Below, in pieces: positions 1-64,000 of a DNA stretch of 64,000 nt. The DNA comes from Macrostomum lignano (lineage: Eukaryota). The DNA is taken from the NCBI GenBank assembly GCA_002269645.1, contig NIVC01001438.1:120327-184326 (forward strand), read 5' to 3'. Position 1 is the first letter of the stretch. Every line of letters starts with the position of its first letter. The notes under the pieces are model-generated. The model was given only the letters and a program-made list of their open reading frames with translations. It was not told the origin of the DNA and searched no databases. Both the position numbers and the translations under genes were made by a program.

Positions 1-404
1 TAATTCAATAGAATATCGGATGATGATCAACGCACATACCCTAACGGATGCTAAAAATCGAACAATTATGTCAATGCGGAATAAAAATGCAATATTCACT
101 TCAACGCGAAAATTTACCAATTTTTTTGAATTTAGAAAATATTGTTGAAATCGAAAATAAATATTTTGATAGCAAAATGCGATTTAATATATAAGGGAAT
201 ATATAAAGCACCGGCCTGGAACTCGGAAACCACAACTGATTAAAACTCGAAAAGACAGCGGATTTGAATCTTAAAAACGAATTAAACGCAAAAAATACTC
301 AGCCAAGTGACACGCAAAGGCAGCTCTGCTGGAACAGCGCACAAATGCACAACTTAAGCACAAACTGCGCAGGTCGCAGAAATCGGCAAAAAAGATTGTC
401 AGAC

Positions 405-3167
405 TCACACTAGGACCCAGCCATCGTCAAAAACTTCGCTGCTGCAGTCGCTGGTCGCCTCACTCCGCGCCGGGTCGGGAGCGCGGGGCTGGTGCGCACG
501 TTTCAGCTTGTTTGCGTGGACCACCCGACCGGTGTCGCCGTCCTTGTAATCGATAGGACGAACCAGGTAGTTCACCGGCGACGTTCGCTGCAGCACCCGG
601 AACGGGCCGGTCCAGGGCGCCTGGTGTTTCGGAGCCAGTCCAGTCGTCCTTGAAAGCGCCGACGGCGGAACGAAAGCCCATACGAGGTCGCCGACCCGGA
701 ATCTGCACCGCTTGGCCTTCCGGTCGTAGTACCGCCGCTGGCGTCGTTGTGCCGTCGCCATCGATCGCCGCACGGAGTCGTAGGCGCGAAGCAGCTGGTC
801 GCGGTTGTTGGCGGCGAACTGGCCGACTGTCATTGGCGGCTCCGGTGGCCGGTAGACGACGTCAACTGGAAGCGTCATTTCCCGGCCAGTCAGCAGGCAG
901 TGAGGAGTAAACCCGGTTGTAGCATTGACGCTGCTGCGGTAGGCCAGGAGACAATGCGGCAGCACTTCTTCCCAGTCCTCCGGCTGAACTGACTGCAGGT
1001 GGCAGCGGAGCATCTGGTGCAGAGTGCGGTGGAACCTTTCTACTAGGCCGTCGCACTGCGGATGGTAGCCGGATGTCCGCGTCTTCTGAATCTCCAGCAG
1101 CCGGCACAGGCTCCTGATGACCTTTCCGTCCACGGCCTTGCCACGGTCGGAGTGCAGAATGTGCGGGGCTCCGAAACGCGTCACCCAGTTGTCGAACAGT
1201 GCCTTGGCGATGGTGGCCGCTTTCTCGTCGGGGAGTGGCACCAGCTCGACCCACTTGGTGAAGTAGTCGACAATGGTGAGCAGCCGATCGTTTCCCCGCC
1301 GTGACAGTCCAACTTTGACCACGTCGATGCCCACGCGCTGCATAGGAAATCCACTGGCCATAGTCTGCAGTGGAGCTCGGCGCTGACTCGGTGTCTTAGC
1401 GCGCTGGCACACTTGGCAGGACTTGACCGCTAGGCGAACGCTCTCCGCCATTTTCGGCCAGTGGCAACGCTGCTTGAGGGCTGCCAAGGTCTTGTCCTCG
1501 CCCAGATGCCCAAGCTCATGGACCTCCTCGATGAACTCCTCCTGTCTGCAGTGCGGAATCACAGGCACAGGCTTGGACTTCACCAGCTTGTTCAGGGCGC
1601 CGTCGACGAAACACAGGTCGCCGATCTTCTGTGCCAGAGTTAGGCTCTCAGGCGACAGTCGGTCACGTCTGCTGGCGCTGAACCTTGTCTTGCCGTTGGA
1701 CAGCAGGCGAAACACCGGGCCGATGTCTGGATCACGGAGCTGCAGTTCACGCAGTGACTGAGACGCATCTGACAGCGCCTCGCCTTCCTGAATGGCCTCG
1801 TCGCTGATTTCGTCTTCGCTGGAGTCCTCGCTCTCGCTTGGCCGCGGTTGAAGCTGCTGCTTCCGCCTTGAGGTGCCCTGACGTTCCGGCTCGGCGTTGG
1901 TCTGGGCAGCCGCAGAGGTAGCCGTCGCTGATGTCGCTGCGTTGGTTTGCACGGAGTTGACTCTGACTGTGTCGACCCGGCCAGCAGGCTCCGCGATTGG
2001 CACTGGCGCCTCGACCGTCGGCTCCGTCTGGCAGGCGGCTGTTGAAGTCTCGGCTGGCGCCACCGCTGTCGTCCCTGGCCGACAGACTCGACACTGGCTG
2101 GTGCACTTTTGCTCTCGCCGAGAGAGGGCGTCTGCGTTGCCGTGTTGGCGGCCTCGGCGAAAGACGACCTTGAAGTTGAACTCATCGAGCAGCTGCAGCC
2201 ATCTGGCCAGCTGGCCTTCGGGCTCTTTGAATGCCAGCAGATAGGTGAGCGCCTGGTGATCCACTCGAACGGTGAAGGCGCGCGGCAGCAGGTAGCTCCG
2301 GAACTTCTTAACAAACTCGACAACAGCCAGGAGCTCGCGCCGCGTCACGCAGTAGTTGCGCTCAGCTCTTGACAGGGCGCGGCTGGCGTAGGCGATAACC
2401 CGCTCTTCGCTCGCCTGCACTTGCGACAGCACCGCGCCGATTGCGCAGTCACTTGCGTCGGTGTCGAGGATGAATTCGGAGCCCGACTCGCTCATGTCCG
2501 GGAACGCCAGGATCGGAGCTGACAGCAGCGCTTGCTTCAGCTGGTTGAAGGCCGCCTCAGCTTCTGGCGTCCACTCGAAGGGCGTAGGCAGTGTAAGGCG
2601 GCGCAGAGGCTCGGCGATATTGGCGTATTCGCGCACAAATCTTCGGTAGTAGGAGGTCATGCCGAGGAAGCTCTTGACGTCCTTCGAGCTCCGGGGCACC
2701 GGCCAGTCTCGCACAGCCGCGGTTTTGCCCTCATCGACGGTGATGCCGGTCTTGCTGACGCGGTGGCCCAGGACTAACATGCTGGTATTTGCAAATCGGC
2801 ACTTTGACGGCTTGAGGCGCAGGTTAAACTCGCGCAGTCGCTCCAGAACTGAACGCAGCCGATCGTTGTGCTGGCCGATGGTCTGGCCCATCACGATGAC
2901 GTCGTCAATGAACACCAGACAGGCCTGCCACGTCAGTCCCCGGAGCACCAGCTGCATGAGCCGCTGAAAGGTGGCTGGTGCGTTCCGTAGTCCGAACGGC
3001 ATCACGTTGAATTCAAACAGGCCTTCATGGCACACGAATGCCGTCGTCTCCTTGTCTCGGTCATTCATCTCGACTTGCCAGTAGCCACTTTCGAGATCCA
3101 GCGCTGAGAAGTAGCTGTTTCCTTCGAGGGCATCCAGAGTGTCATCGATGCGGATCGGGTAAGGCAT
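405..3167 (-). CDS. pol: RT-RNaseH-integrase of Ty3/Gypsy element
   Basis: RT MPFGLRNAPATFQRLM and VFIDDV; RNase H FILDTDASDCAIGAVL; integrase HHCC (HELGH...CQVC) and catalytic core (GIDVV, HSDRG, VERFHRTL); GPY/F module WTGPFRV. Confidence 0.95.
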   Translation of the reverse strand: MPYPIRIDDTLDALEGNSYFSALDLESGYWQVEMNDRDKETTAFVCHEGLFEFNVMPFGLRNAPATFQRLMQLVLRGLTWQACLVFIDDVIVMGQTIGQHNDRLRSVLERLREFNLRLKPSKCRFANTSMLVLGHRVSKTGITVDEGKTAAVRDWPVPRSSKDVKSFLGMTSYYRRFVREYANIAEPLRRLTLPTPFEWTPEAEAAFNQLKQALLSAPILAFPDMSESGSEFILDTDASDCAIGAVLSQVQASEERVIAYASRALSRAERNYCVTRRELLAVVEFVKKFRSYLLPRAFTVRVDHQALTYLLAFKEPEGQLARWLQLLDEFNFKVVFRRGRQHGNADALSRREQKCTSQCRVCRPGTTAVAPAETSTAACQTEPTVEAPVPIAEPAGRVDTVRVNSVQTNAATSATATSAAAQTNAEPERQGTSRRKQQLQPRPSESEDSSEDEISDEAIQEGEALSDASQSLRELQLRDPDIGPVFRLLSNGKTRFSASRRDRLSPESLTLAQKIGDLCFVDGALNKLVKSKPVPVIPHCRQEEFIEEVHELGHLGEDKTLAALKQRCHWPKMAESVRLAVKSCQVCQRAKTPSQRRAPLQTMASGFPMQRVGIDVVKVGLSRRGNDRLLTIVDYFTKWVELVPLPDEKAATIAKALFDNWVTRFGAPHILHSDRGKAVDGKVIRSLCRLLEIQKTRTSGYHPQCDGLVERFHRTLHQMLRCHLQSVQPEDWEEVLPHCLLAYRSSVNATTGFTPHCLLTGREMTLPVDVVYRPPEPPMTVGQFAANNRDQLLRAYDSVRRSMATAQRRQRRYYDRKAKRCRFRVGDLVWAFVPPSALSRTTGLAPKHQAPWTGPFRVLQRTSPVNYLVRPIDYKDGDTGRVVHANKLKRAHQPRAPDPARSEATSDCSSEVFDDGWVLV

Positions 3168-3185
3168 CGGAGGGCATCCAGAGTG

Positions 3186-5639
3186 TCATCGATGCATCGG
3201 GAAGGCGGGCTTGGTCACCGCGTTCAGCAGGCGGTAGTCCAAGCAAAATCTGGCCGACCCGTCCTTCTTGCGAACCAGAACTATCGGAGATGCCCAAGGT
3301 GATGACGATGGTCGGACGACTCCCTTTGCCAGCATCTCGTTGACCAGCTCCTTCTGCTGTGCGATCGCTGTGGGAGCCAGGCGCCGCAGTCCTTGGCGAA
3401 TTGGCCTGGCGTTGCCTGTGTCGATCTCGTGCTTTAACAATTGGGTGCGGCCTGGGTTGCTGGGGCTCGCGAATACGTCACTGAACTCCAGCAGAAGGCG
3501 TTCGACTTGCTGCCGCTCCTCGGTTGGGATGTCATCGGCGATTTGCACCTCGTCCTGCCAGGTCGTTGCAGTAGTCGGATCTGCCTCGCTGGCATCACCA
3601 GATCCTCCGGCTTGCAGGTGCGCCAGGGCTCGGCCAGACAGCGGGTTGAAGTTGCCGACGATGTCGCCCTCCTTGATCTCGACTGTCTCATCTCTGGTGT
3701 TGATGACAGCAACCCCCATTCCGTGGTCAACCAGCTTGGACACGCTGCGGCCGATCATCACTTTGGCCGCCTTGCTGCCGCAGACAACGCCTGGTGCCTC
3801 CGAGTTCGTCCACGCTGCCGCGCTCGCTGGCCGCACCGGAATGATCCAGCCATCGCCTGGCTGCAGTCGAACCGTGGCCGCCGCTGCCAGCTTGCAAGTC
3901 TGGGCCGCCTGCCTGGATGTCCGCATTGGCAAGGTGACGCCGAGGCCGTTAAACTCGAGAATGCCTGATCTCAGGTGGATCGAAATGTCAAATTTGTTTA
4001 GGAAGTCGCAGCCCAGAATTACCGGTGCGCTGAGGCAGGTCACTGCCAGGAATCTGTGTCGAAAATGAAGCGGACCAAGAAAAAAACTTATCTCAATTTC
4101 GCCCAGCACTGTTGCTTGATTGCCGCCCACGCCATAGATGGTTGTTGAGCTGGGTCTCAGCTGCCGCCTGAGCCTGGCCGAGTGCACGATGTCGCCGTTG
4201 ATGCAGGAGATCTCGGCACCGGTGTCGATCATGCACGGCTGGCGTTTTCTGAGCATGCGCGAGGTGATGAAGCGCACTTGGTCGGGCTGGCAGCTGGGGC
4301 GTGGGGGCTGGGCCGAACTGTTTAGTGCTGAGAGGGCCGGTGCTGGCCCATTGAACCAGCCCCCCCCCCCAGCGTTTGGGCACCTCCGGCGGATGTGGCC
4401 AGGCTGATGGCAGCCGTAGCAGATGGGCACCGCCCTAGGCTGCTGCTGTTGATGTGCAGCGGCGTCAGCTGATCTCCATGGTGGCGCTGGGGCTGTCTGC
4501 GCTCGATGAGCCGCTGGCTGGTGATGTTGTGTCGTCTGTGGCCCATGCTGCGGTCGGGTTCCTGTCGGTGTTGACTGAACCCGTGCCGCTGGAGCTGACG
4601 CCTCGGCGCTGTGGTGCTGCGACTGGGAATTCATTATCTGCCGGGTCTCGCGCACTTGCTGGGCATAGTGCAGGGCCTGATCCGGTGTAGTCAGAGGCAG
4701 CTGCATATTAAGCAGCCGCTCCGTCACGTAGTTGTCGTTTAGCCCTTGAATGAACCGCTCAAGCACAGTCTGCTGGCGACAGTCTTGAGCACCGAGCTCT
4801 GGGTAGGCCTTGAACGCGAGTCGCTGGAGGGCAGTCAGAAAATCCTCGAACCTCTCGTCCCTGCCCCGGCACCGACTGTGAAGCTCGCGCCGAAGTAGCG
4901 CAGTGCTGGTGGCACCGCCATGACGAGCGCGAAGGTGCTGCAGGAGATCTTCATAGCGGGCACCTGGCAGGAACTGCAGTGAAGTCCCAACGGGCTGTCC
5001 ATGCTGCGCGCACAGTTGGTAGAGCCAGACCTCGTAGGTAGCGAATGCTGGTCCCAGGTAACTGCTGAGCGTGTTGATCTTGCTGTAGTCACTCAGTCCT
5101 TGGTGCCGGCTTAAATACGAAGACACTCGACCCAGAAAGTCATCGAACGGTTCGGATCCGTTGAAGGGCGCCGGCTTCGGCACCGACGGAAGCTGGATTG
5201 CTTGTTGATATACCGGTGCGCACAGGTTGTGGTCGCCAGCGCCAGGGTGAGATCCGCCTTGGAGCAACGGAGCCCATGGTTCGGCCATACGGTGCACAGA
5301 GGGTCTTGGTGGATGTGTCACTGCAGCTGCCGCAGCTGCCGCGGAAGGCCTGGTGTCCAGCAGGAATGAGTCTCCCGTCGCCATGTAGTTCGTTGACGGT
5401 TGGCCGGGCCCGGGGGGCACTGGCACTTGAGACTGACAGCAGCGTGCTTCATCGACAGAGATTTGCACAGGATCGAGGTCATGAAGCTCTTGATAGCGCC
5501 GCCAGTTCGCCTCCCGTTCGGATTCTGGCTCACTGGTTGACGAAGAGGTGTAAGCCGTAGCCGCAGCGGTCGGACGTAAAATATCGCGATTTCTCAGTCT
5601 TAGCCGTTGAGGCTCTTCTGCCTCACGTTCTGACCACAT
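3186..5639 (-). CDS. gag-pol: Gag-protease-RT N-terminus of Ty3/Gypsy element
   Basis: CCHC knuckle CYGCHQPGHIRRRC, protease MIDTGAEISCI, RT start WASPIVLVRKKDGSARFCLDYRLLN. The first ATG downstream of the PBS is 5639; the track start at 5765 lies inside the LTR. Confidence 0.9.
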   Translation of the reverse strand: MWSEREAEEPQRLRLRNRDILRPTAAATAYTSSSTSEPESEREANWRRYQELHDLDPVQISVDEARCCQSQVPVPPGPGQPSTNYMATGDSFLLDTRPSAAAAAAAVTHPPRPSVHRMAEPWAPLLQGGSHPGAGDHNLCAPVYQQAIQLPSVPKPAPFNGSEPFDDFLGRVSSYLSRHQGLSDYSKINTLSSYLGPAFATYEVWLYQLCAQHGQPVGTSLQFLPGARYEDLLQHLRARHGGATSTALLRRELHSRCRGRDERFEDFLTALQRLAFKAYPELGAQDCRQQTVLERFIQGLNDNYVTERLLNMQLPLTTPDQALHYAQQVRETRQIMNSQSQHHSAEASAPAARVQSTPTGTRPQHGPQTTQHHQPAAHRAQTAPAPPWRSADAAAHQQQQPRAVPICYGCHQPGHIRRRCPNAGGGGWFNGPAPALSALNSSAQPPRPSCQPDQVRFITSRMLRKRQPCMIDTGAEISCINGDIVHSARLRRQLRPSSTTIYGVGGNQATVLGEIEISFFLGPLHFRHRFLAVTCLSAPVILGCDFLNKFDISIHLRSGILEFNGLGVTLPMRTSRQAAQTCKLAAAATVRLQPGDGWIIPVRPASAAAWTNSEAPGVVCGSKAAKVMIGRSVSKLVDHGMGVAVINTRDETVEIKEGDIVGNFNPLSGRALAHLQAGGSGDASEADPTTATTWQDEVQIADDIPTEERQQVERLLLEFSDVFASPSNPGRTQLLKHEIDTGNARPIRQGLRRLAPTAIAQQKELVNEMLAKGVVRPSSSPWASPIVLVRKKDGSARFCLDYRLLNAVTKPAFPMHR

Positions 5640-5690
5640 GATGATCGATGACAGGTGCAACCTTCGGTCTTTTATGCTATGAAGAAATTC

Positions 5691-5708
5691 GTCCTGGCGT
5701 GGTCGCCA
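5691..5708 (-). promoter_or_regulatory. Primer binding site, probably tRNA-Arg
   Basis: Minus strand TGGCGACCACGCCAGGAC, 2 nt from the LTR end. It is complementary to ...GUCCUGGCGUGGUCGCCA, which resembles the 3' end of metazoan tRNA-Arg(UCG) as recalled. Confidence 0.75.
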
Positions 5709-5710
5709 AA

Positions 5711-6025
5711 TGTAGCAAGAACGGAGGCAGGACACAAAATTGGACTTTGAGCCTTTACCGCCCAATCACAAGCTTGCACAGCTGCCTGCTTACTAGGCAC
5801 ACTCTAAAGCATAGCCAGTAACAGTTCGAGCTATGATTCAGCATTTATTGGACTCACCATCGAGCTAAGGCGATGAAATTCAGCTGATATAAAGTTACGA
5901 ATATAAAGTATTGAACGAAACGAAAATATACGAGTATTATTACATTGCGATGCGATTACTTTGCTTTACTTAACACACGCCTCGAGTTGGCACTAATTTA
6001 AATTACGAAATTAAGGTGTACTACA
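5711..6025 (-). repeat. 5' LTR (315 bp)
   Basis: TGTAG at 5711 and CTACA at 6021-6025 form a 5-bp inverted terminal repeat; directly adjacent to the PBS. Confidence 0.75.
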
Positions 6026-6031
6026 TTATTC

Positions 6032-6730
6032 CAAGGACGACTTAAGTAGAAGGACGGGAAACCTCGTTTCTTAGAAAATTTTTGAAGGCACTTTTTCCCG
6101 AAAAAAATACACTACGGAGATAGGAAATTTTCATTTTTTCAGCACAAAAATTGCTATTACTTTTGATAGGAGGCAGATCCAGTGCTCATCTTTTGATATG
6201 TTGTGCCTTTTTTATTGCTCTATCGATATTTATAAAGCTTTTCGTTCAGAAAATTAGGATTATGTGTCAATTTTTTATTCTACGTACATTTCCTGTATCT
6301 GAAAATCACAAAAATGCATGACACAGCTCCAATATTTGCTTTTATGAACCTGTTTTATCATCTCTGTTACGAATATTTGCTAAACAGTCAGTTAAGAATG
6401 ATAAAATAGACTCATGAAACCAAAGAGCCGAGCCGTGGCATTCTAATGTATTTCAATCACAAGACACGTGAAAATATACGGAGAATAAAAAATTTACATA
6501 GAATCCTAATTTTCTGAACTAAAAGCTTTATAAATATCGATAGAGCAATAAAAAAGGCACAACATATCAAAAGATGAGCACTGGATCTGCCTCCTATCAA
6601 AAGTAATAACAATTTTTGTGCTGAAAAAATGAAAATTTCCTATCTCCGTAGTGTATTTTTTCGGGAAAAAGTGCCTTCAAAAATTTTCTAAGAAACGAGG
6701 TTTCCCGTCCTTCTACTTAAGTCGTCCTTG
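6032..6730. mobile_element. MITE with ~250-bp TIRs and 8-bp TSD (P- or hAT-superfamily-like)
   Basis: Ends CAAGGACGACTTAAGTAGAAGG...CCTTCTACTTAAGTCGTCCTTG; near-perfect TIRs; TSD CATTATTC at 6024-6031 and 6731-6738. Confidence 0.9.
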
Positions 6731-8128
6731 CATTATTCCTAGAAGCAGAACTCGGAGATTTAGTTTGGTAGCAGATGTGATTGACGTTTAGTACCTGTAC
6801 TTTGCAACTTTTAGGAATGAATTAGGCATTTTGTGTAGCCGGGTTTAGTTATGTTGATCAGATATGTATAATCATTAGTTTTTATGTTTGGTTTTCTTTG
6901 TGATCTGTATGTTATACGATATTGATATTGGGCATTGTCGGATTTGTCGCATTGACATTGGTATGATGTGGATTATGGTTTACGCCAAACTATACACTAG
7001 TAACTAGCCTATGACTTTGTTTGACTATGGGCATATTTCAATGATTGTGGTTTTAAAATCTATGAAAACTGGTTTTCGTTTTTTTAAAATTTTAGCAGGA
7101 AGCATAGTCCTTTAAAATTAATTTGTATACAGAGAACATGCCACTTGCCAGTATACTTTTCTTTTTATTTTGTGTTATTTCTAGGCTTTAGCTCATCGAC
7201 ATTGTCAATTGTCATCTATTTTTATATTGTAGGTCTATTGCCTAGGATGTAAGTCTTGTATTAGGCATCAACAAATTTATATTTTAAGGTAGCCACTCCA
7301 AGTCTTTCAATTCAAAAGTTATGGTTATTTTAATTTTTTATATACATTTTTTGTCAAAAATTCACTTATTTAAATGACTTGCAGGAAATTAATTAACTAA
7401 ACTTAGTTTGCAAGCATTTTTACAAGAGGTTTTCAAAAAGTATTGGCAACAGGCTACTAAAATCTAGTGCAAGCTCATTATTCTAAAAGTAAATGTTTAT
7501 AGTAGTCTTTCTATGTAGTCTCCGCTATGCTCTATGCACTTCTGATGCATCCATAGCCACAAATCAAAGGCGCTGTAGTATTCCAATTCAGTTAATGCCC
7601 TCAACTCTGAATTGATAGCACATGCCAGGTCTTGCAGCCTCTGAAATTGGTACCCAGCCAGCATTTCTTGATGGAGCTTGATCCTCTATCACCTATGCTA
7701 AGTCAGCATAGATTTTGGTAGTGTTTTCTCCAAGTTGAGTGTGCATGAAGATGTAGAAGTGCATGTTTTCTAAGCTGATATTTTCCATATTTTGTCAAAA
7801 GCTAAAACATAAGTATGGTTAGGTGTGAATTATGCAATAACAGGTAAAGCTATTGAGCTGAAAATTTATATGGTGGTCTCAAGCATGTTACTAAAATATC
7901 CCTAAAATTTAGTGTGTTTTGCTTGAGCCAAAGTATATCTGCATATGTAGGCCCCCTAGTTGCCAAAACTTTTTTAATGCCCCTTGTAGCAGTTATATAC
8001 TCATTTGCTAAAAAATCCTTCTGACCCCATATTTTCAAGCAAATTTGGCATAGTTTTTAAAATGTACAAAAAACACAAATTTGCTACCTGTTTATAAATA
8101 AAGCTTAAGATCAACATTTATGGCGAAA

Positions 8129-8166
8129 ACCAACGCGTTTCAACCCACTAGGGCCGTCGTCAGGGT
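8129..8166 (-). ncRNA. Minimal type I hammerhead ribozyme (Penelope-type)
   Basis: Exact reverse complement of 8410-8447. Confidence 0.75.
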
Positions 8167-8230
8167 ATATTTTATCACTGAACTGAGTTTTTGTTGCGCA
8201 TACATTTTGTTTTTTTTTTACATCTGTTTG

Positions 8231-8275
<45 letters not shown>

Positions 8276-8409
8276 TTCTCGCTTAACTCCAACCCCTAGT
8301 TTTTTTATGTTTTTCGTACATTGGTTACCCTCCCGTTTTCAATTTGACACTTGAGATAGTACAATCGTTTGCTTATTTATATTGAGTGTTTCGTTCAGTG
8401 ATAAAATAT

Positions 8410-8447
8410 ACCCTGACGACGGCCCTAGTGGGTTGAAACGCGTTGGT
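8410..8447 (+). ncRNA. Minimal type I hammerhead ribozyme (Penelope-type)
   Basis: ACC-CUGACGA-C-GGCCC-UAGU-GGGUU-GAAAC-GC-GUU-GGU: catalytic core CUGAnGA...GAAA, stem II with GU pairs, palindromic stem III AACGCGUU, stem I ACC/GGU, cleavage triplet GUU. Confidence 0.75.
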
Positions 8448-9717
8448 TTTCGCCATAAATGTTGATCTTAAGCTTTATTTATTTGCTATTAATTAAGCGA
8501 GCAACTCTACCACAATGCTACCTGTTTGCTACACAAAACTTGTCACACAAAATCTTTGCTTTTTGGATTACAATAAAATGTTACTATCAACAATTGAATA
8601 TCAATTTTTAGCAATTGAAATGTGCCTATAGTATAGTCAGCTTGGATAGAGTACAATTAGGTCCACAAGAGGGTCCCATCATGTTTTTGAACTTTAAGCA
8701 CTTATAACTTTTAAACTATAATAGATAGAACAAAGCTGCAAAAAATAAGTCCAACTTCTAGTCATATATTTGTCACATAGCTGTTTATGAATTCTAAAGC
8801 AACTAAACATATAATCAGAACATAGACTATGTTGATGGTCATTTTTTATTACCAAACAACTGTCAGTATAGTTTATGCTCTGCTATGTGTTCAGTTGTTT
8901 TACAATTCATAAGCAGCTATGTGAAAAAGATAGAACTAGAAGTTTGACATATATTTCTTTTTGCAACTTTTTTCTATCTATTATGATATCCTAAATGTCC
9001 TATTTTTTTATCCTAGATGCTAATTATTTAATTAAAACATTTTTGTCAGAGTTTATCAAACACATTTGATTGATCAAGTGTTCTTACTAGCTGATATGTT
9101 TTGATAAAAATTGGTTTTAAAAATATTTAAAAATTAATAGCAAAGTGTATCAAATTGGACTTCTTGAAGTTTAGGTAGATGAATCTCTTAGACTATGTAA
9201 AACTCATATCTAAATATATCTAGCAACAAATATTCAATTTGCCAAAAATAATCTTGGACCAAACCCCATTGCCTTAAATATGTTGTACATAAGTCTATTA
9301 GGTAATTATCCCTAGCAGTTTAGCAGTCTAGTAGTAATGCTAAGAGTAGATCTTTTAAAAGTATTCATAAGTATAGTTTTGGAGTTTTGGTTTTGGATAA
9401 GGGATTGCTATATGAACTGTTGGATTCAATGCCCTCAAAAAGTACATATAGTTATGTCGATCAAATTTATTTTATCTAGACTATAGGGTCATGAAATAGC
9501 TTGTATCAAATAAAAGTTAAAGTTTTGCAGAGAAGGCAAATAGATAGGAAGGGAACTAGATAGCCAAGCATGTGCACAAGGGGGCCTATTTAAAAAAGTA
9601 CCAAAAAAAGATCAGTGAAAAAACATTGGTGTATTGCAAGTTTGAACCCTAAATTGCAAAATCTACTGTCAATATTTTAGACGAATTAAACCAAGAATTA
9701 ATTAATCATCAACAAAA

Positions 9718-12700
9718 ATGGTTTCATCTGCAAGCTGGCAGCAGTGTCAATCACTGTCAAAAATGTCAGTTCGCATTGTGGCACTGAGCTGCATTGCCAG
9801 TCTGCTGCTATCAGTATCGCCTGCAGTCAATGCACTGCACATCCGCGGTACATGGGACAGCAGTCGGTTCTACCTGTTCCTAGCCAAGTTCGGCATACAG
9901 AAAACTGTATTGGAGAGCATGGCGGCCACTCGTGGCTATGTCTATGGCAATGTCACCCTGGCGGGCCAGCGGCAGGCCAGTTCTGGCCGTCAGAGAGCTC
10001 CCGTCACTCTTGTGGTGGTTGACAGCGAATACTTTCAAGTATGCTCTATAGACAGTTGCTGTTGATTTTGCATCATACAGATACAGTTTACAGATTACTC
10101 AATCAAATTTTACAATTGTTAGAAGGCTTGAAACTCCAAGAATCTCCAATAATTATGAAATCACCTCTAACCCTTGCCTTGAGGATCGCTGAGACAATCA
10201 CCTCTCTAACCCTGGAGAATCGCTGAGACAATCACCTCTCTAACCCTGGAGAATCGCTGAGACAATCACCTCTCTAACCCTGGCCTTGAGGATCGCTGAG
10301 ACAATTACCTCTCTAACCCTGGAGAATCGCTGAGACAATCACCTCTCTAACCCTGGAGAATCGCTGAGACAATCACCTCTCTAACCCTGGAGAATCGCTG
10401 AGACAATCACCTCTCTAACCTTTGAGAATCGCTGAGACAATCACCTCTCTAACCCTGGAGAATCGCTGAGACAATCACCTCTCTAACCCTGGAGAATCGC
10501 TGAGACAATCACCTCTCTAACCCTGGCCTTGAGAATCGCTGAGACAATCACCTCTCTAGCCCTGGAGAATCGCTGAGACAATCACCTCTCTAACCCTGGA
10601 GAATCGCTGAGACAATCACCTCTCTAACCTTTGAGAATCGCTGAGACAATCACCTCTCTAGCCCTGGAGAATCGCTGAGACAATCACCTCTCTAACCCTT
10701 GAGAATCGCTGAGACAATCACCTCTCTAACCCTAGCCTGGAGAATCGCTGAGACAATCACCTCTCTAACCCTTGAGAATCGCTGAGACAATCACCTCTCT
10801 AACCCTTGAGAATCGCTGAGACAATCGCCTCTCTAGCCCTGGAGAATCGCTGAGACAATCACCTCTCTAACCCTTGAGAATCTCTGAGACAATCACCTCT
10901 CTAACCCTTGAGAATCGCTGAGACAATCACCTCTCTAACCCTGGCCTTGAGAATCGCTGAGACAATCACCTCTCTAACCCTGGCCTTGAGAATCGCGCCT
11001 GACAGCCGCACCAAACGCGCACTCCCCAGGACCTGTACACAAACTCGTCGCGCCAGCCGCACAATGACGAGTCCTGCCGCAGGATGTTCAACAAGATCGA
11101 CCGACTGGCCTGGCATCCGCAGTGCAGGCAGCAGGGCAAGGAGGACTTCTTGCGATCCGTGCCCTGCCCGACTGGCCGCCTGTGTCCGGAGGAGGACGAG
11201 CCGTCCAGGGTGATCCCTGGCTGGCAGCTCACCTATGCCATACAGGACACGAAGCAGCCCAGATACTGGTATGATTGGGATGGCTTTGAGTGTTGAAATA
11301 TCTCTGAAGCATCATTGTTAGTGTCAGGTGTAGCATTTTAATCCAAAAATATCTCATCGGATGTCAAGATGGGTGTTTTAATCCCAAAATATCTCATCGG
11401 ATGTCAAGATGGGTGTTTTAACCCCAAAATATCCCATCAGATGTCAAGATGGGTGTTTTAACCCCAAAATATCCCATCGGATGTCAAGATGGGTGTTTTA
11501 ACCCCAAAATATCCCATTGGATGTCATGATGGGTGTTTTAATCCCAAAATATCCGATTGGATGTCAAGATAAGCATTTTAATCCCAAAATATCCCATCGG
11601 ATGTCAAGATGGGTGTTTTAACCCCAAAATATCCCATTGGATGTCATGATGGGTGTTTTAATCCCAAAATATCCCATTGGATGTCAAGATAAGCATTTTA
11701 ATCCCAAAATATTCCATCAGATGTCTGGAATAACATCGAAAATTCTAAACTATCCGTATGGGATGATTTTTTATCTTCCCTATGGGATAACACCAGTGTG
11801 CTTCCATCCGCAGGTACCTCAGCCTGGTAGCCTGCAGTCTCAACCTGGACAATTGCCAATGGGAGGCCACCCACACCGGCTCGTCCTCCCTGACGCTCGC
11901 CTACGATCTCTGGCTGGTGAACGGCGCGCCAAGCCAGCGCCATGTGAACAAGCTGGAGCACCAGTTCTCCTTTGACGAGCACGACATTCTGGAGATCTAC
12001 GGCGTGTTTCTCATGCTGTACGCCGCCCTGGCCGGGGCCGTCCACGCTAAACTGCTGCGCCGGCAGGAGCCCTTCACCTGGGGTGTGGCGGCGCAGTGCT
12101 GGCTGGAGGTGAGCCAATCTAAGCATTTTTGATGAAATATTTTCTGGTAGAAACCTAGCAACTAAGTTTTGTTGCATTCTCAAAATTTGAAACACTCGGA
12201 ACTGCGAATCCCCATGGAGCTCTAAATAATCTGGAAAATCCCCGGGAATTCCCTATAAATAGTAGTTAATGCAATCTGGGAAATCCGAGGAATCCCAAAG
12301 AAAATTTTCTCGGTAATCCTAAAGGAACTTATCTCTGGAATCCGGGGAATCCCATAGAGTATTATCTGGGAAATCCCGGAAAACCCTAAGAATATTATCT
12401 GGGAAATCCCGAGAATCCCGAAGAATATTATCTGAGAACACCCGGGAATCCTAAAGAACTTTTATGGGGAATCACGAGAATCCCAAAGATACTTCTCTTG
12501 GGAATCCTTTTAATCCCTAAAAAACTTATCCCAGGAATTCTCCCAACACTCGTGACTAATCCTTGAGAATCCCAAGTCGGCAGTTGGGCAATTTAACGAA
12601 TCGAATTACATATCCCCACCATCCTATCAAAGGTGGCCGGCGCCTTTCTCTGCTGCGTTCACCTGGCCAAATTTGCCGGCGACGGCGTCGGCGCCTCGGG

Positions 12701-14090
12701 CCTGTGGGCCGCCGGCGAGCTGCTCCGTCGATGGGCGGACGCCGTGTTTATCCTGCTGCTGATCCTGGCCGCCAGGCTCGGTCTGCAGGGCCGGCCGGAC
12801 CCGCTGGGCACGGGCATCCTGCTGGCCTCGTTCCTCACCGTTAGCGCCGGCTTCTACCTGTGGTCTCTGGCCGAGGTGAGTGGGCTGGACTTCTGAGAAT
12901 TCATAAATTTGGAATAAGATTCTCGAAGCTTTTTATCTGTCTCAGGGTGAGATTCTCGTGTCTCTTATCCGTCTCAGGGTGAGATTCTCATGTCTTTTAT
13001 TCGTCTCAGGGTGAGATTCTCGTGTCTTTTATCCGTCTCAGGGTGATATTCTCGTGTTTTCTATCCTTCTCAGGGGAGATTCTTAGGGCTTCTTATCAGT
13101 CTCAGGGTGAGATTCTCGTGTCTTTTATCCATCTCAGGATGAGATTCTCGGGCTTTATATCCGTCTCAGGCTGAGATTCTCGTGTCTATTATCCGTCTCA
13201 ATGTGAGTTTCTCGAAGTTTTTTGTCTCAGGATGAGATTCTCGGACTTTATATCCGTCTCAGGCTGAGATTCTCGTGTCTTCTATCCGTCTCAAGGGAGA
13301 TTCTCGAGCTTCTTATCAGTCTGAGGGTGAGATTGTCGTGTATTTTATCCATCTCAAGGTAGGATTCTCGTGTCCTTTATCTGTCTCAGGGTGAGATTCT
13401 CATGATTTTGATCCACACCGCGGTGAGATTGTCATGTTTTTTCAATCGAAGAATGAGATTCTAATCATGTCTTTTTCCATCTCGGGTGAGTCTCATGCCT
13501 TTCATCCGGGTTCTCTTTAGCTGTTATTCTTGTGCCCAGTCCATGTCTCTAAGATTCTCATTACATCATCTTTCACCCTGGGTGAGATTTTCATAATCCC
13601 TGCGTACCGCATCCCAGCGAGCCCCAAAACTCCCCTAACCCAGGTGAGCCAGGTAGAAGATGTTGGCGTATTCGACACGGTGCCCTCCTGTCTGCTGCTG
13701 GCCCTGCGGTTCCCCTTGGTCTGCTGGTTTCTGGCCGAGCTGCCCGGCCGGCCCGGCCGAGATTTCGGCCGAATCGATGTGCTGCAGTTCGCGGCCGGCT
13801 TCCTACTGTGGCTGGTGGCCCTGCCCATCCTGGTGCTGGTGTCGGAGACTCAGGTTTCGGCTCTGTGGCGTCAGAAATGCGTTCTCAGCGTCAGCTATGG
13901 CACTAACTTCGTGGCCGCTAGCGCCTTTATCTACGCCCTGTTCACCAGCCAGCAGCACGATGGGGCTAAGTATGACTACCTCATGACTGCGGAGGAGTCC
14001 CCGGAACACCGGTCACGGCTGAGGGACGGCCCTGCCGCATCCGGCAATGGCAGCGCCGGCATAGCGGCAGAGGAGGATAAGCTGAACTAA
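9718..14090 (+). CDS. TMEM145/GPR180-family 7TM membrane protein (5 exons)
   Basis: Exons 9718(or 9763)-10038, 11030-11268, 11814-12108, 12633-12875, 13644(or 13653)-14090; all GT-AG with compatible phases. Signal peptide, LAKFG..KT..GY.YGN.T, DFLRSVPCPTGRLC, RYWYLSLVAC, EHQFSFDE and seven hydrophobic segments. Confidence 0.8.
10160..10996. repeat. Minisatellite, ~30/36-bp unit GAGAATCGCTGAGACAATCACCTCTCTAACCCT(G), in intron 1
   Basis: Tandem array read directly from the sequence. Confidence 0.95.
11340..11720. repeat. 40-bp minisatellite in intron 2
   Basis: Unit ATCCCAAAATATCCCATCGGATGTCAAGATGGGTGTTTTA. Confidence 0.9.
12220..12560. repeat. Degenerate GGAATCCC-based repeat in intron 3
   Basis: Recurrent ...CTGGGAAATCCCGAGAATCCC... 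units. Confidence 0.6.
12940..13500. repeat. ~31-bp minisatellite in intron 4
   Basis: Unit TCCGTCTCAGGGTGAGATTCTCGTGTCTTTTA-like. Confidence 0.85.
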
Positions 14091-14499
14091 CAATACTGGT
14101 GATTAGTAATGACACCGTTGATTTTTATTTGAGACCGTCCTAGTCATACATTAAATGTCTCGGGGTAGAGATAGGGGTGTCTTGGTAGAGATTGGGTGTC
14201 TTGGTAAAGATTGGGGTGTAACTGGCAAAATTTAACTACGAGTATGTTTTGGTTTTTTTTACCACAGTTTGATGCGTTGCCATCAATTTTTTTCTAATTA
14301 CCAAACGATATTATAATTCGGAACCGTTAGTTTTATTTTCAGCTGGTCCGACGGAGCAATTTGCACGTGTTTATTATCAATCTAGTTGTGCTCTGTTCTG
14401 GCAGTCTTTCAAGCAGAGTCTGTACTTAAGCTTAGCAATTTTCTGCTTATCGTCGATTGAAAAAAATGCAAAAGGTTTTTTGCAATAGTTAGATAGGTG

Positions 14500-15430
14500 T
14501 AGGGCGGAGTGAGGTGGATATAAAGCGGAGTGAGTTGGGTGTAAGGCGGAGGGAGGTGGGTGTAAGGCGGAGGGAGGTGGGTGTAAGGCGGAGGGAGGTG
14601 GGTGTAAGGCGGAGGGAGGTGGGTGTAAGGCGGAGGGAGGTGGGTGTAAGGCGGAGGGAGGTGGGTGTAAGGCGGAGGGAGGTGGGTGTAAGGCGGAGGA
14701 GGTGGGTGTAAGGCGGAGGGAGGTGGGTGTAAGGCGGAGGGAGGTGGGTGTAAGGCGGAGGGAGGTGGATGTAAGGCGGAGGGAGGTGGATGTAAGGCGG
14801 AGGGAGGTGGGTGTAAGGCGGAGGGAGGTGGATGTAAGGCGGAGGGAGGTGGGTGTAAGGCGGAGGGAGGTGGATGTAAGGCGGAGGGAGGTGGGTGTAA
14901 GGCGGAGGGAGGTGGATGTAAGGCGGAGGGAGGTAGGTGTAAGGCGGAGGGAGGTGGATGTAAGGCGGAGGGAGGTAGGTGTAAGGCGGAGGGAGGTGGA
15001 TGTAAGGCGGAGGGAGGTGGGTGTAAGGCGGAGGGAGGTGGATGTAAGGCGGAGGGAGGTGGGTGTAAGGCGGAGGGAGGTGGATGTAAGGCGGAGGGAG
15101 GTGGGTGTAAGGCGGAGGGAGGTGGATGTAAGGCGGAGGGAGGTGGGTGTAAGGCGGAGGGAGGTGGGTGTAAGGCGGAGGGAGGTGGGTGTAAGGCGGA
15201 GGGAGGTGGATGTAAGGCGGAGGGAGGTGGGTGTAAGGCGGAGGGAGGTGGGTGTAAGGCGGAGGGAGGTGGGTGTAAGGCGGAGGGAGGTGGGTGTAAG
15301 GCGGAGGGAGGTGGGTGTAAGGCGGAGGGAGGTGGGTGTAAGGCGGAGGGAGGTGGGTGTAAGGCGGAGGAGGTGGGTGTAAGCCGAGTGAGGTGGGTGT
15401 AAGCAGAGTGATGTGGATGTAAGGCGGGGT
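14500..15430. repeat. 21-bp G-rich minisatellite
   Basis: Unit GGAGGGAGGTGGGTGTAAGGC. Confidence 0.95.
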
Positions 15431-16304
15431 GAGAGTTAATCAGATCAAGCCTCAATTAAGTGGACATTCCAAATAATTTAAAAAAATGACCCATCAATGC
15501 TCAATTGAAATACTCCACTATATTTTTGTTTCACAAATAATGCTTGCAATAATGCTTTTATGCGTCGCTAATATCTAAACATGTACATAAATACTAGAAT
15601 CAAGTCAAGAGTCAAACAGTTGCTTATTCCGTGGCATAAAAATTACAACTTAACCAATTATGCTGCAATGTTTGTTATATGAAAATTCACTTCCTGATTT
15701 AGAAATATACCCGGCTGTCAGAGTCTATACTCCGTAAGCCTATTTTCATTCCAAAGCTTAAATATTGGATAAATGGCTACAAACATGCAATTCTTTTTTA
15801 CTGACCTTCAGAATGGATGCTTTGTTTTTATCAGTCTCAGGGTGACTCGTTTTACTCCTTTCGGTATTATTTATAATTCGTCTATTAACACTGAACTGGC
15901 ACCAAATAAAACTTTTATATGATAATTTGCCGATATGTTGCGTTAATAACATAACTGGGCATGGTTTTGCAGGGATTAAAAATCAGGCAAAAATTTTTGC
16001 TGTGCCGGCACTGTGTGGCATATGAATTCTGTATAACTGCTGCTAATTAGCGGTGAATAAATTCCGTTACCGGAAAAATACTTTACGGCTTCATTGACTG
16101 AGGTTTGGCAATGCTTGTCTGAAATAATTCTTTAATAAAACAAAAATATTTTCTTTTCACGTCAAATACTTTAAGTAGAAATAAACGCTTTTTGTCGGAA
16201 AAATTTGCCACTTCTGCAATAAAATGCCGCAAATGTAGCAGAAATCGGGTATAAAATGAACTTTATACATCCATGACTGCGGTGCGGTCCGGAAGGCTTG
16301 GTTC

Positions 16305-16341
16305 GACGGTCTCTTACTGCGAAGACTCAATTTATTGCATG
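16305..16341 (+). ncRNA. Genomic copy of the Macrostomum spliced-leader exon followed by GT (SL RNA gene variant, pseudogene or retrocopy 5' end)
   Basis: (GA)CGGTCTCTTACTGCGAAGACTCAATTTATTGCATG matches the M. lignano SL as recalled, ends in the flatworm-typical AUG and is followed by GT at 16342-16343. Confidence 0.75.
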
Positions 16342-17885
16342 GTTAACTGCGCCACACCATCCGGGTGCAGTTGCCAAAACCTTCATCACATCAAGCCTGA
16401 TTACTTGACCGCACCTTTTTGCAAGTTTTACCTGCTTTTTAGTTGCCGAAAACTGCACAAAGTGTTGGGGGACGGGTTAGCGACTGTGGCAGTGGACCAG
16501 GCTCGATTCCTAGTAGTTAAGCTAGCTTGGTAATAATATCGCTTCGTGCAATTACGATCTCAAACTAGTCGTGAGTCATTACGTTGAATCGGCGTAGGAA
16601 TTGAATTTTGGCTTAACTTTAACGACAAGAAATTGTTAATACCCGCATGCAGTTTTCTGGTACTCATTTGGTCTCTTAACTTTCAATCGTCATTCATTTG
16701 CTGGGAGGTGGGGCTGGGGTTTAACAAGCGCTTAGCCTGAACTGCGCAAGGCATCGGGATCGGAATCATGAGTTTGTTTGTTATTGTATATCATTTCCCA
16801 CGCCTATACTGTATTATTACTGTAGGTCGCGGGTTCGAGTCCCTTACTATTGATCTGCAGCCGATAATGGAGGCCGCCGGTTTTTGCAGAAACGTGAATT
16901 CATCAACGAGGTGAGTGCGTTTTCCTGCTTTTAGCGATAAATGCATAATATCTCTCACCTTCTGACCCTTTGTGGAAATCAATATTGTGTCTCAGGGCAC
17001 CACAGTGCCTGCGGCGCCAAAATGAGTGCCTGCGGCGCCAAAATGAGTGCCTGCGGCGCCAAAATGAGTGCTAACAACACCAATTCTCAAAATAATGCCC
17101 ACGTGTAGGAACTTAGTCAATCATGTACATGTAGAATTCTTGGTTTTGTCCCGGCCCCCCCCCCTACCACCAAAAAATCCATGGGCTGGTACGAGCGTAC
17201 ATGGGGGAGTACGCAAGCACTGAATGAGGGATTTCGCCATTTGTGGAAAATCCGTGCTAGAAACAAAGCGTACTAAAGAGACTGGAGCAACTGAAATTTC
17301 GCCTGAACTTAGTCTGCATGCCGGCCTCCATTAATTAGCATTTCATGATTTCATGAGAAAATTACTTGATAAACTTGCGATATTGGGAATTCAGTGCTAA
17401 AATAACCGAAGACTTCCTTCTGTTTTATCTTCCCATGACTCACCATATAGTAGGAAATAGCCACAGAATTTGAAAGCTAATATTAGCGTCGATAATAACG
17501 AGCTGAGAGATTTATCCTTGGTGAGTCACACCGACTGAGCAGCAAATCCGGTACCGTCCCAGACTCTCCGCTTCATAATTAGTCTATTCTCGCAATTTCA
17601 TCATCATAATTCTAAAAATAGGATCTGGCGTTGAAATTGCAAACAGATTAAGCTCCAGAGCGCGTCCAAATTAGCATGTAAGTTTTTTCTTTTTATACTT
17701 CGTATTTTCGGATAAAATTTACGATTCGCAATGGTTTTTAGCTCGTATCAAAGATTTATTCACGTAATGTCAGAATCAAACAAGCACTCCCTCACTGGGC
17801 ATGGCATTGCACTTCCCGCATCTTTGTGCGATCTCAAGGTCGAGAAACACACCCCATAAAGCACGAAGTCGTAACCTGCTATATT

Positions 17886-18060
17886 AGTCACGTGATCTCA
17901 AGGTCACACACCACACCCCATGCAGGACAGAATGGACATTTCCTGACGCGGCCTTCATTTAGTCACGTGATCTCAAGGTCACACACCACACCCCATGCAG
18001 GACAGAATGGACATTTCCTGACGCGGCCTTCATTTAGTCAAGGTCACACACCACACCCCC
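17886..18060. repeat. ~75-bp tandem duplication (2 copies plus a partial)
   Basis: TTAGTCACGTGATCTCAAGGTCACACACCACACCCCATGCAGGACAGAATGG... repeated. Confidence 0.85.
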
Positions 18061-18087
18061 TGCAGAACAGAATAGACCTGTACACTC

Positions 18088-19499
18088 GGGTCCACGACGT
18101 TTGCCTGCGGGACGTTTGCCAGCCGACGTTTGCCTGCGGGACGTTTGCCAGCCGACATTTGCCAGCCGACGTTTGCCAGCCGACGTTTGCCAGCCGAAGT
18201 TTGCCTGCCGGACGTCTGCCTGCGGGACGTTTGCCAGCCGACATTTGCCAGCCGACTTTGCCAGCCGACTTTGCCAGCCGACGTTTGCCAGCCGACGTTT
18301 GCCAGCGGGACGTTTGCCAGTCGGAAGTTTGCCTGCCGGACGTTTGCCAGCCGACGTTTGCCAGCCGACGTTTGCCTGCCGGAAGTTTGCCAGCCAAAAT
18401 TTGCTAGCCAATATAAAGCCAGTCAGTGAAAAATTTGATACTGAAATATTCGCAGTTTAGCGGTTTGACAAAAACCGTTTTTACTCCAACTTTTTGACGG
18501 TTATTCGCAATTTTGCATATATACAAGTTTGAAATGCAAAATATAAAAATTATGCAATTTATATAGATATAAATTATTATGCAATTTATATAGATTTACA
18601 TCTAATATCCAGTTTAACAACGATTTTCTTTGAATGTGAAAATATTGTTTACTTTTGACAATTGTGTATCGTTTTTCCCAGTTTGAGATGTTTGATTTTT
18701 GATGTGCGAAAGAAGACGCGCAAATTACAACGGGGATCTCCAGCGATTAAGTTATGAGGCAAACAAAAAGAGCTGCTGAGCGGTAATTCTGGCTCATATA
18801 TTTCTCAGTTCATTGGGAGATCCAAAAGTAAGCAAATTGATTCCAATTCTGTTGTATTACTACTCAAGTAAGCCAGGAAACCGCGATCTCAACGTACATG
18901 TGTAGACGAGTCGAATGCGGTATGTTTTTATAGTAAGCTATACAGCTGAATAGCCAGACAAGCCACCAGTAGCAAGCTAGTCGGATAGCAAGCGCTAGAC
19001 ACTACGTATGCAAAGCTTAGTCACGCCAAGGACTACTAAAGTAGAAGTACGCAGCACTCGAAATCTATGAAAAATTTTTTGAAGGCCATAGGGAGAAAGG
19101 AAGTTTTCATCTTTTCAGCACAACAATTGTTATTGCTTTCATACGAGGCAAACCCAATGTTCATCTTTTGATATGTTGTGCCAAAATCTTTGGTAAACTA
19201 GATATTAGACGTTAGACTGATGAACTGCATAATTTATATATTTTGCTTTCAAACTTGTATATATGCGAATAACCGTCAAAAAGTTGGAGTAAAAACGGTT
19301 TTTGTCAAACCGCTAAACTGCGAATATTTCAGTATCACATTTTTCACTGACTGGCTTTATATTGGCTAGCAAATTTTGGCTGGCAAACGTCGGCTGGCAA
19401 ACGTCCCACTGGCAAACGTCGGCTGGCAAACGTCGGCTGGCAAACGTCGGCTGGCAAATGTCGGCTGGCAAACGTCCCGCAGGCAAACGTCGCTATCCC
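18088..19499. mobile_element. Foldback-type non-autonomous DNA transposon with repeat-array TIRs
   Basis: Ends GGGTCCACGACGTTTGCC...GGCAAACGTCGCTATCCC; subterminal GACGTTTGCCAGCC arrays in opposite orientation plus ~170-bp inner inverted arms; TSD GTACACTC at 18080-18087 and 19500-19507 (a 9-bp reading is possible). Confidence 0.85.
19027..19182 (+). mobile_element. Diverged TIR fragment related to the 6032-6730 MITE
   Basis: CAAGGACTACTAAAGTAGAAG...TCATCTTTTGATATGTTGTGCC is colinear with 6032-6207. Confidence 0.75.
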
Positions 19500-20119
19500 G
19501 TACACTCGCAGCCTGCTAGTCACGTGATCTCAGTCTCTGCTATGTCGTAGCACTGCACATATTCCTATTGTGTCTGTATTGCTCAAACTACATAGAAATT
19601 GAAAGCTTAAATTCATTTTTCGTACCGTCGGAATTCATCTGTGAATCGGCACTCATTTTGCACGCAGAGATAGCTTTAGGAGAAGACAATGCGGGCGTAG
19701 GAAGCCACGACGAGTTCCGCTTCAATACTGAACAAAACCTCTCAGGGTCAACAATCAGATAAAGTCATTTTAAGTCCAACTGTCGCCCTTCCCGCTGAGA
19801 CACGCAGCTTGTCGGTCTCACTGCGCTTGAGAGGGGGATGATAAATTTTTCCTTGTTCTTTTTTAACTTAGTCGCACAATTCCTTCCCGCTTCCTGTTGG
19901 TTGTCAAGCCGCCGCTATCGCGTGTGAAAGCAGAAGACTGGATGCTTGCTTTCTCTTTTATGCACTCCGGGGGCATGTAGGAGAGAGGATGAGAGGGAGG
20001 GTAGGGAAGAGGATGAAAGGGAGGCCGGGAGGGTAGGGAAGAGGATGAGGAGGGGAGTGAAGAGGTTGAGATGTTGAGAGGGAAGAGGCATATAGATCGA
20101 GTTGAGAAGGGAGTGCTGA

Positions 20120-20580
20120 GATCCCTCTCATCCCCTCCCCTGCCATCCCTCTCATCCCCTCCCCTGCCCTCCCTCTCATCCCCTCCCCTGCCCTCCCTCT
20201 CATCCCCTCCCCTGCCCTCTCTCTCATCCCCTCCCCTGCCCTCCCTCTCATCCCCTCCCCTGCCCTCCCTCTCATCCCCTCCCCTGCCCTCCCTCTCATC
20301 CCCTCCCCTGCCCTCCCTCTCATCCCCTCCCCTGCCCTCCCTCTCATCCCCTCCCCTGCCCTCCCTCTCATCCCCTCCCCTGCCATCCCTCTCATCCCCT
20401 CCCCTGCCCTCCCTCTCATCCCCTCCCCTGCCATCCCTCTCATCCCCTCCCCTGCCCTCCCTCTCATCCCCTCCCCTGCCCTCCCTCTCATCCCCTCCCC
20501 TGCCATCCCTCTCATCCCCTCCCCTGCCCTCCCTCTCATCCCCTCCCCTGCCCTCCCTCTCATCCTCTTCCCTACCCTCC
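20120..20580. repeat. 24-bp pyrimidine-rich minisatellite
   Basis: Unit CCCTCTCATCCCCTCCCCTGCCCT. Confidence 0.95.
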
Positions 20581-21099
20581 CTCCCAGAATGAATGCATGT
20601 GATTCCCTTCTCAATTTCTCGCCATTGCAGAAACCCAATATAAAGGCCAAAAATCAGCTTATTCGAGAAGCAATGCAGCGCTGTTTAAAAGTGTACGTGG
20701 GGCTTACCACGGTTAGCAGGCAGTCGTAAAGAAATATCAAAGGAATTACCCCCCACACTCCCAAAATATTGGGAGCGGAGTCAAATCCCCTGACGTTTTC
20801 TTTGCTTCAGCAAAAGCAGAAGACGAAGCCATTCCGTTTCTACTTACTGGCCTTCCATTTTTAGTCCCTGTAAATAACAGCTGTAGTCCGGACTCCGGAG
20901 GTGCCGCGGGGACTCCAGTGGAATGAGGAGTGGGGGCCGGGCCTGTGAGGCGTGGGTCTGTGTGGGCGTTTCGCTGAGTTCCGTCCCTTCCCCGCCCCAC
21001 CCCCACTGCTCCCAAAACCGCCATGGATTTCTATGAAACAATGTGGACTGGAAGCGGACCATAGGCCGCTGAGGTCGGCTAACTCCGGTCCGCGGGCCG

Positions 21100-21730
21100 G
21101 GTCGCCATCACAAGCTCGAAAAATCATATCGTCGAAACAGGGCTCCATCACAAGCTCGAAAACTCACAAGCTCGAAAACTCACATCGTCGAAAATTTTAG
21201 CAACCACCATCACAAGCTCGAAAAGTCATAAGCTCGAAAAATCATATCGTCGAAAAGTCTAGCAACCATCATCATAAGCTCGAAAAATCATATCGTCGAA
21301 AAGTTTAGCAACCACCATCACAAGCTCGAAAAATCATATCGTCGAAAAGTTTAGCAACCACCATCACAAGCTCGAAAAGGCACAAGCCCTAACCCCAAGG
21401 CACCAGTACCCTAGCCTAACCCTGAACCATAACCCTAACCCCAACCCTAACCTAACCCTAAACCCTAACTTAAAGGCACTAGTTCTAACCCCGACCCTAA
21501 CCCTAAGCCCTAACCCTAAGGCACAAGCTCTAACCCTAACCCTATTCAAGCTTGTGATGATGGTTGCTAGACTTTTCGACGATATGATTTTTCGAGCTTA
21601 TGACTTTTCGAGCTTGTGATGGTGGTTGCTAAACTTTTCGACGATGTGATTTTTCGAGCTTATGACTTTTCGAGCTTGTGATGGTGGATGCTTTTCGACG
21701 ATGTGATTTTTCGAGCTTGTGATGGGCCCC
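21100..21730. mobile_element. Foldback element with ACAAGCTCGAAAA arrays and a degenerate (CCCTAA)n core
   Basis: Inverted arrays ~21105-21378 and ~21547-21725; GG...CC ends; 9-bp TSD CGCGGGCCG at 21091-21099 and 21731-21739. Confidence 0.85.
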
Positions 21731-21810
21731 CGCGGGCCGCATGCGGCCCACCAAGCCTCTTATCCGGCCCTCGGGGGGTTCTTTGAAACTTCACAATAGC
21801 AATCCGGCCC

Positions 21811-22002
21811 GGGTTGCTTTCACAAGCTCGAAATTTCACAACCTCGAAACCAGTTACTTTCATGAGCTCGAAATTTCATAAGCTCGAAATTTTCGAGGTT
21901 GTGAAATTTCGAACTTGTGAAATTTCGAGCTTATGAAGTTTCGGGTTTGTGAAAAGAAGTGCTTTTCGAGGTTGTGAAATTTCGAGCTTGTGAAGCGACC
22001 CC
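21811..22002. mobile_element. Short foldback MITE related to 21100-21730
   Basis: GGGTTGCTTTCACAAGCTCG...CGAGCTTGTGAAGCGACCCC; TSD TCCGGCCC(G) at 21803 and 22003; empty site visible at ~30744-30753. Confidence 0.85.
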
Positions 22003-23164
22003 TCCGGCCCGCTCAAGGTTTGTCTCTTTTCAGCTCTCTTTTCTTTTTTCTCCTCTCCCCTCCCCTCTTATCTCCCCCGTCTTCTCTCCTCTTCTCTCTA
22101 GATTCTATATTCGGCCCTTAAGTTAAAAAATTCAAATCAAGGACAACGTAACTTCAGTTGTTCTTGATTCAAATTGTCTCTAGGGGGGGGGGGAGAAATT
22201 CTATAATACGGCTCGTAACGTCAATTCCTTCAAATTCTTGCCCATTTTCATTCGCGAAGCCAAACTTCAACTTTCTTAGACTCCCTAGTTTTACGCAAAT
22301 TCTTTTGCAGCTGTAGAAAACACTGGATTTCAGTGCCCGTCTATAGGTTATAGAATTCCAAACCATGCACCTAATTCACGCATAAAAGTCCCTGAGCTTC
22401 CCCACTGGTTTAGCATTATTACTTTAATACCGACTCAGTGGTATTATAGTTATACTACCGCCCCCCCCCACACTCCAAATCCTCCCTTATTCCTGCACTG
22501 TACAGACTGCGCCTGCCTGCCTGCTGACAAAGGCACACGTTTGCTACTTGCTGCCTGCCCGCCTCCTTGCAAAAAAGTCCTTAACTGGGCCTTTCCGGAG
22601 GCAAGCAGACATTGCAATGGCTTAGTAGGAAGAAGAAGGAGGAAGCACTGAAAGACGGACAGACAGAGAAACAAGAGAAAGCTAAAGAAGAGACGCGTAT
22701 TTGCTCAATGCGGCCCAGTGTTCACGTGTAGGAAAGACAATTCTGCAACATGTCTTGTACCTGGCTCGTTCTGTACAAGCACAACTGCTGTAGGCAAAGT
22801 AATGTGAAAGTGGAACAGATAAACACTGGCTAAACCCAGAAGATGTTTAATGGGGTAGAAGCCAATGTAAATAACATATTGTTTGGCCTAGTGTGTCGAG
22901 TTGGATGGGTCAAATGACTCGGAGAGTCCATGTGTGGCATGCTGCGGAAAACATGAGACCCTGAGGAACCGTGTGCCTATGCAGAGGCTGTGTGGGGGAC
23001 AGTAACATGTAGGTTCTAAGGAAGAGTCATGCAAATAATCTGCGAGTTCGGGGGAGATGCGAGACAGACAGTACACGTGAATAGCGAAATGAGTTTTTTT
23101 GCTCAAGTTAAACAGCCAATTTTTGCTTTGCAAGGTTTTGCACGTGCTGTGATAAAAATCCTGA

Positions 23165-24280
23165 TCAGATTGATACCGGTAGGATGTCAGATTGGAGCCG
23201 GTAGGATGTGAGATTGGAGCCGGTAGGATGTCGAATTAGAGCCGGTAGGATGCCAGATTGGAGCCGGTAGGATGTGAGATTGGAGCCGGTAGGATGTCGA
23301 ATTAGAGCCGGTAGGATGCCAGATTGGTACCGGTAGGATGTCAGATTGGAACCGGTAGGATGTCAGATTGGTACTGGTAGGATGTCAGATTGGTACCGGT
23401 AGGATGTCGAATTGGAACCGGTAGGATGTCAGATTGGAACCGGTAGGATGTCAGATTGGTACTGGTAGGATGTCGGATTGGTACTGGTAGGATGTCAGAT
23501 TGGTACTGGTAGGATGTCGGATTGGTACTGGTAGGATGTCGGATTGGTACTGGTAGGATGTCAGATTAGTACTGGTAGGATGTCAGATTGGTACCGGTAG
23601 GATGTCGGATTGGTACTGGTAGGATGTCGGATTGGTACTGGTAGGATGTCAGATTAGTACTGGTAGGATGTCAGATTAGTACCGGTAGGATGTCAGATTA
23701 GTACTGGTAGGATGTCAGATTGGAACCGGTAGGATGTCAGATTGGAACCGGTAGGATGTCAGATTGGTACTGGTAGGATGTCGGATTGGTACTGGTAGGA
23801 TGTCAGATTGGTACCGGTAGGATGTCAGATTGGTACCGGTAGGATGTCGAATTGGAACCGGTAGGATGTCGAATTGGAACCGGTAGGATGTCAGATTGGT
23901 ACCGGTAGGATGTCAGATTGGTACTGGTAGGATGTCGGATTGGTACCGGTAGGATGTCAGATTGGAACCGGTAGGATGTCAGATTGGAACCGGTAGGATG
24001 TCAGATTGGAACCGGTAGGATGTCAGATTGGAACCGGTAGGATGTCGGATTGGTACTGGTAGGATGTCAGATTGGTACTGGTAGGATGTCGGATTGGTAC
24101 TGGTAGGATGTCAGATTGGTACTGGTAGGATGTCAGATTGGTACCGGTAGGATGTCAGATTGGTACTGGTAGGATGTCGGATTGGTACTGGTAGGATGTC
24201 AGATTGGTACTGGTAGGATGTCGGATTGGTACTGGTAGGATGTCAGATTGGAACCAGTAGGATGTCGGATTGGTACTGGT
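23165..24280. repeat. 22-bp minisatellite
   Basis: Unit GATGTCAGATTGGTACCGGTAG. Confidence 0.95.
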
Positions 24281-24714
24281 TGAGCAGGATCTAGTACTGA
24301 CATTGCCAAATGCAGCTAATTGAACTAGCAAACAGGAGAGTAAAATTTATTTCATTTCAGTTTACGAGTTCGATGAGCTGGTGTGTGTGTAGAGTTCGGA
24401 GAAGACAAGAAATATTACTCTCATAATTCCATTCATGACTGAGTGGGCGGGCACAGCAGTGCTGTGGAGTGGGTATTTTTGGAAAGCTGACTTCCCAGCC
24501 AATCCCAGCGGGTATTAGCTGTTGAGTTTGAAAAAACGGAGAGTAGGGAAGAGCGGGTGGCTTGTCTATAAGTAGGCAAACGGGTTCGCAATTCTCCGGT
24601 GAATGAAATTGTTGAGTTTACAACGAGACATTTGTACTGTGCCGTGTTTTATATTTTACTATTTAGTGGGTTACGCTTTTTTCTCGGTGAGTAAACTCGC
24701 TTTCAATATCTCTA

Positions 24715-26752
24715 TAGGGGAGTGCTCTATAGTGAGTGATCTCACAGAGAGTAGTGGAGTGCTCTATAGTGAATTATCTCACAGAGAGTAGTGGAGTGCT
24801 CTATAGTGAGTGATCTCACAGAGAGTGGTGGAGTGCTCTATAGTGAATTATCTCACAGAGAGTAGTGGAGTGCTCTATAGTGAATTATCTCACAGAGAGT
24901 AGTGGAGTGCTCTATAGTGAGTGATCTCACAGAGAGTAGTGGAGTGCTCTATAGTGAATGATCTCACAGAGAGTAGTGGAGTGCTCTATAGTGAGTGATC
25001 TCACAGAGAGTGGTGGAGTGCTCTATAGTGAATTATCTCACAGAGAGTAGTGGAGTGCTCTATAGTGAATTATCTCACAGAGAGTGGTGGAGTGCTCTAT
25101 AGTGAGTGATCTCACAGAGAGTAGTGGAGTGCTCTATAGTGAGTGATCTCACAGAGAGTAGTGGAGTGCTCTATAGTAAGTTATATCACAGAGAGTGGTG
25201 GAGTGCTCTATAGTGAGTGATCTCACAGAGAGTAGTGGAGTGCTCTATAGTGAATTATCTCACAGAGAGTAGTGGAGTGCTCTATAGTGAGTGATCTCAC
25301 AGAGAGTGGTGGAGTGCTCTATAGTGAATTATCTCACAGAGAGTAGTGGAGTGCTCTATAGTGAATTATCTCACAGAGAGTAGTGGAGTGCTCTATAGTG
25401 AATTATCTCACAGAGAGTAGTGGAGTGCTCTATAGTGAATGATCTCACAGAGAGTAGTGGAGTGCTCTATAGTGAGTGATCTCACAGAGAGTGGTGGAGT
25501 GCTCTATAGTGAATTATCTCACAGAGAGTAGTGGAGTGCTCTATAGTGAATTATCTCACAGAGAGTGGTGGAGTGCTCTATAGTGAGTGATCTCACAGAG
25601 AGTAGTGGAGTGCTCTATAGTGAGTGATCTCACAGAGAGTAGTGGAGTGCTCTATAGTGAGTGATCTCACAGAGAGTAGTGGAGTGCTCTATAGTAAGTT
25701 ATATCACAGAGAGTGGTGGAGTGCTCTATAGTGAATTATCTCACAGAGAGTAGCGGAGTGCTCTATAGTGAGTGATCTCACAGAGAGTAGTGGAGTGCTC
25801 TATAGTGAATGATCTCACAGAGAGTAGTGGAGTGCTCTATAGTGAGTGATCTCACAGAGAGTGGTGGAGTGCTCTATAGTGAATTATCTCACAGAGAGTA
25901 GTGGAGTGCTCTATAGTGAATTATCTCACAGAGAGTGGTGGAGTGCTCTATAGTGAGTGATCTCACAGAGAGTAGTGGAGTGCTCTATAGTGAGTGATCT
26001 CACAGAGAGTAGTGGAGTGCTCTATAGTAAGTTATATCACAGAGAGTGGTGGAGTGCTCTATAGTGAGTGATCTCACAGAGAGTAGTGGAGTGCTCTATA
26101 GTGAATTATCTCACAGAGAGTAGTGGAGTGCTCTATAGTGAGTGATCTCACAGAGAGTGGTGGAGTGCTCTATAGTGAATTATCTCACAGAGAGTAGTGG
26201 AGTGCTCTATAGTGAATTATCTCACAGAGAGTAGTGGAGTGCTCTATAGTGAATTATCTCACAGAGAGTAGTGGAGTGCTCTATAGTGAATGATCTCACA
26301 GAGAGTAGTGGAGTGCTCTATAGTGAGTGATCTCACAGAGAGTGGTGGAGTGCTCTATAGTGAATTATCTCACAGAGAGTAGTGGAGTGCTCTATAGTGA
26401 ATTATCTCACAGAGAGTGGTGGAGTGCTCTATAGTGAGTGATCTCACAGAGAGTAGTGGAGTGCTCTATAGTGAGTGATCTCACAGAGAGTAGTGGAGTG
26501 CTCTATAGTGAGTGATCTCACAGAGAGTAGTGGAGTGCTCTATAGTAAGTTATATCACAGAGAGTGGTGGAGTGCTCTATAGTGAGTGATCTCACAGAGA
26601 GTGGTGGAGTGCTCTATAGTGAGTGATCTCACAGAGAGTAGTGGAGTGCTCTATAGTGAGTGATCTCACAGAGAGTGGTGGAGTGCTCTATAGTGAGTGA
26701 TCTCACAGAGAGTGGTGGAGTGCTCTATAGTAAGTTATATCACAGAGAGTGG
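24715..26752. repeat. 37-bp minisatellite with an 851-bp higher-order duplication
   Basis: Unit AGTGGAGTGCTCTATAGTGAGTGATCTCACAGAGAGT; rare variants recur 851 bp apart. Confidence 0.95.
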
Positions 26753-27089
26753 AGTCCTTGTGCAATTCTTAATCCTCTGCTTACCTGGATTTTAGCTGAA
26801 GCGAATGATTGCTACTGCGAAAAATCTAAGCTATATTAATTATTCCCTGTAATTAAGATACAGGCACGCTAAATGAGTAAAGAGAAAGAGAAAATAAAGC
26901 CGCTAGCTTTCAGAGGGCATCCCTCCTGAGACTGTCTCTGCTATTGATTTGAATCAGTTCCCTCCTATTCCGTGGCTGACACGAACTCTATAGAAAGATT
27001 AGAGAAACCTTATTCGATTAAGATTAGGATCCATGATGACTGGTAGCTGAGGTTGGCGCGGATAACATCCCTAGCACCTAAATGATACT

Positions 27090-27300
27090 CCTAGTAACTA
27101 AAAATTACCCCTAGCACCAAATAAAATACCCCTAGCACCTAATAAAATACCCCCAGCACCTAATAAAATACCCCTAGCACCTAATAAAATACCCCTAGCA
27201 CCTAATAAAATACCCCTAGCACCTAATGAAATACCCCTAGCACCTAATAAATTACCCCTAGCACCTAATAAATTACCGCTAGCACCTAATAATACGCCCA
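27090..27300. repeat. 21-bp minisatellite
   Basis: Unit CTAATAAAATACCCCTAGCAC. Confidence 0.9.
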
Positions 27301-27312
27301 GCATAGTCACCG

Positions 27313-27432
27313 TGCAGGCACGCACTCATGCACTCGCTCACACAGGGTGTACAGCAGCCCTGACTTTCTAATCATCAGGCATGTACAGTCTCTGTGCCAT
27401 GGGGGCTGGCCCTCATGGCTGCGAATCGGGCC
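27313..27432 (-). mobile_element. 3' half of a tRNA-derived SINE
   Basis: Aligns by eye with 43701-43820 and with the reverse complement of ~47615-47715. Confidence 0.65.
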
Positions 27433-27470
27433 AGTTGTCAAAATCTCCCGCCGAACCGCCCAGCCTCCAG

Positions 27471-28972
27471 ATGCTCACCGAAGTGTCCGTAGCCGTCAGC
27501 TTCGTCACCTCCTTCCTGTACGGCAAGCTGCCCCGTCGGCGGGTGCTCATGCTTGGCGAGGAGCTGGACAAGGCCATCCAGGCCAAGTTCCGGGGTCACT
27601 GGTACCCGGACCAGCCGCTCAAGGGCACGGCCTACCGCTGCCTGAAGCTGTCCGGCGACAACCCCAACCTGCTGCTGTTCGAGGCGGCGAGGGAGATCGG
27701 GCTAGAGGCTGCTGAGATACTTCAGCACCTGCCGGACAGCCTCACCCTGTGGATTGATCCCGGGGAAGTGTCCTACCGGATCGGGGAGAAGGGTGAGGCC
27801 GGCTGTTCAGCCTGTTTTTGGGGGATCCATTTTTCGGAAATCTTCAATCCTTAAATTAATAAAGTTTATATCATCAAATCCAAAGAAAGATTCCATACCC
27901 AAACTCCAAATCCCTAAGCTCCAAATCCCTAAGCTCCAAATCCCTAAGCTCCAAATCCCTAAGCTCCAAATCCCTAAGCTCCAAATCCCTAAGCTCCAAA
28001 TCCCTAAGCTCCAAATCCCTAAGCTCCAAATCCCTAAGCTCCAAATCCCTAAGCTCCAAATCCCTAAGCTCCAAATCCCTAAGCTCCAAATCCCTAAGCT
28101 CCAAATCCCTAAGCTCCAAATCCCTAAGCTCCAAATCCCTAAGCTTCAAATCCCTAAGCTCCAAATCCCTAAGCTCCAAATCCCTAAGCTCCAAATCCCA
28201 AAACGGACTCCCGCCAGGAGCGGTATCGGTGCTCTACACTGACAAAGGTCACGACGAGTCTCCCAGCGAGTTCAACCCGGAGGCCCAAGACTTCGTCCCA
28301 GCCTCGGAGCAGCTGTTGCTGGCGCAGAACTTCGCCCAGCTGGGGCTCGGTCAGCTGTACAGCTCGCAGCAGCAGCAGCAGCAGGACCTCATCAACTACA
28401 GCCAGTACATGCTGCAGAAGAGCAGCTCGGCGCCCAATTTCTTCACCGCGGCCGCCTTCGCCCAGACCAAATTCGGCAGCACGAAGCTGCGCCAGCAGAC
28501 TCGACGGACGGCCGGCGGTCGATCGAACGGCGGCGGCTTCGGGGATAGCTCCAGTCGTCGGGGTGCCGCTAGTCGAGCTGTCGGTGGCGGCGGTGGCTTC
28601 GGTGCCGTGGCCGGAGCCCCGTTGAACTTCAGCGCGCAGCAGCCACCGATTCAGGCGAGCCTCGGGCGCCACTCAACAGTCGCGGCAGCTTCGACGGCCG
28701 CCTTCAATCGCTCGGTGTCAATGTCGCCGGGAATTGGCTACTCAAGCGTAGACTGGTCGACCGGCCTTGGAGGTCCCGGAGGCAGCGACGTGGGCGGTCA
28801 GAGGCTGTCGGTGCACATCCCGACCGCTGGCGCCAGCTACCACAGCAGCAACGGTTCCAGCCGGCAGACTTCGCCGGGTGCTGCGGCTGCGGCTGCGGCA
28901 GCGGCTGCGGCAGCTGCTTCTGCTGCGTCAGCGTCTGGACGACACACCGAGCAGCTGCTGCTGGCCAATTAG
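27471..28972 (+). CDS. TOB: Tob (BTG/Tob antiproliferative family) protein, 2 exons
   Basis: Exons 27471-27792 and 28218-28972 (phase 1, GT-AG). BTG domain LPRRRV..GEEL...GHWYPDQPLKG..YRCL...LWIDPGEVSYRIGEKG; PAM2-like SEFNPEAQDFVP; Tob motif TKFGSTK. Confidence 0.9.
27895..28200. repeat. 15-bp minisatellite filling the Tob intron
   Basis: Unit CCAAATCCCTAAGCT. Confidence 0.95.
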
Positions 28973-29435
28973 AATGTTTTCTTTGATTAAAATCCACCCA
29001 TGAAACTCGCCTCAAGTTAGTGAACGTTCTTCTTTAGTTGAAAACAAGCCGCCAATTATAGACATAGCACCCCATGACAGGCCTTTCCCAGCTCTTAACC
29101 CAGCAGCCAATCATAGACGCCTTTCTTATCGCAGTTCTACCCCTCTGGTCCCCACCCCACGCCAGGCCTCTCCCAGCTCTTAATCCAGCAGCCAATCGTA
29201 GACGCCTTTCTTATCTCAGTTCTTCCCCCTATCGTTCCTGCCCACCTCACGCCAAGCCTAGTAAAGCCTCCTCCAAGCCCGCAGCCAATCCGAGAAATCA
29301 TAGAGAAAGTTTTCAGGGCCGGCTGCTTAGTTTATTTTAATTGGATGTCATTAAAAATTGTCGTGATTTTTATGACCTACTGCTGCATTCACTTTGGTCG
29401 TTAATTTTCAGTTAAACTATTTATCATTACCGAGT

Positions 29436-29475
<40 letters not shown>

Positions 29476-30279
29476 CCCTGGTTTTCCCTTGGACCATATT
29501 TTCAGTTTTCATACCCATACTGCACTTGCTTTTGCTTTGGTTTACATTTCACTAACCCGATCTTGTTGCGTGTTTTGTGTCCATTGGTGACGGGAAGCAA
29601 AGGGAGTTTATCGTAGATGTTTTTCGTTTTTTCTATTTAAAATAGTTTTTTTAATTTGTGCCTCTTCAGTTTTGTGGTAGCGGCTCAGACCTGTGTTTTT
29701 CCGTCTGTATCTGTAACTTTTGACGCTTAGATCATCCTGAGTTTTGTAAGCAATGTTCCTGAAGCAAGTCTTTGTTTTTTCTACCGCTCTAGACAATAAT
29801 CGCTTTCATTCAATTAGCTAAACTCTGCATAAAAATTGCATTGTCTTTGTTGTTTTTTTTCTACAGACTTTGAGTTTGAAACGGGATGACGATGACATTT
29901 CAGCCAGTCCTCTAAATTCGGAGTCCATTTCCCTGTTTTTTAATAATTAAGGTTTGCAGCTGCAGGAGCCTGCAGATGTTGGACTGCAAGTGGGAATGCT
30001 AATTAAAGCACAACTGTGACCTGAGGTTCGTTTTTTTCACCAATTTTCTAACGTTGTTTGTACCTGTCAGACAATAAATAATACAGTGTTTTCCACTTTT
30101 GTTAAGTGTCGGTTCAAGGCAACCATGTTTTGGCTAAATTGTTTCCGGAATTGTCTTTTTTTAATTACGACTTCTTTAATTTGCTTTGCTTGGCAACACA
30201 AAAACTGCAACTTTGGTTAGTGAAACTGAAGGCCGACATCAATTACGATATCAAAGTACGCTAATAGTTAAAAATTGAA

Positions 30280-30465
30280 CCTCCTGAACCGGCTGAGAGC
30301 TGTGATGATGTTTCCTTCCAGTTGCTTCCAGACTACGCGCAGAGGTTCCTTGTGTTTGGCTCACTTCAACTCACTGTTTGAGCGAATCCGTCAGCGTCCA
30401 GGTCTCGGCGTTGCAAAGCAGGACGGTCTCGGCCACCGCTTTTGCCTTCCAGATGCCGTCCTCTG
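30280..30465 (-). pseudogene. Decayed non-LTR retrotransposon (RTE-like) RT C-terminal fragment
   Basis: AVAETVLLCNAETWTLTDSL resembles the ..LLYG.E.WTLT.. motif downstream of RT in RTE-clade elements; interrupted by a stop and a frameshift. Confidence 0.55.
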
Positions 30466-30667
30466 GCGGTCGGGCAGGGTCTCCAGCATCCTCACAGAAT
30501 GAAAGGCGACCCAGGCAAACCGCGACGATTCCGCAGATCCGCCAGGACGTCGAGAACCAGACCGCCGCCATGGAAGAGCTTCTACGGCAGATCAGAGCCA
30601 CTACTCAATCACAGCACGGTACAAATTGTATACACGCGTCGTACGACCAGTCTACACGAATGTAAAG

Positions 30668-30934
30668 CAGGGGTCGTCAAATTCCGGCCTGCAAAGCCTC
30701 TCTATCCAGCAGTCTCGGCTCCTTTGAAACTTCACAATAGCAATCCGTCCCGCTCAAGGTTTGTGTCTGTTCTCAGCTCTCTTCTCTATTCTCTCTTCTC
30801 TTCTCTCTCCCTCTTCTTTCTTCTCTCATCCTCTTCTCTACACTATTCCCTCTCCATTCCTGTCTCATCTGGCCCGCAGCCATGAGCTAGATTCTTTATC
30901 TGGTCCTTGAGGAAATAAGTTTGCCGACCCCCTG
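30668..30934 (+). mobile_element. hAT (Charlie-like) MITE
   Basis: Ends CAGGGGTCGTCAAATT...AGTTTGCCGACCCCCTG; no recognisable TSD. Confidence 0.75.
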
Positions 30935-32129
30935 CTGCAGTAAAATAACCAAATAGCGGCTATTTATCATCCTGAGGCACTAGTTTATGCTTACTCAATT
31001 TTCGCCAAATCATCGCGAAATGCCAAACTGGCCGGACTTAAAATTGAAATTGAAATCATTGGAGCATTCAGTCGGGAGTTCAATCAGCGTTTCCTATATT
31101 TCCCCGAGGACAATTGTCCAGCCCCGCTGCCACTGCCAATAGTTCCTTGGCTGAGAGCGAGTTGTGTCCACACCGCCCACTGAGTTTAGAGCCCAGCTTA
31201 GCACAGCTGATGACCGGTTCACGTGAGTTGAGACGAAATCTCAAATATACTTCCTAACTCCCGCCTACACGGGCTCCACTCTTGGAGTGGACTCAAAGCT
31301 ATGGGATCGGCTCTGCTGGGTCCTGCCGTGACGCAAATAAATATGCTTTTTTCCTCGGCCTTCCATACTAATATATTGCCTGCTTGCTTGCTGAGACTAG
31401 CTTTGGGAAGGGTGGGACAGGAGAGGAAAGGCTCGAAAAGGGGACTCACACACACACCGGTGGAAGAGCGTCATCTGCTGACAGCTCGGTCAGTCTGCTT
31501 CCTTATCTTTATTTCGTTCTCTCTTCTATGCAGCGACTTGCCGCAAGCTAACAGGTGGAGCGGACGCTAGGCCTGTAGTTGGAAATCAACTGGCGTGCAG
31601 TGCCATGGCCTCAGTCTAGTCCTGCTCTGCAGCGCATCAGCTGTTCACACAACTGCCCCTGTTCGCTTCCCGATTCCATTGACGCTTAACCAGAGTGCGA
31701 GCTTGCGGCCCCGTTCGCGACTTTCCCAGCTGACTCTGAGCTCTCTACGTAGCGCAATAATCGATCTGCATGGACTGCGGAGTTTTTGGAAAGGCTCAAG
31801 CAGACTGATTTTTTGAGTGAATTCGCTCAGGTCTGCAATCGATCTTCTTGGCGTAGGAGAAACCGGGGGGTTGACGGGAAATCTCCCCGGGCCCCTATCA
31901 GCTTTCGTGCGATTCCCGTATTGAATTACACCTTTACACCGATCTGGCGTGCTGAGAAATCTCTGGCCCAGTTTGCATTCTCTCTGACTGATGAGCTGAG
32001 ATCCACCACGTGGACACGACTGCATATCGACTGGTCTGGAGATGCCTGCTCTCTGCGGGAGATTCTATTACATTGTGACCGCCTCCTACGGCATGCATAT
32101 TCATATTAAATATGGATTCTCATCTGTCA

Positions 32130-33270
32130 TAGTGTCTTAGTGTCTAGTGTCTTAGTTAGTGTCTAGTGTCTTAGTGTCTTAGTTAGTGTCTTAGTGTCTC
32201 AGTGCATAAGTGTCTTAGTTAGCGTCTTAGTTAGTGTCTTAGTTAGTGTCTTAGTTAGCGTCTTCGTGTCTTAGTTAGTGTTAGTGTCTTGGTTAGCGTC
32301 TTAGTATCTTGGTTAGTGTCTTAGTATCTTGGTTAGTGTCTTAGTGTCTTGGTTAGTGTCTTAGTATCTTGGTTAGTGTTAGTGTCTTGGTTAGCGTCTT
32401 AGTATCTTGGTTAGTGCCTTAGTATCTTGGTTAGTGTCTTAAGGTTTTGGTTAGTGTCTTAAGGTTTTGGTTAGTATCTTGGTTAGTGTCTTAGTGTCTT
32501 GGTTAGTGTCTTAGTATCTTGGTTAGTGTCTTAGTGTCTTGGTTAGTGTCTTAGTATCTTGGTTAGTGTCTTAGTGTCTTGGTTAGTGTCTTAGTATCTT
32601 GGTTAGTGTTAGTGTCTTGGTTAGCGTCTTAGTATCTTGGTTAGTGCCTTAGTATCTTGGTTAGTGTCTTAGAGTTTTGGTTAGTATCTTGGTTAGTGTC
32701 TTAGTGTCTTGGTTAGTGTCTTAGTATCTTGGTTAGTGTCTTAGTATCTTGGTTAGTGTCTTAAGGTTTTGGTTAGTATCTTGGTTAGTGTCTTAGTGTC
32801 TTGGTTAGTGTCTTAGTATCTTGGTTAGTGTCTTAGTGTCTTGGTTAGTGTCTTAGTATCTTGGTTAGTGTTAGTGTCTTGGTTAGCGTCTTAGTATCTT
32901 GGTTAGTGCCTTAGTATCTTGGTTAGTGTCTTAGAGTTTTGGTTAGTATCTTGGTTAGTGTCTTAGTATCTTGGTTAGTGTCTTAGTATCTTGGTTAGTG
33001 TCTTAGTATCTTGGTTAGTGTCTTAGTATCTTGGTTAGTGTCTTAGTATCTTGGTTAGTGTCTTAGTATCTTGGTTAGTGTCTTAGTGTCTTGGTTAGTG
33101 TCTTAGTGTCTTGGTTAGTGTCTTAGTGTCTTGGTTAGTGTCTTAGTGTCTTGGTTAGTGTCTTAGTGTCTTGGTTAGTGTCTTAGTGTCTTGGTTAGTG
33201 TCTTAGTGTCTTGGTTAGTGTCTTAGTGTCTTGGTTAGTGTCTTAGTGTCTTGGTTAGCGTCTTAGTGTC
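32130..33270. repeat. TTAGTGTCTT-based ~20-bp satellite
   Basis: Unit TTAGTGTCTTAGTATCTTGG and variants. Confidence 0.95.
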
Positions 33271-34064
33271 ATTTGTCTTGCCTGTCTTAGAATAATCATC
33301 AAAAGAGATACGATCAGCTCCAGACTGTAGAATTCAACAAATACAACTCCCAAATTAAAAGCTGGCACACACAATGTATTTCTGCGTCACGTGACTCGAT
33401 GATCACCGAGCTAATATCGCAGTAAATTTTGGTCCGTCCAAGGCTGAACCGGTCAGCGAGTCGAAGACAACAGCCGAATTGCATTGATATCGATTGCTAG
33501 AGATATAGAGAGAGGTAAAAAGTCTACTCTTGCAACAGATGCTTAGTTACATTTCACTGTGCTTCTTACTACTGTCCAATTATGCTGCAAGTAGCGAGTG
33601 GAGATCTTTGCAATGGAAACGGGAGAGAAAGATCTAAATTTTGCAATAATTTGAGTAAAATAGGATTGATGATTTTTATTGTACTTCACTTTACTTGAGT
33701 CTAAAAATACGATGGCGCGTATCCAGACGAGAAGGGAAGTAGGGGAAACGAAAATTCTCTTGGGTTGTCTAAGAATTCCAAAATTGTTTTCAATGGCTTT
33801 AGCACCTTCAATGGGCCTGTCTTAAACCTCTGCCTTTCAGTGGCAACGAAGCTCTATTTAAATCCGTAGAAACGGACAGGTGTAGAGATATGTAAGCGTA
33901 ATAAAAATGACATGAGCTGTGGAAATTATGAGCAACGGGTTTCAGCTAAAAGATGTTTTGCATTGATGAACGAAAATTAATGCAGATTTTTTCAGAATAC
34001 CTTTCGAGAGCCCACGTACTTAAGCTCAAAATATCACGTGACTCTAATTAGTGCAGTAATCTAA

Positions 34065-34280
34065 CCCTAGTCCAGCTAATCACGTGACTTCAATCAGTGA
34101 AGTTGTCTGACCCTAGTTCAGCTAATCACGTGACTTCAATCGTCGAAGTTATCTGACCCTAGTTCAGCTAATCACGTGACTTCAATCAGTGAAGTTGTCT
34201 GACCCTAGTTCAGCTAATCACGTGACTTCAATCGTCGAAGTTATCTGACCCTAGTCCAGCTAATCACGTGACTTCAATCA
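34065..34280. repeat. 46-bp tandem repeat containing CACGTG
   Basis: Unit GACCCTAGTTCAGCTAATCACGTGACTTCAATCAGTGAAGTTGTCT, ~4.5 copies. Confidence 0.9.
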
Positions 34281-34426
34281 TTGAGGTGACGTGACACCCC
34301 AAATGCTTTCGCGTAACGCTAAGAGTAAAATTATAACAAAAAAACTGGCCCTGAATCTGAACTTTTCCACCTAAACCAATTAAAGATCGATTGGCTCATC
34401 TTTTTTAAAGAACTACAAATTCAATT

Positions 34427-35673
34427 CTACTGCTGCGGCTGCTGCTGCTGCTTCATCAGCGGACAGTCGGCCACCAAGTGGCCCATGGAGCGGCACTGAT
34501 AGCAGGACTTCGGCAGCGGGCCCGAAGGACAATCCGCCGCCATGTGATCCGAGAACTGGCCGCAGTTGTAGCACCTGGGAGACATGATGTTTGTAAATAT
34601 TGCATTACACTTTGTTGACAAAAGCGTCACAAATCGTCAATCGTCAAATTGCAGTGGACTGTTGCTTCGATTTGCGGGCAGTGCACGAAGCCCCACTGCT
34701 TACTAAATTTAGTCCCTTTGAATTATTTTAATATAAGAAGTCTCCTTACGAAAGTTTATTTCGATACATATCGGCAAAATGTGTAATTCGCTCTCAATAA
34801 AGCTCACCGCATTCGCCGCTTCTTGCGCCCAGCCGGGCGTCGCTGGCTGCCAACACAGTCGACACCGTTAGGCCCGCAGACGAGCGTTGCTTCTTCGCCT
34901 TTATACGTCGTCCTGGACTCGAATTCCACCCGTTCGCCATCGCCAAGGCTACGAAATCCCGGCATCTGCAGGACTGACTGGAATTTATCAATGCAGACAC
35001 TTGCACACAGTCATAAGTACCTGTTAATCCTGATCTCGTACAATGGGAATCGTAGCAAAGTGGATATCGCATCGTCCTTATTGTCCAGGAGGACCCGCGT
35101 TCGATTCCCGGCTTGACCAAAGAAAGTTTGGCTGGCAAATTCCAAAGCCCTGCCCATTTGCTTTGGTTCACTCTCCTACAATAGCCGCAGAATAAAATTG
35201 GTACATCTGACGACACCATCTTACCTGGTGCACAAAGACTTCCGGTCCGCCATCGTCCGGCGTGATGAAACCGAAGCCCTTGATGACGTTGAACCACTTC
35301 ACCCGGCCGAGTCGGCGGTCCACGCAGCTGCTGGACGGCCCGGGAGCGTTCGAACCGCACGGATGCTGCCCTGAAATTACGCATGGTTTCACAGTCTTAG
35401 TCACATATTCATTGTGGGATCACTAATAAGAAATTATTGACACAACATATCGGCATATTCCTGATTGCACCCTCTGGACAGCGATAACTGTCAGGACTGG
35501 GGAGAGTGTTTGATTTCCTTGCCATGTGGTGTCAAATAATAAGATTTCATTGAGCCACAATTATAGATTAGGTAGCAATACCTGCTTGCCATATCACATA
35601 CTTGACTCAAAGAGATTCACTCTAGCAAAGTGAGATTCACAGAGCGGATTCGGCACTCACCGCCAGAGGTCAT
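34427..35673 (-). CDS. LIN28: Lin28 (cold-shock domain plus two CCHC knuckles), 4 exons
   Basis: Exons 35673-35661, 35370-35225, 34977-34808, 34574-34427; GT-AG with phases 1, 0, 2. [58 protein letters not shown]...[14 protein letters not shown]. Exon 1 is less certain. Confidence 0.92.
35045..35119 (+). pseudogene. tRNA-like element (SINE head or pseudo-tRNA) antisense in Lin28 intron 2
   Basis: A box TAGCAAAGTGG, B box GTTCGATTCCC, ends in CCA; acceptor stem pairs poorly. Confidence 0.5.
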
Positions 35674-36904
35674 GGACGCCTTGCCGCCTCGCAGCTGACA
35701 ATCCAAAACTGCCAACACCTGTGAGCTCGATGAAATACCGCTAAGCAGCTGCTCAACTGAGACCACGGCCGAATGCTCTGAATGCTTCCTCCAACAGAAA
35801 TTTAGCGCAGTCAGGGTGACAACCTTTTTTGGAAGCGTGCCAAAAAATGCTAATTCAACTATAAAAGGCGCACAAGGTAAACACGCTCGGTCCAACCGCG
35901 GTCGGCGGCTCTCCTTTATTTGTCAGCCGCTCGCCGTTCTGAATTGGTGGCGCCTGCCGCTCTCCAACCAGCGTTCGACCCAATCGGGGGCTCCAGAGCC
36001 CTGCGACTCCAACCGCTGCCCCTCTGCGCCACACCTGGATCTTCTGGTCGACCACCGACATTGCCGACCGAACAACACCGAGTGTAAAGTCGACTATCTT
36101 GTGGCATCATAATATCTGTGTTTTGACATCACAATACTATCAAGTCAGTTGCTATCAATCTGAAATCTACTTCGGGTTCATTCCGGCTCCCCCTAATCCC
36201 CGAGAGCCGATTTCCTAGACTGTGCGCATCAATTTTTGGCATGCTGCCAGTTTTTACTGAGCAAACTCAAAGCGAATGAGCAGCTTTGCTTGCATTCTGA
36301 CAATGACAAGCCTCAGCCTCCTGTTGCGCCTCTTCATCTGCTAAATAACCTGACTAGAGTCGATTGTCTTATTCATAACTACTCAACAGTCAGTGTCGCA
36401 TCTCATCTGAGCGAGAGAGCGTCGAGAGTTGCGCTGCGCAAAAATTGCCGAAATTGGAATTGTGCCAAAAATGTAGCTCTCTGACGAGGGAAAATCCGCA
36501 TGGGGGTGGGGGAGCCGGGGATTACTGAAGAGAGAGTCTGGAGCGTCAGGACCCCCCAACCTGACGAAAATTTGGCCAGAAATAGGCGCATGCTTCACAA
36601 TTCTTTCAACTGCCGGGCATCTGATTAGTTAAAGTAAGGATGACTCAGTTTTGAAGTTGCAATAAAGTAGAGATCAGAAAATTTGACAGTCTTCAACTTT
36701 TCGAGAAAGCCTAACCGAATCGGTGTCAAGTTCAGAAAAGACTTATTTCTTTGCCAATCAAGCCATTGGCAGATTTTGAAAGGCAACGTTTACACACTTA
36801 TCGAGGGATAGTGTCATTTGACTGTCACATTTTAGATTAGGGTGAGAGTAAGGGATCAGGTTGGAGTAAGGTTTCGGTTTGGCTATCAAATCTCCCTTTG
36901 AGAT

Positions 36905-37893
36905 GTCAAATCTCACTGACAGTGAAATCTCATTAGCAGTCAAATCTCACTGGCAGTCAAATCTCACTGGCAGTCAAATCTCACTGGCAGTCAAATCTCA
37001 CTGGCAGTCAAATCTCACTGGCAGTCAAATCTCACTGGCAGTCTCCAATCTCTTTAGCAGTCAAATCTCACTGGCAGTCAAATCTCACTGGCAGTCAAAT
37101 TTCTTTAGCAGTCAAATCTCACTGGCAGTCAAATCTCACTGGCAGTCAAATCTCACTGGCAGTCTCCAATCTCTTTAGCAGTCAAATCTCACTGGCAGTC
37201 AAATCTCACTGGCAGTCTCCAATCTCATTAGCAGTCCAATCTCACTGGCAGTCCAATCTCACTGGAAGTCCAATCTCACTGGCAGTCCAATCTCACTGGC
37301 AGTCAAATCTCTTTAGCAGTCAAATCTCACTGGCAGTCAAATCTCTTTAGCAGTCAAATCTCACTGGCAGTCAAATCTCTTTAGCAGTCAAATCTCACTG
37401 GCAGTAAAATCTCACTGGCAGTCTCCAATCTCATTAGCAGTCCAATCTCACTGGCAGTCCAATCTCACTGGAAGTCCAATCTCACTGGCAGTCCAATCTC
37501 ACTGGCAGTCAAATCTCTTTAGCAGTCAAATCTCACTGGCAGTCAAATCTCTTTAGCAGTCAAATCTCACTGGCAGTCAAATCTCTTTAGCAGTCAAATC
37601 TCACTGGCAGTAAAATCTCACTGGCAGTCTCCAATCTCATTAGCAGTCCAATCTCACTGGCAGTCCAATCTCACTGGAAGTCAAATCTCACTGGCAGTCA
37701 AATCTCACTGGAAGTCAAATCACACTGGCAGTCCAGCTGTCCAATCTCACTGGCAGTCCAATCTCACTGGTAGTCAAATCTCACTGGCAGTCCAATCTCA
37801 CTGGCAGTCCAATCTCACTGGCAGTCCAATCTCACTGGTAGTCAAATCTCACTGGCAGTCAAATCTCACTGGTAGTCAAATCTCACTGGCAGT
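36905..37893. repeat. 17-bp minisatellite
   Basis: Unit AAATCTCACTGGCAGTC. Confidence 0.95.
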
Positions 37894-38739
37894 TAGATTG
37901 CTGCAGTTAATTATGGTGGACTGACTTATCGAAATTTACCAAAAACATGCTCGTAAATGAATAAATTCTAAAATTGCAATTAACTTGTTGTTAAGCATAT
38001 AATGGGTAAATTTCATTGGCTCAGTTTCCCAACCAGATGCTTGGATTGAGGCTTCCGCGAGTTGGGACAAGCATTGTAGGCCAGGGGGTCGTCCTTTCGT
38101 GGGGGGGGGGGGGGAGCGTGCAAAGCGATAACGGGCGTGCACGCTATGAAGTAGTGTTATGGCATGAGTCACCCGGCGGCCTCCCCCTCCTCCTCTCGCC
38201 TCCCCTCTCCCCTCCTCTGCTGCATGACACACCCCCTAGGCCTTCCATTTCCTAAGTCGAGGCTGGCAAGTACGCCCATACATTTGCTGCGGTACACTAA
38301 TAGGCAATAGCCATGATTTCGACCTTAAAAGTGGGGCTGAGGGGAGGAGAGAATTTCCGAGATTTCCGTGAATGAATACAAGAGATGTGCTAGTAGGGGG
38401 GTTTCCCACTTTTCTTGGTCCCTCTTTCACCGCGGTGCGTGGGCGGAAGACAAACTTCTTTTCGTTTTACGCCTGGCATTGAGCCAAATTGATCCGAAAA
38501 AATTACTAGCTTAGCTAAGTTTGAGCTAGTTTCGCTCGATTTAACAAAAAAATGGCCTGTTGGATGATACAGCATCTGTCTCCGGTGGACGCCTCCAAAG
38601 CAAATTTTCATTACTGTGGACTCGTAGTGGAGTTGCAGATACAAATTTTGGCTTCAAATATCGTTATTTGTTTCTTTTTTCCAACTTTTTTATAAGGTCA
38701 TGTCATAAACTTCGAAATTTACAATCCTTTCACATTACC

Positions 38740-39410
38740 CAAGCTTCACATTCCCCAAGCTTCACAATCCCCAAGCTTCACATTCCCCAAGCTTCACAAT
38801 CCCCAAGCTTCACATTCCCCAAGCTTCACAATCCCCAAGCTTCACATTCCCCAAGCTTCACAATCCCCAAGCTTCACAATGCCCAAGCTTCACAATCCCC
38901 AAGCTTCACATTCCCCAAGCTTCACAATGCCCAAGCTTCACAATCCCCAAGCTTCACAATCCCCAAGCTTCACAATGCCCAAGCTTCACAATGCCCAAGC
39001 TTCACAATCCCCAAGCTTCACATTCCCCAAGCTTCACAATCCCCAAGCTTCACATTCCCCAAGCTTCACAATCCCCAAGCTTCACAATGCCCAAGCTTCA
39101 CAATCCCCAAGCTTCACATTCCCCAAGCTTCACAATCCCCAAGCTTCACAATGCCCAAGCTTCACAATCCCCAAGCTTCACAATGCCCAAGCTTCACAAT
39201 CCCCAAGCTTCACAATCCCCAAGCTTCACAATCTTCAAGCTGCACAATCCTCAAGTTTCACAATCCTCAAGCTTCACAATCCTCAAGTTTCACAATCCTC
39301 AAGCTTCACAATCCTCAAGTTTCACAATCCTCAAGCTTCACAATCCTCAAGTTTCACAATCCTCAAGCTTCACAATCCCCAAGCTTCACAATGCCCAAGC
39401 TTCACAATCC
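38740..39410. repeat. 16-bp minisatellite
   Basis: Unit CCAAGCTTCACAATCC. Confidence 0.95.
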
Positions 39411-40696
39411 CCAGTGGTTTTGATACGATCTTAAAAAGCTGTTTTGTTACTCGCAAATAAGCCTGTTTGATACGTTAGACTACTGTTAGTAGGTAAAATG
39501 CATGTTTAGTAAGATCCTTTACATTAATATTTGATGTCCTCCTAAAAGACAATTCGCTTATGAAATAACCGGTAAGTCTTACAAAATCGATTCGTAAATA
39601 GTAGAATCGGAAAACGAACTTCTTTGTTTTGTTTTGAGTTCTTAAATTTTGAAAAACTATTCAATTATAACCTTCTTACGAAAACGAAATTTCTATTCAG
39701 AAATTCGTTGGTCTAGTTTTAGTACGAGCTAAACCTGCCCAGTAACTTCTCTCATGCCTTAATCTAATGAGTAAGGAAAATAACGGTATGCTGGAAACAG
39801 CAGACCACCGGCATTCCAGTGATTGTCGGAAAGCCAGTTTTTGAAAGGGACGAGGTCGCCCCAGGGTGTCGGCCTACTCTCGCCGAATGCCCGTCGGTGT
39901 TTGCGATCTTCCCTGCTGTGACACGATCTGTGCTGTGAATAATATTCGCGTCAGTCGTGTATTTGTTTTAAGAATCAAACAAAATATACGTATAATTTAA
40001 AGCCTTGAAGTTCTTTGCAAATGCTTAACTCCTAACTGATGGATCAATTTCATCGATTAAAGTGCAGTCTGTACTACTCATGTAACGTATATTTTAAAAA
40101 CGTGCTTGAACTTCTAAAAGCAATATATATTAATTATTGGAAATAAGCGAAAATAAGAGATTTGTATGTCAACACGTGTATAGCCAGCACTGCTTCTAGG
40201 GCCAGTTCTAAACTGGTGGAAAGAAAAATATATGGGCGAGCAAAGAGATATATTGGATGGGAAAACTTGTGAATTTCGAGAAACAGACAGACAGAAACTA
40301 AGACAGACAGACACACAGACAGACAGACAGACAGGTATGTACATGAACTAGCCAAACAGATCATTTGGAGCATAATAGAAAGACACAGACAGTTCAAACG
40401 CAGGCAAGGTGGAGCAATGGAGGCAAAAATTGTGTACATACGCTCGTATAGTAAAATATACTCAAAATGACAACAGGTCAGCAAAGTGGAATATACTGTA
40501 GTTGCCTGGTAAAGTCACGCATCAACGGCGCCAAGTGTTTTTGTTAACACGCGAAATCTGCGGCTAGAAACGAACCAAACAGGCTCGAACAGTCTTCAAC
40601 AGTAGAGTAGTGGTAGAGCAGTGGAAAGAAAGAACGCATTTTGTGGTTCAACGCGGCCAAAGGCTGTGTGTGGAACGGGTGGGGGGACTGCCAGTT

Positions 40697-43386
40697 TCAC
40701 TCCAGGGAGCCCGCGCTGGCCTGCAGCTCCTGCCGTTTTGACGCCAGCAGCAGTGGAGGCGGGCGCGGCGCCGTCGGGTTCACCGGCACGGGAATCCGCG
40801 ACGCACCACCGAAGCTGGCCGCCGACAACGACGTCGGCTGCAGCGACGCGCGTCGCCCGCCGCGGCTGGGCAAAGGCGACTGCGTTGTCTGGGTCTTCCT
40901 CTTCGACGGAGGCGTCGGCGAAGGAGTCGGCTGCTGCGTCCGGCTGAGCGGCCGAAGGTCTCGAAGGTCGGCGAGGCCCTGTCGCTCGACGCCGCCTCGC
41001 GCCGACTTTTTCTGCCCCTCCGCCGTCGCCACCGCCGCAGCCGCAGCTGCGGCCGCGCTCGCCACCTCCGTCATTGACAAAGTTGGCGCGCTCATCTTCC
41101 TCCGCTGCTGCTGCCGCTGACGGTCGCCGTCTGGACGGTCGATAGCAGCGGCGGTCGCGGCAGAGTATCTCGAGTCATTGTCGTCCTTGGCGCCGGTGGT
41201 CGCTGCCGGTGATTGGGTGAGGAGCCGCCTGCGGCGCTCGCGCTCCTCCCGGTGGCCGACTGGCACCCCGGAGCGAAGGCAGCCCGCGGCGGCGTCAGAG
41301 GAAGTCGAGGAGGTCGCAGCGGCCGCCTCCCTCCGGCAGGGGTCGTGCTTGAGCAGCAGGTGCTCCAGCGAGTCCCAGCCGCCGCCTACACGGACCATCA
41401 CGTGATTGCGCAACACCTGAGAGCGTGAATTAGGTTGGGAGTTGCAGTTAGAGGAGATCGCCTACTGAAGAGTAGTAAGGAAAGAATGTAGAGCGAATCT
41501 CTTATAGTGAACTGATCTTTACTGATTTAGATAGAAGTTCGAACGTGTGCGTCCCCAGGTGAGGTCCTTTCAATAATTGTAGTGCATCCAAGTAGCCCAG
41601 TCAGTCAAAGTATCGAAGGGTTTTTGAGTTTGACAAACGAAACCGGCCCTAAAACAAACGTTTCCGCTCTTTGAAAAAGAGGCAAAGCATTTACCCGAAC
41701 AAAGATGAGCATCTGCGAGTCGCCGAACAGGTACTTGCCCTCGTCCAGCCGTTTCATGGGGAACTTTTCCTCGCAGCCGCACTCGCTGACCAGCTCGCGA
41801 ACCTGCGGAGGAGGATGGCGATTCCACAAGAACATTGGCTACGCTGCTTTAACAAGGACGCTGTATAGGTTTCACCTTGGGGTACGTCAGTTACAACCGA
41901 TACAGCCTGCCTAGTCTAACTGTAATCCAACCAAAGTTGTAAAACTGCTGCTTCCAGAGTCAAATTTTAGAAAGTTCAACAAGGGAAATTCGGCATTAGT
42001 ATTAGTATATGTAAGCATCATCTGCTGACTGCATGCTGAATTTTAAGCGTCAGTCTGAATTCAGTCCGGAAGTGCAGGGCAATTTAAAAATATTGCGTAT
42101 AAATTCGACTGCAGAATATTGACGATTTGATCAATTGGATCATCGGACTTTGAATAGTTATCCTGGGAAATAAAATTGATGGATTGCTAGTCTAGCCAAC
42201 ATCACGGATGCAGGAATGGAATGGATTGCTAATCTAGCCAACATCACGGATGCAGGAATGGAATGGATTGCTAATCTAGCCAACATCACGGATGCAGGAA
42301 TGGAATGGATTGCTAATCTAGCCAACATCACGGATGCAGGAAGGGAATGGATTTCTAATATAGCCAACATCAAGGATGTAGGGATGGATTGCTAATCTTG
42401 CCAACATCACGGATGCAGGAATCAAATGGATTGCTAATCTAGCCAACATCACGGATGCAGGAATGGAATGGATCGCTAATCTAGCCTACTAAGAAGCGCC
42501 TGTCTATGCTCAGAAAGAGTCATAAATCATCCATGAGCCTCCCCAACCCAGGCAGAATCCCCGAAGCCGGTCTCACCAGCTCGTCCAGCGATTTCAGGTC
42601 GCACTGCCATCTTCTGTTACGTCGTTTTTGAAGCTCCGTGACCGGCGCCGCTTCCGACGGAGTTGCATCAGCGGCTGGCGGCTGCTCAGTCGGACCGTCC
42701 TCGACAGACGCCGGCGACCGCGGCTCCTCGGACTGCTCCGGCACCGACTGCAGGGAGTTGCTGGCCGGGGAGACCAAGCCGGAGTCTGAGCAGGTCGGGC
42801 TGCTCTTCATCAGCTCGGCCTCGATCTCTTGCTCGAAGTGCACCAGCTCGGGCACCTCCAGGCCGAACCGAGCCCCGGCCCTGGCCAGCTCCAGCAGGCA
42901 CAGCACCACACTGCGCGGGTTCTTCCTGCCAACCAGGTCCTCGGTCTCGAACAGGACGCAGTTGTGCAGGCCGAGCGCGCGGCACCAGCTGATGAAGCAG
43001 GCGATGCTGTCGCGAGCCATGAAGCTGCCGGGCGGGGCGCGCGGCCGAACCGGTGGCGCCGCGTGCGGCAGGCGGAGAGGCGGCGCCCCGGCGCGCAGCG
43101 GTCGGAGCAGGGTTGACGCGGCGGCAGCGCCAGAGCTGAGCTGGTCAGCGGCGGCTGCCTGCACCATGGCGGCGTGGCGGCACAGCAGCGCGCCGGAGTC
43201 TAGGCCGGCCAGGAAGCCCTCCTGGTCGTCGCCGGGGAGGTCGCAGTCGTGCAGGCAGGAGAGCCAGTCGGCCAAGTCGGCGATCATCGCCTGTAGGAAG
43301 GCCTCGCCGCTGCTGAAGCCGCGCACACTTGACTGCTGCGGCGGCGGCGGCTGTTGTGGCAGCGGCTCCGTCGAGTTGGCCGTCAT
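40697..43386 (-). CDS. GAS2L: GAS2-like protein (calponin-homology plus GAR domain), 3 exons
   Basis: Exons 43386-42577, 41802-41695, 41416-40697 (phase 0, GT-AG). CH domain DLADWL...LDSGALLC...[14 protein letters not shown]...[24 protein letters not shown]; GAR domain C.C..KFPM..L.EGKY.FGD...[30 protein letters not shown]. Confidence 0.9.
42175..42485. repeat. 42-bp tandem repeat in GAS2-like intron 1
   Basis: Unit GGATTGCTAATCTAGCCAACATCACGGATGCAGGAATGGAAT. Confidence 0.9.
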
Positions 43387-43700
43387 GGATGGCGCTGTTG
43401 GGATTCAGCCTGGGGGAAACGTCAATGAAATACTTTAGAGACAGGATTTATTGAGTTCAGTTCCGCGAAGTTTAGTGATCTGCGAACAGATTTCTGACAC
43501 CCTGAAGGGCGAAGGACAATCGCTCTTTCAGGGTGCTCTCTAAGACCACTCAGAAAAAACACTACTCGTACGACTACTTGCAGGCGGGCTGCGGGCACCC
43601 TGGCGCAACGCCTTCGGCGACATGGTCCAACAACCAGCTCTGACGGCAATCCGCCCATTCCGCTGACTCCTGAGCACATGCAAGCGCGCCAATACTGTAC

Positions 43701-43820
43701 GCAGGCACGCACTCATACACACGCTCACACAGGGTGTACATCGGCCCTTGGACTTTCTAATCGTCAGCCATGTACACTCTCTGTGCCTTGGGGGTTGGCC
43801 CTCATGGCTGTGAATGGTGC
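43701..43820 (-). mobile_element. 3' half of a tRNA-derived SINE
   Basis: GCAGGCACGCACTCATACACACGCTCACACAGGGTGTACA...CTGTGCCTTGGGGGTTGGCCCTCATGGCTG, colinear with 27313-27432. Confidence 0.65.
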
Positions 43821-43989
43821 AACCCCCCCCCCGGCCGGCCAATTTTCGTGCACTCCAGCCCCAAATGAATCAAATCAGTTTGCGCGCGGAATCGAACCAG
43901 GGGTCGTGGCGCGAGAGTCAAAGACCACTCAGTCACTTCATACTGTAAATCACTCAACCAGTTTGTCACCTCAGTCATCCTTAACGGCG

Positions 43990-44325
43990 CATTCAGTCAC
44001 TCTGCAGACATTCAGTCACTCTGCAGACATTCATTCACTCTGCAGACATTCAGTCACTCTGCAGACATTCAGTCACTTTGCAGACATTCAGTCACTCTGC
44101 AGACATTCAGTCACTTTGCAGACATCAGTCACTCTGCAGACATTCGGTCACTCTGCAGACATTCAGTCACTCTGCAGACATAAGTCACTCTGCAGACATC
44201 AGTCACTCTGCAGACATTCAGTCACTCTGCAGACATAAGTCACTCTGCAGACATCAGTCACTCTGCAGACATTCAGTCACTCTACATGCATCAGTCACTC
44301 TGCAGACATTCAGTCACTCTACATC
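43990..44325. repeat. 19-bp minisatellite
   Basis: Unit CAGTCACTCTGCAGACATT. Confidence 0.9.
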
Positions 44326-45489
44326 ACAGTATGCTGTTTCACAGTCTGTTTCACTGATTGAAAACGAGATAACGCCCTAAAATCTAATGCGAATGACTCA
44401 GCGCACCTAAAGGAGTGAAGCATCGCCCTATTTTTGAGCAGTGCCTGAGCACGCAGATGCAGAGCTTGCAAGTTGCACTTCAATACTATGGCTATTTAAC
44501 TATTAATGAGTTAGTAGGTGCGTGACAGAGGCACCGAGAAGCTTGGAAACTGACCTCGCACTCAAGGATGCAGTGGGTGGGGCTGCGTTTGAGTCAAACA
44601 AAAATTCGGCAAACTAACGGTGATGAGTCATTCCACGAAGGTCCTGAGTTCGAATTTTCAGACAAATCGTGCAAAATCTTAACCAGCAAAAAGATTTGCA
44701 CAAGCAGGCAAAGGCAGAAACTTACCAGAGAGCCACAACAGCTTAGCAACTCGCACCCATACAGCAAATCAACCATTTATTGCGCTCGTTCATATTACGG
44801 CAAATTTATTACCTATATAATGAATTCTTAGTCAATACATGCAAATGATGGCCCCGCGCCAGTACCTCATGTGTATGTAACGCTATTGTATATACCTCTT
44901 TATATTCCGCCGAGAGAGGGGGGCGGAGAGTACATGACAGGGAGCGAGAGGAGATGAGGCGGTTGCGTACAGGCGTCAAGTGGAAGAAGGGGCAGGGAAA
45001 GCCAGAGAGGACAGGGGGAGAGAGCCAGTGGGACTGAGCCTGTTACCATACAAGCGTTCGCCCGGATAAAGTTCACATGGTTATCCCAAGGGCTGTGGAG
45101 GCCCTGACAGAGGTGTACACGCTTAGACAGACAGCATGAGGTGGGTCTCTGTGCGCCTCTGCCTTGACCCCCCATAACAGACCAATAACAGCCACCTTCT
45201 ACAAGCCTATTCTAGAGCTACCCCAGAAATCTCCCAGTTGCTGGGCCAGGTGATGAGGCAAATAAGAAGTGGCCTGCACGCAAGAAAATATAGCATTCCT
45301 TGTTGTTAAAGAGAAGCTGACGGGGGGCCTGATGGGGAAGGAGGGAGGACAGGAAGCACGTACATGTACAGTTGAGTCCTCGCCTATAATACTGGTAGTA
45401 TGAGTAGCATATTCCACAGAGACACAGCCAAGATTTAATAAAATGTTATAGCGACTTATTGAATAAAACCAGAGACGAGGAATTTCGGG

Positions 45490-46495
45490 GAAACTAGAAT
45501 CGCTCACTGGAGAATCTCAGGGGTATAGAATCGCTCACTGGAGAATCTCAGGGGAATGGAGAATCTCAGGGGTATAGAATCGCTCACTGGAGAATCTCAG
45601 AGGAAAGGAGAATCTCAGGGGTATAGAATCGCTCACTGGAGAATCTCAGGGGTATAGAATCGCTCACTGGAGAATCTCAGGGATATAGGATCGCTCACTG
45701 GAGAATCTCAGGGGTATAGAATCGCTCACTGGAGAATCTCAGGGGTATAGAATCGCTCACTGGAGAATCTCAGGGATATAGGATCGCTCACTGGAGAATC
45801 TCAGGGGTATAGAATCGCTCACTGGAGAATCTCAGGGGTATAGAATCGCTCACTGGAGAATCTCAGGGGTATAGAATCGCTCACTGGAGAATCTCAGGGG
45901 TATAGAATCGCTCACTGGAGAATCTCAGGGGTATAGAATCGCTCACTGGAGAATCTCAGGGGTATAGAATCGCTCACTGGAGAATCTCAGGGGTATAGAA
46001 TCGCTCACTGGAGAATCTCAGGGGAATGGAGAATCTCAGGGGTATAGAATCGCTCACTGGAGAATCTAAGGGGAATGGAGAATCTCAGGGGTATAGAATC
46101 GCTCACTGGAGAATCTCAGGGGTATAGAATCGCTCACTGGAGAATCTCAGGGGTATAGAATCGCTCACTGGAGAATCTCAGGGGTATAGAATCGCTCACT
46201 GGAGAATCTCAGGGGTATAGAATCGCTCACTGGAGAATCTCAGGGGAATGGAGAATCTCAGGGGTATAGAATCGCTCACTGGAGAATCTCAGGGGAATGG
46301 AGAATCTCAGGGGTATAGAATCGCTCACTGGAGAATCTAAGGTGAATGGAGAATCTCAGGGGAATGGAGAATCTCAGGGGAATGGAGAATCTCAGGGGAA
46401 AGGAGAATCTCAGGGGTATAGAATCGCTCAATAATGGAGAATCTCAGGTGAATGGAGAATCTCAGTGGTATAGAATCGCTCACTGGAGAATCTCA
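45490..46495. repeat. 31-bp minisatellite
   Basis: Unit GGAGAATCTCAGGGGTATAGAATCGCTCACT. Confidence 0.95.
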
Positions 46496-46606
46496 GTCAC
46501 ACCTTGGAAGCATCTGAGAGATGGCAGACCAAATCTACATCAAGTCAATCTGCAAAACAAAACTAAAAAACTCACTTCGCAACAAAGCAAAATTGAAACT
46601 TCGAGT

Positions 46607-46990
46607 TGTTAAGGCCAGAGGAAGCGGTTATAGCTCGCTAAAAAAGCACTGGAGTCCTCGCCGAAGCAGATTGGCGAATAGAAGGCGAAAGAAAAACACA
46701 GTTAGAGAGGAGTTGAGCCCTCTTCTATTTAGCAGACGGCCTCTCCGGCCGGCGCTATGCTATATATAATCTATGCTAAATAGCAAGCAGACCCACGAGG
46801 CCAAGCAAGACTGTCTCTCCTCCTCCAAACACTTAGCCATCCATTGTTTGCCAGAGAGGGCCGGAGGCTTCTTTCCGCTCAACGAGCCAAAGAAGGCAAC
46901 TGCGGGCGCTGCAGAGTCTCAGGCTCTCAGACCGCTCTCCTCCCCCCTGAGCTGCCTGCACTCGAATAAAACACTTACTAAGGTATTACA
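46607..46990 (+). mobile_element. Possible solo LTR
   Basis: TGT...ACA ends, TATATATAA near 46761, AATAAA ~20 nt before the end; no TSD found. Confidence 0.35.
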
Positions 46991-47496
46991 ATTGTTTTGT
47001 TCGACTTCAAGCTGTTTTTCCTGAACTGCTTTAGAAATGAGCAGTATGTATTATTATATACCTTAATACAAACCTCAATCCTGACTTTGCGATTCTCACG
47101 GTCGTACAGCGACTTCGGCACTGCATTTTTGTTACGCTTGAGTTCATAAATTTATGCTCGTAGTTGTAATTTTAGTTTTTTTTGCTGTCACTTTGTTGCT
47201 TTCGGTTTAGCGTTGTAATAATTACAATTATGGTTAGTTTGCGCTAGCAGGTGAATTTCACATATGCATGCATATAGTCTCTCCTGCAATATGGAATGAG
47301 GAATTGAAGATTAGGAATCCCAACTACGAGCGTAGGGAAGGAATTGGGCCGAAAGTCAGGGCCGTTGTACACCCTGTGTGAGCGAATATTCATGCATTGA
47401 TTGAAGTAGACAATTGTAGTAGGAAAATTGGCTCTAATGCAAGAATGATAAGCATATTTTCATCGGAGAGAGAAATGTTTCGTCGAAGACGCAATT

Positions 47497-47715
47497 GGGG
47501 CCCGTGTAGCCCAGTGGTCTGGCGCTGCGCTCTGATGTGCCAGCGGCCCAGGCTCGATTCCAAGTGCAGTCGCATTAATTTGGGGCTAGACTGGAATCTC
47601 GGCTTGGCTCTGCTCGAGGGCCAACCCCCCAAGGCACAGTGAAGTGTACATGCCTAACGATAAATAAGTTATGGCCGCTGTGCACTCCTGTGTGAGTGTG
47701 TGCCTGTGCGTACGT
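47497..47715 (+). mobile_element. Near-complete tRNA-derived SINE
   Basis: Head with A box TAGCCCAGTGG and B box GGCTCGATTCC, followed by the body shared with the other copies. A further 3' fragment lies at 47351-47395. Confidence 0.7.
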
Positions 47716-48049
47716 ATCCGCGCGCTTGTGTGCCTGCTCAGGGGAGTCGGCGGAATGGGCAGTAATGCCTCTCGCCGGTTGTGTGACAATGTCGCTTAAA
47801 GTGCGCAAGGGTGCACACAGCCCCTGACTCTGATAAAATGGGGTCAAAGACGCGGTCACAACATGGCTTATATTTTCGAGCTATTCGAAGTCAGCCTCGC
47901 TCCGAACTTGGAGAAACAATGGATACATACCGTTTGGTACAGAGAACATGATGTTTATTTTTTTAAATCGAAGAAAAACACTGATCAATTTGAGTGCGGA
48001 AAACTGGCCTGACTAAAGGATTTATGGCTGATGAGGATAGTAGGATTAG

Positions 48050-48620
48050 AGTCAGACAGAGAAATTAGATATCGGGGATAGATTAGAGATTAGGGAAAGA
48101 GATTAGACATGGGGGACAGGTTAGATACCGGTATGGTGGGAGAGTTTGGAGATTGGGGAGCAAGATTAGTTAATAGGGGGAGAGAGAGAGATTAGATATT
48201 CGGAAGAGAGAGATTAGGTATTTGGGAGAGAGATTAGAGATTAGAGAGAGATTAGATATTCGGGAGAGATAGATAAGAGATGGGAGAGAGAGAGATTAGA
48301 TATTCGGGAGAGAGATTAAAGAGAGATTAGATAATCGGAAGACAGATTAGAGATTAGAGAGAGATTAGATATTCGGGAGAGAGATTAGAGATTAGAGAGA
48401 GATTAGATATTCGGGAGAGAGAGATAAGAGATGGGAGAGAGAGATTAGATAATCGGAAGACAGATTAGAGATTAGAGAGAGATTAGATATTCGGGAGAGA
48501 GATTAGAGATTAGAGAGAGATTAGATATTCCGGAGAGAGATTAGAGATTAGAGAGAGATTAGATATTCGGGAGAGAGAGATAAGAGATTGGGGAGAGAGA
48601 TTAGAGATTGGGGAGAGACT
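48050..48620. repeat. Degenerate GAGAGATTAGATATTCGG repeat
   Basis: Read directly from the sequence. Confidence 0.8.
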
Positions 48621-49304
48621 AGAGGTTTTCACAATGGCGGAGGAAGGGTTGGGGATCTAGCAGATCCAGGGAGACACTAACCAAAAAGAGCAGAGAGCAG
48701 GGGCAGTTCAGTATAGAAGAGAGAAAGCAATGATGGGACTCAAGTGAGCTGTCGACGCACTGCTGGTAATGCCTACTGTTAGTAATATAATTCACATATT
48801 GTATTACCACAAGAATAATCATAAGCAGTCAAAGGAAAATTCGCATAGCAGTAAAGAATTATGGAATATAAATTGTGAATTATTAGACGAGAGAATTATT
48901 AATCATTGATTTGGCTGAATGGTGGTGCGCTTTCGAATATCGCAGCAGTAGGCTGACTACGGAAAAGTACATACAGAGAGAACTGACTTCAGTAACCTGC
49001 GCTTATAATTGAACAAAAAAACTTGAATAGTAAATAAACTTAATAAATGATGAGGAATCAACTCAATTAACTTGAATGTGCGGCGTCAATCGTCAAGTGT
49101 TGGACTATCGAATGTATGAGCTCAGCTGTGCTCAGTGCTAAATAGCTGAGCACAGTAGATATTAGTCACAATGGGGGGCGAAAATTCGAATGGCAGCAGA
49201 TTAACAAATGTTTTCCTTCATCTTGGAATTGATTAGCACTTCATATTGGTTAGCGATTGATATTTGCACTGCTGTTGCTGGGTGAACTGTAGAACTGTCT
49301 GTAA

Positions 49305-49695
49305 GCCTCAGCTATCGATCTCTAAGCCTCAGCTATCGATCAGCTATCGATCTCTAAGCGCCTCAGCTATCGATCTCTAAGCCTTAGCTATCGATCTCTA
49401 AGCGCCTCAGCTATTGATCTCTAAGCCTCAGCTATCGATCAGCTATCGATCTCTAAGCGCCTCAGCTATCGATCTCTAAGCCTCAGCTATCGATCTCTAA
49501 GCCTCAGCTATCGATCTCTAAGCCTCAGCTATCGATCAGCTATCGATCTCTAAGCCTCAGCTATCGATCTCTAAGCCTCAGCTATCGATCTCTAAGCGCC
49601 TCAGCTATCGATCTCTAAGCCTCAGCTATCGATCTCTAAGCCTCAGCTATCGATCAGCTATCGATCTCTAAGCCTCAGCTATCGATCTCTAAGAC
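49305..49695. repeat. ~21-bp minisatellite just downstream of the CELF stop codon
   Basis: Unit AGCTATCGATCTCTAAGCCTC. Confidence 0.9.
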
Positions 49696-49734
49696 TCAGA
49701 CACTCAGCCGCAGTCAGATTTCATATCGCTGAGT

Positions 49735-52231
49735 TCAGTAGGGCCGGGCCTCGCCCTTGGGCCGCTTGAGCTGCACCTTGAGCCGCTTGGTGCCGATCTG
49801 GAAGCCGTTCATCGCCTGGATGGCCGCGGCAGCCGAGGCCGAGTTGTCGAAGCTGACGAAGCCGAAGCACTTGCTCTGGTTGGTGGCCCGGTCCACGTAC
49901 ACCTTGGCCGAGATCACCGTGCCGAACGGGGCGAACATCTGGGCCAGTTCCGTGTCGCCGAACTCCTGCGGCAGGTGGTAGATGAACAGGTTGCAGCCGT
50001 CGGGCCCAGTCAGGATGAAATCCTTCGAGCCCTCCTTGTGCTGCACCGGCATCGTGATGGCCTGCTGGGCCAGCGACATGAACGGGTGCGCGAACGCTGC
50101 GTTAAACCCGGCTGCAAAGCGTTTGGAGGGGGGCGGGGCGTTTCAGGAGTGTGTCTGGGAATCGCTTCAGGAGTGTGTCTGGGAATCGCTTCAGGAGTGA
50201 GGCTGGGAATCGCTTTAGGAGTGAGGCTGGGAATCGCTTCAGGAGTGTGTCTGGGAATCGCTTCAGGAGTGAGGCTGGGAATCGCTTCAGGAGTGAGGCT
50301 GGGAATCGCTTCAGGAGTGAGGCTGGGAATCACTTCAGGAGTGTGTCTGGGAATCGCTTCAGGAGTGAGGCTGGGAATCGCTTCAGGAGTGTGTCTGGGA
50401 ATCGCTTCAGGAGTGTGTCTGGGAATCGCTTCAGGAGTGAGGCTGGGAATCGCTTCAGGAGTGTGTCTGGGAATCGCTTCAGGAGTGAGGCTGGGAATCG
50501 CTTCAGGAGTGAGGCTGGGAATCGCTTCAGGAGTGAGGCTGGGAATCGCTTCAGGAGTGTGTCTGGGAATCGTTTCAGGAGTGTGTCTGGGAATCGCTTC
50601 AGGAGTGTGTCTGGGAATCGCTTCAGGAGTGAGGCTGGGAATCGTTTCAGGAGTGTGTCTGGGAATCGCTTTAGGAGTGAGGCTGGGAATCGCTTCAGGA
50701 GTGAGGCTGGGAATCGCTTCAGGAGTGTGTCTGGGAATCGCTTCAGGAGTGAGGCCAGAAGTGAGGCTGGGAATCGCTTCAGGAGTGAGGCTGGGAATCG
50801 CTTCAGGAGTGAGGCCAGAAGTGAGGCTGGGAATTGCTTCAGGAGTGAGGCTGGGAATCGCTTCAGGAGTGAGGCTGGGAATCGCTTCAGGAGTGAGGCC
50901 AGAAGTGAGGCTGGGAATCGTTTCAGGAGTGAGGCTGGGAATCGCTTCAGGAGTGAGGCCAAAAGGGAGGCTGGGAATCGCTTCAGGAGTGAGGCTGGGA
51001 ATCGCTTTAGGAGTGTGTCTGGGAATCGCTTCAGGAGTGAGGCTGGGAATCGCTTTAGGAGTGAGGCTGGGAATCGCTTCAGGAGTGTGTCTGGGAATCG
51101 CTTCAGGAGTGAGGCTGGGAATCGCTTCAGGAGTGAGGCTGAGAATCGCTTCAGCAGTGTGGCTGAGTAGCGGTCTGGGCAGTCACTCACGCAGGCTCGG
51201 GTACATGCTGGGGGACATGGCTGCCGTATAAGCCTGCTGCAGATGCTCTGAGCCTGAAAGAATCAAAAAGTAAATCATGTTACTCTTGACAAAAATATTC
51301 CATTTATTCTACTGACTAGCGCCATAAGTAGCTAAATAGGCGCATGCGCACAATAATATCCGCAAAAACTAGCGGCTTACCGGCCGTGCCAAGAAGGTGC
51401 CCCGGCATGACGCCGGCCGCGTACAGAGCAGCCGCTGTGGACGCCGCGTCGCCGGCCGCTCCGCCACCGTTGGCCACGGTGGTCGGACTGAGCATACTCG
51501 ATGAGGAGACAGCCGCGCTGAGCAGCTGCTGACTCTGCTGGTGCTGCTGCAGACCGCCGCCGCCGCCGCCGCTTTGTAGCTGGAGCGCCAGAGCGGCAAC
51601 TGGATTGATGTAGCCACCGCTGGGACCGCCGGCGCCGGCCTGTGAATTTTGGTTGAGAAAGATTACGTTTTTTATCGATACATATCGGCGCTGATATTTT
51701 TTCGATAAGTTTTGAAAAAAAAAACAATTTTGAACGATTTCGATACATATCGGCGCTGATATATTTTCGATAAGTTTTGAAAAAAAACAATTTGAACGAT
51801 TTCGATACATATCGGCGCTGATATCTTTTCGATAAGTTTGAAAAAAAACAATTTTTGAACGATTTCGATACATATCGGCGCTGATATCTTTTCGATAAGT
51901 TTTGAAAAAAAACTATTTTGAACGATTTCGATACATATCGGCGCTGATAGCTTTTCGATAAGTTTTGAAAAAAAACTATTTTGAACGATTTCGATACATA
52001 TCGGCCATAAAAATCAATTTCGATACATATCGGCGCCAAATCGATTTTTTAAAATATCGGCCCTAAATTAATTTCGATACATATCGGAGACTAATTGGTG
52101 CTGCTTTTTGGCTGTGCCTGGACTCACAGTCCCATATGTTACGGATCCGCAGGAATAAACGTAGCCAAATTTTCCTTCTGGTATGGCCAGCGCCGCGGCT
52201 CCCGCTGGATGATTTTGTCTCATGGGCACCG

Positions 52232-52266
<35 letters not shown>

Positions 52267-54988
52267 GTAGACATTTCTTGTGTTAGCTCCGACATCCCGG
52301 TCCTCTCAGTGTCTGTCTTCTATCTCGGGCTCAGTGTTTTATAATACTGGCTGGCAATCTATTCTCTCTCTCTCCCTTCTGCGCTGGCCTGCTGAACTCT
52401 GATTTACTCTCCTGATCCGATTGCCTCCCTTTTTACCTCGCAAAGCGTGTCTCGAGGTGAGCCGAGACCAGATACACGCGCCCCCTGCCTCTCCTTATCT
52501 AACAGCTGAGGGGAGCTGCGGGATTCGAGCCGTGAGGGGAAGCGTAGTGTTGCGCACTCCATGCTCACCTCACACCAACCTTTTTACCGAACTTCCTGCT
52601 GACTCTCCTCATCCCAGCCGCTACAGTGGCTAGAAATAGGGCTTCCTGTTTCCTTCTAGGAGCAGGCAATATAAAATTATGCTCTTAAATTTATTGACCA
52701 CCATTTGCCCAGCGTTGGCAAAATTATTCTCTGTTGCTTTCGGGTAGCGCCGTTAGCCATTCTTGCAGTTTTCTGACAGATTCGCTGCTGGCTGATACCT
52801 GCGCTCGCTCAGAGATTGCTGTTCTCTAAATGCTCTTTAGTGAAGCCAGTGAGTCAGTGAGTCAGTGAGTCAGTGAGTCAGTCAGTCAGTGAGTCAGTCA
52901 GTCAGTCAGTCAGTGAGTCAGTCAGTCAGTCAGTGAGTCAGTGAGTCAGTGAGTCAGTCAGTCAGTCAGTGAGTCAGTCAGTCAGTCAGTCAGTGAGTGA
53001 GTCAGTCAGTCAGTCAGTCAGTCAGTCAGTCAGTCAGTCAGTCAGTCAGTCAGTCAGTCAGTCAGTCAGTCAGTGAGTCAGTCAGTCAGTCAGTCAGTGA
53101 GTCAGTCAGTCAGTCAGCCAGTCAGCCAGTCAGTGAGACAGTCAGTGAGTCAGTGAGTCAGTCAGTGAGTCAGTCAGTCAGTCAGTGAGACAGTCAGTGA
53201 GTCAGTGAGTCAGTGAGTCAGTGAGTCATTGAGTCAGTGAGTCAGTCAGTCAGTGAGTCAGTCAGTGAATCAGTGAGTCAGTGAGTCAGTGAGTCAGTCA
53301 GTGAGTCAGTCAGTCAGTGAGTCATTCAGTGAGTCAGTCAGTCAGTCAGTGAGTCAGTCAGTCAGTCAGTGAGACAGTCAGTGAGTCAGTGAGTCAGTGA
53401 GTCATTGAGTCAGTGAGTCAGTCAGTCAGTCAGTCAGTCAGTCAGTCAGTGAGTCAGTCAGTCAGTCAGTCAGTCAGTCAGTCAGTCAGTCAGTCAGTCA
53501 GTGAGTCAGTCAGTCGGTCAGTCAGTCAGTCAGTCAGTCAGTCAGTCAGTCAGTCAGTCAGTCAGTCAGTCAGTCAGTCAGTCAGTCAGTCAGTCAGTCA
53601 GTCAGTCAGTCAGTCAGTCAGTCAGTCAGTCAGTCAGTCAGTCAGTCAGTCAGTCAGTAAGACAGTCAGTCATTCAGTCAGTCAGTCAGTCAGTCAGTCA
53701 GTGAGTCAGTGGCCTACCTGTCCAAACTGAGCAGCCGTGGGCACAGGATTAGCCTGACCAGCCGTGGTTAATCCGGGATTAACGAGACCCAGCGGCCCGA
53801 CCATCTGCTGCAGCTTGCGCAGCTGCCTCTCCTTCTCGTTGTCGGCGAATTTCACCACGATGGAGCTGCTGGCGCCCTGAGGAGGAAAAGTGCAACTTTA
53901 ATTAAATAGTATTAACATAAAAAATCGAAGCGTGAATGGCTACTTGTAGTAGGGTGCTAGTTTTTTATTTGCTAGGCCTAAATTGGAAACAAAAGAATAC
54001 CGGAAAAACCAAATATTGCGGCAACTTCGCTCTTATAACTGACCTATAATGGATTTAGCAGATCAAACGATACCTATTAAACCATTATCAGATCAAAAGA
54101 TACCCATTAGCAGATTAAAAGATGCCCATTCAGTATATCAAAAGATACCCCGTCAACAGATCAAAAGATACCCATTAGTAGATCAAAAGATACCCATTAG
54201 CTGATCAAAAGATACCCATTAGTATATCAAAAGATACCCATTAGCTGATCAAAAGATACCCATTAGCTGATCAAAAGATACCCGTCAGCAGATCAAAAGA
54301 TACCCGTCAACAGATCAAAAGATACCCATTAGTAAATCAAAAGATACCCATTAGTAGATCAAAAGATACCCATTAGTAGATCAAAAGATACCCATTAGTA
54401 TATCAAAAGATACCCATTAGCTGATCAAAAGATACCCATTAGCTGATCAAAAGATACCCGTCAGCAGATCAAAAGATACCCATTAGCAGATCAAAAGATA
54501 CCCATTAGCTGATCAAAAGATACCTGTCAGCAGATCAAAAGATACCCATTAGCAGATCAAAAGATACCCATTAGCTGATCAAAAGATACCCGTCAGCAGA
54601 TCAAAAGATACCCATTAGCTGATCAAAAGATACCCGTCAGCAGATCAAAAGATACCCATTAGCTGATCAAAAGATACCCATTAGCTGATCAAAAGATATC
54701 CGTCAGCAGCTCAAAAGATTAGTAGATCAAACGATGCCCCACTCTGAGATGCGAGTCACAACCGGGACAGGTCACTCACAGCCATAGTCTGACTGCCGTG
54801 CAAATTGTTGATGGCACTCTGCGCCTCCAGGTGATTGGTGTACTTGATAAAAGCGCAGCCCTTGCTGACGCCGTGCTGGTCGCGAAGGATGGCGCATTCC
54901 TCGATGCGGCCGAAGGGTTCAAACAGTCGTCTGACATCGTCCTCGGACTGCTGCTTGGAGAGCATGCCGACGAACAGCTTGCGGTCGT
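49735..54988 (-). CDS. CELF: CELF/Bruno-like RNA-binding protein (CELF3-6 type), 3' five exons
   Basis: Exons 54988-54780 (RRM2 [18 protein letters not shown]...KGCAFIKY), 53876-53718 ([20 protein letters not shown]), 51639-51381, 51253-51191 (LQQAY), 50111-49735 (RRM3 [16 protein letters not shown]...[12 protein letters not shown]...[14 protein letters not shown]). GT-AG, consistent phases. The upstream phase-1 exon was not found. Confidence 0.9.
50140..51150. repeat. 24-bp minisatellite filling the last CELF intron
   Basis: Unit GGGAATCGCTTCAGGAGTGAGGCT. Confidence 0.95.
51670..52085. repeat. ~62-bp tandem repeat, possibly a hAT MITE remnant
   Basis: Unit TTTCGATACATATCGGCGCTGATATCTTTTCGATAAGTTTTGAAAAAAAACAATTTTTGAACGA; ends near ATATCGGCCCTA, the reverse complement of a TAGGG-type TIR. 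Confidence 0.75.
52845..53710. repeat. (CAGT)n microsatellite, ~860 bp
   Basis: Read directly from the sequence. Confidence 0.98.
54055..54735. repeat. 22-bp minisatellite in a CELF intron
   Basis: Unit CAGATCAAAAGATACCCATTAG. Confidence 0.95.
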
Positions 54989-55079
54989 CTGCGTCATGAT
55001 CGGGGGGTCAGGGAGAGAGTAAAGAGGATGTTAGTTTAGACTTTTGTAGTGTGCTTTGCTGAGGTGCAGGTGTTTTAGG

Positions 55080-55775
55080 ATGGAGGGGAGGGAGGGTGGT
55101 GTGTCGGGGAGGGAGGGTAGTGTGTCGGGGAGGGAGGGTAGTGTGTCGGGGAGGGAAGGTAGTGTGTCGGGGAGGGAGGGTAGTGTGGCGGGGAGGGAGG
55201 GTAGTGTGGCGGCGAGAGAGGGTAGTGTGGCGGGGAGAGAGGGTAGTGTGTTGGGAGGGAGGGTAGTGTGTCAGGGAGGGAGGGTAGTGTGTCGGGGAGG
55301 GAGGGTAGTGTGGTGGGGAGAGAGGGTAGTGTGTCAGGGAGAGAAGGTAGGGTGTCAGGGAGAGAGGGTAGTGTGGCGGGGAGAGAGGGTAGTGTGTCGG
55401 GGAGAGAGGGTAGTGTGGCGGCGAGAGAGGGTAGTGTGTCGGGGAGGGAGGGTAGTGTGGTGGGGAGAGAGGGTAGTGTGTCAGGGAGAGAAGGTAGGGT
55501 GTCAGGGAGAGAGGGTAGTGTGTCGGGGAGAGAGGGTAGTGTGGCGGGGAGAGAGGGTAGTGTGGCGGGGAGAGAGGGTAGTGTGGCGGCGAGAGAGAGT
55601 AGTGTGGCGGGGAGAGAGGGTAGTGTGGCGGGGAGAGAGGGTAGTGTGGCGGGGAGAGAGGGTAGTGTGGCGGGGAGAGAGGGTAGTGTGGCGGGGAGAG
55701 AGGGTAGTGTGGCGGGGAGAGAGGGTAGTGTGGCGGGAGAGAGGGTAGTGTGGCGGGGAGAGAGGGTAGTGTGAC
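55080..55775. repeat. 21-bp G-rich minisatellite
   Basis: Unit GGGTAGTGTGGCGGGGAGAGA. Confidence 0.9.
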
Positions 55776-57169
55776 GGGGAGTGGAGGCTAAAATAGCAAA
55801 ATATAATTTATCGCATTACGCACGCAATACAACAAATATTTGATGTCCGCCTCTTACCAAAAGGATAAAAATTATTCAATATATCCCTTAACCCAGCCAA
55901 AGAGACTCATTTCCAGTCTGAGAGGGAGCCACGCCTAAAATCATCGCAGACTTTGCATTTGTACCGATCTGTACGCGTCTCTTGATTTCGAATACTCGAG
56001 CAATAGAAGGCCAAAGTGGCCGTCAAATTCTAAGACGATTCGGAGAGATTCGATTCGATTCGAAGAGATTAATTAAATCTAAATCGATAACAAAGACGCA
56101 ATGAAAGCTTCATGGAGAACGTTACGAATTGTGATATTTTAGAGTTGAATTGAGAAAATTTCCGGACCTAAGAAAAGTTATCTAATTCTGTTAATCGGGA
56201 TCCTTACTACTAAAATATAATGCCACAGGCGCAGGCGTGTGTTAGTGTTATCCTACTAAACTAAGATGCTGTGGGTAAACGGCGGGAGTAACTATCACTA
56301 TTTTAGTATGCGTAAATACCTCGCCACCTAATTAGTAGAAACTGCAACACTATAACGAATTTTTGCTTAAGGACACCAAGAAGTTCACGAGCATCAATGA
56401 GATATGATTGATAGGATTTACCTTCGTGTCCAGGTAGAGTTGCCAAGTGGCGCTGGATCTGTTTAACCTTATCCGTACTATCATGGTTGCTAATACTATT
56501 TAGGTGAATCTGCCGAAGTTTGTCACTGCCAGATTTGGCATCTGCAGGCGGCTCTTCGTGGTGATAGTCGATAATCATGGCTGTCCAGAGGTTATTAGAA
56601 TACGAATGAAACACAACACTGAACGGCTGAGGTGTGTCAAAGGTATTGTCTAGTTTTGGTTCTTCTGTAGTGTCTGAATGTTCTGAATGTGGAGCTCCTC
56701 TTGTGTGTTCTTTCCAGGGCCCTGGGCTTGGGGGCCCTTTTTAACACTATTTGTTGGGGCTAAATGTTCATTGGGGGAAAATGGGAGAGGGGAGAAGTGG
56801 GGCTGGTGGTGTATACGAAGTCCCATGTGTGTGAGTGTACATGGGATCCGATGAAGAAGGACACAAAGGCTCGAAGAGTGGGGGGCACGGTCAGGCAGTA
56901 ATGAGAAAGGCCTGAGCGGGTCTGCCAGGGCCAAGGGGTTCCTATTGGCTGGGCTGCTTAAGGCTCTATCGCTCCCTCACTCTGGGAAAAAAGGAAGAGG
57001 GGAGACCAAATGTTCCTCTTAGACTTGCCTATATGGGCTTTGCAGATTGAGAAAGCTGTATGCAATAAAGACAGAGTTCTAATTTCTCGAATTTTGCGAA
57101 TATATTATTTGTTGGCTTTTTATTAAGCTTTGGTTAAGGAGGGCCTGTTGAATTCTGGGACCGCGGGTT

Positions 57170-59295
57170 GTTCGATAGTGGCACTTTTCTGTGATCAGTG
57201 ATTTGATAGTGGCACTTTTCTGTGATCAGTCATTCGAAAGTGGCTCTTTTCTGTGATCAGTGATTTGATAGTGGCACTTTTCTGTGATCAGTGATTTGAT
57301 AGTGGCACTTTTCTGTGATCAGTCATTCGAAAGTGGCTCTTTTCTGTGATCAGTGATTTGATAGTGGCACTTTTCTGTGATCAGTCATTCAAAAGTGGCA
57401 CTTTTCTGTGATCAGTAATTTGATAGTGGCACTTTTCTGTGATCAGTCATTCGATAGTGGCACTTTTCTGTGATCAGTGATTTGATAGTGGCACTTTTCT
57501 GTGATCAGTCATTCGAAAGTGGCACTTTTCTGTGATCAGTAATTTGGTAGTGGCACTTTTCTGTAATCAGTGATTTTATAGTGGCACTTTTCTGTGATCA
57601 GTAATTTGATAGTGGCACTTTTCTGTGATCAGTGATTTGATAGTGGCACTTTTCTGTAATCAGTGATTTGATAGTGGCACTTTTCTGTGATCAGTCATTC
57701 GATAGTGGCACTTTTCTGTGATCAGTAATTTGATAGTGGCACTTTTCTGTGATCAGTCATTCGATAGTGGCACTTTTCTGTGATCAGTGATTTGATAGTG
57801 GCACTTTTCTGTAATCAGTCATTTGATAGTGGCACTTTTCTGTGATCAGTGATTTGAAAGTGGCACTTTTCTGTGATCAGTCATTCGATAGTGGCACTTT
57901 TCTGTGATCAGTAATTTGATAGTGGCACTTTTCTGTGATCAGTAATTTGATAGTGGCACTTTTCTGTGATCAGTAATTTGATAGTGGCACTTTTCTGTGA
58001 TCAGTGATTTGATAGTGGCACTTTTCTGTGATCAGTGATTTGATAGTGGCACTTTTCTGTGATCAGTGATTTGATAGTGGCACTTTTCTGTGATCAGTAA
58101 TTTGATAGTGGCACTTTTCTGTGATCAGTAATTTGATAGTGGCACTTTTCTGTGATCAGTGATTTGATAGTGGCACTTTTCTGTGATCAGTGATTTGATA
58201 GTGGCACTTTTCTGTGATCAGTGATTTGATAGTGGCACTTTCCTGTGATCAGTCATTCAAAAGTGGCACTTTTCTGTGATCAGTAGTTTGATAGTGGCAC
58301 TTTTCTGTGATCAGTGATTTGATAGTGGCACTTTTCTGTGATCAGTAATTTGATAGTGGCACTTTTCTGTGACCAGTGATTTGATAGTGGCACTTTTCTG
58401 TGATCAGTAATTTGATAGTGGCACTTTTCTGTGATCAGTAATTTGATAGTGGCACTTTTCTGTGATCAGTGATTTGATAGTGGCACTTTTCTGTGATCAG
58501 TAATTTGATCGTGACACTTTTCTGTGATCAGTGATTTGATAGTGGCACTTTTCTGTGATCAGTCATTCGAAAGTGGCACTTTTCTGTGATCAGTAATTTG
58601 GTAGTGGCACTTTTCTGTAATCAGTGATTTTATAGTGGCACTTTTCTGTGATCAGTAATTTGATAGTGGCACTTTTCTGTGATCAGTGATTTGATAGTGG
58701 CACTTTTCTGTAATCAGTGATTTGATAGTGGCACTTTTCTGTGATCAGTCATTCGATAGTGGCACTTTTCTGTGATCAGTAATTTGATAGTGGCACTTTT
58801 CTGTGATCAGTAATTTGATAGTGGCACTTTTCTGTGATCAGTGATTTGATAGTGGCACTTTTCTGTAATCAGTCATTTGATAGTGGCACTTTTCTGTGAT
58901 CAGTGATTTGAAAGTGGCACTTTTCTGTGATCAGTCATTCGATAGTGGCACTTTTCTGTGATCAGTAATTTGATAGTGGCACTTTTCTGTGATCAGTAAT
59001 TTGATAGTGGCACTTTTCTGTGATCAGTAATTTGATAGTGGCACTTTTCTGTGATCAGTGATTTGATAGTGGCACTTTTCTGTGATCAGTGATTTGATAG
59101 TGGCACTTTTCTGTGATCAGTGATTTGATAGTGGCACTTTTCTGTGATCAGTAATTTGATAGTGGCACTTTTCTGTGATCAGTAATTTGATAGTGGCACT
59201 TTTCTGTGATCAGTGATTTGATAGTGGCACTTTTCTGTGATCAGTAATTTGATAGTGGCACTTTTCTGTGATCAGTCATTCGATAGTGGCACTAT
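57170..59295. repeat. 31-bp minisatellite with a 1054-bp higher-order duplication
   Basis: Unit GATAGTGGCACTTTTCTGTGATCAGTGATTT. Confidence 0.95.
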
Positions 59296-59476
59296 CGAAT
59301 TAGGTTTTTTTGAGTCATTTGTAGCCTTCAGAAACGATATAAAATTCTAAAAGCAATCTAAAGTTTTATTGGAGCATTTTTTGTCTTCGTCCCCAAAAGC
59401 CAACAGAAAGTACAAGAGACAGAAATCCACCAAGATCGCCTTAGAAGGCAGTTTTTACCAAAGGGGATATTGGATT

Positions 59477-59531
<55 letters not shown>

Positions 59532-59654
59532 TGTAAAATCACATTGCAACTTTGCCCAGATCTTCACCTCTGCACCGGATGTCTTGTGCTGAGTTAATCT
59601 GTGAGCTCCAGGTGACCCCCAGTTGCTGCAAACTGATTGAACTCACCGCTATGT

Positions 59655-59960
59655 ATTTCTCATTCCTAATCTCACTCCCAATCTCACTCCCATTTTCACT
59701 CCCATTCTCACTCCCATTCTCATTCTCAATTTCACTCCCAATCTCACTCCCATTCTCACTCCCAATCTCACTCTCAATCTCACTCCCATTCTCACTCCCA
59801 TTCTCATTCTCAATTTCACTCCCAATCTCACTCCCAATCTCACTCCCAATCTCACTCCCATTCTCACTCCCATTCTCACTCCCAATTTAACTCCCATTCT
59901 CACTCCCATTATCACTCCCATTCTCACTCCCGTCACTCCATTCTCACTCCATTCTCTTAA
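59655..59960. repeat. 12-bp repeat (CTCACTCCCATT)n
   Basis: Read directly from the sequence. Confidence 0.85.
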
Positions 59961-60354
59961 TTTCACTCTCACCTATAATCCATTCACTCTCGTTCTCCAC
60001 TTAATTCTCTCTGTTTTTAAGCGGCCCGCCAGCCGAAGCAATAAACGAATGACTCCCAATCTCACTGCTGGCAAGAGGGTGTGTACCCAGCAATTACACT
60101 GCGGACTATTTGCACTGCAATTCCATCTCAATATTGGACTGACCCAATTGTCGGCCATTGACTGTAGAAAATATTTAGGGTAAAGCGGTACTCACTTTCA
60201 GGACACCCAGTTTGCACAACTAATATTTAAGTAATTGTATTGGACACTTGGAGCCGGGTTCCGCGCACTTCTGTGTCATCAGCTTTTCTCAATTTATTGT
60301 TTTTTACCACCTTATTTTCTGTGATCTCAGTGCCGTATTCTTTATTTCAGTCTC

Positions 60355-60680
60355 ATTTCCCCATCTCAATCCCATCTCAATCCCATTCTCAATCCAATCT
60401 CAAGCCAATCTCAATCCAATCTCAATCCCATCTCAATCCAATCTCAAGCCAATCTCAATCCCATCTCAGTCCCATCTCAACCAGGTCTCAACCCCATCTC
60501 AACCAGGTCTCAACCCCATCTCAACGAGTCTCAACCCATCTCAACCCAGTCTCAACCCAGTCTCAACCCAATCTTAACCCCATCTCAACCCAGTCTCAAC
60601 CCAGTCTCAACCCAGTCTCAACCCCATCTCAAAATCTTATTTCAATCAAATCCCATCTATTTCTCAGTCCCATCTCAAAT
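60355..60680. repeat. ~10-bp repeat (CCCATCTCAA)n
   Basis: Read directly from the sequence. Confidence 0.8.
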
Positions 60681-61279
60681 TCAATCCTTTTGGTGGTATT
60701 TTTTCGAGCTGTCCATCTTTCCAACTCATGTTATATCCATTGTAAGAGTTGAGTCTTGGTTTATGAATAAAACTGTACTCAATAATCCGCGTAATACACT
60801 ACTGTCATCAGAGAGTTTGGATATCCAGCCTCACCGCTAACAAGTCTGCGTTTCGTATAACTGCACTATGAATCTGCTTACAGCCCCATTACAAAAGGGG
60901 AAGAATTTCCCCATTAGGAAACATCTGCACACGAGCAGCATTATAGGCATGCGCGACCATGTGAGATCTATTAAAATTCCAACAATGATGGGAGAATTGA
61001 CCAGATGCGCGCATATGATGCAGGATCCAGATGGAAAGGAGCTGGGGCTGGTCGGGATTGGCACCATTGACAATGGGTTCCAATTTGGGCACTTGAGAAT
61101 TGAAGCTGAAACAGACAGATGGAGAGGGAATTGAAACAGGATCTTATCAAGGGGATATTTGCTCCCGGGTTCACCTGCAAATCGGTTTTTTTCACCGATT
61201 GTTATTCGCGGAGGCTGGCTTGTATGGACAGATGTGGAGCTGCGGAAGTATTGAGGAGATGGCCAGGGTGAGCTTAAGA

Positions 61280-61755
61280 TGGAGAGTGAAAGTGAGAGAG
61301 AGAGTGGCGGAGAGAATCAGAGAGAGAGTGAAAGTGACAGAGAGTGAGGGTGAGGGAGAGAGTGAGGGTGAGGGAGAGAGTGAGGGTGAGGGAGAGAGTG
61401 AGGGTGAGGGAGAGAATGAGGGTGAGGGAGAGAGTGACGGTGAGGGAGAGAGTGAGGGTGAGGGAGAGAATGAGGGTGAGGGAAGAGAGTGACGGTGAGG
61501 AGAGAATGAGGGTGAGGAGAGAGAGTGAGGGTGAGGGAGAGAGTGAGGGTGAGGGAGAGGGAGAGAGTGAGGGTGAGGGAGAGAATGAGGGTGAGGGAGA
61601 GAGTGAGGGTGAGGGAGAGAGTGAGGGTGAGGGAGAGAGTGAGGGTGAGGGAGAGAGTGACGGTGAGGGAGAGAGTGAGGGTGAGGGAGAGAGTGAGGGT
61701 GAGGGAGAGAGTGACGGTGAGGGAGAGAGTGAGGGTGAGGGAGAGAGTGAGGGCA
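61280..61755. repeat. GA-rich hexamer repeat (GAGGGT/GAGAGT)
   Basis: Read directly from the sequence. Confidence 0.9.
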
Positions 61756-62764
61756 AGGCAGAGAGGAGGGCGCAGAGCTGCAGAGGCCCGCCAGTCCGGA
61801 AGCGAGCGGGGCAGAGGACAGAATAGAAAAAGCGCTACAGAAGAGAGCCGTGCTGCCAATTCAGCCGGAGAGACAATGCAAACCTCAGAAAATGAGAAGT
61901 GAAAACCTGTATGCGATGGCGGAGAGAGCGAACGCGTGCCGATTATAATGCATTTTTGGCTTTGGGAAATTTTAGAATGAAGCTGATGATTTCTCCCTTC
62001 GCTGCAGTATGAATGGGGAATTTGCGGCGGCTGCTTGAGCAGAGAGCAGAAAAAAGCTCGCAGTCATTCGCGTCACGGCGCAGCGCGGGGGTGGTGTCGG
62101 TTTCGCAAAAAGCGGTCCCTGCGCCACCCCGGACAGACGGGTCGACAGGCAAATAGAAGCATCGGATCCATCTGCGTCTGCAGGATTTCTCTCCTCAGGC
62201 TTCCCCTTTTCCCACCCCGCAGGGAGGGGCCATGCCGAGATGTTTGCCAGCTCGAAATGCAGGGGTTTCGGGAGTCTGGGGATGCCTAGGCTGCCTCCAT
62301 CAGCTCCGTCTCGGGTCGGCTTGAGTCACGCTCCGCTCACACAGGAGAGGTCTGGAGCAAACAGAAATGCCGGGACAGGTTCGACAAGGCTGAGCGGGGG
62401 CTGGGGTGATTTGCTGGCTTCCCGTGTCATCCCCGATTTCTCTCTGAAAGTCTCTTCTCTGTCTGGCTGACAGATGAGACAGCAAAGTAAGCCACAGCCA
62501 CACCGGCTGAGTACTTATATTGCTTTTCTTCTCTACAGCAGAACAGCAAGCTGCCCCTCAGCTGGTATACTAAACTGAAATTCTTGCTGACAACCGAGAC
62601 GTCACACTGACAGAGTCGAGAGAGTGGTGCCCCGAGGCTTCAATCAAGGAGCTGGATTTCATTCAGCTGTGGGACATGTCAATATAAACAGAGAGACTGG
62701 CTGGCTGCTTTCTCGGTTCATGGTTTTAGGCTGTTTGCTGGGGTGCAAAGTCTAAGAATTCTAG

Positions 62765-64000
62765 CGATGATTGTGACCCTTGCACATTGCAGAGAGTGCT
62801 CCTACCGATGTTTGTGACCTTGCACATTGCAGAGAGTGGTCCTACCGATGATTGTGACCCTTGCACATTGCAGAGAGTGCTCTACCGATGATTGTGACCC
62901 TGCACATTGCAGAGAGTGCTCCTACCGATGATTGTGACCCTTGCACATTGCAGAGAGTGCTCCTACCGATGATTGTGACCCGTTGCACATTGGAGAGTGC
63001 TCCTACCGATGATTGTGACCCTTGCACATTGCAGAGAGTGCTCCTACCGATGATTGTGACCCTTGCACATTGCAGAGAGTGCTCCTACCGATGATTGTGA
63101 CCCTTGCACATTGCAGAGAGTGCCCTTACGATGAGTGTGGACCCTTGCACATTGCAGAGAGTGCTCCTACGATGATTGTGACCCTTGCACATTGCAGAGA
63201 GTGCTCCTACCGATGATTGTGACCCTTGCACATTGCAGAGAGTGCTCCTACCGATGATTGTGACCCTTGCACATTGCAGAGAGTGCTCCTACCGATGATT
63301 GTGACCTTGCACATTGCAGAGAGTGCTCCTACCGATGATTGTGACCCTTGCACATTGCAGAGAGTGCTCCTACCGATGATTGTGACCCTTGCACATTGCA
63401 GAGAGTGCTCCTACGATGATTGTGACCCTTGCACATTGCAGAGAGTGCTCCTACCGATGATTGTGACCCTTGCACATTGCAGAGAGTGCTCCTACCGATG
63501 ATTGTGACCCTTGCACATTGCAGAGAGTGCTCCTACCGATGATTTGTGACCCTTGCACATTGCAGAGAGTGCTCCTACCGGATGATTGTGACCTTGACAT
63601 TGCAGAGAGTGCTCCTACCGATGATTGTGACCCTTGCACATTGCAGAGAGTGCTCCTACCGATGATTGTGACCCTTGCACATTGCAGAGAGTGCTCCTAC
63701 CGATGATTGTGACCCTTGCACATTGCAGAGAGTGCTCCTACCGATGATTGTGACCCTTGCACATTGCAGAGAGTGCTCCTACGATGATTGTGACCCTTGC
63801 ACATTGCAGAGAGTGCTCCTACCGATGATTGTGACCCTTGCACATTGCAGAGAGTGCTCCTACCGATGATTGTGACCTTGCACATTGCAGAGAGTGCTCC
63901 TACGATGATTGTGACCCTTGCACATTGCAGAGAGTGCTCCTACGATGATTGTGACCCTTGCACATTGCAGAGAGTGCTCCTACCGATGATTGTGACCCTT
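62765..64000. repeat. 41-bp minisatellite running off the window end
   Basis: Unit GATGATTGTGACCCTTGCACATTGCAGAGAGTGCTCCTACC. Confidence 0.95.

What the first reader, a model, noticed from the sequence alone, without database searches (positions are those of the whole stretch)
16296..16533. Spliced-leader exon encoded in the genome, followed by GT, a hairpin and an ORF opened by the SL AUG
Seen: 16307-16341 is CGGTCTCTTACTGCGAAGACTCAATTTATTGCATG, followed by GT, a 9-bp stem (16345-16353 / 16364-16372, one GU) and U-rich tracts (ACCUUUUUG 16413-16421) that are not a canonical Sm site. The terminal ATG opens a 64-codon Cys-rich ORF (MVNCATPSGCSCQN...AW*, 16339-16533). A 7-bp repeat GCTTGGT lies at 16296 and 16525. 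Established (recalled, not searched): this is the M. lignano SL, and flatworm SLs end in AUG that can initiate translation. The upstream bases differ from the recalled SL 5' end. Inference, three options: (a) a divergent or orphan SL RNA gene; (b) a retrocopy of a trans-spliced RNA, perhaps from a transposon, since the ORF start loosely recalls a THAP N-terminus; (c) a captured SL exon acting as a cis-donor or built-in leader.
Basis: partly seen in the sequence, partly recalled or inferred. Interest (0 to 1): 0.8.

Follow-up and report, generated by a model that had tools for sequence, protein, structure and literature searches.

The report
Spliced-leader copy inside Y-RNA-like gene
An exact but 5'-shortened copy of the Macrostomum spliced leader lies in the loop of what looks like a small Y-RNA/stem-bulge-RNA gene, not in a spliced-leader RNA gene or a protein-coding gene. 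It could mislead trans-splicing annotation and may be the first Y-RNA candidate in a flatworm.

Summary
Window 16307-16341 is the published 35-nt Macrostomum spliced leader (SL), followed by GT, a 9-bp hairpin and a 64-codon ORF. The full SL is 45 nt, and only 37 nt (16305-16341) are present. A canonical SL RNA gene recovered from a metagenome (L005) shares nothing else with the locus: not the donor GTAAG, stem I, the Sm-like site or the intron. So this is not an SL RNA gene.

The SL copy lies inside a 140-nt unit (16281-16420). Its ends form a perfect 9-bp stem, then a bulged C, then a 9-bp upper stem. The motifs CGGUCCGGA and ACUUGACCG are identical to those of nematode stem-bulge (Y-like) RNAs. 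The stem ends directly in T5. TATAAAA sits at -31, and a motif shared with the U12 and SL RNA promoters sits at -70. The unit folds at -52 kcal/mol (z -4.5).

Best reading: a Pol III Y/sbRNA-like gene whose variable loop captured the 5' end of a trans-spliced RNA. The ORF is spurious.

Caveats: the Rfam score is below threshold, there is a single locus, and no expression or comparative data could be obtained.

The parts
16211..16228 (+). Candidate proximal sequence element (PSE) of an snRNA-type promoter: CTTCTGCAATAAAATGCC, at -70 of the predicted start 16281.
   Evidence: CTTCT-N3-5-AAAA occurs only 3 times in the window on both strands. One copy is here and one is at -82 of the U12 gene (39672). 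In L005 the motif lies at -84 of the canonical SL RNA gene. That it is a PSE is an inference.
16250..16256 (+). TATAAAA box, -31 to -25 of the predicted start. This is the geometry of type-3 Pol III promoters (U6, 7SK, Y RNA genes; established knowledge).
   Evidence: Sequence. A blind scan for a 9-bp closing stem plus T5 plus a TATA-like hexamer at -40..-20 finds only this locus in the window. Expectation in 100 Markov simulations: 0.19 without the TATA requirement, 0.0 with it.
16281..16420 (+). Predicted ~140-nt small RNA with Y RNA / stem-bulge RNA architecture: terminal stem, bulged C, upper stem, large loop, U tail.
   Evidence: MFE -52 kcal/mol, z -4.53, 0 of 200 shuffles fold as well. 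Rfam RF01656 (nematode sbRNAs CeN72-3/CeN74-2) matches 16280-16415 end to end at 17.7 bits, E 0.19 for the 161-nt region but below the gathering score of 38. A literature-derived descriptor gives 1 hit in the window and 0 in 20 Mb of simulated sequence.
16281..16293 (+). 5' strand of the lower stem: GGUGCGGUC, bulged C16290, then GGA. Contains CGGUCCGGA (16285-16293).
   Evidence: Pairs perfectly over 9 bp with 16407-16415. CGGTCCGGA is identical to the 5' motif of C. elegans sbRNAs CeN71/75/77/Ce1/Ce4 (primers in PMC8477234) and to the RF01656 consensus.
16294..16302 (+). 5' strand of the 9-bp upper stem, AGGCUUGGU.
   Evidence: Pairs with AUCAAGCCU at 16390-16398 (one G-U) and holds the central UG/CA step described for sbRNA and Y RNA upper stems (PMC4450293).
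16305..16341 (+). SL-derived segment: nucleotides 9-45 of the 45-nt Macrostomum spliced leader, 37/37 identical, ending in ATG.
16342..16389 (+). Rest of the loop: GT, the hairpin 16345-16353/16364-16372 (extendable to 16340-16376) and the pyrimidine-rich single strand CCAAAACCUUCAUCAC. Origin unknown; possibly the 5' end of the RNA that carried the SL.
   Evidence: Folds. No similarity to the canonical SL RNA intron. No other copy in the window.
16390..16415 (+). 3' strand of the upper stem (AUCAAGCCU), the 5-nt bulge GAUUA, and the 3' strand of the lower stem containing ACUUGACCG (16402-16410).
   Evidence: ACTTGACCG is identical to the reverse complements of the CeN75/76/77/Ce4 reverse primers. 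CeY ends ...ACTTTGACCGCTCC-TTTT; here the end is ...ACTTGACCGCACC-TTTTT.
16416..16440 (+). T5 directly after the terminal stem (16416-20), then T4 (16426-29) and T5 (16436-40): a Pol III terminator with back-ups and a La-type U tail. There is no run of 4 or more T inside 16281-16415.
   Evidence: Sequence; scan.
16339..16533 (+).
   Evidence: No Pfam family except a sub-threshold DUF hit; no THAP. No gene with this product on record. It starts in the loop of the predicted RNA and reads through its 3' stem and three T-runs.

Best explanation
Window 16281-16420(+) is a small-RNA gene of the Y RNA / stem-bulge RNA (sbRNA) kind. It would be transcribed by RNA polymerase III from an external promoter (PSE-like motif at -70, TATA at -31) and terminated at the T5 that follows its terminal stem. 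The 5' and 3' ends pair into the conserved lower stem with a bulged cytosine, which is the Ro60-binding module in Y RNAs. Above it sits a 9-bp upper stem, and the U tail would bind La. The variable loop, normally a few dozen nucleotides, is here 87 nt. It contains nucleotides 9-45 of the spliced leader, followed by GT and about 45 nt of unrelated sequence. The most economical origin is one event: a 5'-truncated cDNA or RNA-templated copy of the 5' end of an abundant trans-spliced RNA was captured in the loop-coding DNA. The SL copy is therefore a passenger. It is neither an SL RNA gene nor the first exon of a gene, and the 64-codon ORF is not a gene. Shown: the sequence identities, the fold, the motif positions, and the absence of SL RNA gene features. 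Inferred: Pol III transcription, Ro60 and La binding, and the capture mechanism.
For: (1) The SL identity is exact but 5'-truncated: 37 of 45 nt. (2) Identity to a canonical SL RNA gene (L005) stops after ATG-GT. The donor GTAAG, stem I, the hairpins and the Sm-like site are all absent. (3) 16281-16289 pairs perfectly with 16407-16415 and 16294-16302 with 16390-16398. MFE is -52 kcal/mol, z -4.53, 0 of 200 shuffles. (4) Rfam's sbRNA family RF01656 aligns end to end over 16280-16415 at 17.7 bits, with the conserved blocks CGGUCCGG and ACUUGACCG matched. The same 9-mers occur in published C. elegans sbRNA primers, and CeY has the same end architecture. Rat Y1 and human Y4 begin GGCTGGTCCGA and end ...TTGACT.G.CT. 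(5) The descriptor x5-GGTCCG...TTGACC-rc(x5)-T4 gives 1 hit in the window and 0 in 20 Mb of simulation. (6) Only one site in the window combines a 9-bp closing stem, T5 and a TATA at -40..-20, and it is this one. (7) The motif CTTCT-N3-5-AAAA, which has 3 sites in 128 kb, lies upstream of this unit, of the U12 gene and of the L005 SL RNA gene. (8) Removing 16305-16382 in silico leaves a clean 62-nt stem-bulge hairpin at -28.8 kcal/mol. (9) SL-bearing loci produced by integration of trans-spliced transcripts are documented in parasitic flatworms (PMC12582326).
Against: The Rfam score (17.7) is far below the family's gathering score (38). At whole-window, all-family scale the hit is not significant and is absent. 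Rfam Y_RNA (RF00019) gives nothing. My single-sequence CeY model ranks the locus only 3rd of 16 with filters off, and in a shifted register. A vertebrate stem-only model does not find it, although that model cannot span 135 nt. The conserved loop motif UUAUC is not present; the sequence is UUCGAC. The descriptor and the PSE motif were defined after seeing the locus. No second copy, orthologue, transcript or Ro60 gene could be examined, because the organism is absent from the searchable protein and contig collections. The insertion has no diagnostic junctions: only a 3-nt TTC repeat and no poly(A).
Confidence: 0.55

Rival explanations
1. There is no small-RNA gene here. A 5'-truncated cDNA fragment or retrocopy of a trans-spliced mRNA, possibly from a transposon, integrated into intergenic DNA. 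The flanking inverted repeat, TATA and T-run are coincidences.
For: The SL is 5'-truncated, as retrocopies usually are. Such SL-bearing integrations are reported in flatworms. The covariance-model evidence for a Y-like RNA is sub-threshold.
Against: There is no poly(A) or A-rich tail within 1.5 kb and no target-site duplication beyond a 7-mer that is part of a stem. This reading must dismiss several things as chance: a 9+9-bp stem with exact sbRNA motifs, T5 exactly at the end of the stem, a TATA at -31 and a PSE-like motif. The simulated expectation is about 0.
Confidence: 0.2
2. The chimera is functional. A Pol III Y-like scaffold displays the SL with its 5' splice site, either as a decoy or regulator for SL-binding, trans-splicing or translation factors, or as an alternative long-leader donor.
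For: The 37/37 identity, together with retention of ATG-GT, is compatible with constraint or with a very recent origin. The unit has an apparently intact promoter and terminator.
Against: There is no Sm-like site and no donor/exon stem I. GUUAAC is a poor donor, and it is sequestered in a 13-bp hairpin. The published SL consensus from transcripts carries CCGTAAAGA upstream, not GGCTTGGTTCGA. This is a single locus with no comparative support.
Confidence: 0.08
3. It is a decayed or remodelled SL RNA gene (pseudogene) that kept its PSE and most of the exon.
For: The PSE-like motif is 86 nt upstream of where a full-length SL would start (16297). In the L005 SL RNA gene the distance is 84 nt, and in the U12 gene 82 nt. 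GT follows the ATG.
Against: The exon core is 37/37 identical, while everything around it is unrelated: the first 8 exon nucleotides, the promoter-proximal 60 nt and the whole intron. Decay does not produce that pattern. The upstream alignment to L005 scores no better than shuffles (13 against 11.8 +/- 4.9).
Confidence: 0.07
4. It is a foldback element or MITE whose terminal inverted repeats enclose a captured SL fragment.
For: Imperfect terminal inverted repeats of about 22-26 nt enclose 136 nt. The window is rich in inverted-repeat elements.
Against: There is no target-site duplication at the ends (left flank ...ACTGC, right flank TTTTTG...). There is no other copy in 64 kb. The 'TIR' sequence equals the conserved Ro-binding motifs of sbRNAs.
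Confidence: 0.05
5. It is a protein-coding gene whose mRNA has a genome-encoded leader, with the SL ATG opening a Cys-rich, THAP-like ORF.
For: The ORF of 64 codons starts at the SL ATG, and MVNCATPSGC loosely recalls THAP N-termini (the resemblance is recalled, not tested).
Against: There is no THAP or other Pfam hit even at E = 10. The C-X2-4-C...C-X2-H spacing is not met by eye. No such product is on record. The ORF crosses the stem and three T-runs, and there is no downstream exon or poly(A) signal context.
Confidence: 0.02

Closest known systems
Nematode stem-bulge RNAs (sbRNAs: CeN71-77, CeN133-135, Ce1-7; Rfam RF01656 covers CeN72-3/CeN74-2) and CeY
   Same: The 5' and 3' ends are paired. 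The lower stem has a single bulged C. The blocks CGGUCCGGA and ACUUGACCG are exact. There is a 4-5-nt bulge on the 3' strand, a 9-bp upper stem with a UG/CA step, and a short U tail. The length is in the family's range: the RF01656 model is 130 nt.
   Different: The score is below the Rfam threshold. The loop-start motif UUAUC is replaced by UUCGAC. The loop carries 37 nt of spliced leader, which I have not seen reported for any Y RNA or sbRNA. The host is a flatworm; Y RNAs were reported as not found in Schistosoma in 2009 (PMC2770079).
Vertebrate Y RNAs (e.g. human Y4, rat Y1)
   Same: GGUCCG(A) near the 5' end and CUUGAC near the 3' end, a bulged C, a terminal U run, and the external Pol III promoter logic of PSE plus TATA at about -30 (promoter geometry from established knowledge).
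   Different: There is one extra G (GGUCCGGAAGG against GGUCCGAAGG). The upper-stem GUG/CAC motif is only partly kept (UUG/CAA). Rfam RF00019 and my vertebrate stem model do not detect the locus.
Canonical Macrostomum SL RNA gene (109 nt, PMC8629364; example recovered here, L005 615-723)
   Same: 39 identical bases (GA + 35-mer + GT), and a similar PSE-like motif at a similar distance upstream of the SL.
   Different: The locus lacks the first 8 exon nucleotides, the GTAAG donor, stem I, hairpins II and III and the Sm-like AGUAUUUUUAG. It has a TATA box and Y-like arms instead.
SL-bearing genomic loci from integration of trans-spliced (retrotransposon) transcripts in parasitic flatworms (PMC12582326). 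From memory only: relict SLs in dinoflagellate genes and snRNA-mRNA chimeric retrocopies made by LINE template switching.
   Same: A partial leader in the genome is the only SL RNA feature present, and it is truncated at the 5' end.
   Different: Here the leader is not attached to a recognisable LTR or LINE element or to a gene. It is embedded in the loop of a structured small-RNA unit. In template-switch chimeras the snRNA lies wholly 5' of the mRNA part, not around it.
The sequence first published as the M. lignano 'SL RNA' (Wasik 2015), later reassigned to the 5' end of gene Mlig013257.g1 (PMC8629364)
   Same: It is a genomic SL match that is not the SL RNA gene and does not fold like one.
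   Different: I could not read that sequence, so whether it is this locus, a paralogue or something else is unknown.

Membership tests
Spliced-leader RNA gene (Macrostomum type) | Complete SL exon (45 nt, GCCGTAAAGA + 35-mer) at the 5' end of the transcript | tested here: not met
   Only nucleotides 9-45 are present (16305-16341). The 8-10 nt upstream are unrelated.
Spliced-leader RNA gene (Macrostomum type) | Donor GTAAG that base-pairs with the 5' part of the exon (stem I) | tested here: not met
   The window has GTTAAC. In L005, GUAAGACACC pairs with GGUCUCUUAC; no such complement exists here.
Spliced-leader RNA gene (Macrostomum type) | Intron with two hairpins flanking an Sm-like site (AGUAUUUUUAG) | tested here: not met
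   The best local alignment of the L005 intron to 16342-16480 is the 7-mer TTTTTAG, downstream of the terminator. No family hit in Rfam.
Spliced-leader RNA gene (Macrostomum type) | snRNA-type upstream element at about -84 | tested here: inconclusive
   A PSE-like motif lies at -86 of a hypothetical full-length start, but equally at -70 of the Y-like start with a TATA at -31.
Spliced-leader RNA gene (Macrostomum type) | Leader is donated to mRNAs (reads carrying this locus's own upstream bases) | not testable with these tools
   No Macrostomum RNA-seq is reachable. Published consensus leaders carry CCGTAAAGA, not GGCTTGGTTCGA.
Y RNA / stem-bulge RNA | 5' and 3' ends paired in a terminal stem followed by a short U tail | tested here: met
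   A perfect 9-bp stem, 16281-16289 with 16407-16415, followed immediately by T5.
Y RNA / stem-bulge RNA | Conserved lower stem with a single bulged cytosine (Ro60-binding module) | tested here: met
   GGUC-C-GG; CGGUCCGGA and ACUUGACCG are identical to the RF01656 consensus and to C. elegans sbRNA primers; feature list in PMC4450293.
Y RNA / stem-bulge RNA | Upper stem of about 9 bp with a conserved (A/G)UG-CA(C/U) motif | tested here: inconclusive
   The 9-bp stem is present and has UG/CA, but as UUG/CAA, and the G-C clamps are only partial.
Y RNA / stem-bulge RNA | Loop begins with UUA(U/C)C | tested here: not met
   The loop begins UUCGAC, where the SL-derived segment starts.
Y RNA / stem-bulge RNA | External (type 3) Pol III promoter: TATA at about -30 and a PSE; T-run terminator; no internal T4 | tested here: met
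   TATAAAA at -31..-25, T5 at the end, no T4 inside. The PSE assignment is inferred from U12 and L005.
Y RNA / stem-bulge RNA | Reaches the curated score of an Rfam Y/sbRNA model | tested here: not met
   RF01656 gives 17.7 bits against a gathering score of 38. RF00019 gives no hit. Own CeY model: 10.7 bits, rank 3. The vertebrate stem model cannot span the locus.
Y RNA / stem-bulge RNA | Expressed as an RNA of about 70-140 nt bound by Ro60 and La | not testable with these tools
   No expression data or proteome of the organism is available.
Processed retrocopy of a trans-spliced mRNA | Poly(A) or LINE-type tail and target-site duplications | tested here: not met
   No A-run within 1.5 kb downstream. 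The only repeats are GCTTGGT (part of the upper stem) and a 3-nt TTC.
Processed retrocopy of a trans-spliced mRNA | Parental gene with an AG acceptor where the SL ends | not testable with these tools
   No Macrostomum genome or transcriptome is searchable by DNA. The five SL-bearing metatranscriptome contigs found have other sequences after the SL.
THAP-domain protein | C-X2-4-C-X35-53-C-X2-H zinc finger / Pfam PF05485 | tested here: not met
   No THAP hit at E up to 10. The cysteine spacing is C-X5-C or C-X1-C.
MITE / foldback transposon | Terminal inverted repeats plus target-site duplication plus multiple copies | tested here: not met
   Inverted ends are present, but there is no target-site duplication and no second copy in the window. 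Genome-wide copy number is not testable.

The most novel reading that the evidence does not exclude
A Pol III-transcribed, Ro60-type Y RNA scaffold has been co-opted to display the spliced leader with its AUG and 5' splice site. It would act as a stable SL mimic that titrates or recruits SL-specific trans-splicing or translation factors, or feeds a variant long leader into trans-splicing. This would link the Ro/Y RNA system to SL trans-splicing in flatworms.
Probability: 0.07. Interest if true: 0.85.

Novelty: new variant of a known kind. Interest (0 to 1): 0.5.

Why it matters
There are three reasons. (1) Annotation. Macrostomum pipelines trim the SL from reads and map the remainder to call trans-splice sites (PMC5730564). 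An expressed genomic SL copy would create a false trans-splice site at 16342 and a false 'trans-spliced gene' or ORF. A comparable mis-assignment has already happened once (PMC8629364). (2) Y RNAs and sbRNAs are known from vertebrates, nematodes and a few other groups, and were reported as not found in Schistosoma. A credible flatworm candidate with its promoter gives a seed for finding the family and the Ro RNP in a regeneration model. It also suggests a PSE consensus for Macrostomum small-RNA promoters, which would be useful for U6-type expression cassettes. (3) If the SL in the loop proves conserved, it would be a new way of using a Y RNA loop. If it is not conserved, it is a clean example of RNA-derived filler captured inside a small-RNA gene.

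Tried and rejected
- **Exact-product look-ups.** Neither the 86-aa nor the 64-aa ORF is on record.
- **Neighbour-gene homology search.** I queried the GPR180-like exon to find the source contig and homeologous loci. There were no hits, so the organism is not in that collection, and I did not spend further large searches.
- **Rfam at gathering thresholds.** Only U12 was found, elsewhere in the window. A whole-window E-value scan loses the sbRNA hit among chance matches to repeats.
- **tRNA-like elements.** ARAGORN finds none, despite B-box-like GGTTCGA motifs at 16300, about 16500 and 16829.
- **Second SL-like site.** GGTCTCTTA at 16669 is at chance level (score 18).
- **Canonical SL intron.** It is absent from the window.
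- **THAP reading of the ORF.** No Pfam support.
- **Poly(A), TSD and MITE hallmarks.** Not found.
- **Own covariance models.** The single-sequence CeY model is weak: it gives the only hit with default filters, but rank 3 with filters off and a shifted register. The vertebrate stems-only model is uninformative because its hits cannot span 135 nt. A mixed CeY/hY4 model was abandoned because MAFFT misaligns the 3' arms.
- **PSE-like site at 9535(-).** No obvious gene lies downstream.
- **Upstream similarity to the L005 SL RNA gene.** Beyond the motif there is none: score 13 against shuffles at 11.8 +/- 4.9.
- **Wasik 2015.** The paper could not be read.
Full report
**1. The observation.**
Window 16307-16341(+) reads CGGTCTCTTACTGCGAAGACTCAATTTATTGCATG. 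It is the only copy in the window at up to 3 mismatches, with none in 100 shuffles. This is exactly the 35-nt leader used for M. lignano (PMC8629364). GT follows. The 9-bp stem 16345-53/16364-72 with one G-U, the tract ACCTTTTTG at 16413-21, the 64-codon ORF 16339-16533 and the two GCTTGGT copies at 16296 and 16525 are all as described.

**2. The leader is longer than 35 nt, and the copy is truncated.**
Transcript-derived consensus leaders are CCGTAAAGA + 35-mer in M. lignano (PMC5173321). They are GCCGTAAAGA + 35-mer (45 nt) in M. cliftonense and 43 nt in M. hystrix (supplement of PMC10468722). The window has ...GGCTTGGTTC before GA + 35-mer, so only leader nucleotides 9-45 (16305-16341) are present. 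A local alignment of the 45-mer scores 74 here, against 25 or less anywhere else. Because the leader is identical in three species, the species of the window cannot be told from it.

**3. Comparison with a real SL RNA gene.**
In five contigs of one sample (Ga0316592) the leader sits at the contig end, followed by five unrelated coding sequences. These are trans-spliced mRNAs.

The sixth, L005, carries the leader internally: GCCGTAAAGA + 35-mer | GTAAGACACCGGTGATCCAATTCTGGATCAGTATTTTTAGCAGCCCTTTCATGGGCTTCC. It has the GTAAG donor and a length of about 109 nt. It folds into three hairpins, with the donor paired to GGUCUCUUAC of the exon and an Sm-like AGUAUUUUUAG between hairpins II and III. This is just as Ustyantsev and Berezikov describe the M. 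lignano gene.

Aligned to it, the window is identical for GA + 35-mer + GT and unrelated on both sides. The best match of the canonical intron near the locus is the 7-mer TTTTTAG.

**4. What surrounds the leader.**
A permissive Rfam scan of 2 kb around the locus gave one structured, end-to-end match. It is RF01656 (nematode ceN72-3/ceN74-2) over 16280-16415, at 17.7 bits (gathering score 38). E is 2.3 for 2 kb and 0.19 for the 161-nt region. CeN72 and CeN74-2 are stem-bulge RNAs, the nematode homologues of Y RNAs (PMC4450293).

The score alone is weak, and at whole-window scale the hit disappears. The alignment nevertheless exposed an architecture that holds up to direct inspection:
- GGUGCGGUC (16281-89) pairs perfectly with GACCGCACC (16407-15).
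- C16290 is bulged.
- GG pairs with CU/UU.
- AGGCUUGGU (16294-302) pairs with AUCAAGCCU (16390-98).
- A 5-nt bulge, GAUUA, sits on the 3' strand.

RNAfold gives -52 kcal/mol for 16280-16420, z = -4.53, and 0 of 200 shuffles fold as well.

The blocks CGGUCCGGA and ACUUGACCG equal the Rfam consensus. They also equal the published primer sequences for C. elegans CeN71/75/76/77/Ce1/Ce4. CeY (GGGCTCGGTCCGAG...ACTTTGACCGCTCC-TTTT) has the same ends and folds with the same bulged C. Rat Y1 and human Y4 start GGCTGGTCCGA and end ...CTTGACTAGTCT and ...TTTGACTGGCTTTTT.

**5. Promoter and terminator.**
The stem is followed at once by T5 (16416-20), then T4 and T5. There is no T4 inside the unit. TATAAAA lies at 16250-56, which is -31 of G16281.

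I ran a blind scan of both strands of the window for three things together: a perfect closing stem of at least 9 bp, T5 within 2 nt, and a TATA-like hexamer at -40..-20. It finds this site and no other. Markov simulations expect 0.19 stem+T5 sites and 0.0 with the TATA requirement.

A literature-based descriptor (5 nt, GGTCCG, 46-220 nt, TTGACC, the complement of the 5 nt, T4) gives one hit in the window and none in 20 Mb of simulated sequence. The bare motif pair would occur about 0.8 times per window, so the added pairing and T-run carry the weight.

CTTCT-N3-5-AAAA occurs three times in 128 kb:
- at 16211, which is -70 of the unit;
- at 39672, which is -82 of the U12 snRNA gene found by Rfam at 39754-39914 (88.7 bits);
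- at 9535(-), with no evident gene downstream.

The same motif is at -84 of the SL RNA gene in L005. I read it as the PSE of Macrostomum snRNA-type promoters. With the TATA box it gives the PSE + TATA geometry of type-3 Pol III genes (established knowledge for U6, 7SK and Y genes). This is inference, and the motif was defined post hoc.

**6. Negative and weak tests, stated plainly.**
- Rfam Y_RNA (RF00019) gives no hit.
- A covariance model built from the single CeY sequence finds the locus as its only hit with default filters: 16294-16419, 10.7 bits, E 1.5, in a shifted 5' register. With filters off it is third of 16, behind a palindromic repeat.
- A stems-only model from human Y4 and rat Y1 does not find it. 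That model's hits are no longer than about 59 nt, so it cannot span the 135-nt unit, and the test is uninformative.
- The conserved loop motif UUAUC is not present. The loop begins UUCGAC, exactly where the leader-derived part starts.

**7. The ORF and the THAP idea.**
The ORF begins in the loop, then reads through the 3' stem and all three T-runs. It has no Pfam match apart from a sub-threshold DUF, and no THAP hit even at E = 10. It lacks the C-X2-4-C spacing and is not on record as a product. I consider it spurious.

**8. Origin of the leader in the loop.**
Deleting 16305-16382 in silico leaves a clean 62-nt stem-bulge hairpin at -28.8 kcal/mol. One insertion into a pre-existing Y-like gene therefore suffices. 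The 5' truncation and the presence of non-SL-RNA sequence after the ATG fit a cDNA or RNA-templated copy of the 5' end of a trans-spliced RNA. Integration of SL-bearing transcripts is documented for parasitic flatworms (597 loci, PMC12582326).

No poly(A), no target-site duplication beyond TTC and no parent could be shown, so the mechanism is inferred. The first GCTTGGT copy is simply the 5' strand of the upper stem, and the second is best taken as chance.

The alternative of a remodelled SL RNA gene draws on the PSE lying 86 nt upstream of a hypothetical full-length leader start. It would, however, require everything except the 37-nt core to have been replaced while the core stayed 37/37 identical.

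**9. Limits.**
No paralogue, orthologue, transcript or Ro60 gene could be examined. The Wasik 2015 paper could not be read. That paper's 'SL RNA' was later reassigned to the 5' end of Mlig013257.g1 and may be this or a similar locus.

**10. Verdict.**
The leader copy is real but is not an SL RNA gene, a cis-donor or the start of a protein. It most likely sits as a captured passenger in the loop of a Pol III-type Y/sbRNA-like gene (16281-20). That gene has a PSE-like element (16211-28), a TATA box (16250-56) and a T5 terminator. My confidence is about 0.55 for the whole statement. It is higher, about 0.7, for 'a structured small-RNA gene of sbRNA architecture', and about 0.95 for 'not an SL RNA gene'. 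The locus is of moderate interest. It is a plausible first flatworm Y-RNA candidate with an unprecedented loop content, and a concrete trap for SL-based annotation. It rests on one locus and on sub-threshold family scores.

Noticed in passing
window 39754-39914 (+): A full-length U12 minor-spliceosomal snRNA gene (Rfam RF00007, 88.7 bits, E 5e-16), with the motif AACCTTCTTACGAAAAC at -85..-68.
   Followed up: partly
window 16211-16228, 39669-39686; L005 528-545: A shared upstream motif, CTTCT-N3-5-AAAA(C), lies before the Y-like unit, the U12 gene and an environmental SL RNA gene. It has only 3 sites in 128 kb of window sequence. It is a candidate PSE consensus for Macrostomum snRNA-type promoters.
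   Followed up: partly
L005 615-723 (+) (Ga0302322_100095745): A canonical-looking Macrostomum-type SL RNA gene in a public metagenome contig. It has the 45-nt exon, a GTAAG donor, three hairpins and the Sm-like site AGUAUUUUUAG. Just upstream, GCCGTAAA is duplicated (CGCCGTAAACTCTTTGCCGTAAAGA).
   Followed up: partly
L001-L004, L006 (Ga0316592 contigs): Five contigs begin with the Macrostomum leader followed by different coding sequences. This means trans-spliced flatworm mRNAs are present in an environmental metatranscriptome.
   Followed up: no
window 405-5765 (-): A Ty3/gypsy-type LTR retrotransposon with two long open frames: gag plus aspartic protease (859 aa) and RT, RNase H and integrase (920 aa). 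It is apparently intact (Pfam).
   Followed up: partly
window 9520-9545 (-): The third copy of the PSE-like motif (TTTGCCTTCTCTGCAAAAC) resembles the one at 16204-16224. No structured RNA or TATA at the expected spacing was seen downstream.
   Followed up: partly
window 16300-16306, 16500-16510, 16829-16839 (+): Three B-box-like motifs (GGTTCGA, GGCTCGATTCC, GGTTCGAGTCC) lie within 550 nt. ARAGORN finds no tRNA, and Rfam gives only a 13-nt T-loop match. They may be remnants of a tRNA-derived SINE, or chance.
   Followed up: partly
window 14409-15455; 19958-20650; 50150-51230; 52720-53500; 57016-59200; 61270-61900: Numerous minisatellites, including a unit of about 21 nt at 14.4-15.5 kb, an 8/12-nt unit at 52.7 kb and a 31-nt unit with about 69 copies at 57 kb. 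They produce long spurious ORFs and chance Rfam miRNA-like hits.
   Followed up: no
window 6027-6735; 8094-8482; 18111-19492; 21145-21692: Several long inverted repeats: 216 nt at 92% complementarity, 90 nt at 100%, 163 nt at 88% and 140 nt at 96%. They could be foldback or MITE-like elements.
   Followed up: no
window 11900-14090 (+); 27381-28972 (+); 40697-43386 (-); 49735-50079 (-): Host genes flank the locus: a GPR180/TMEM145-like membrane protein ending at 14090, a BTG/Tob-family gene, a GAS2 plus calponin-homology gene and an RRM (CELF-like) exon. The SL/Y-like unit is intergenic, about 2.2 kb downstream of the first.
   Followed up: partly
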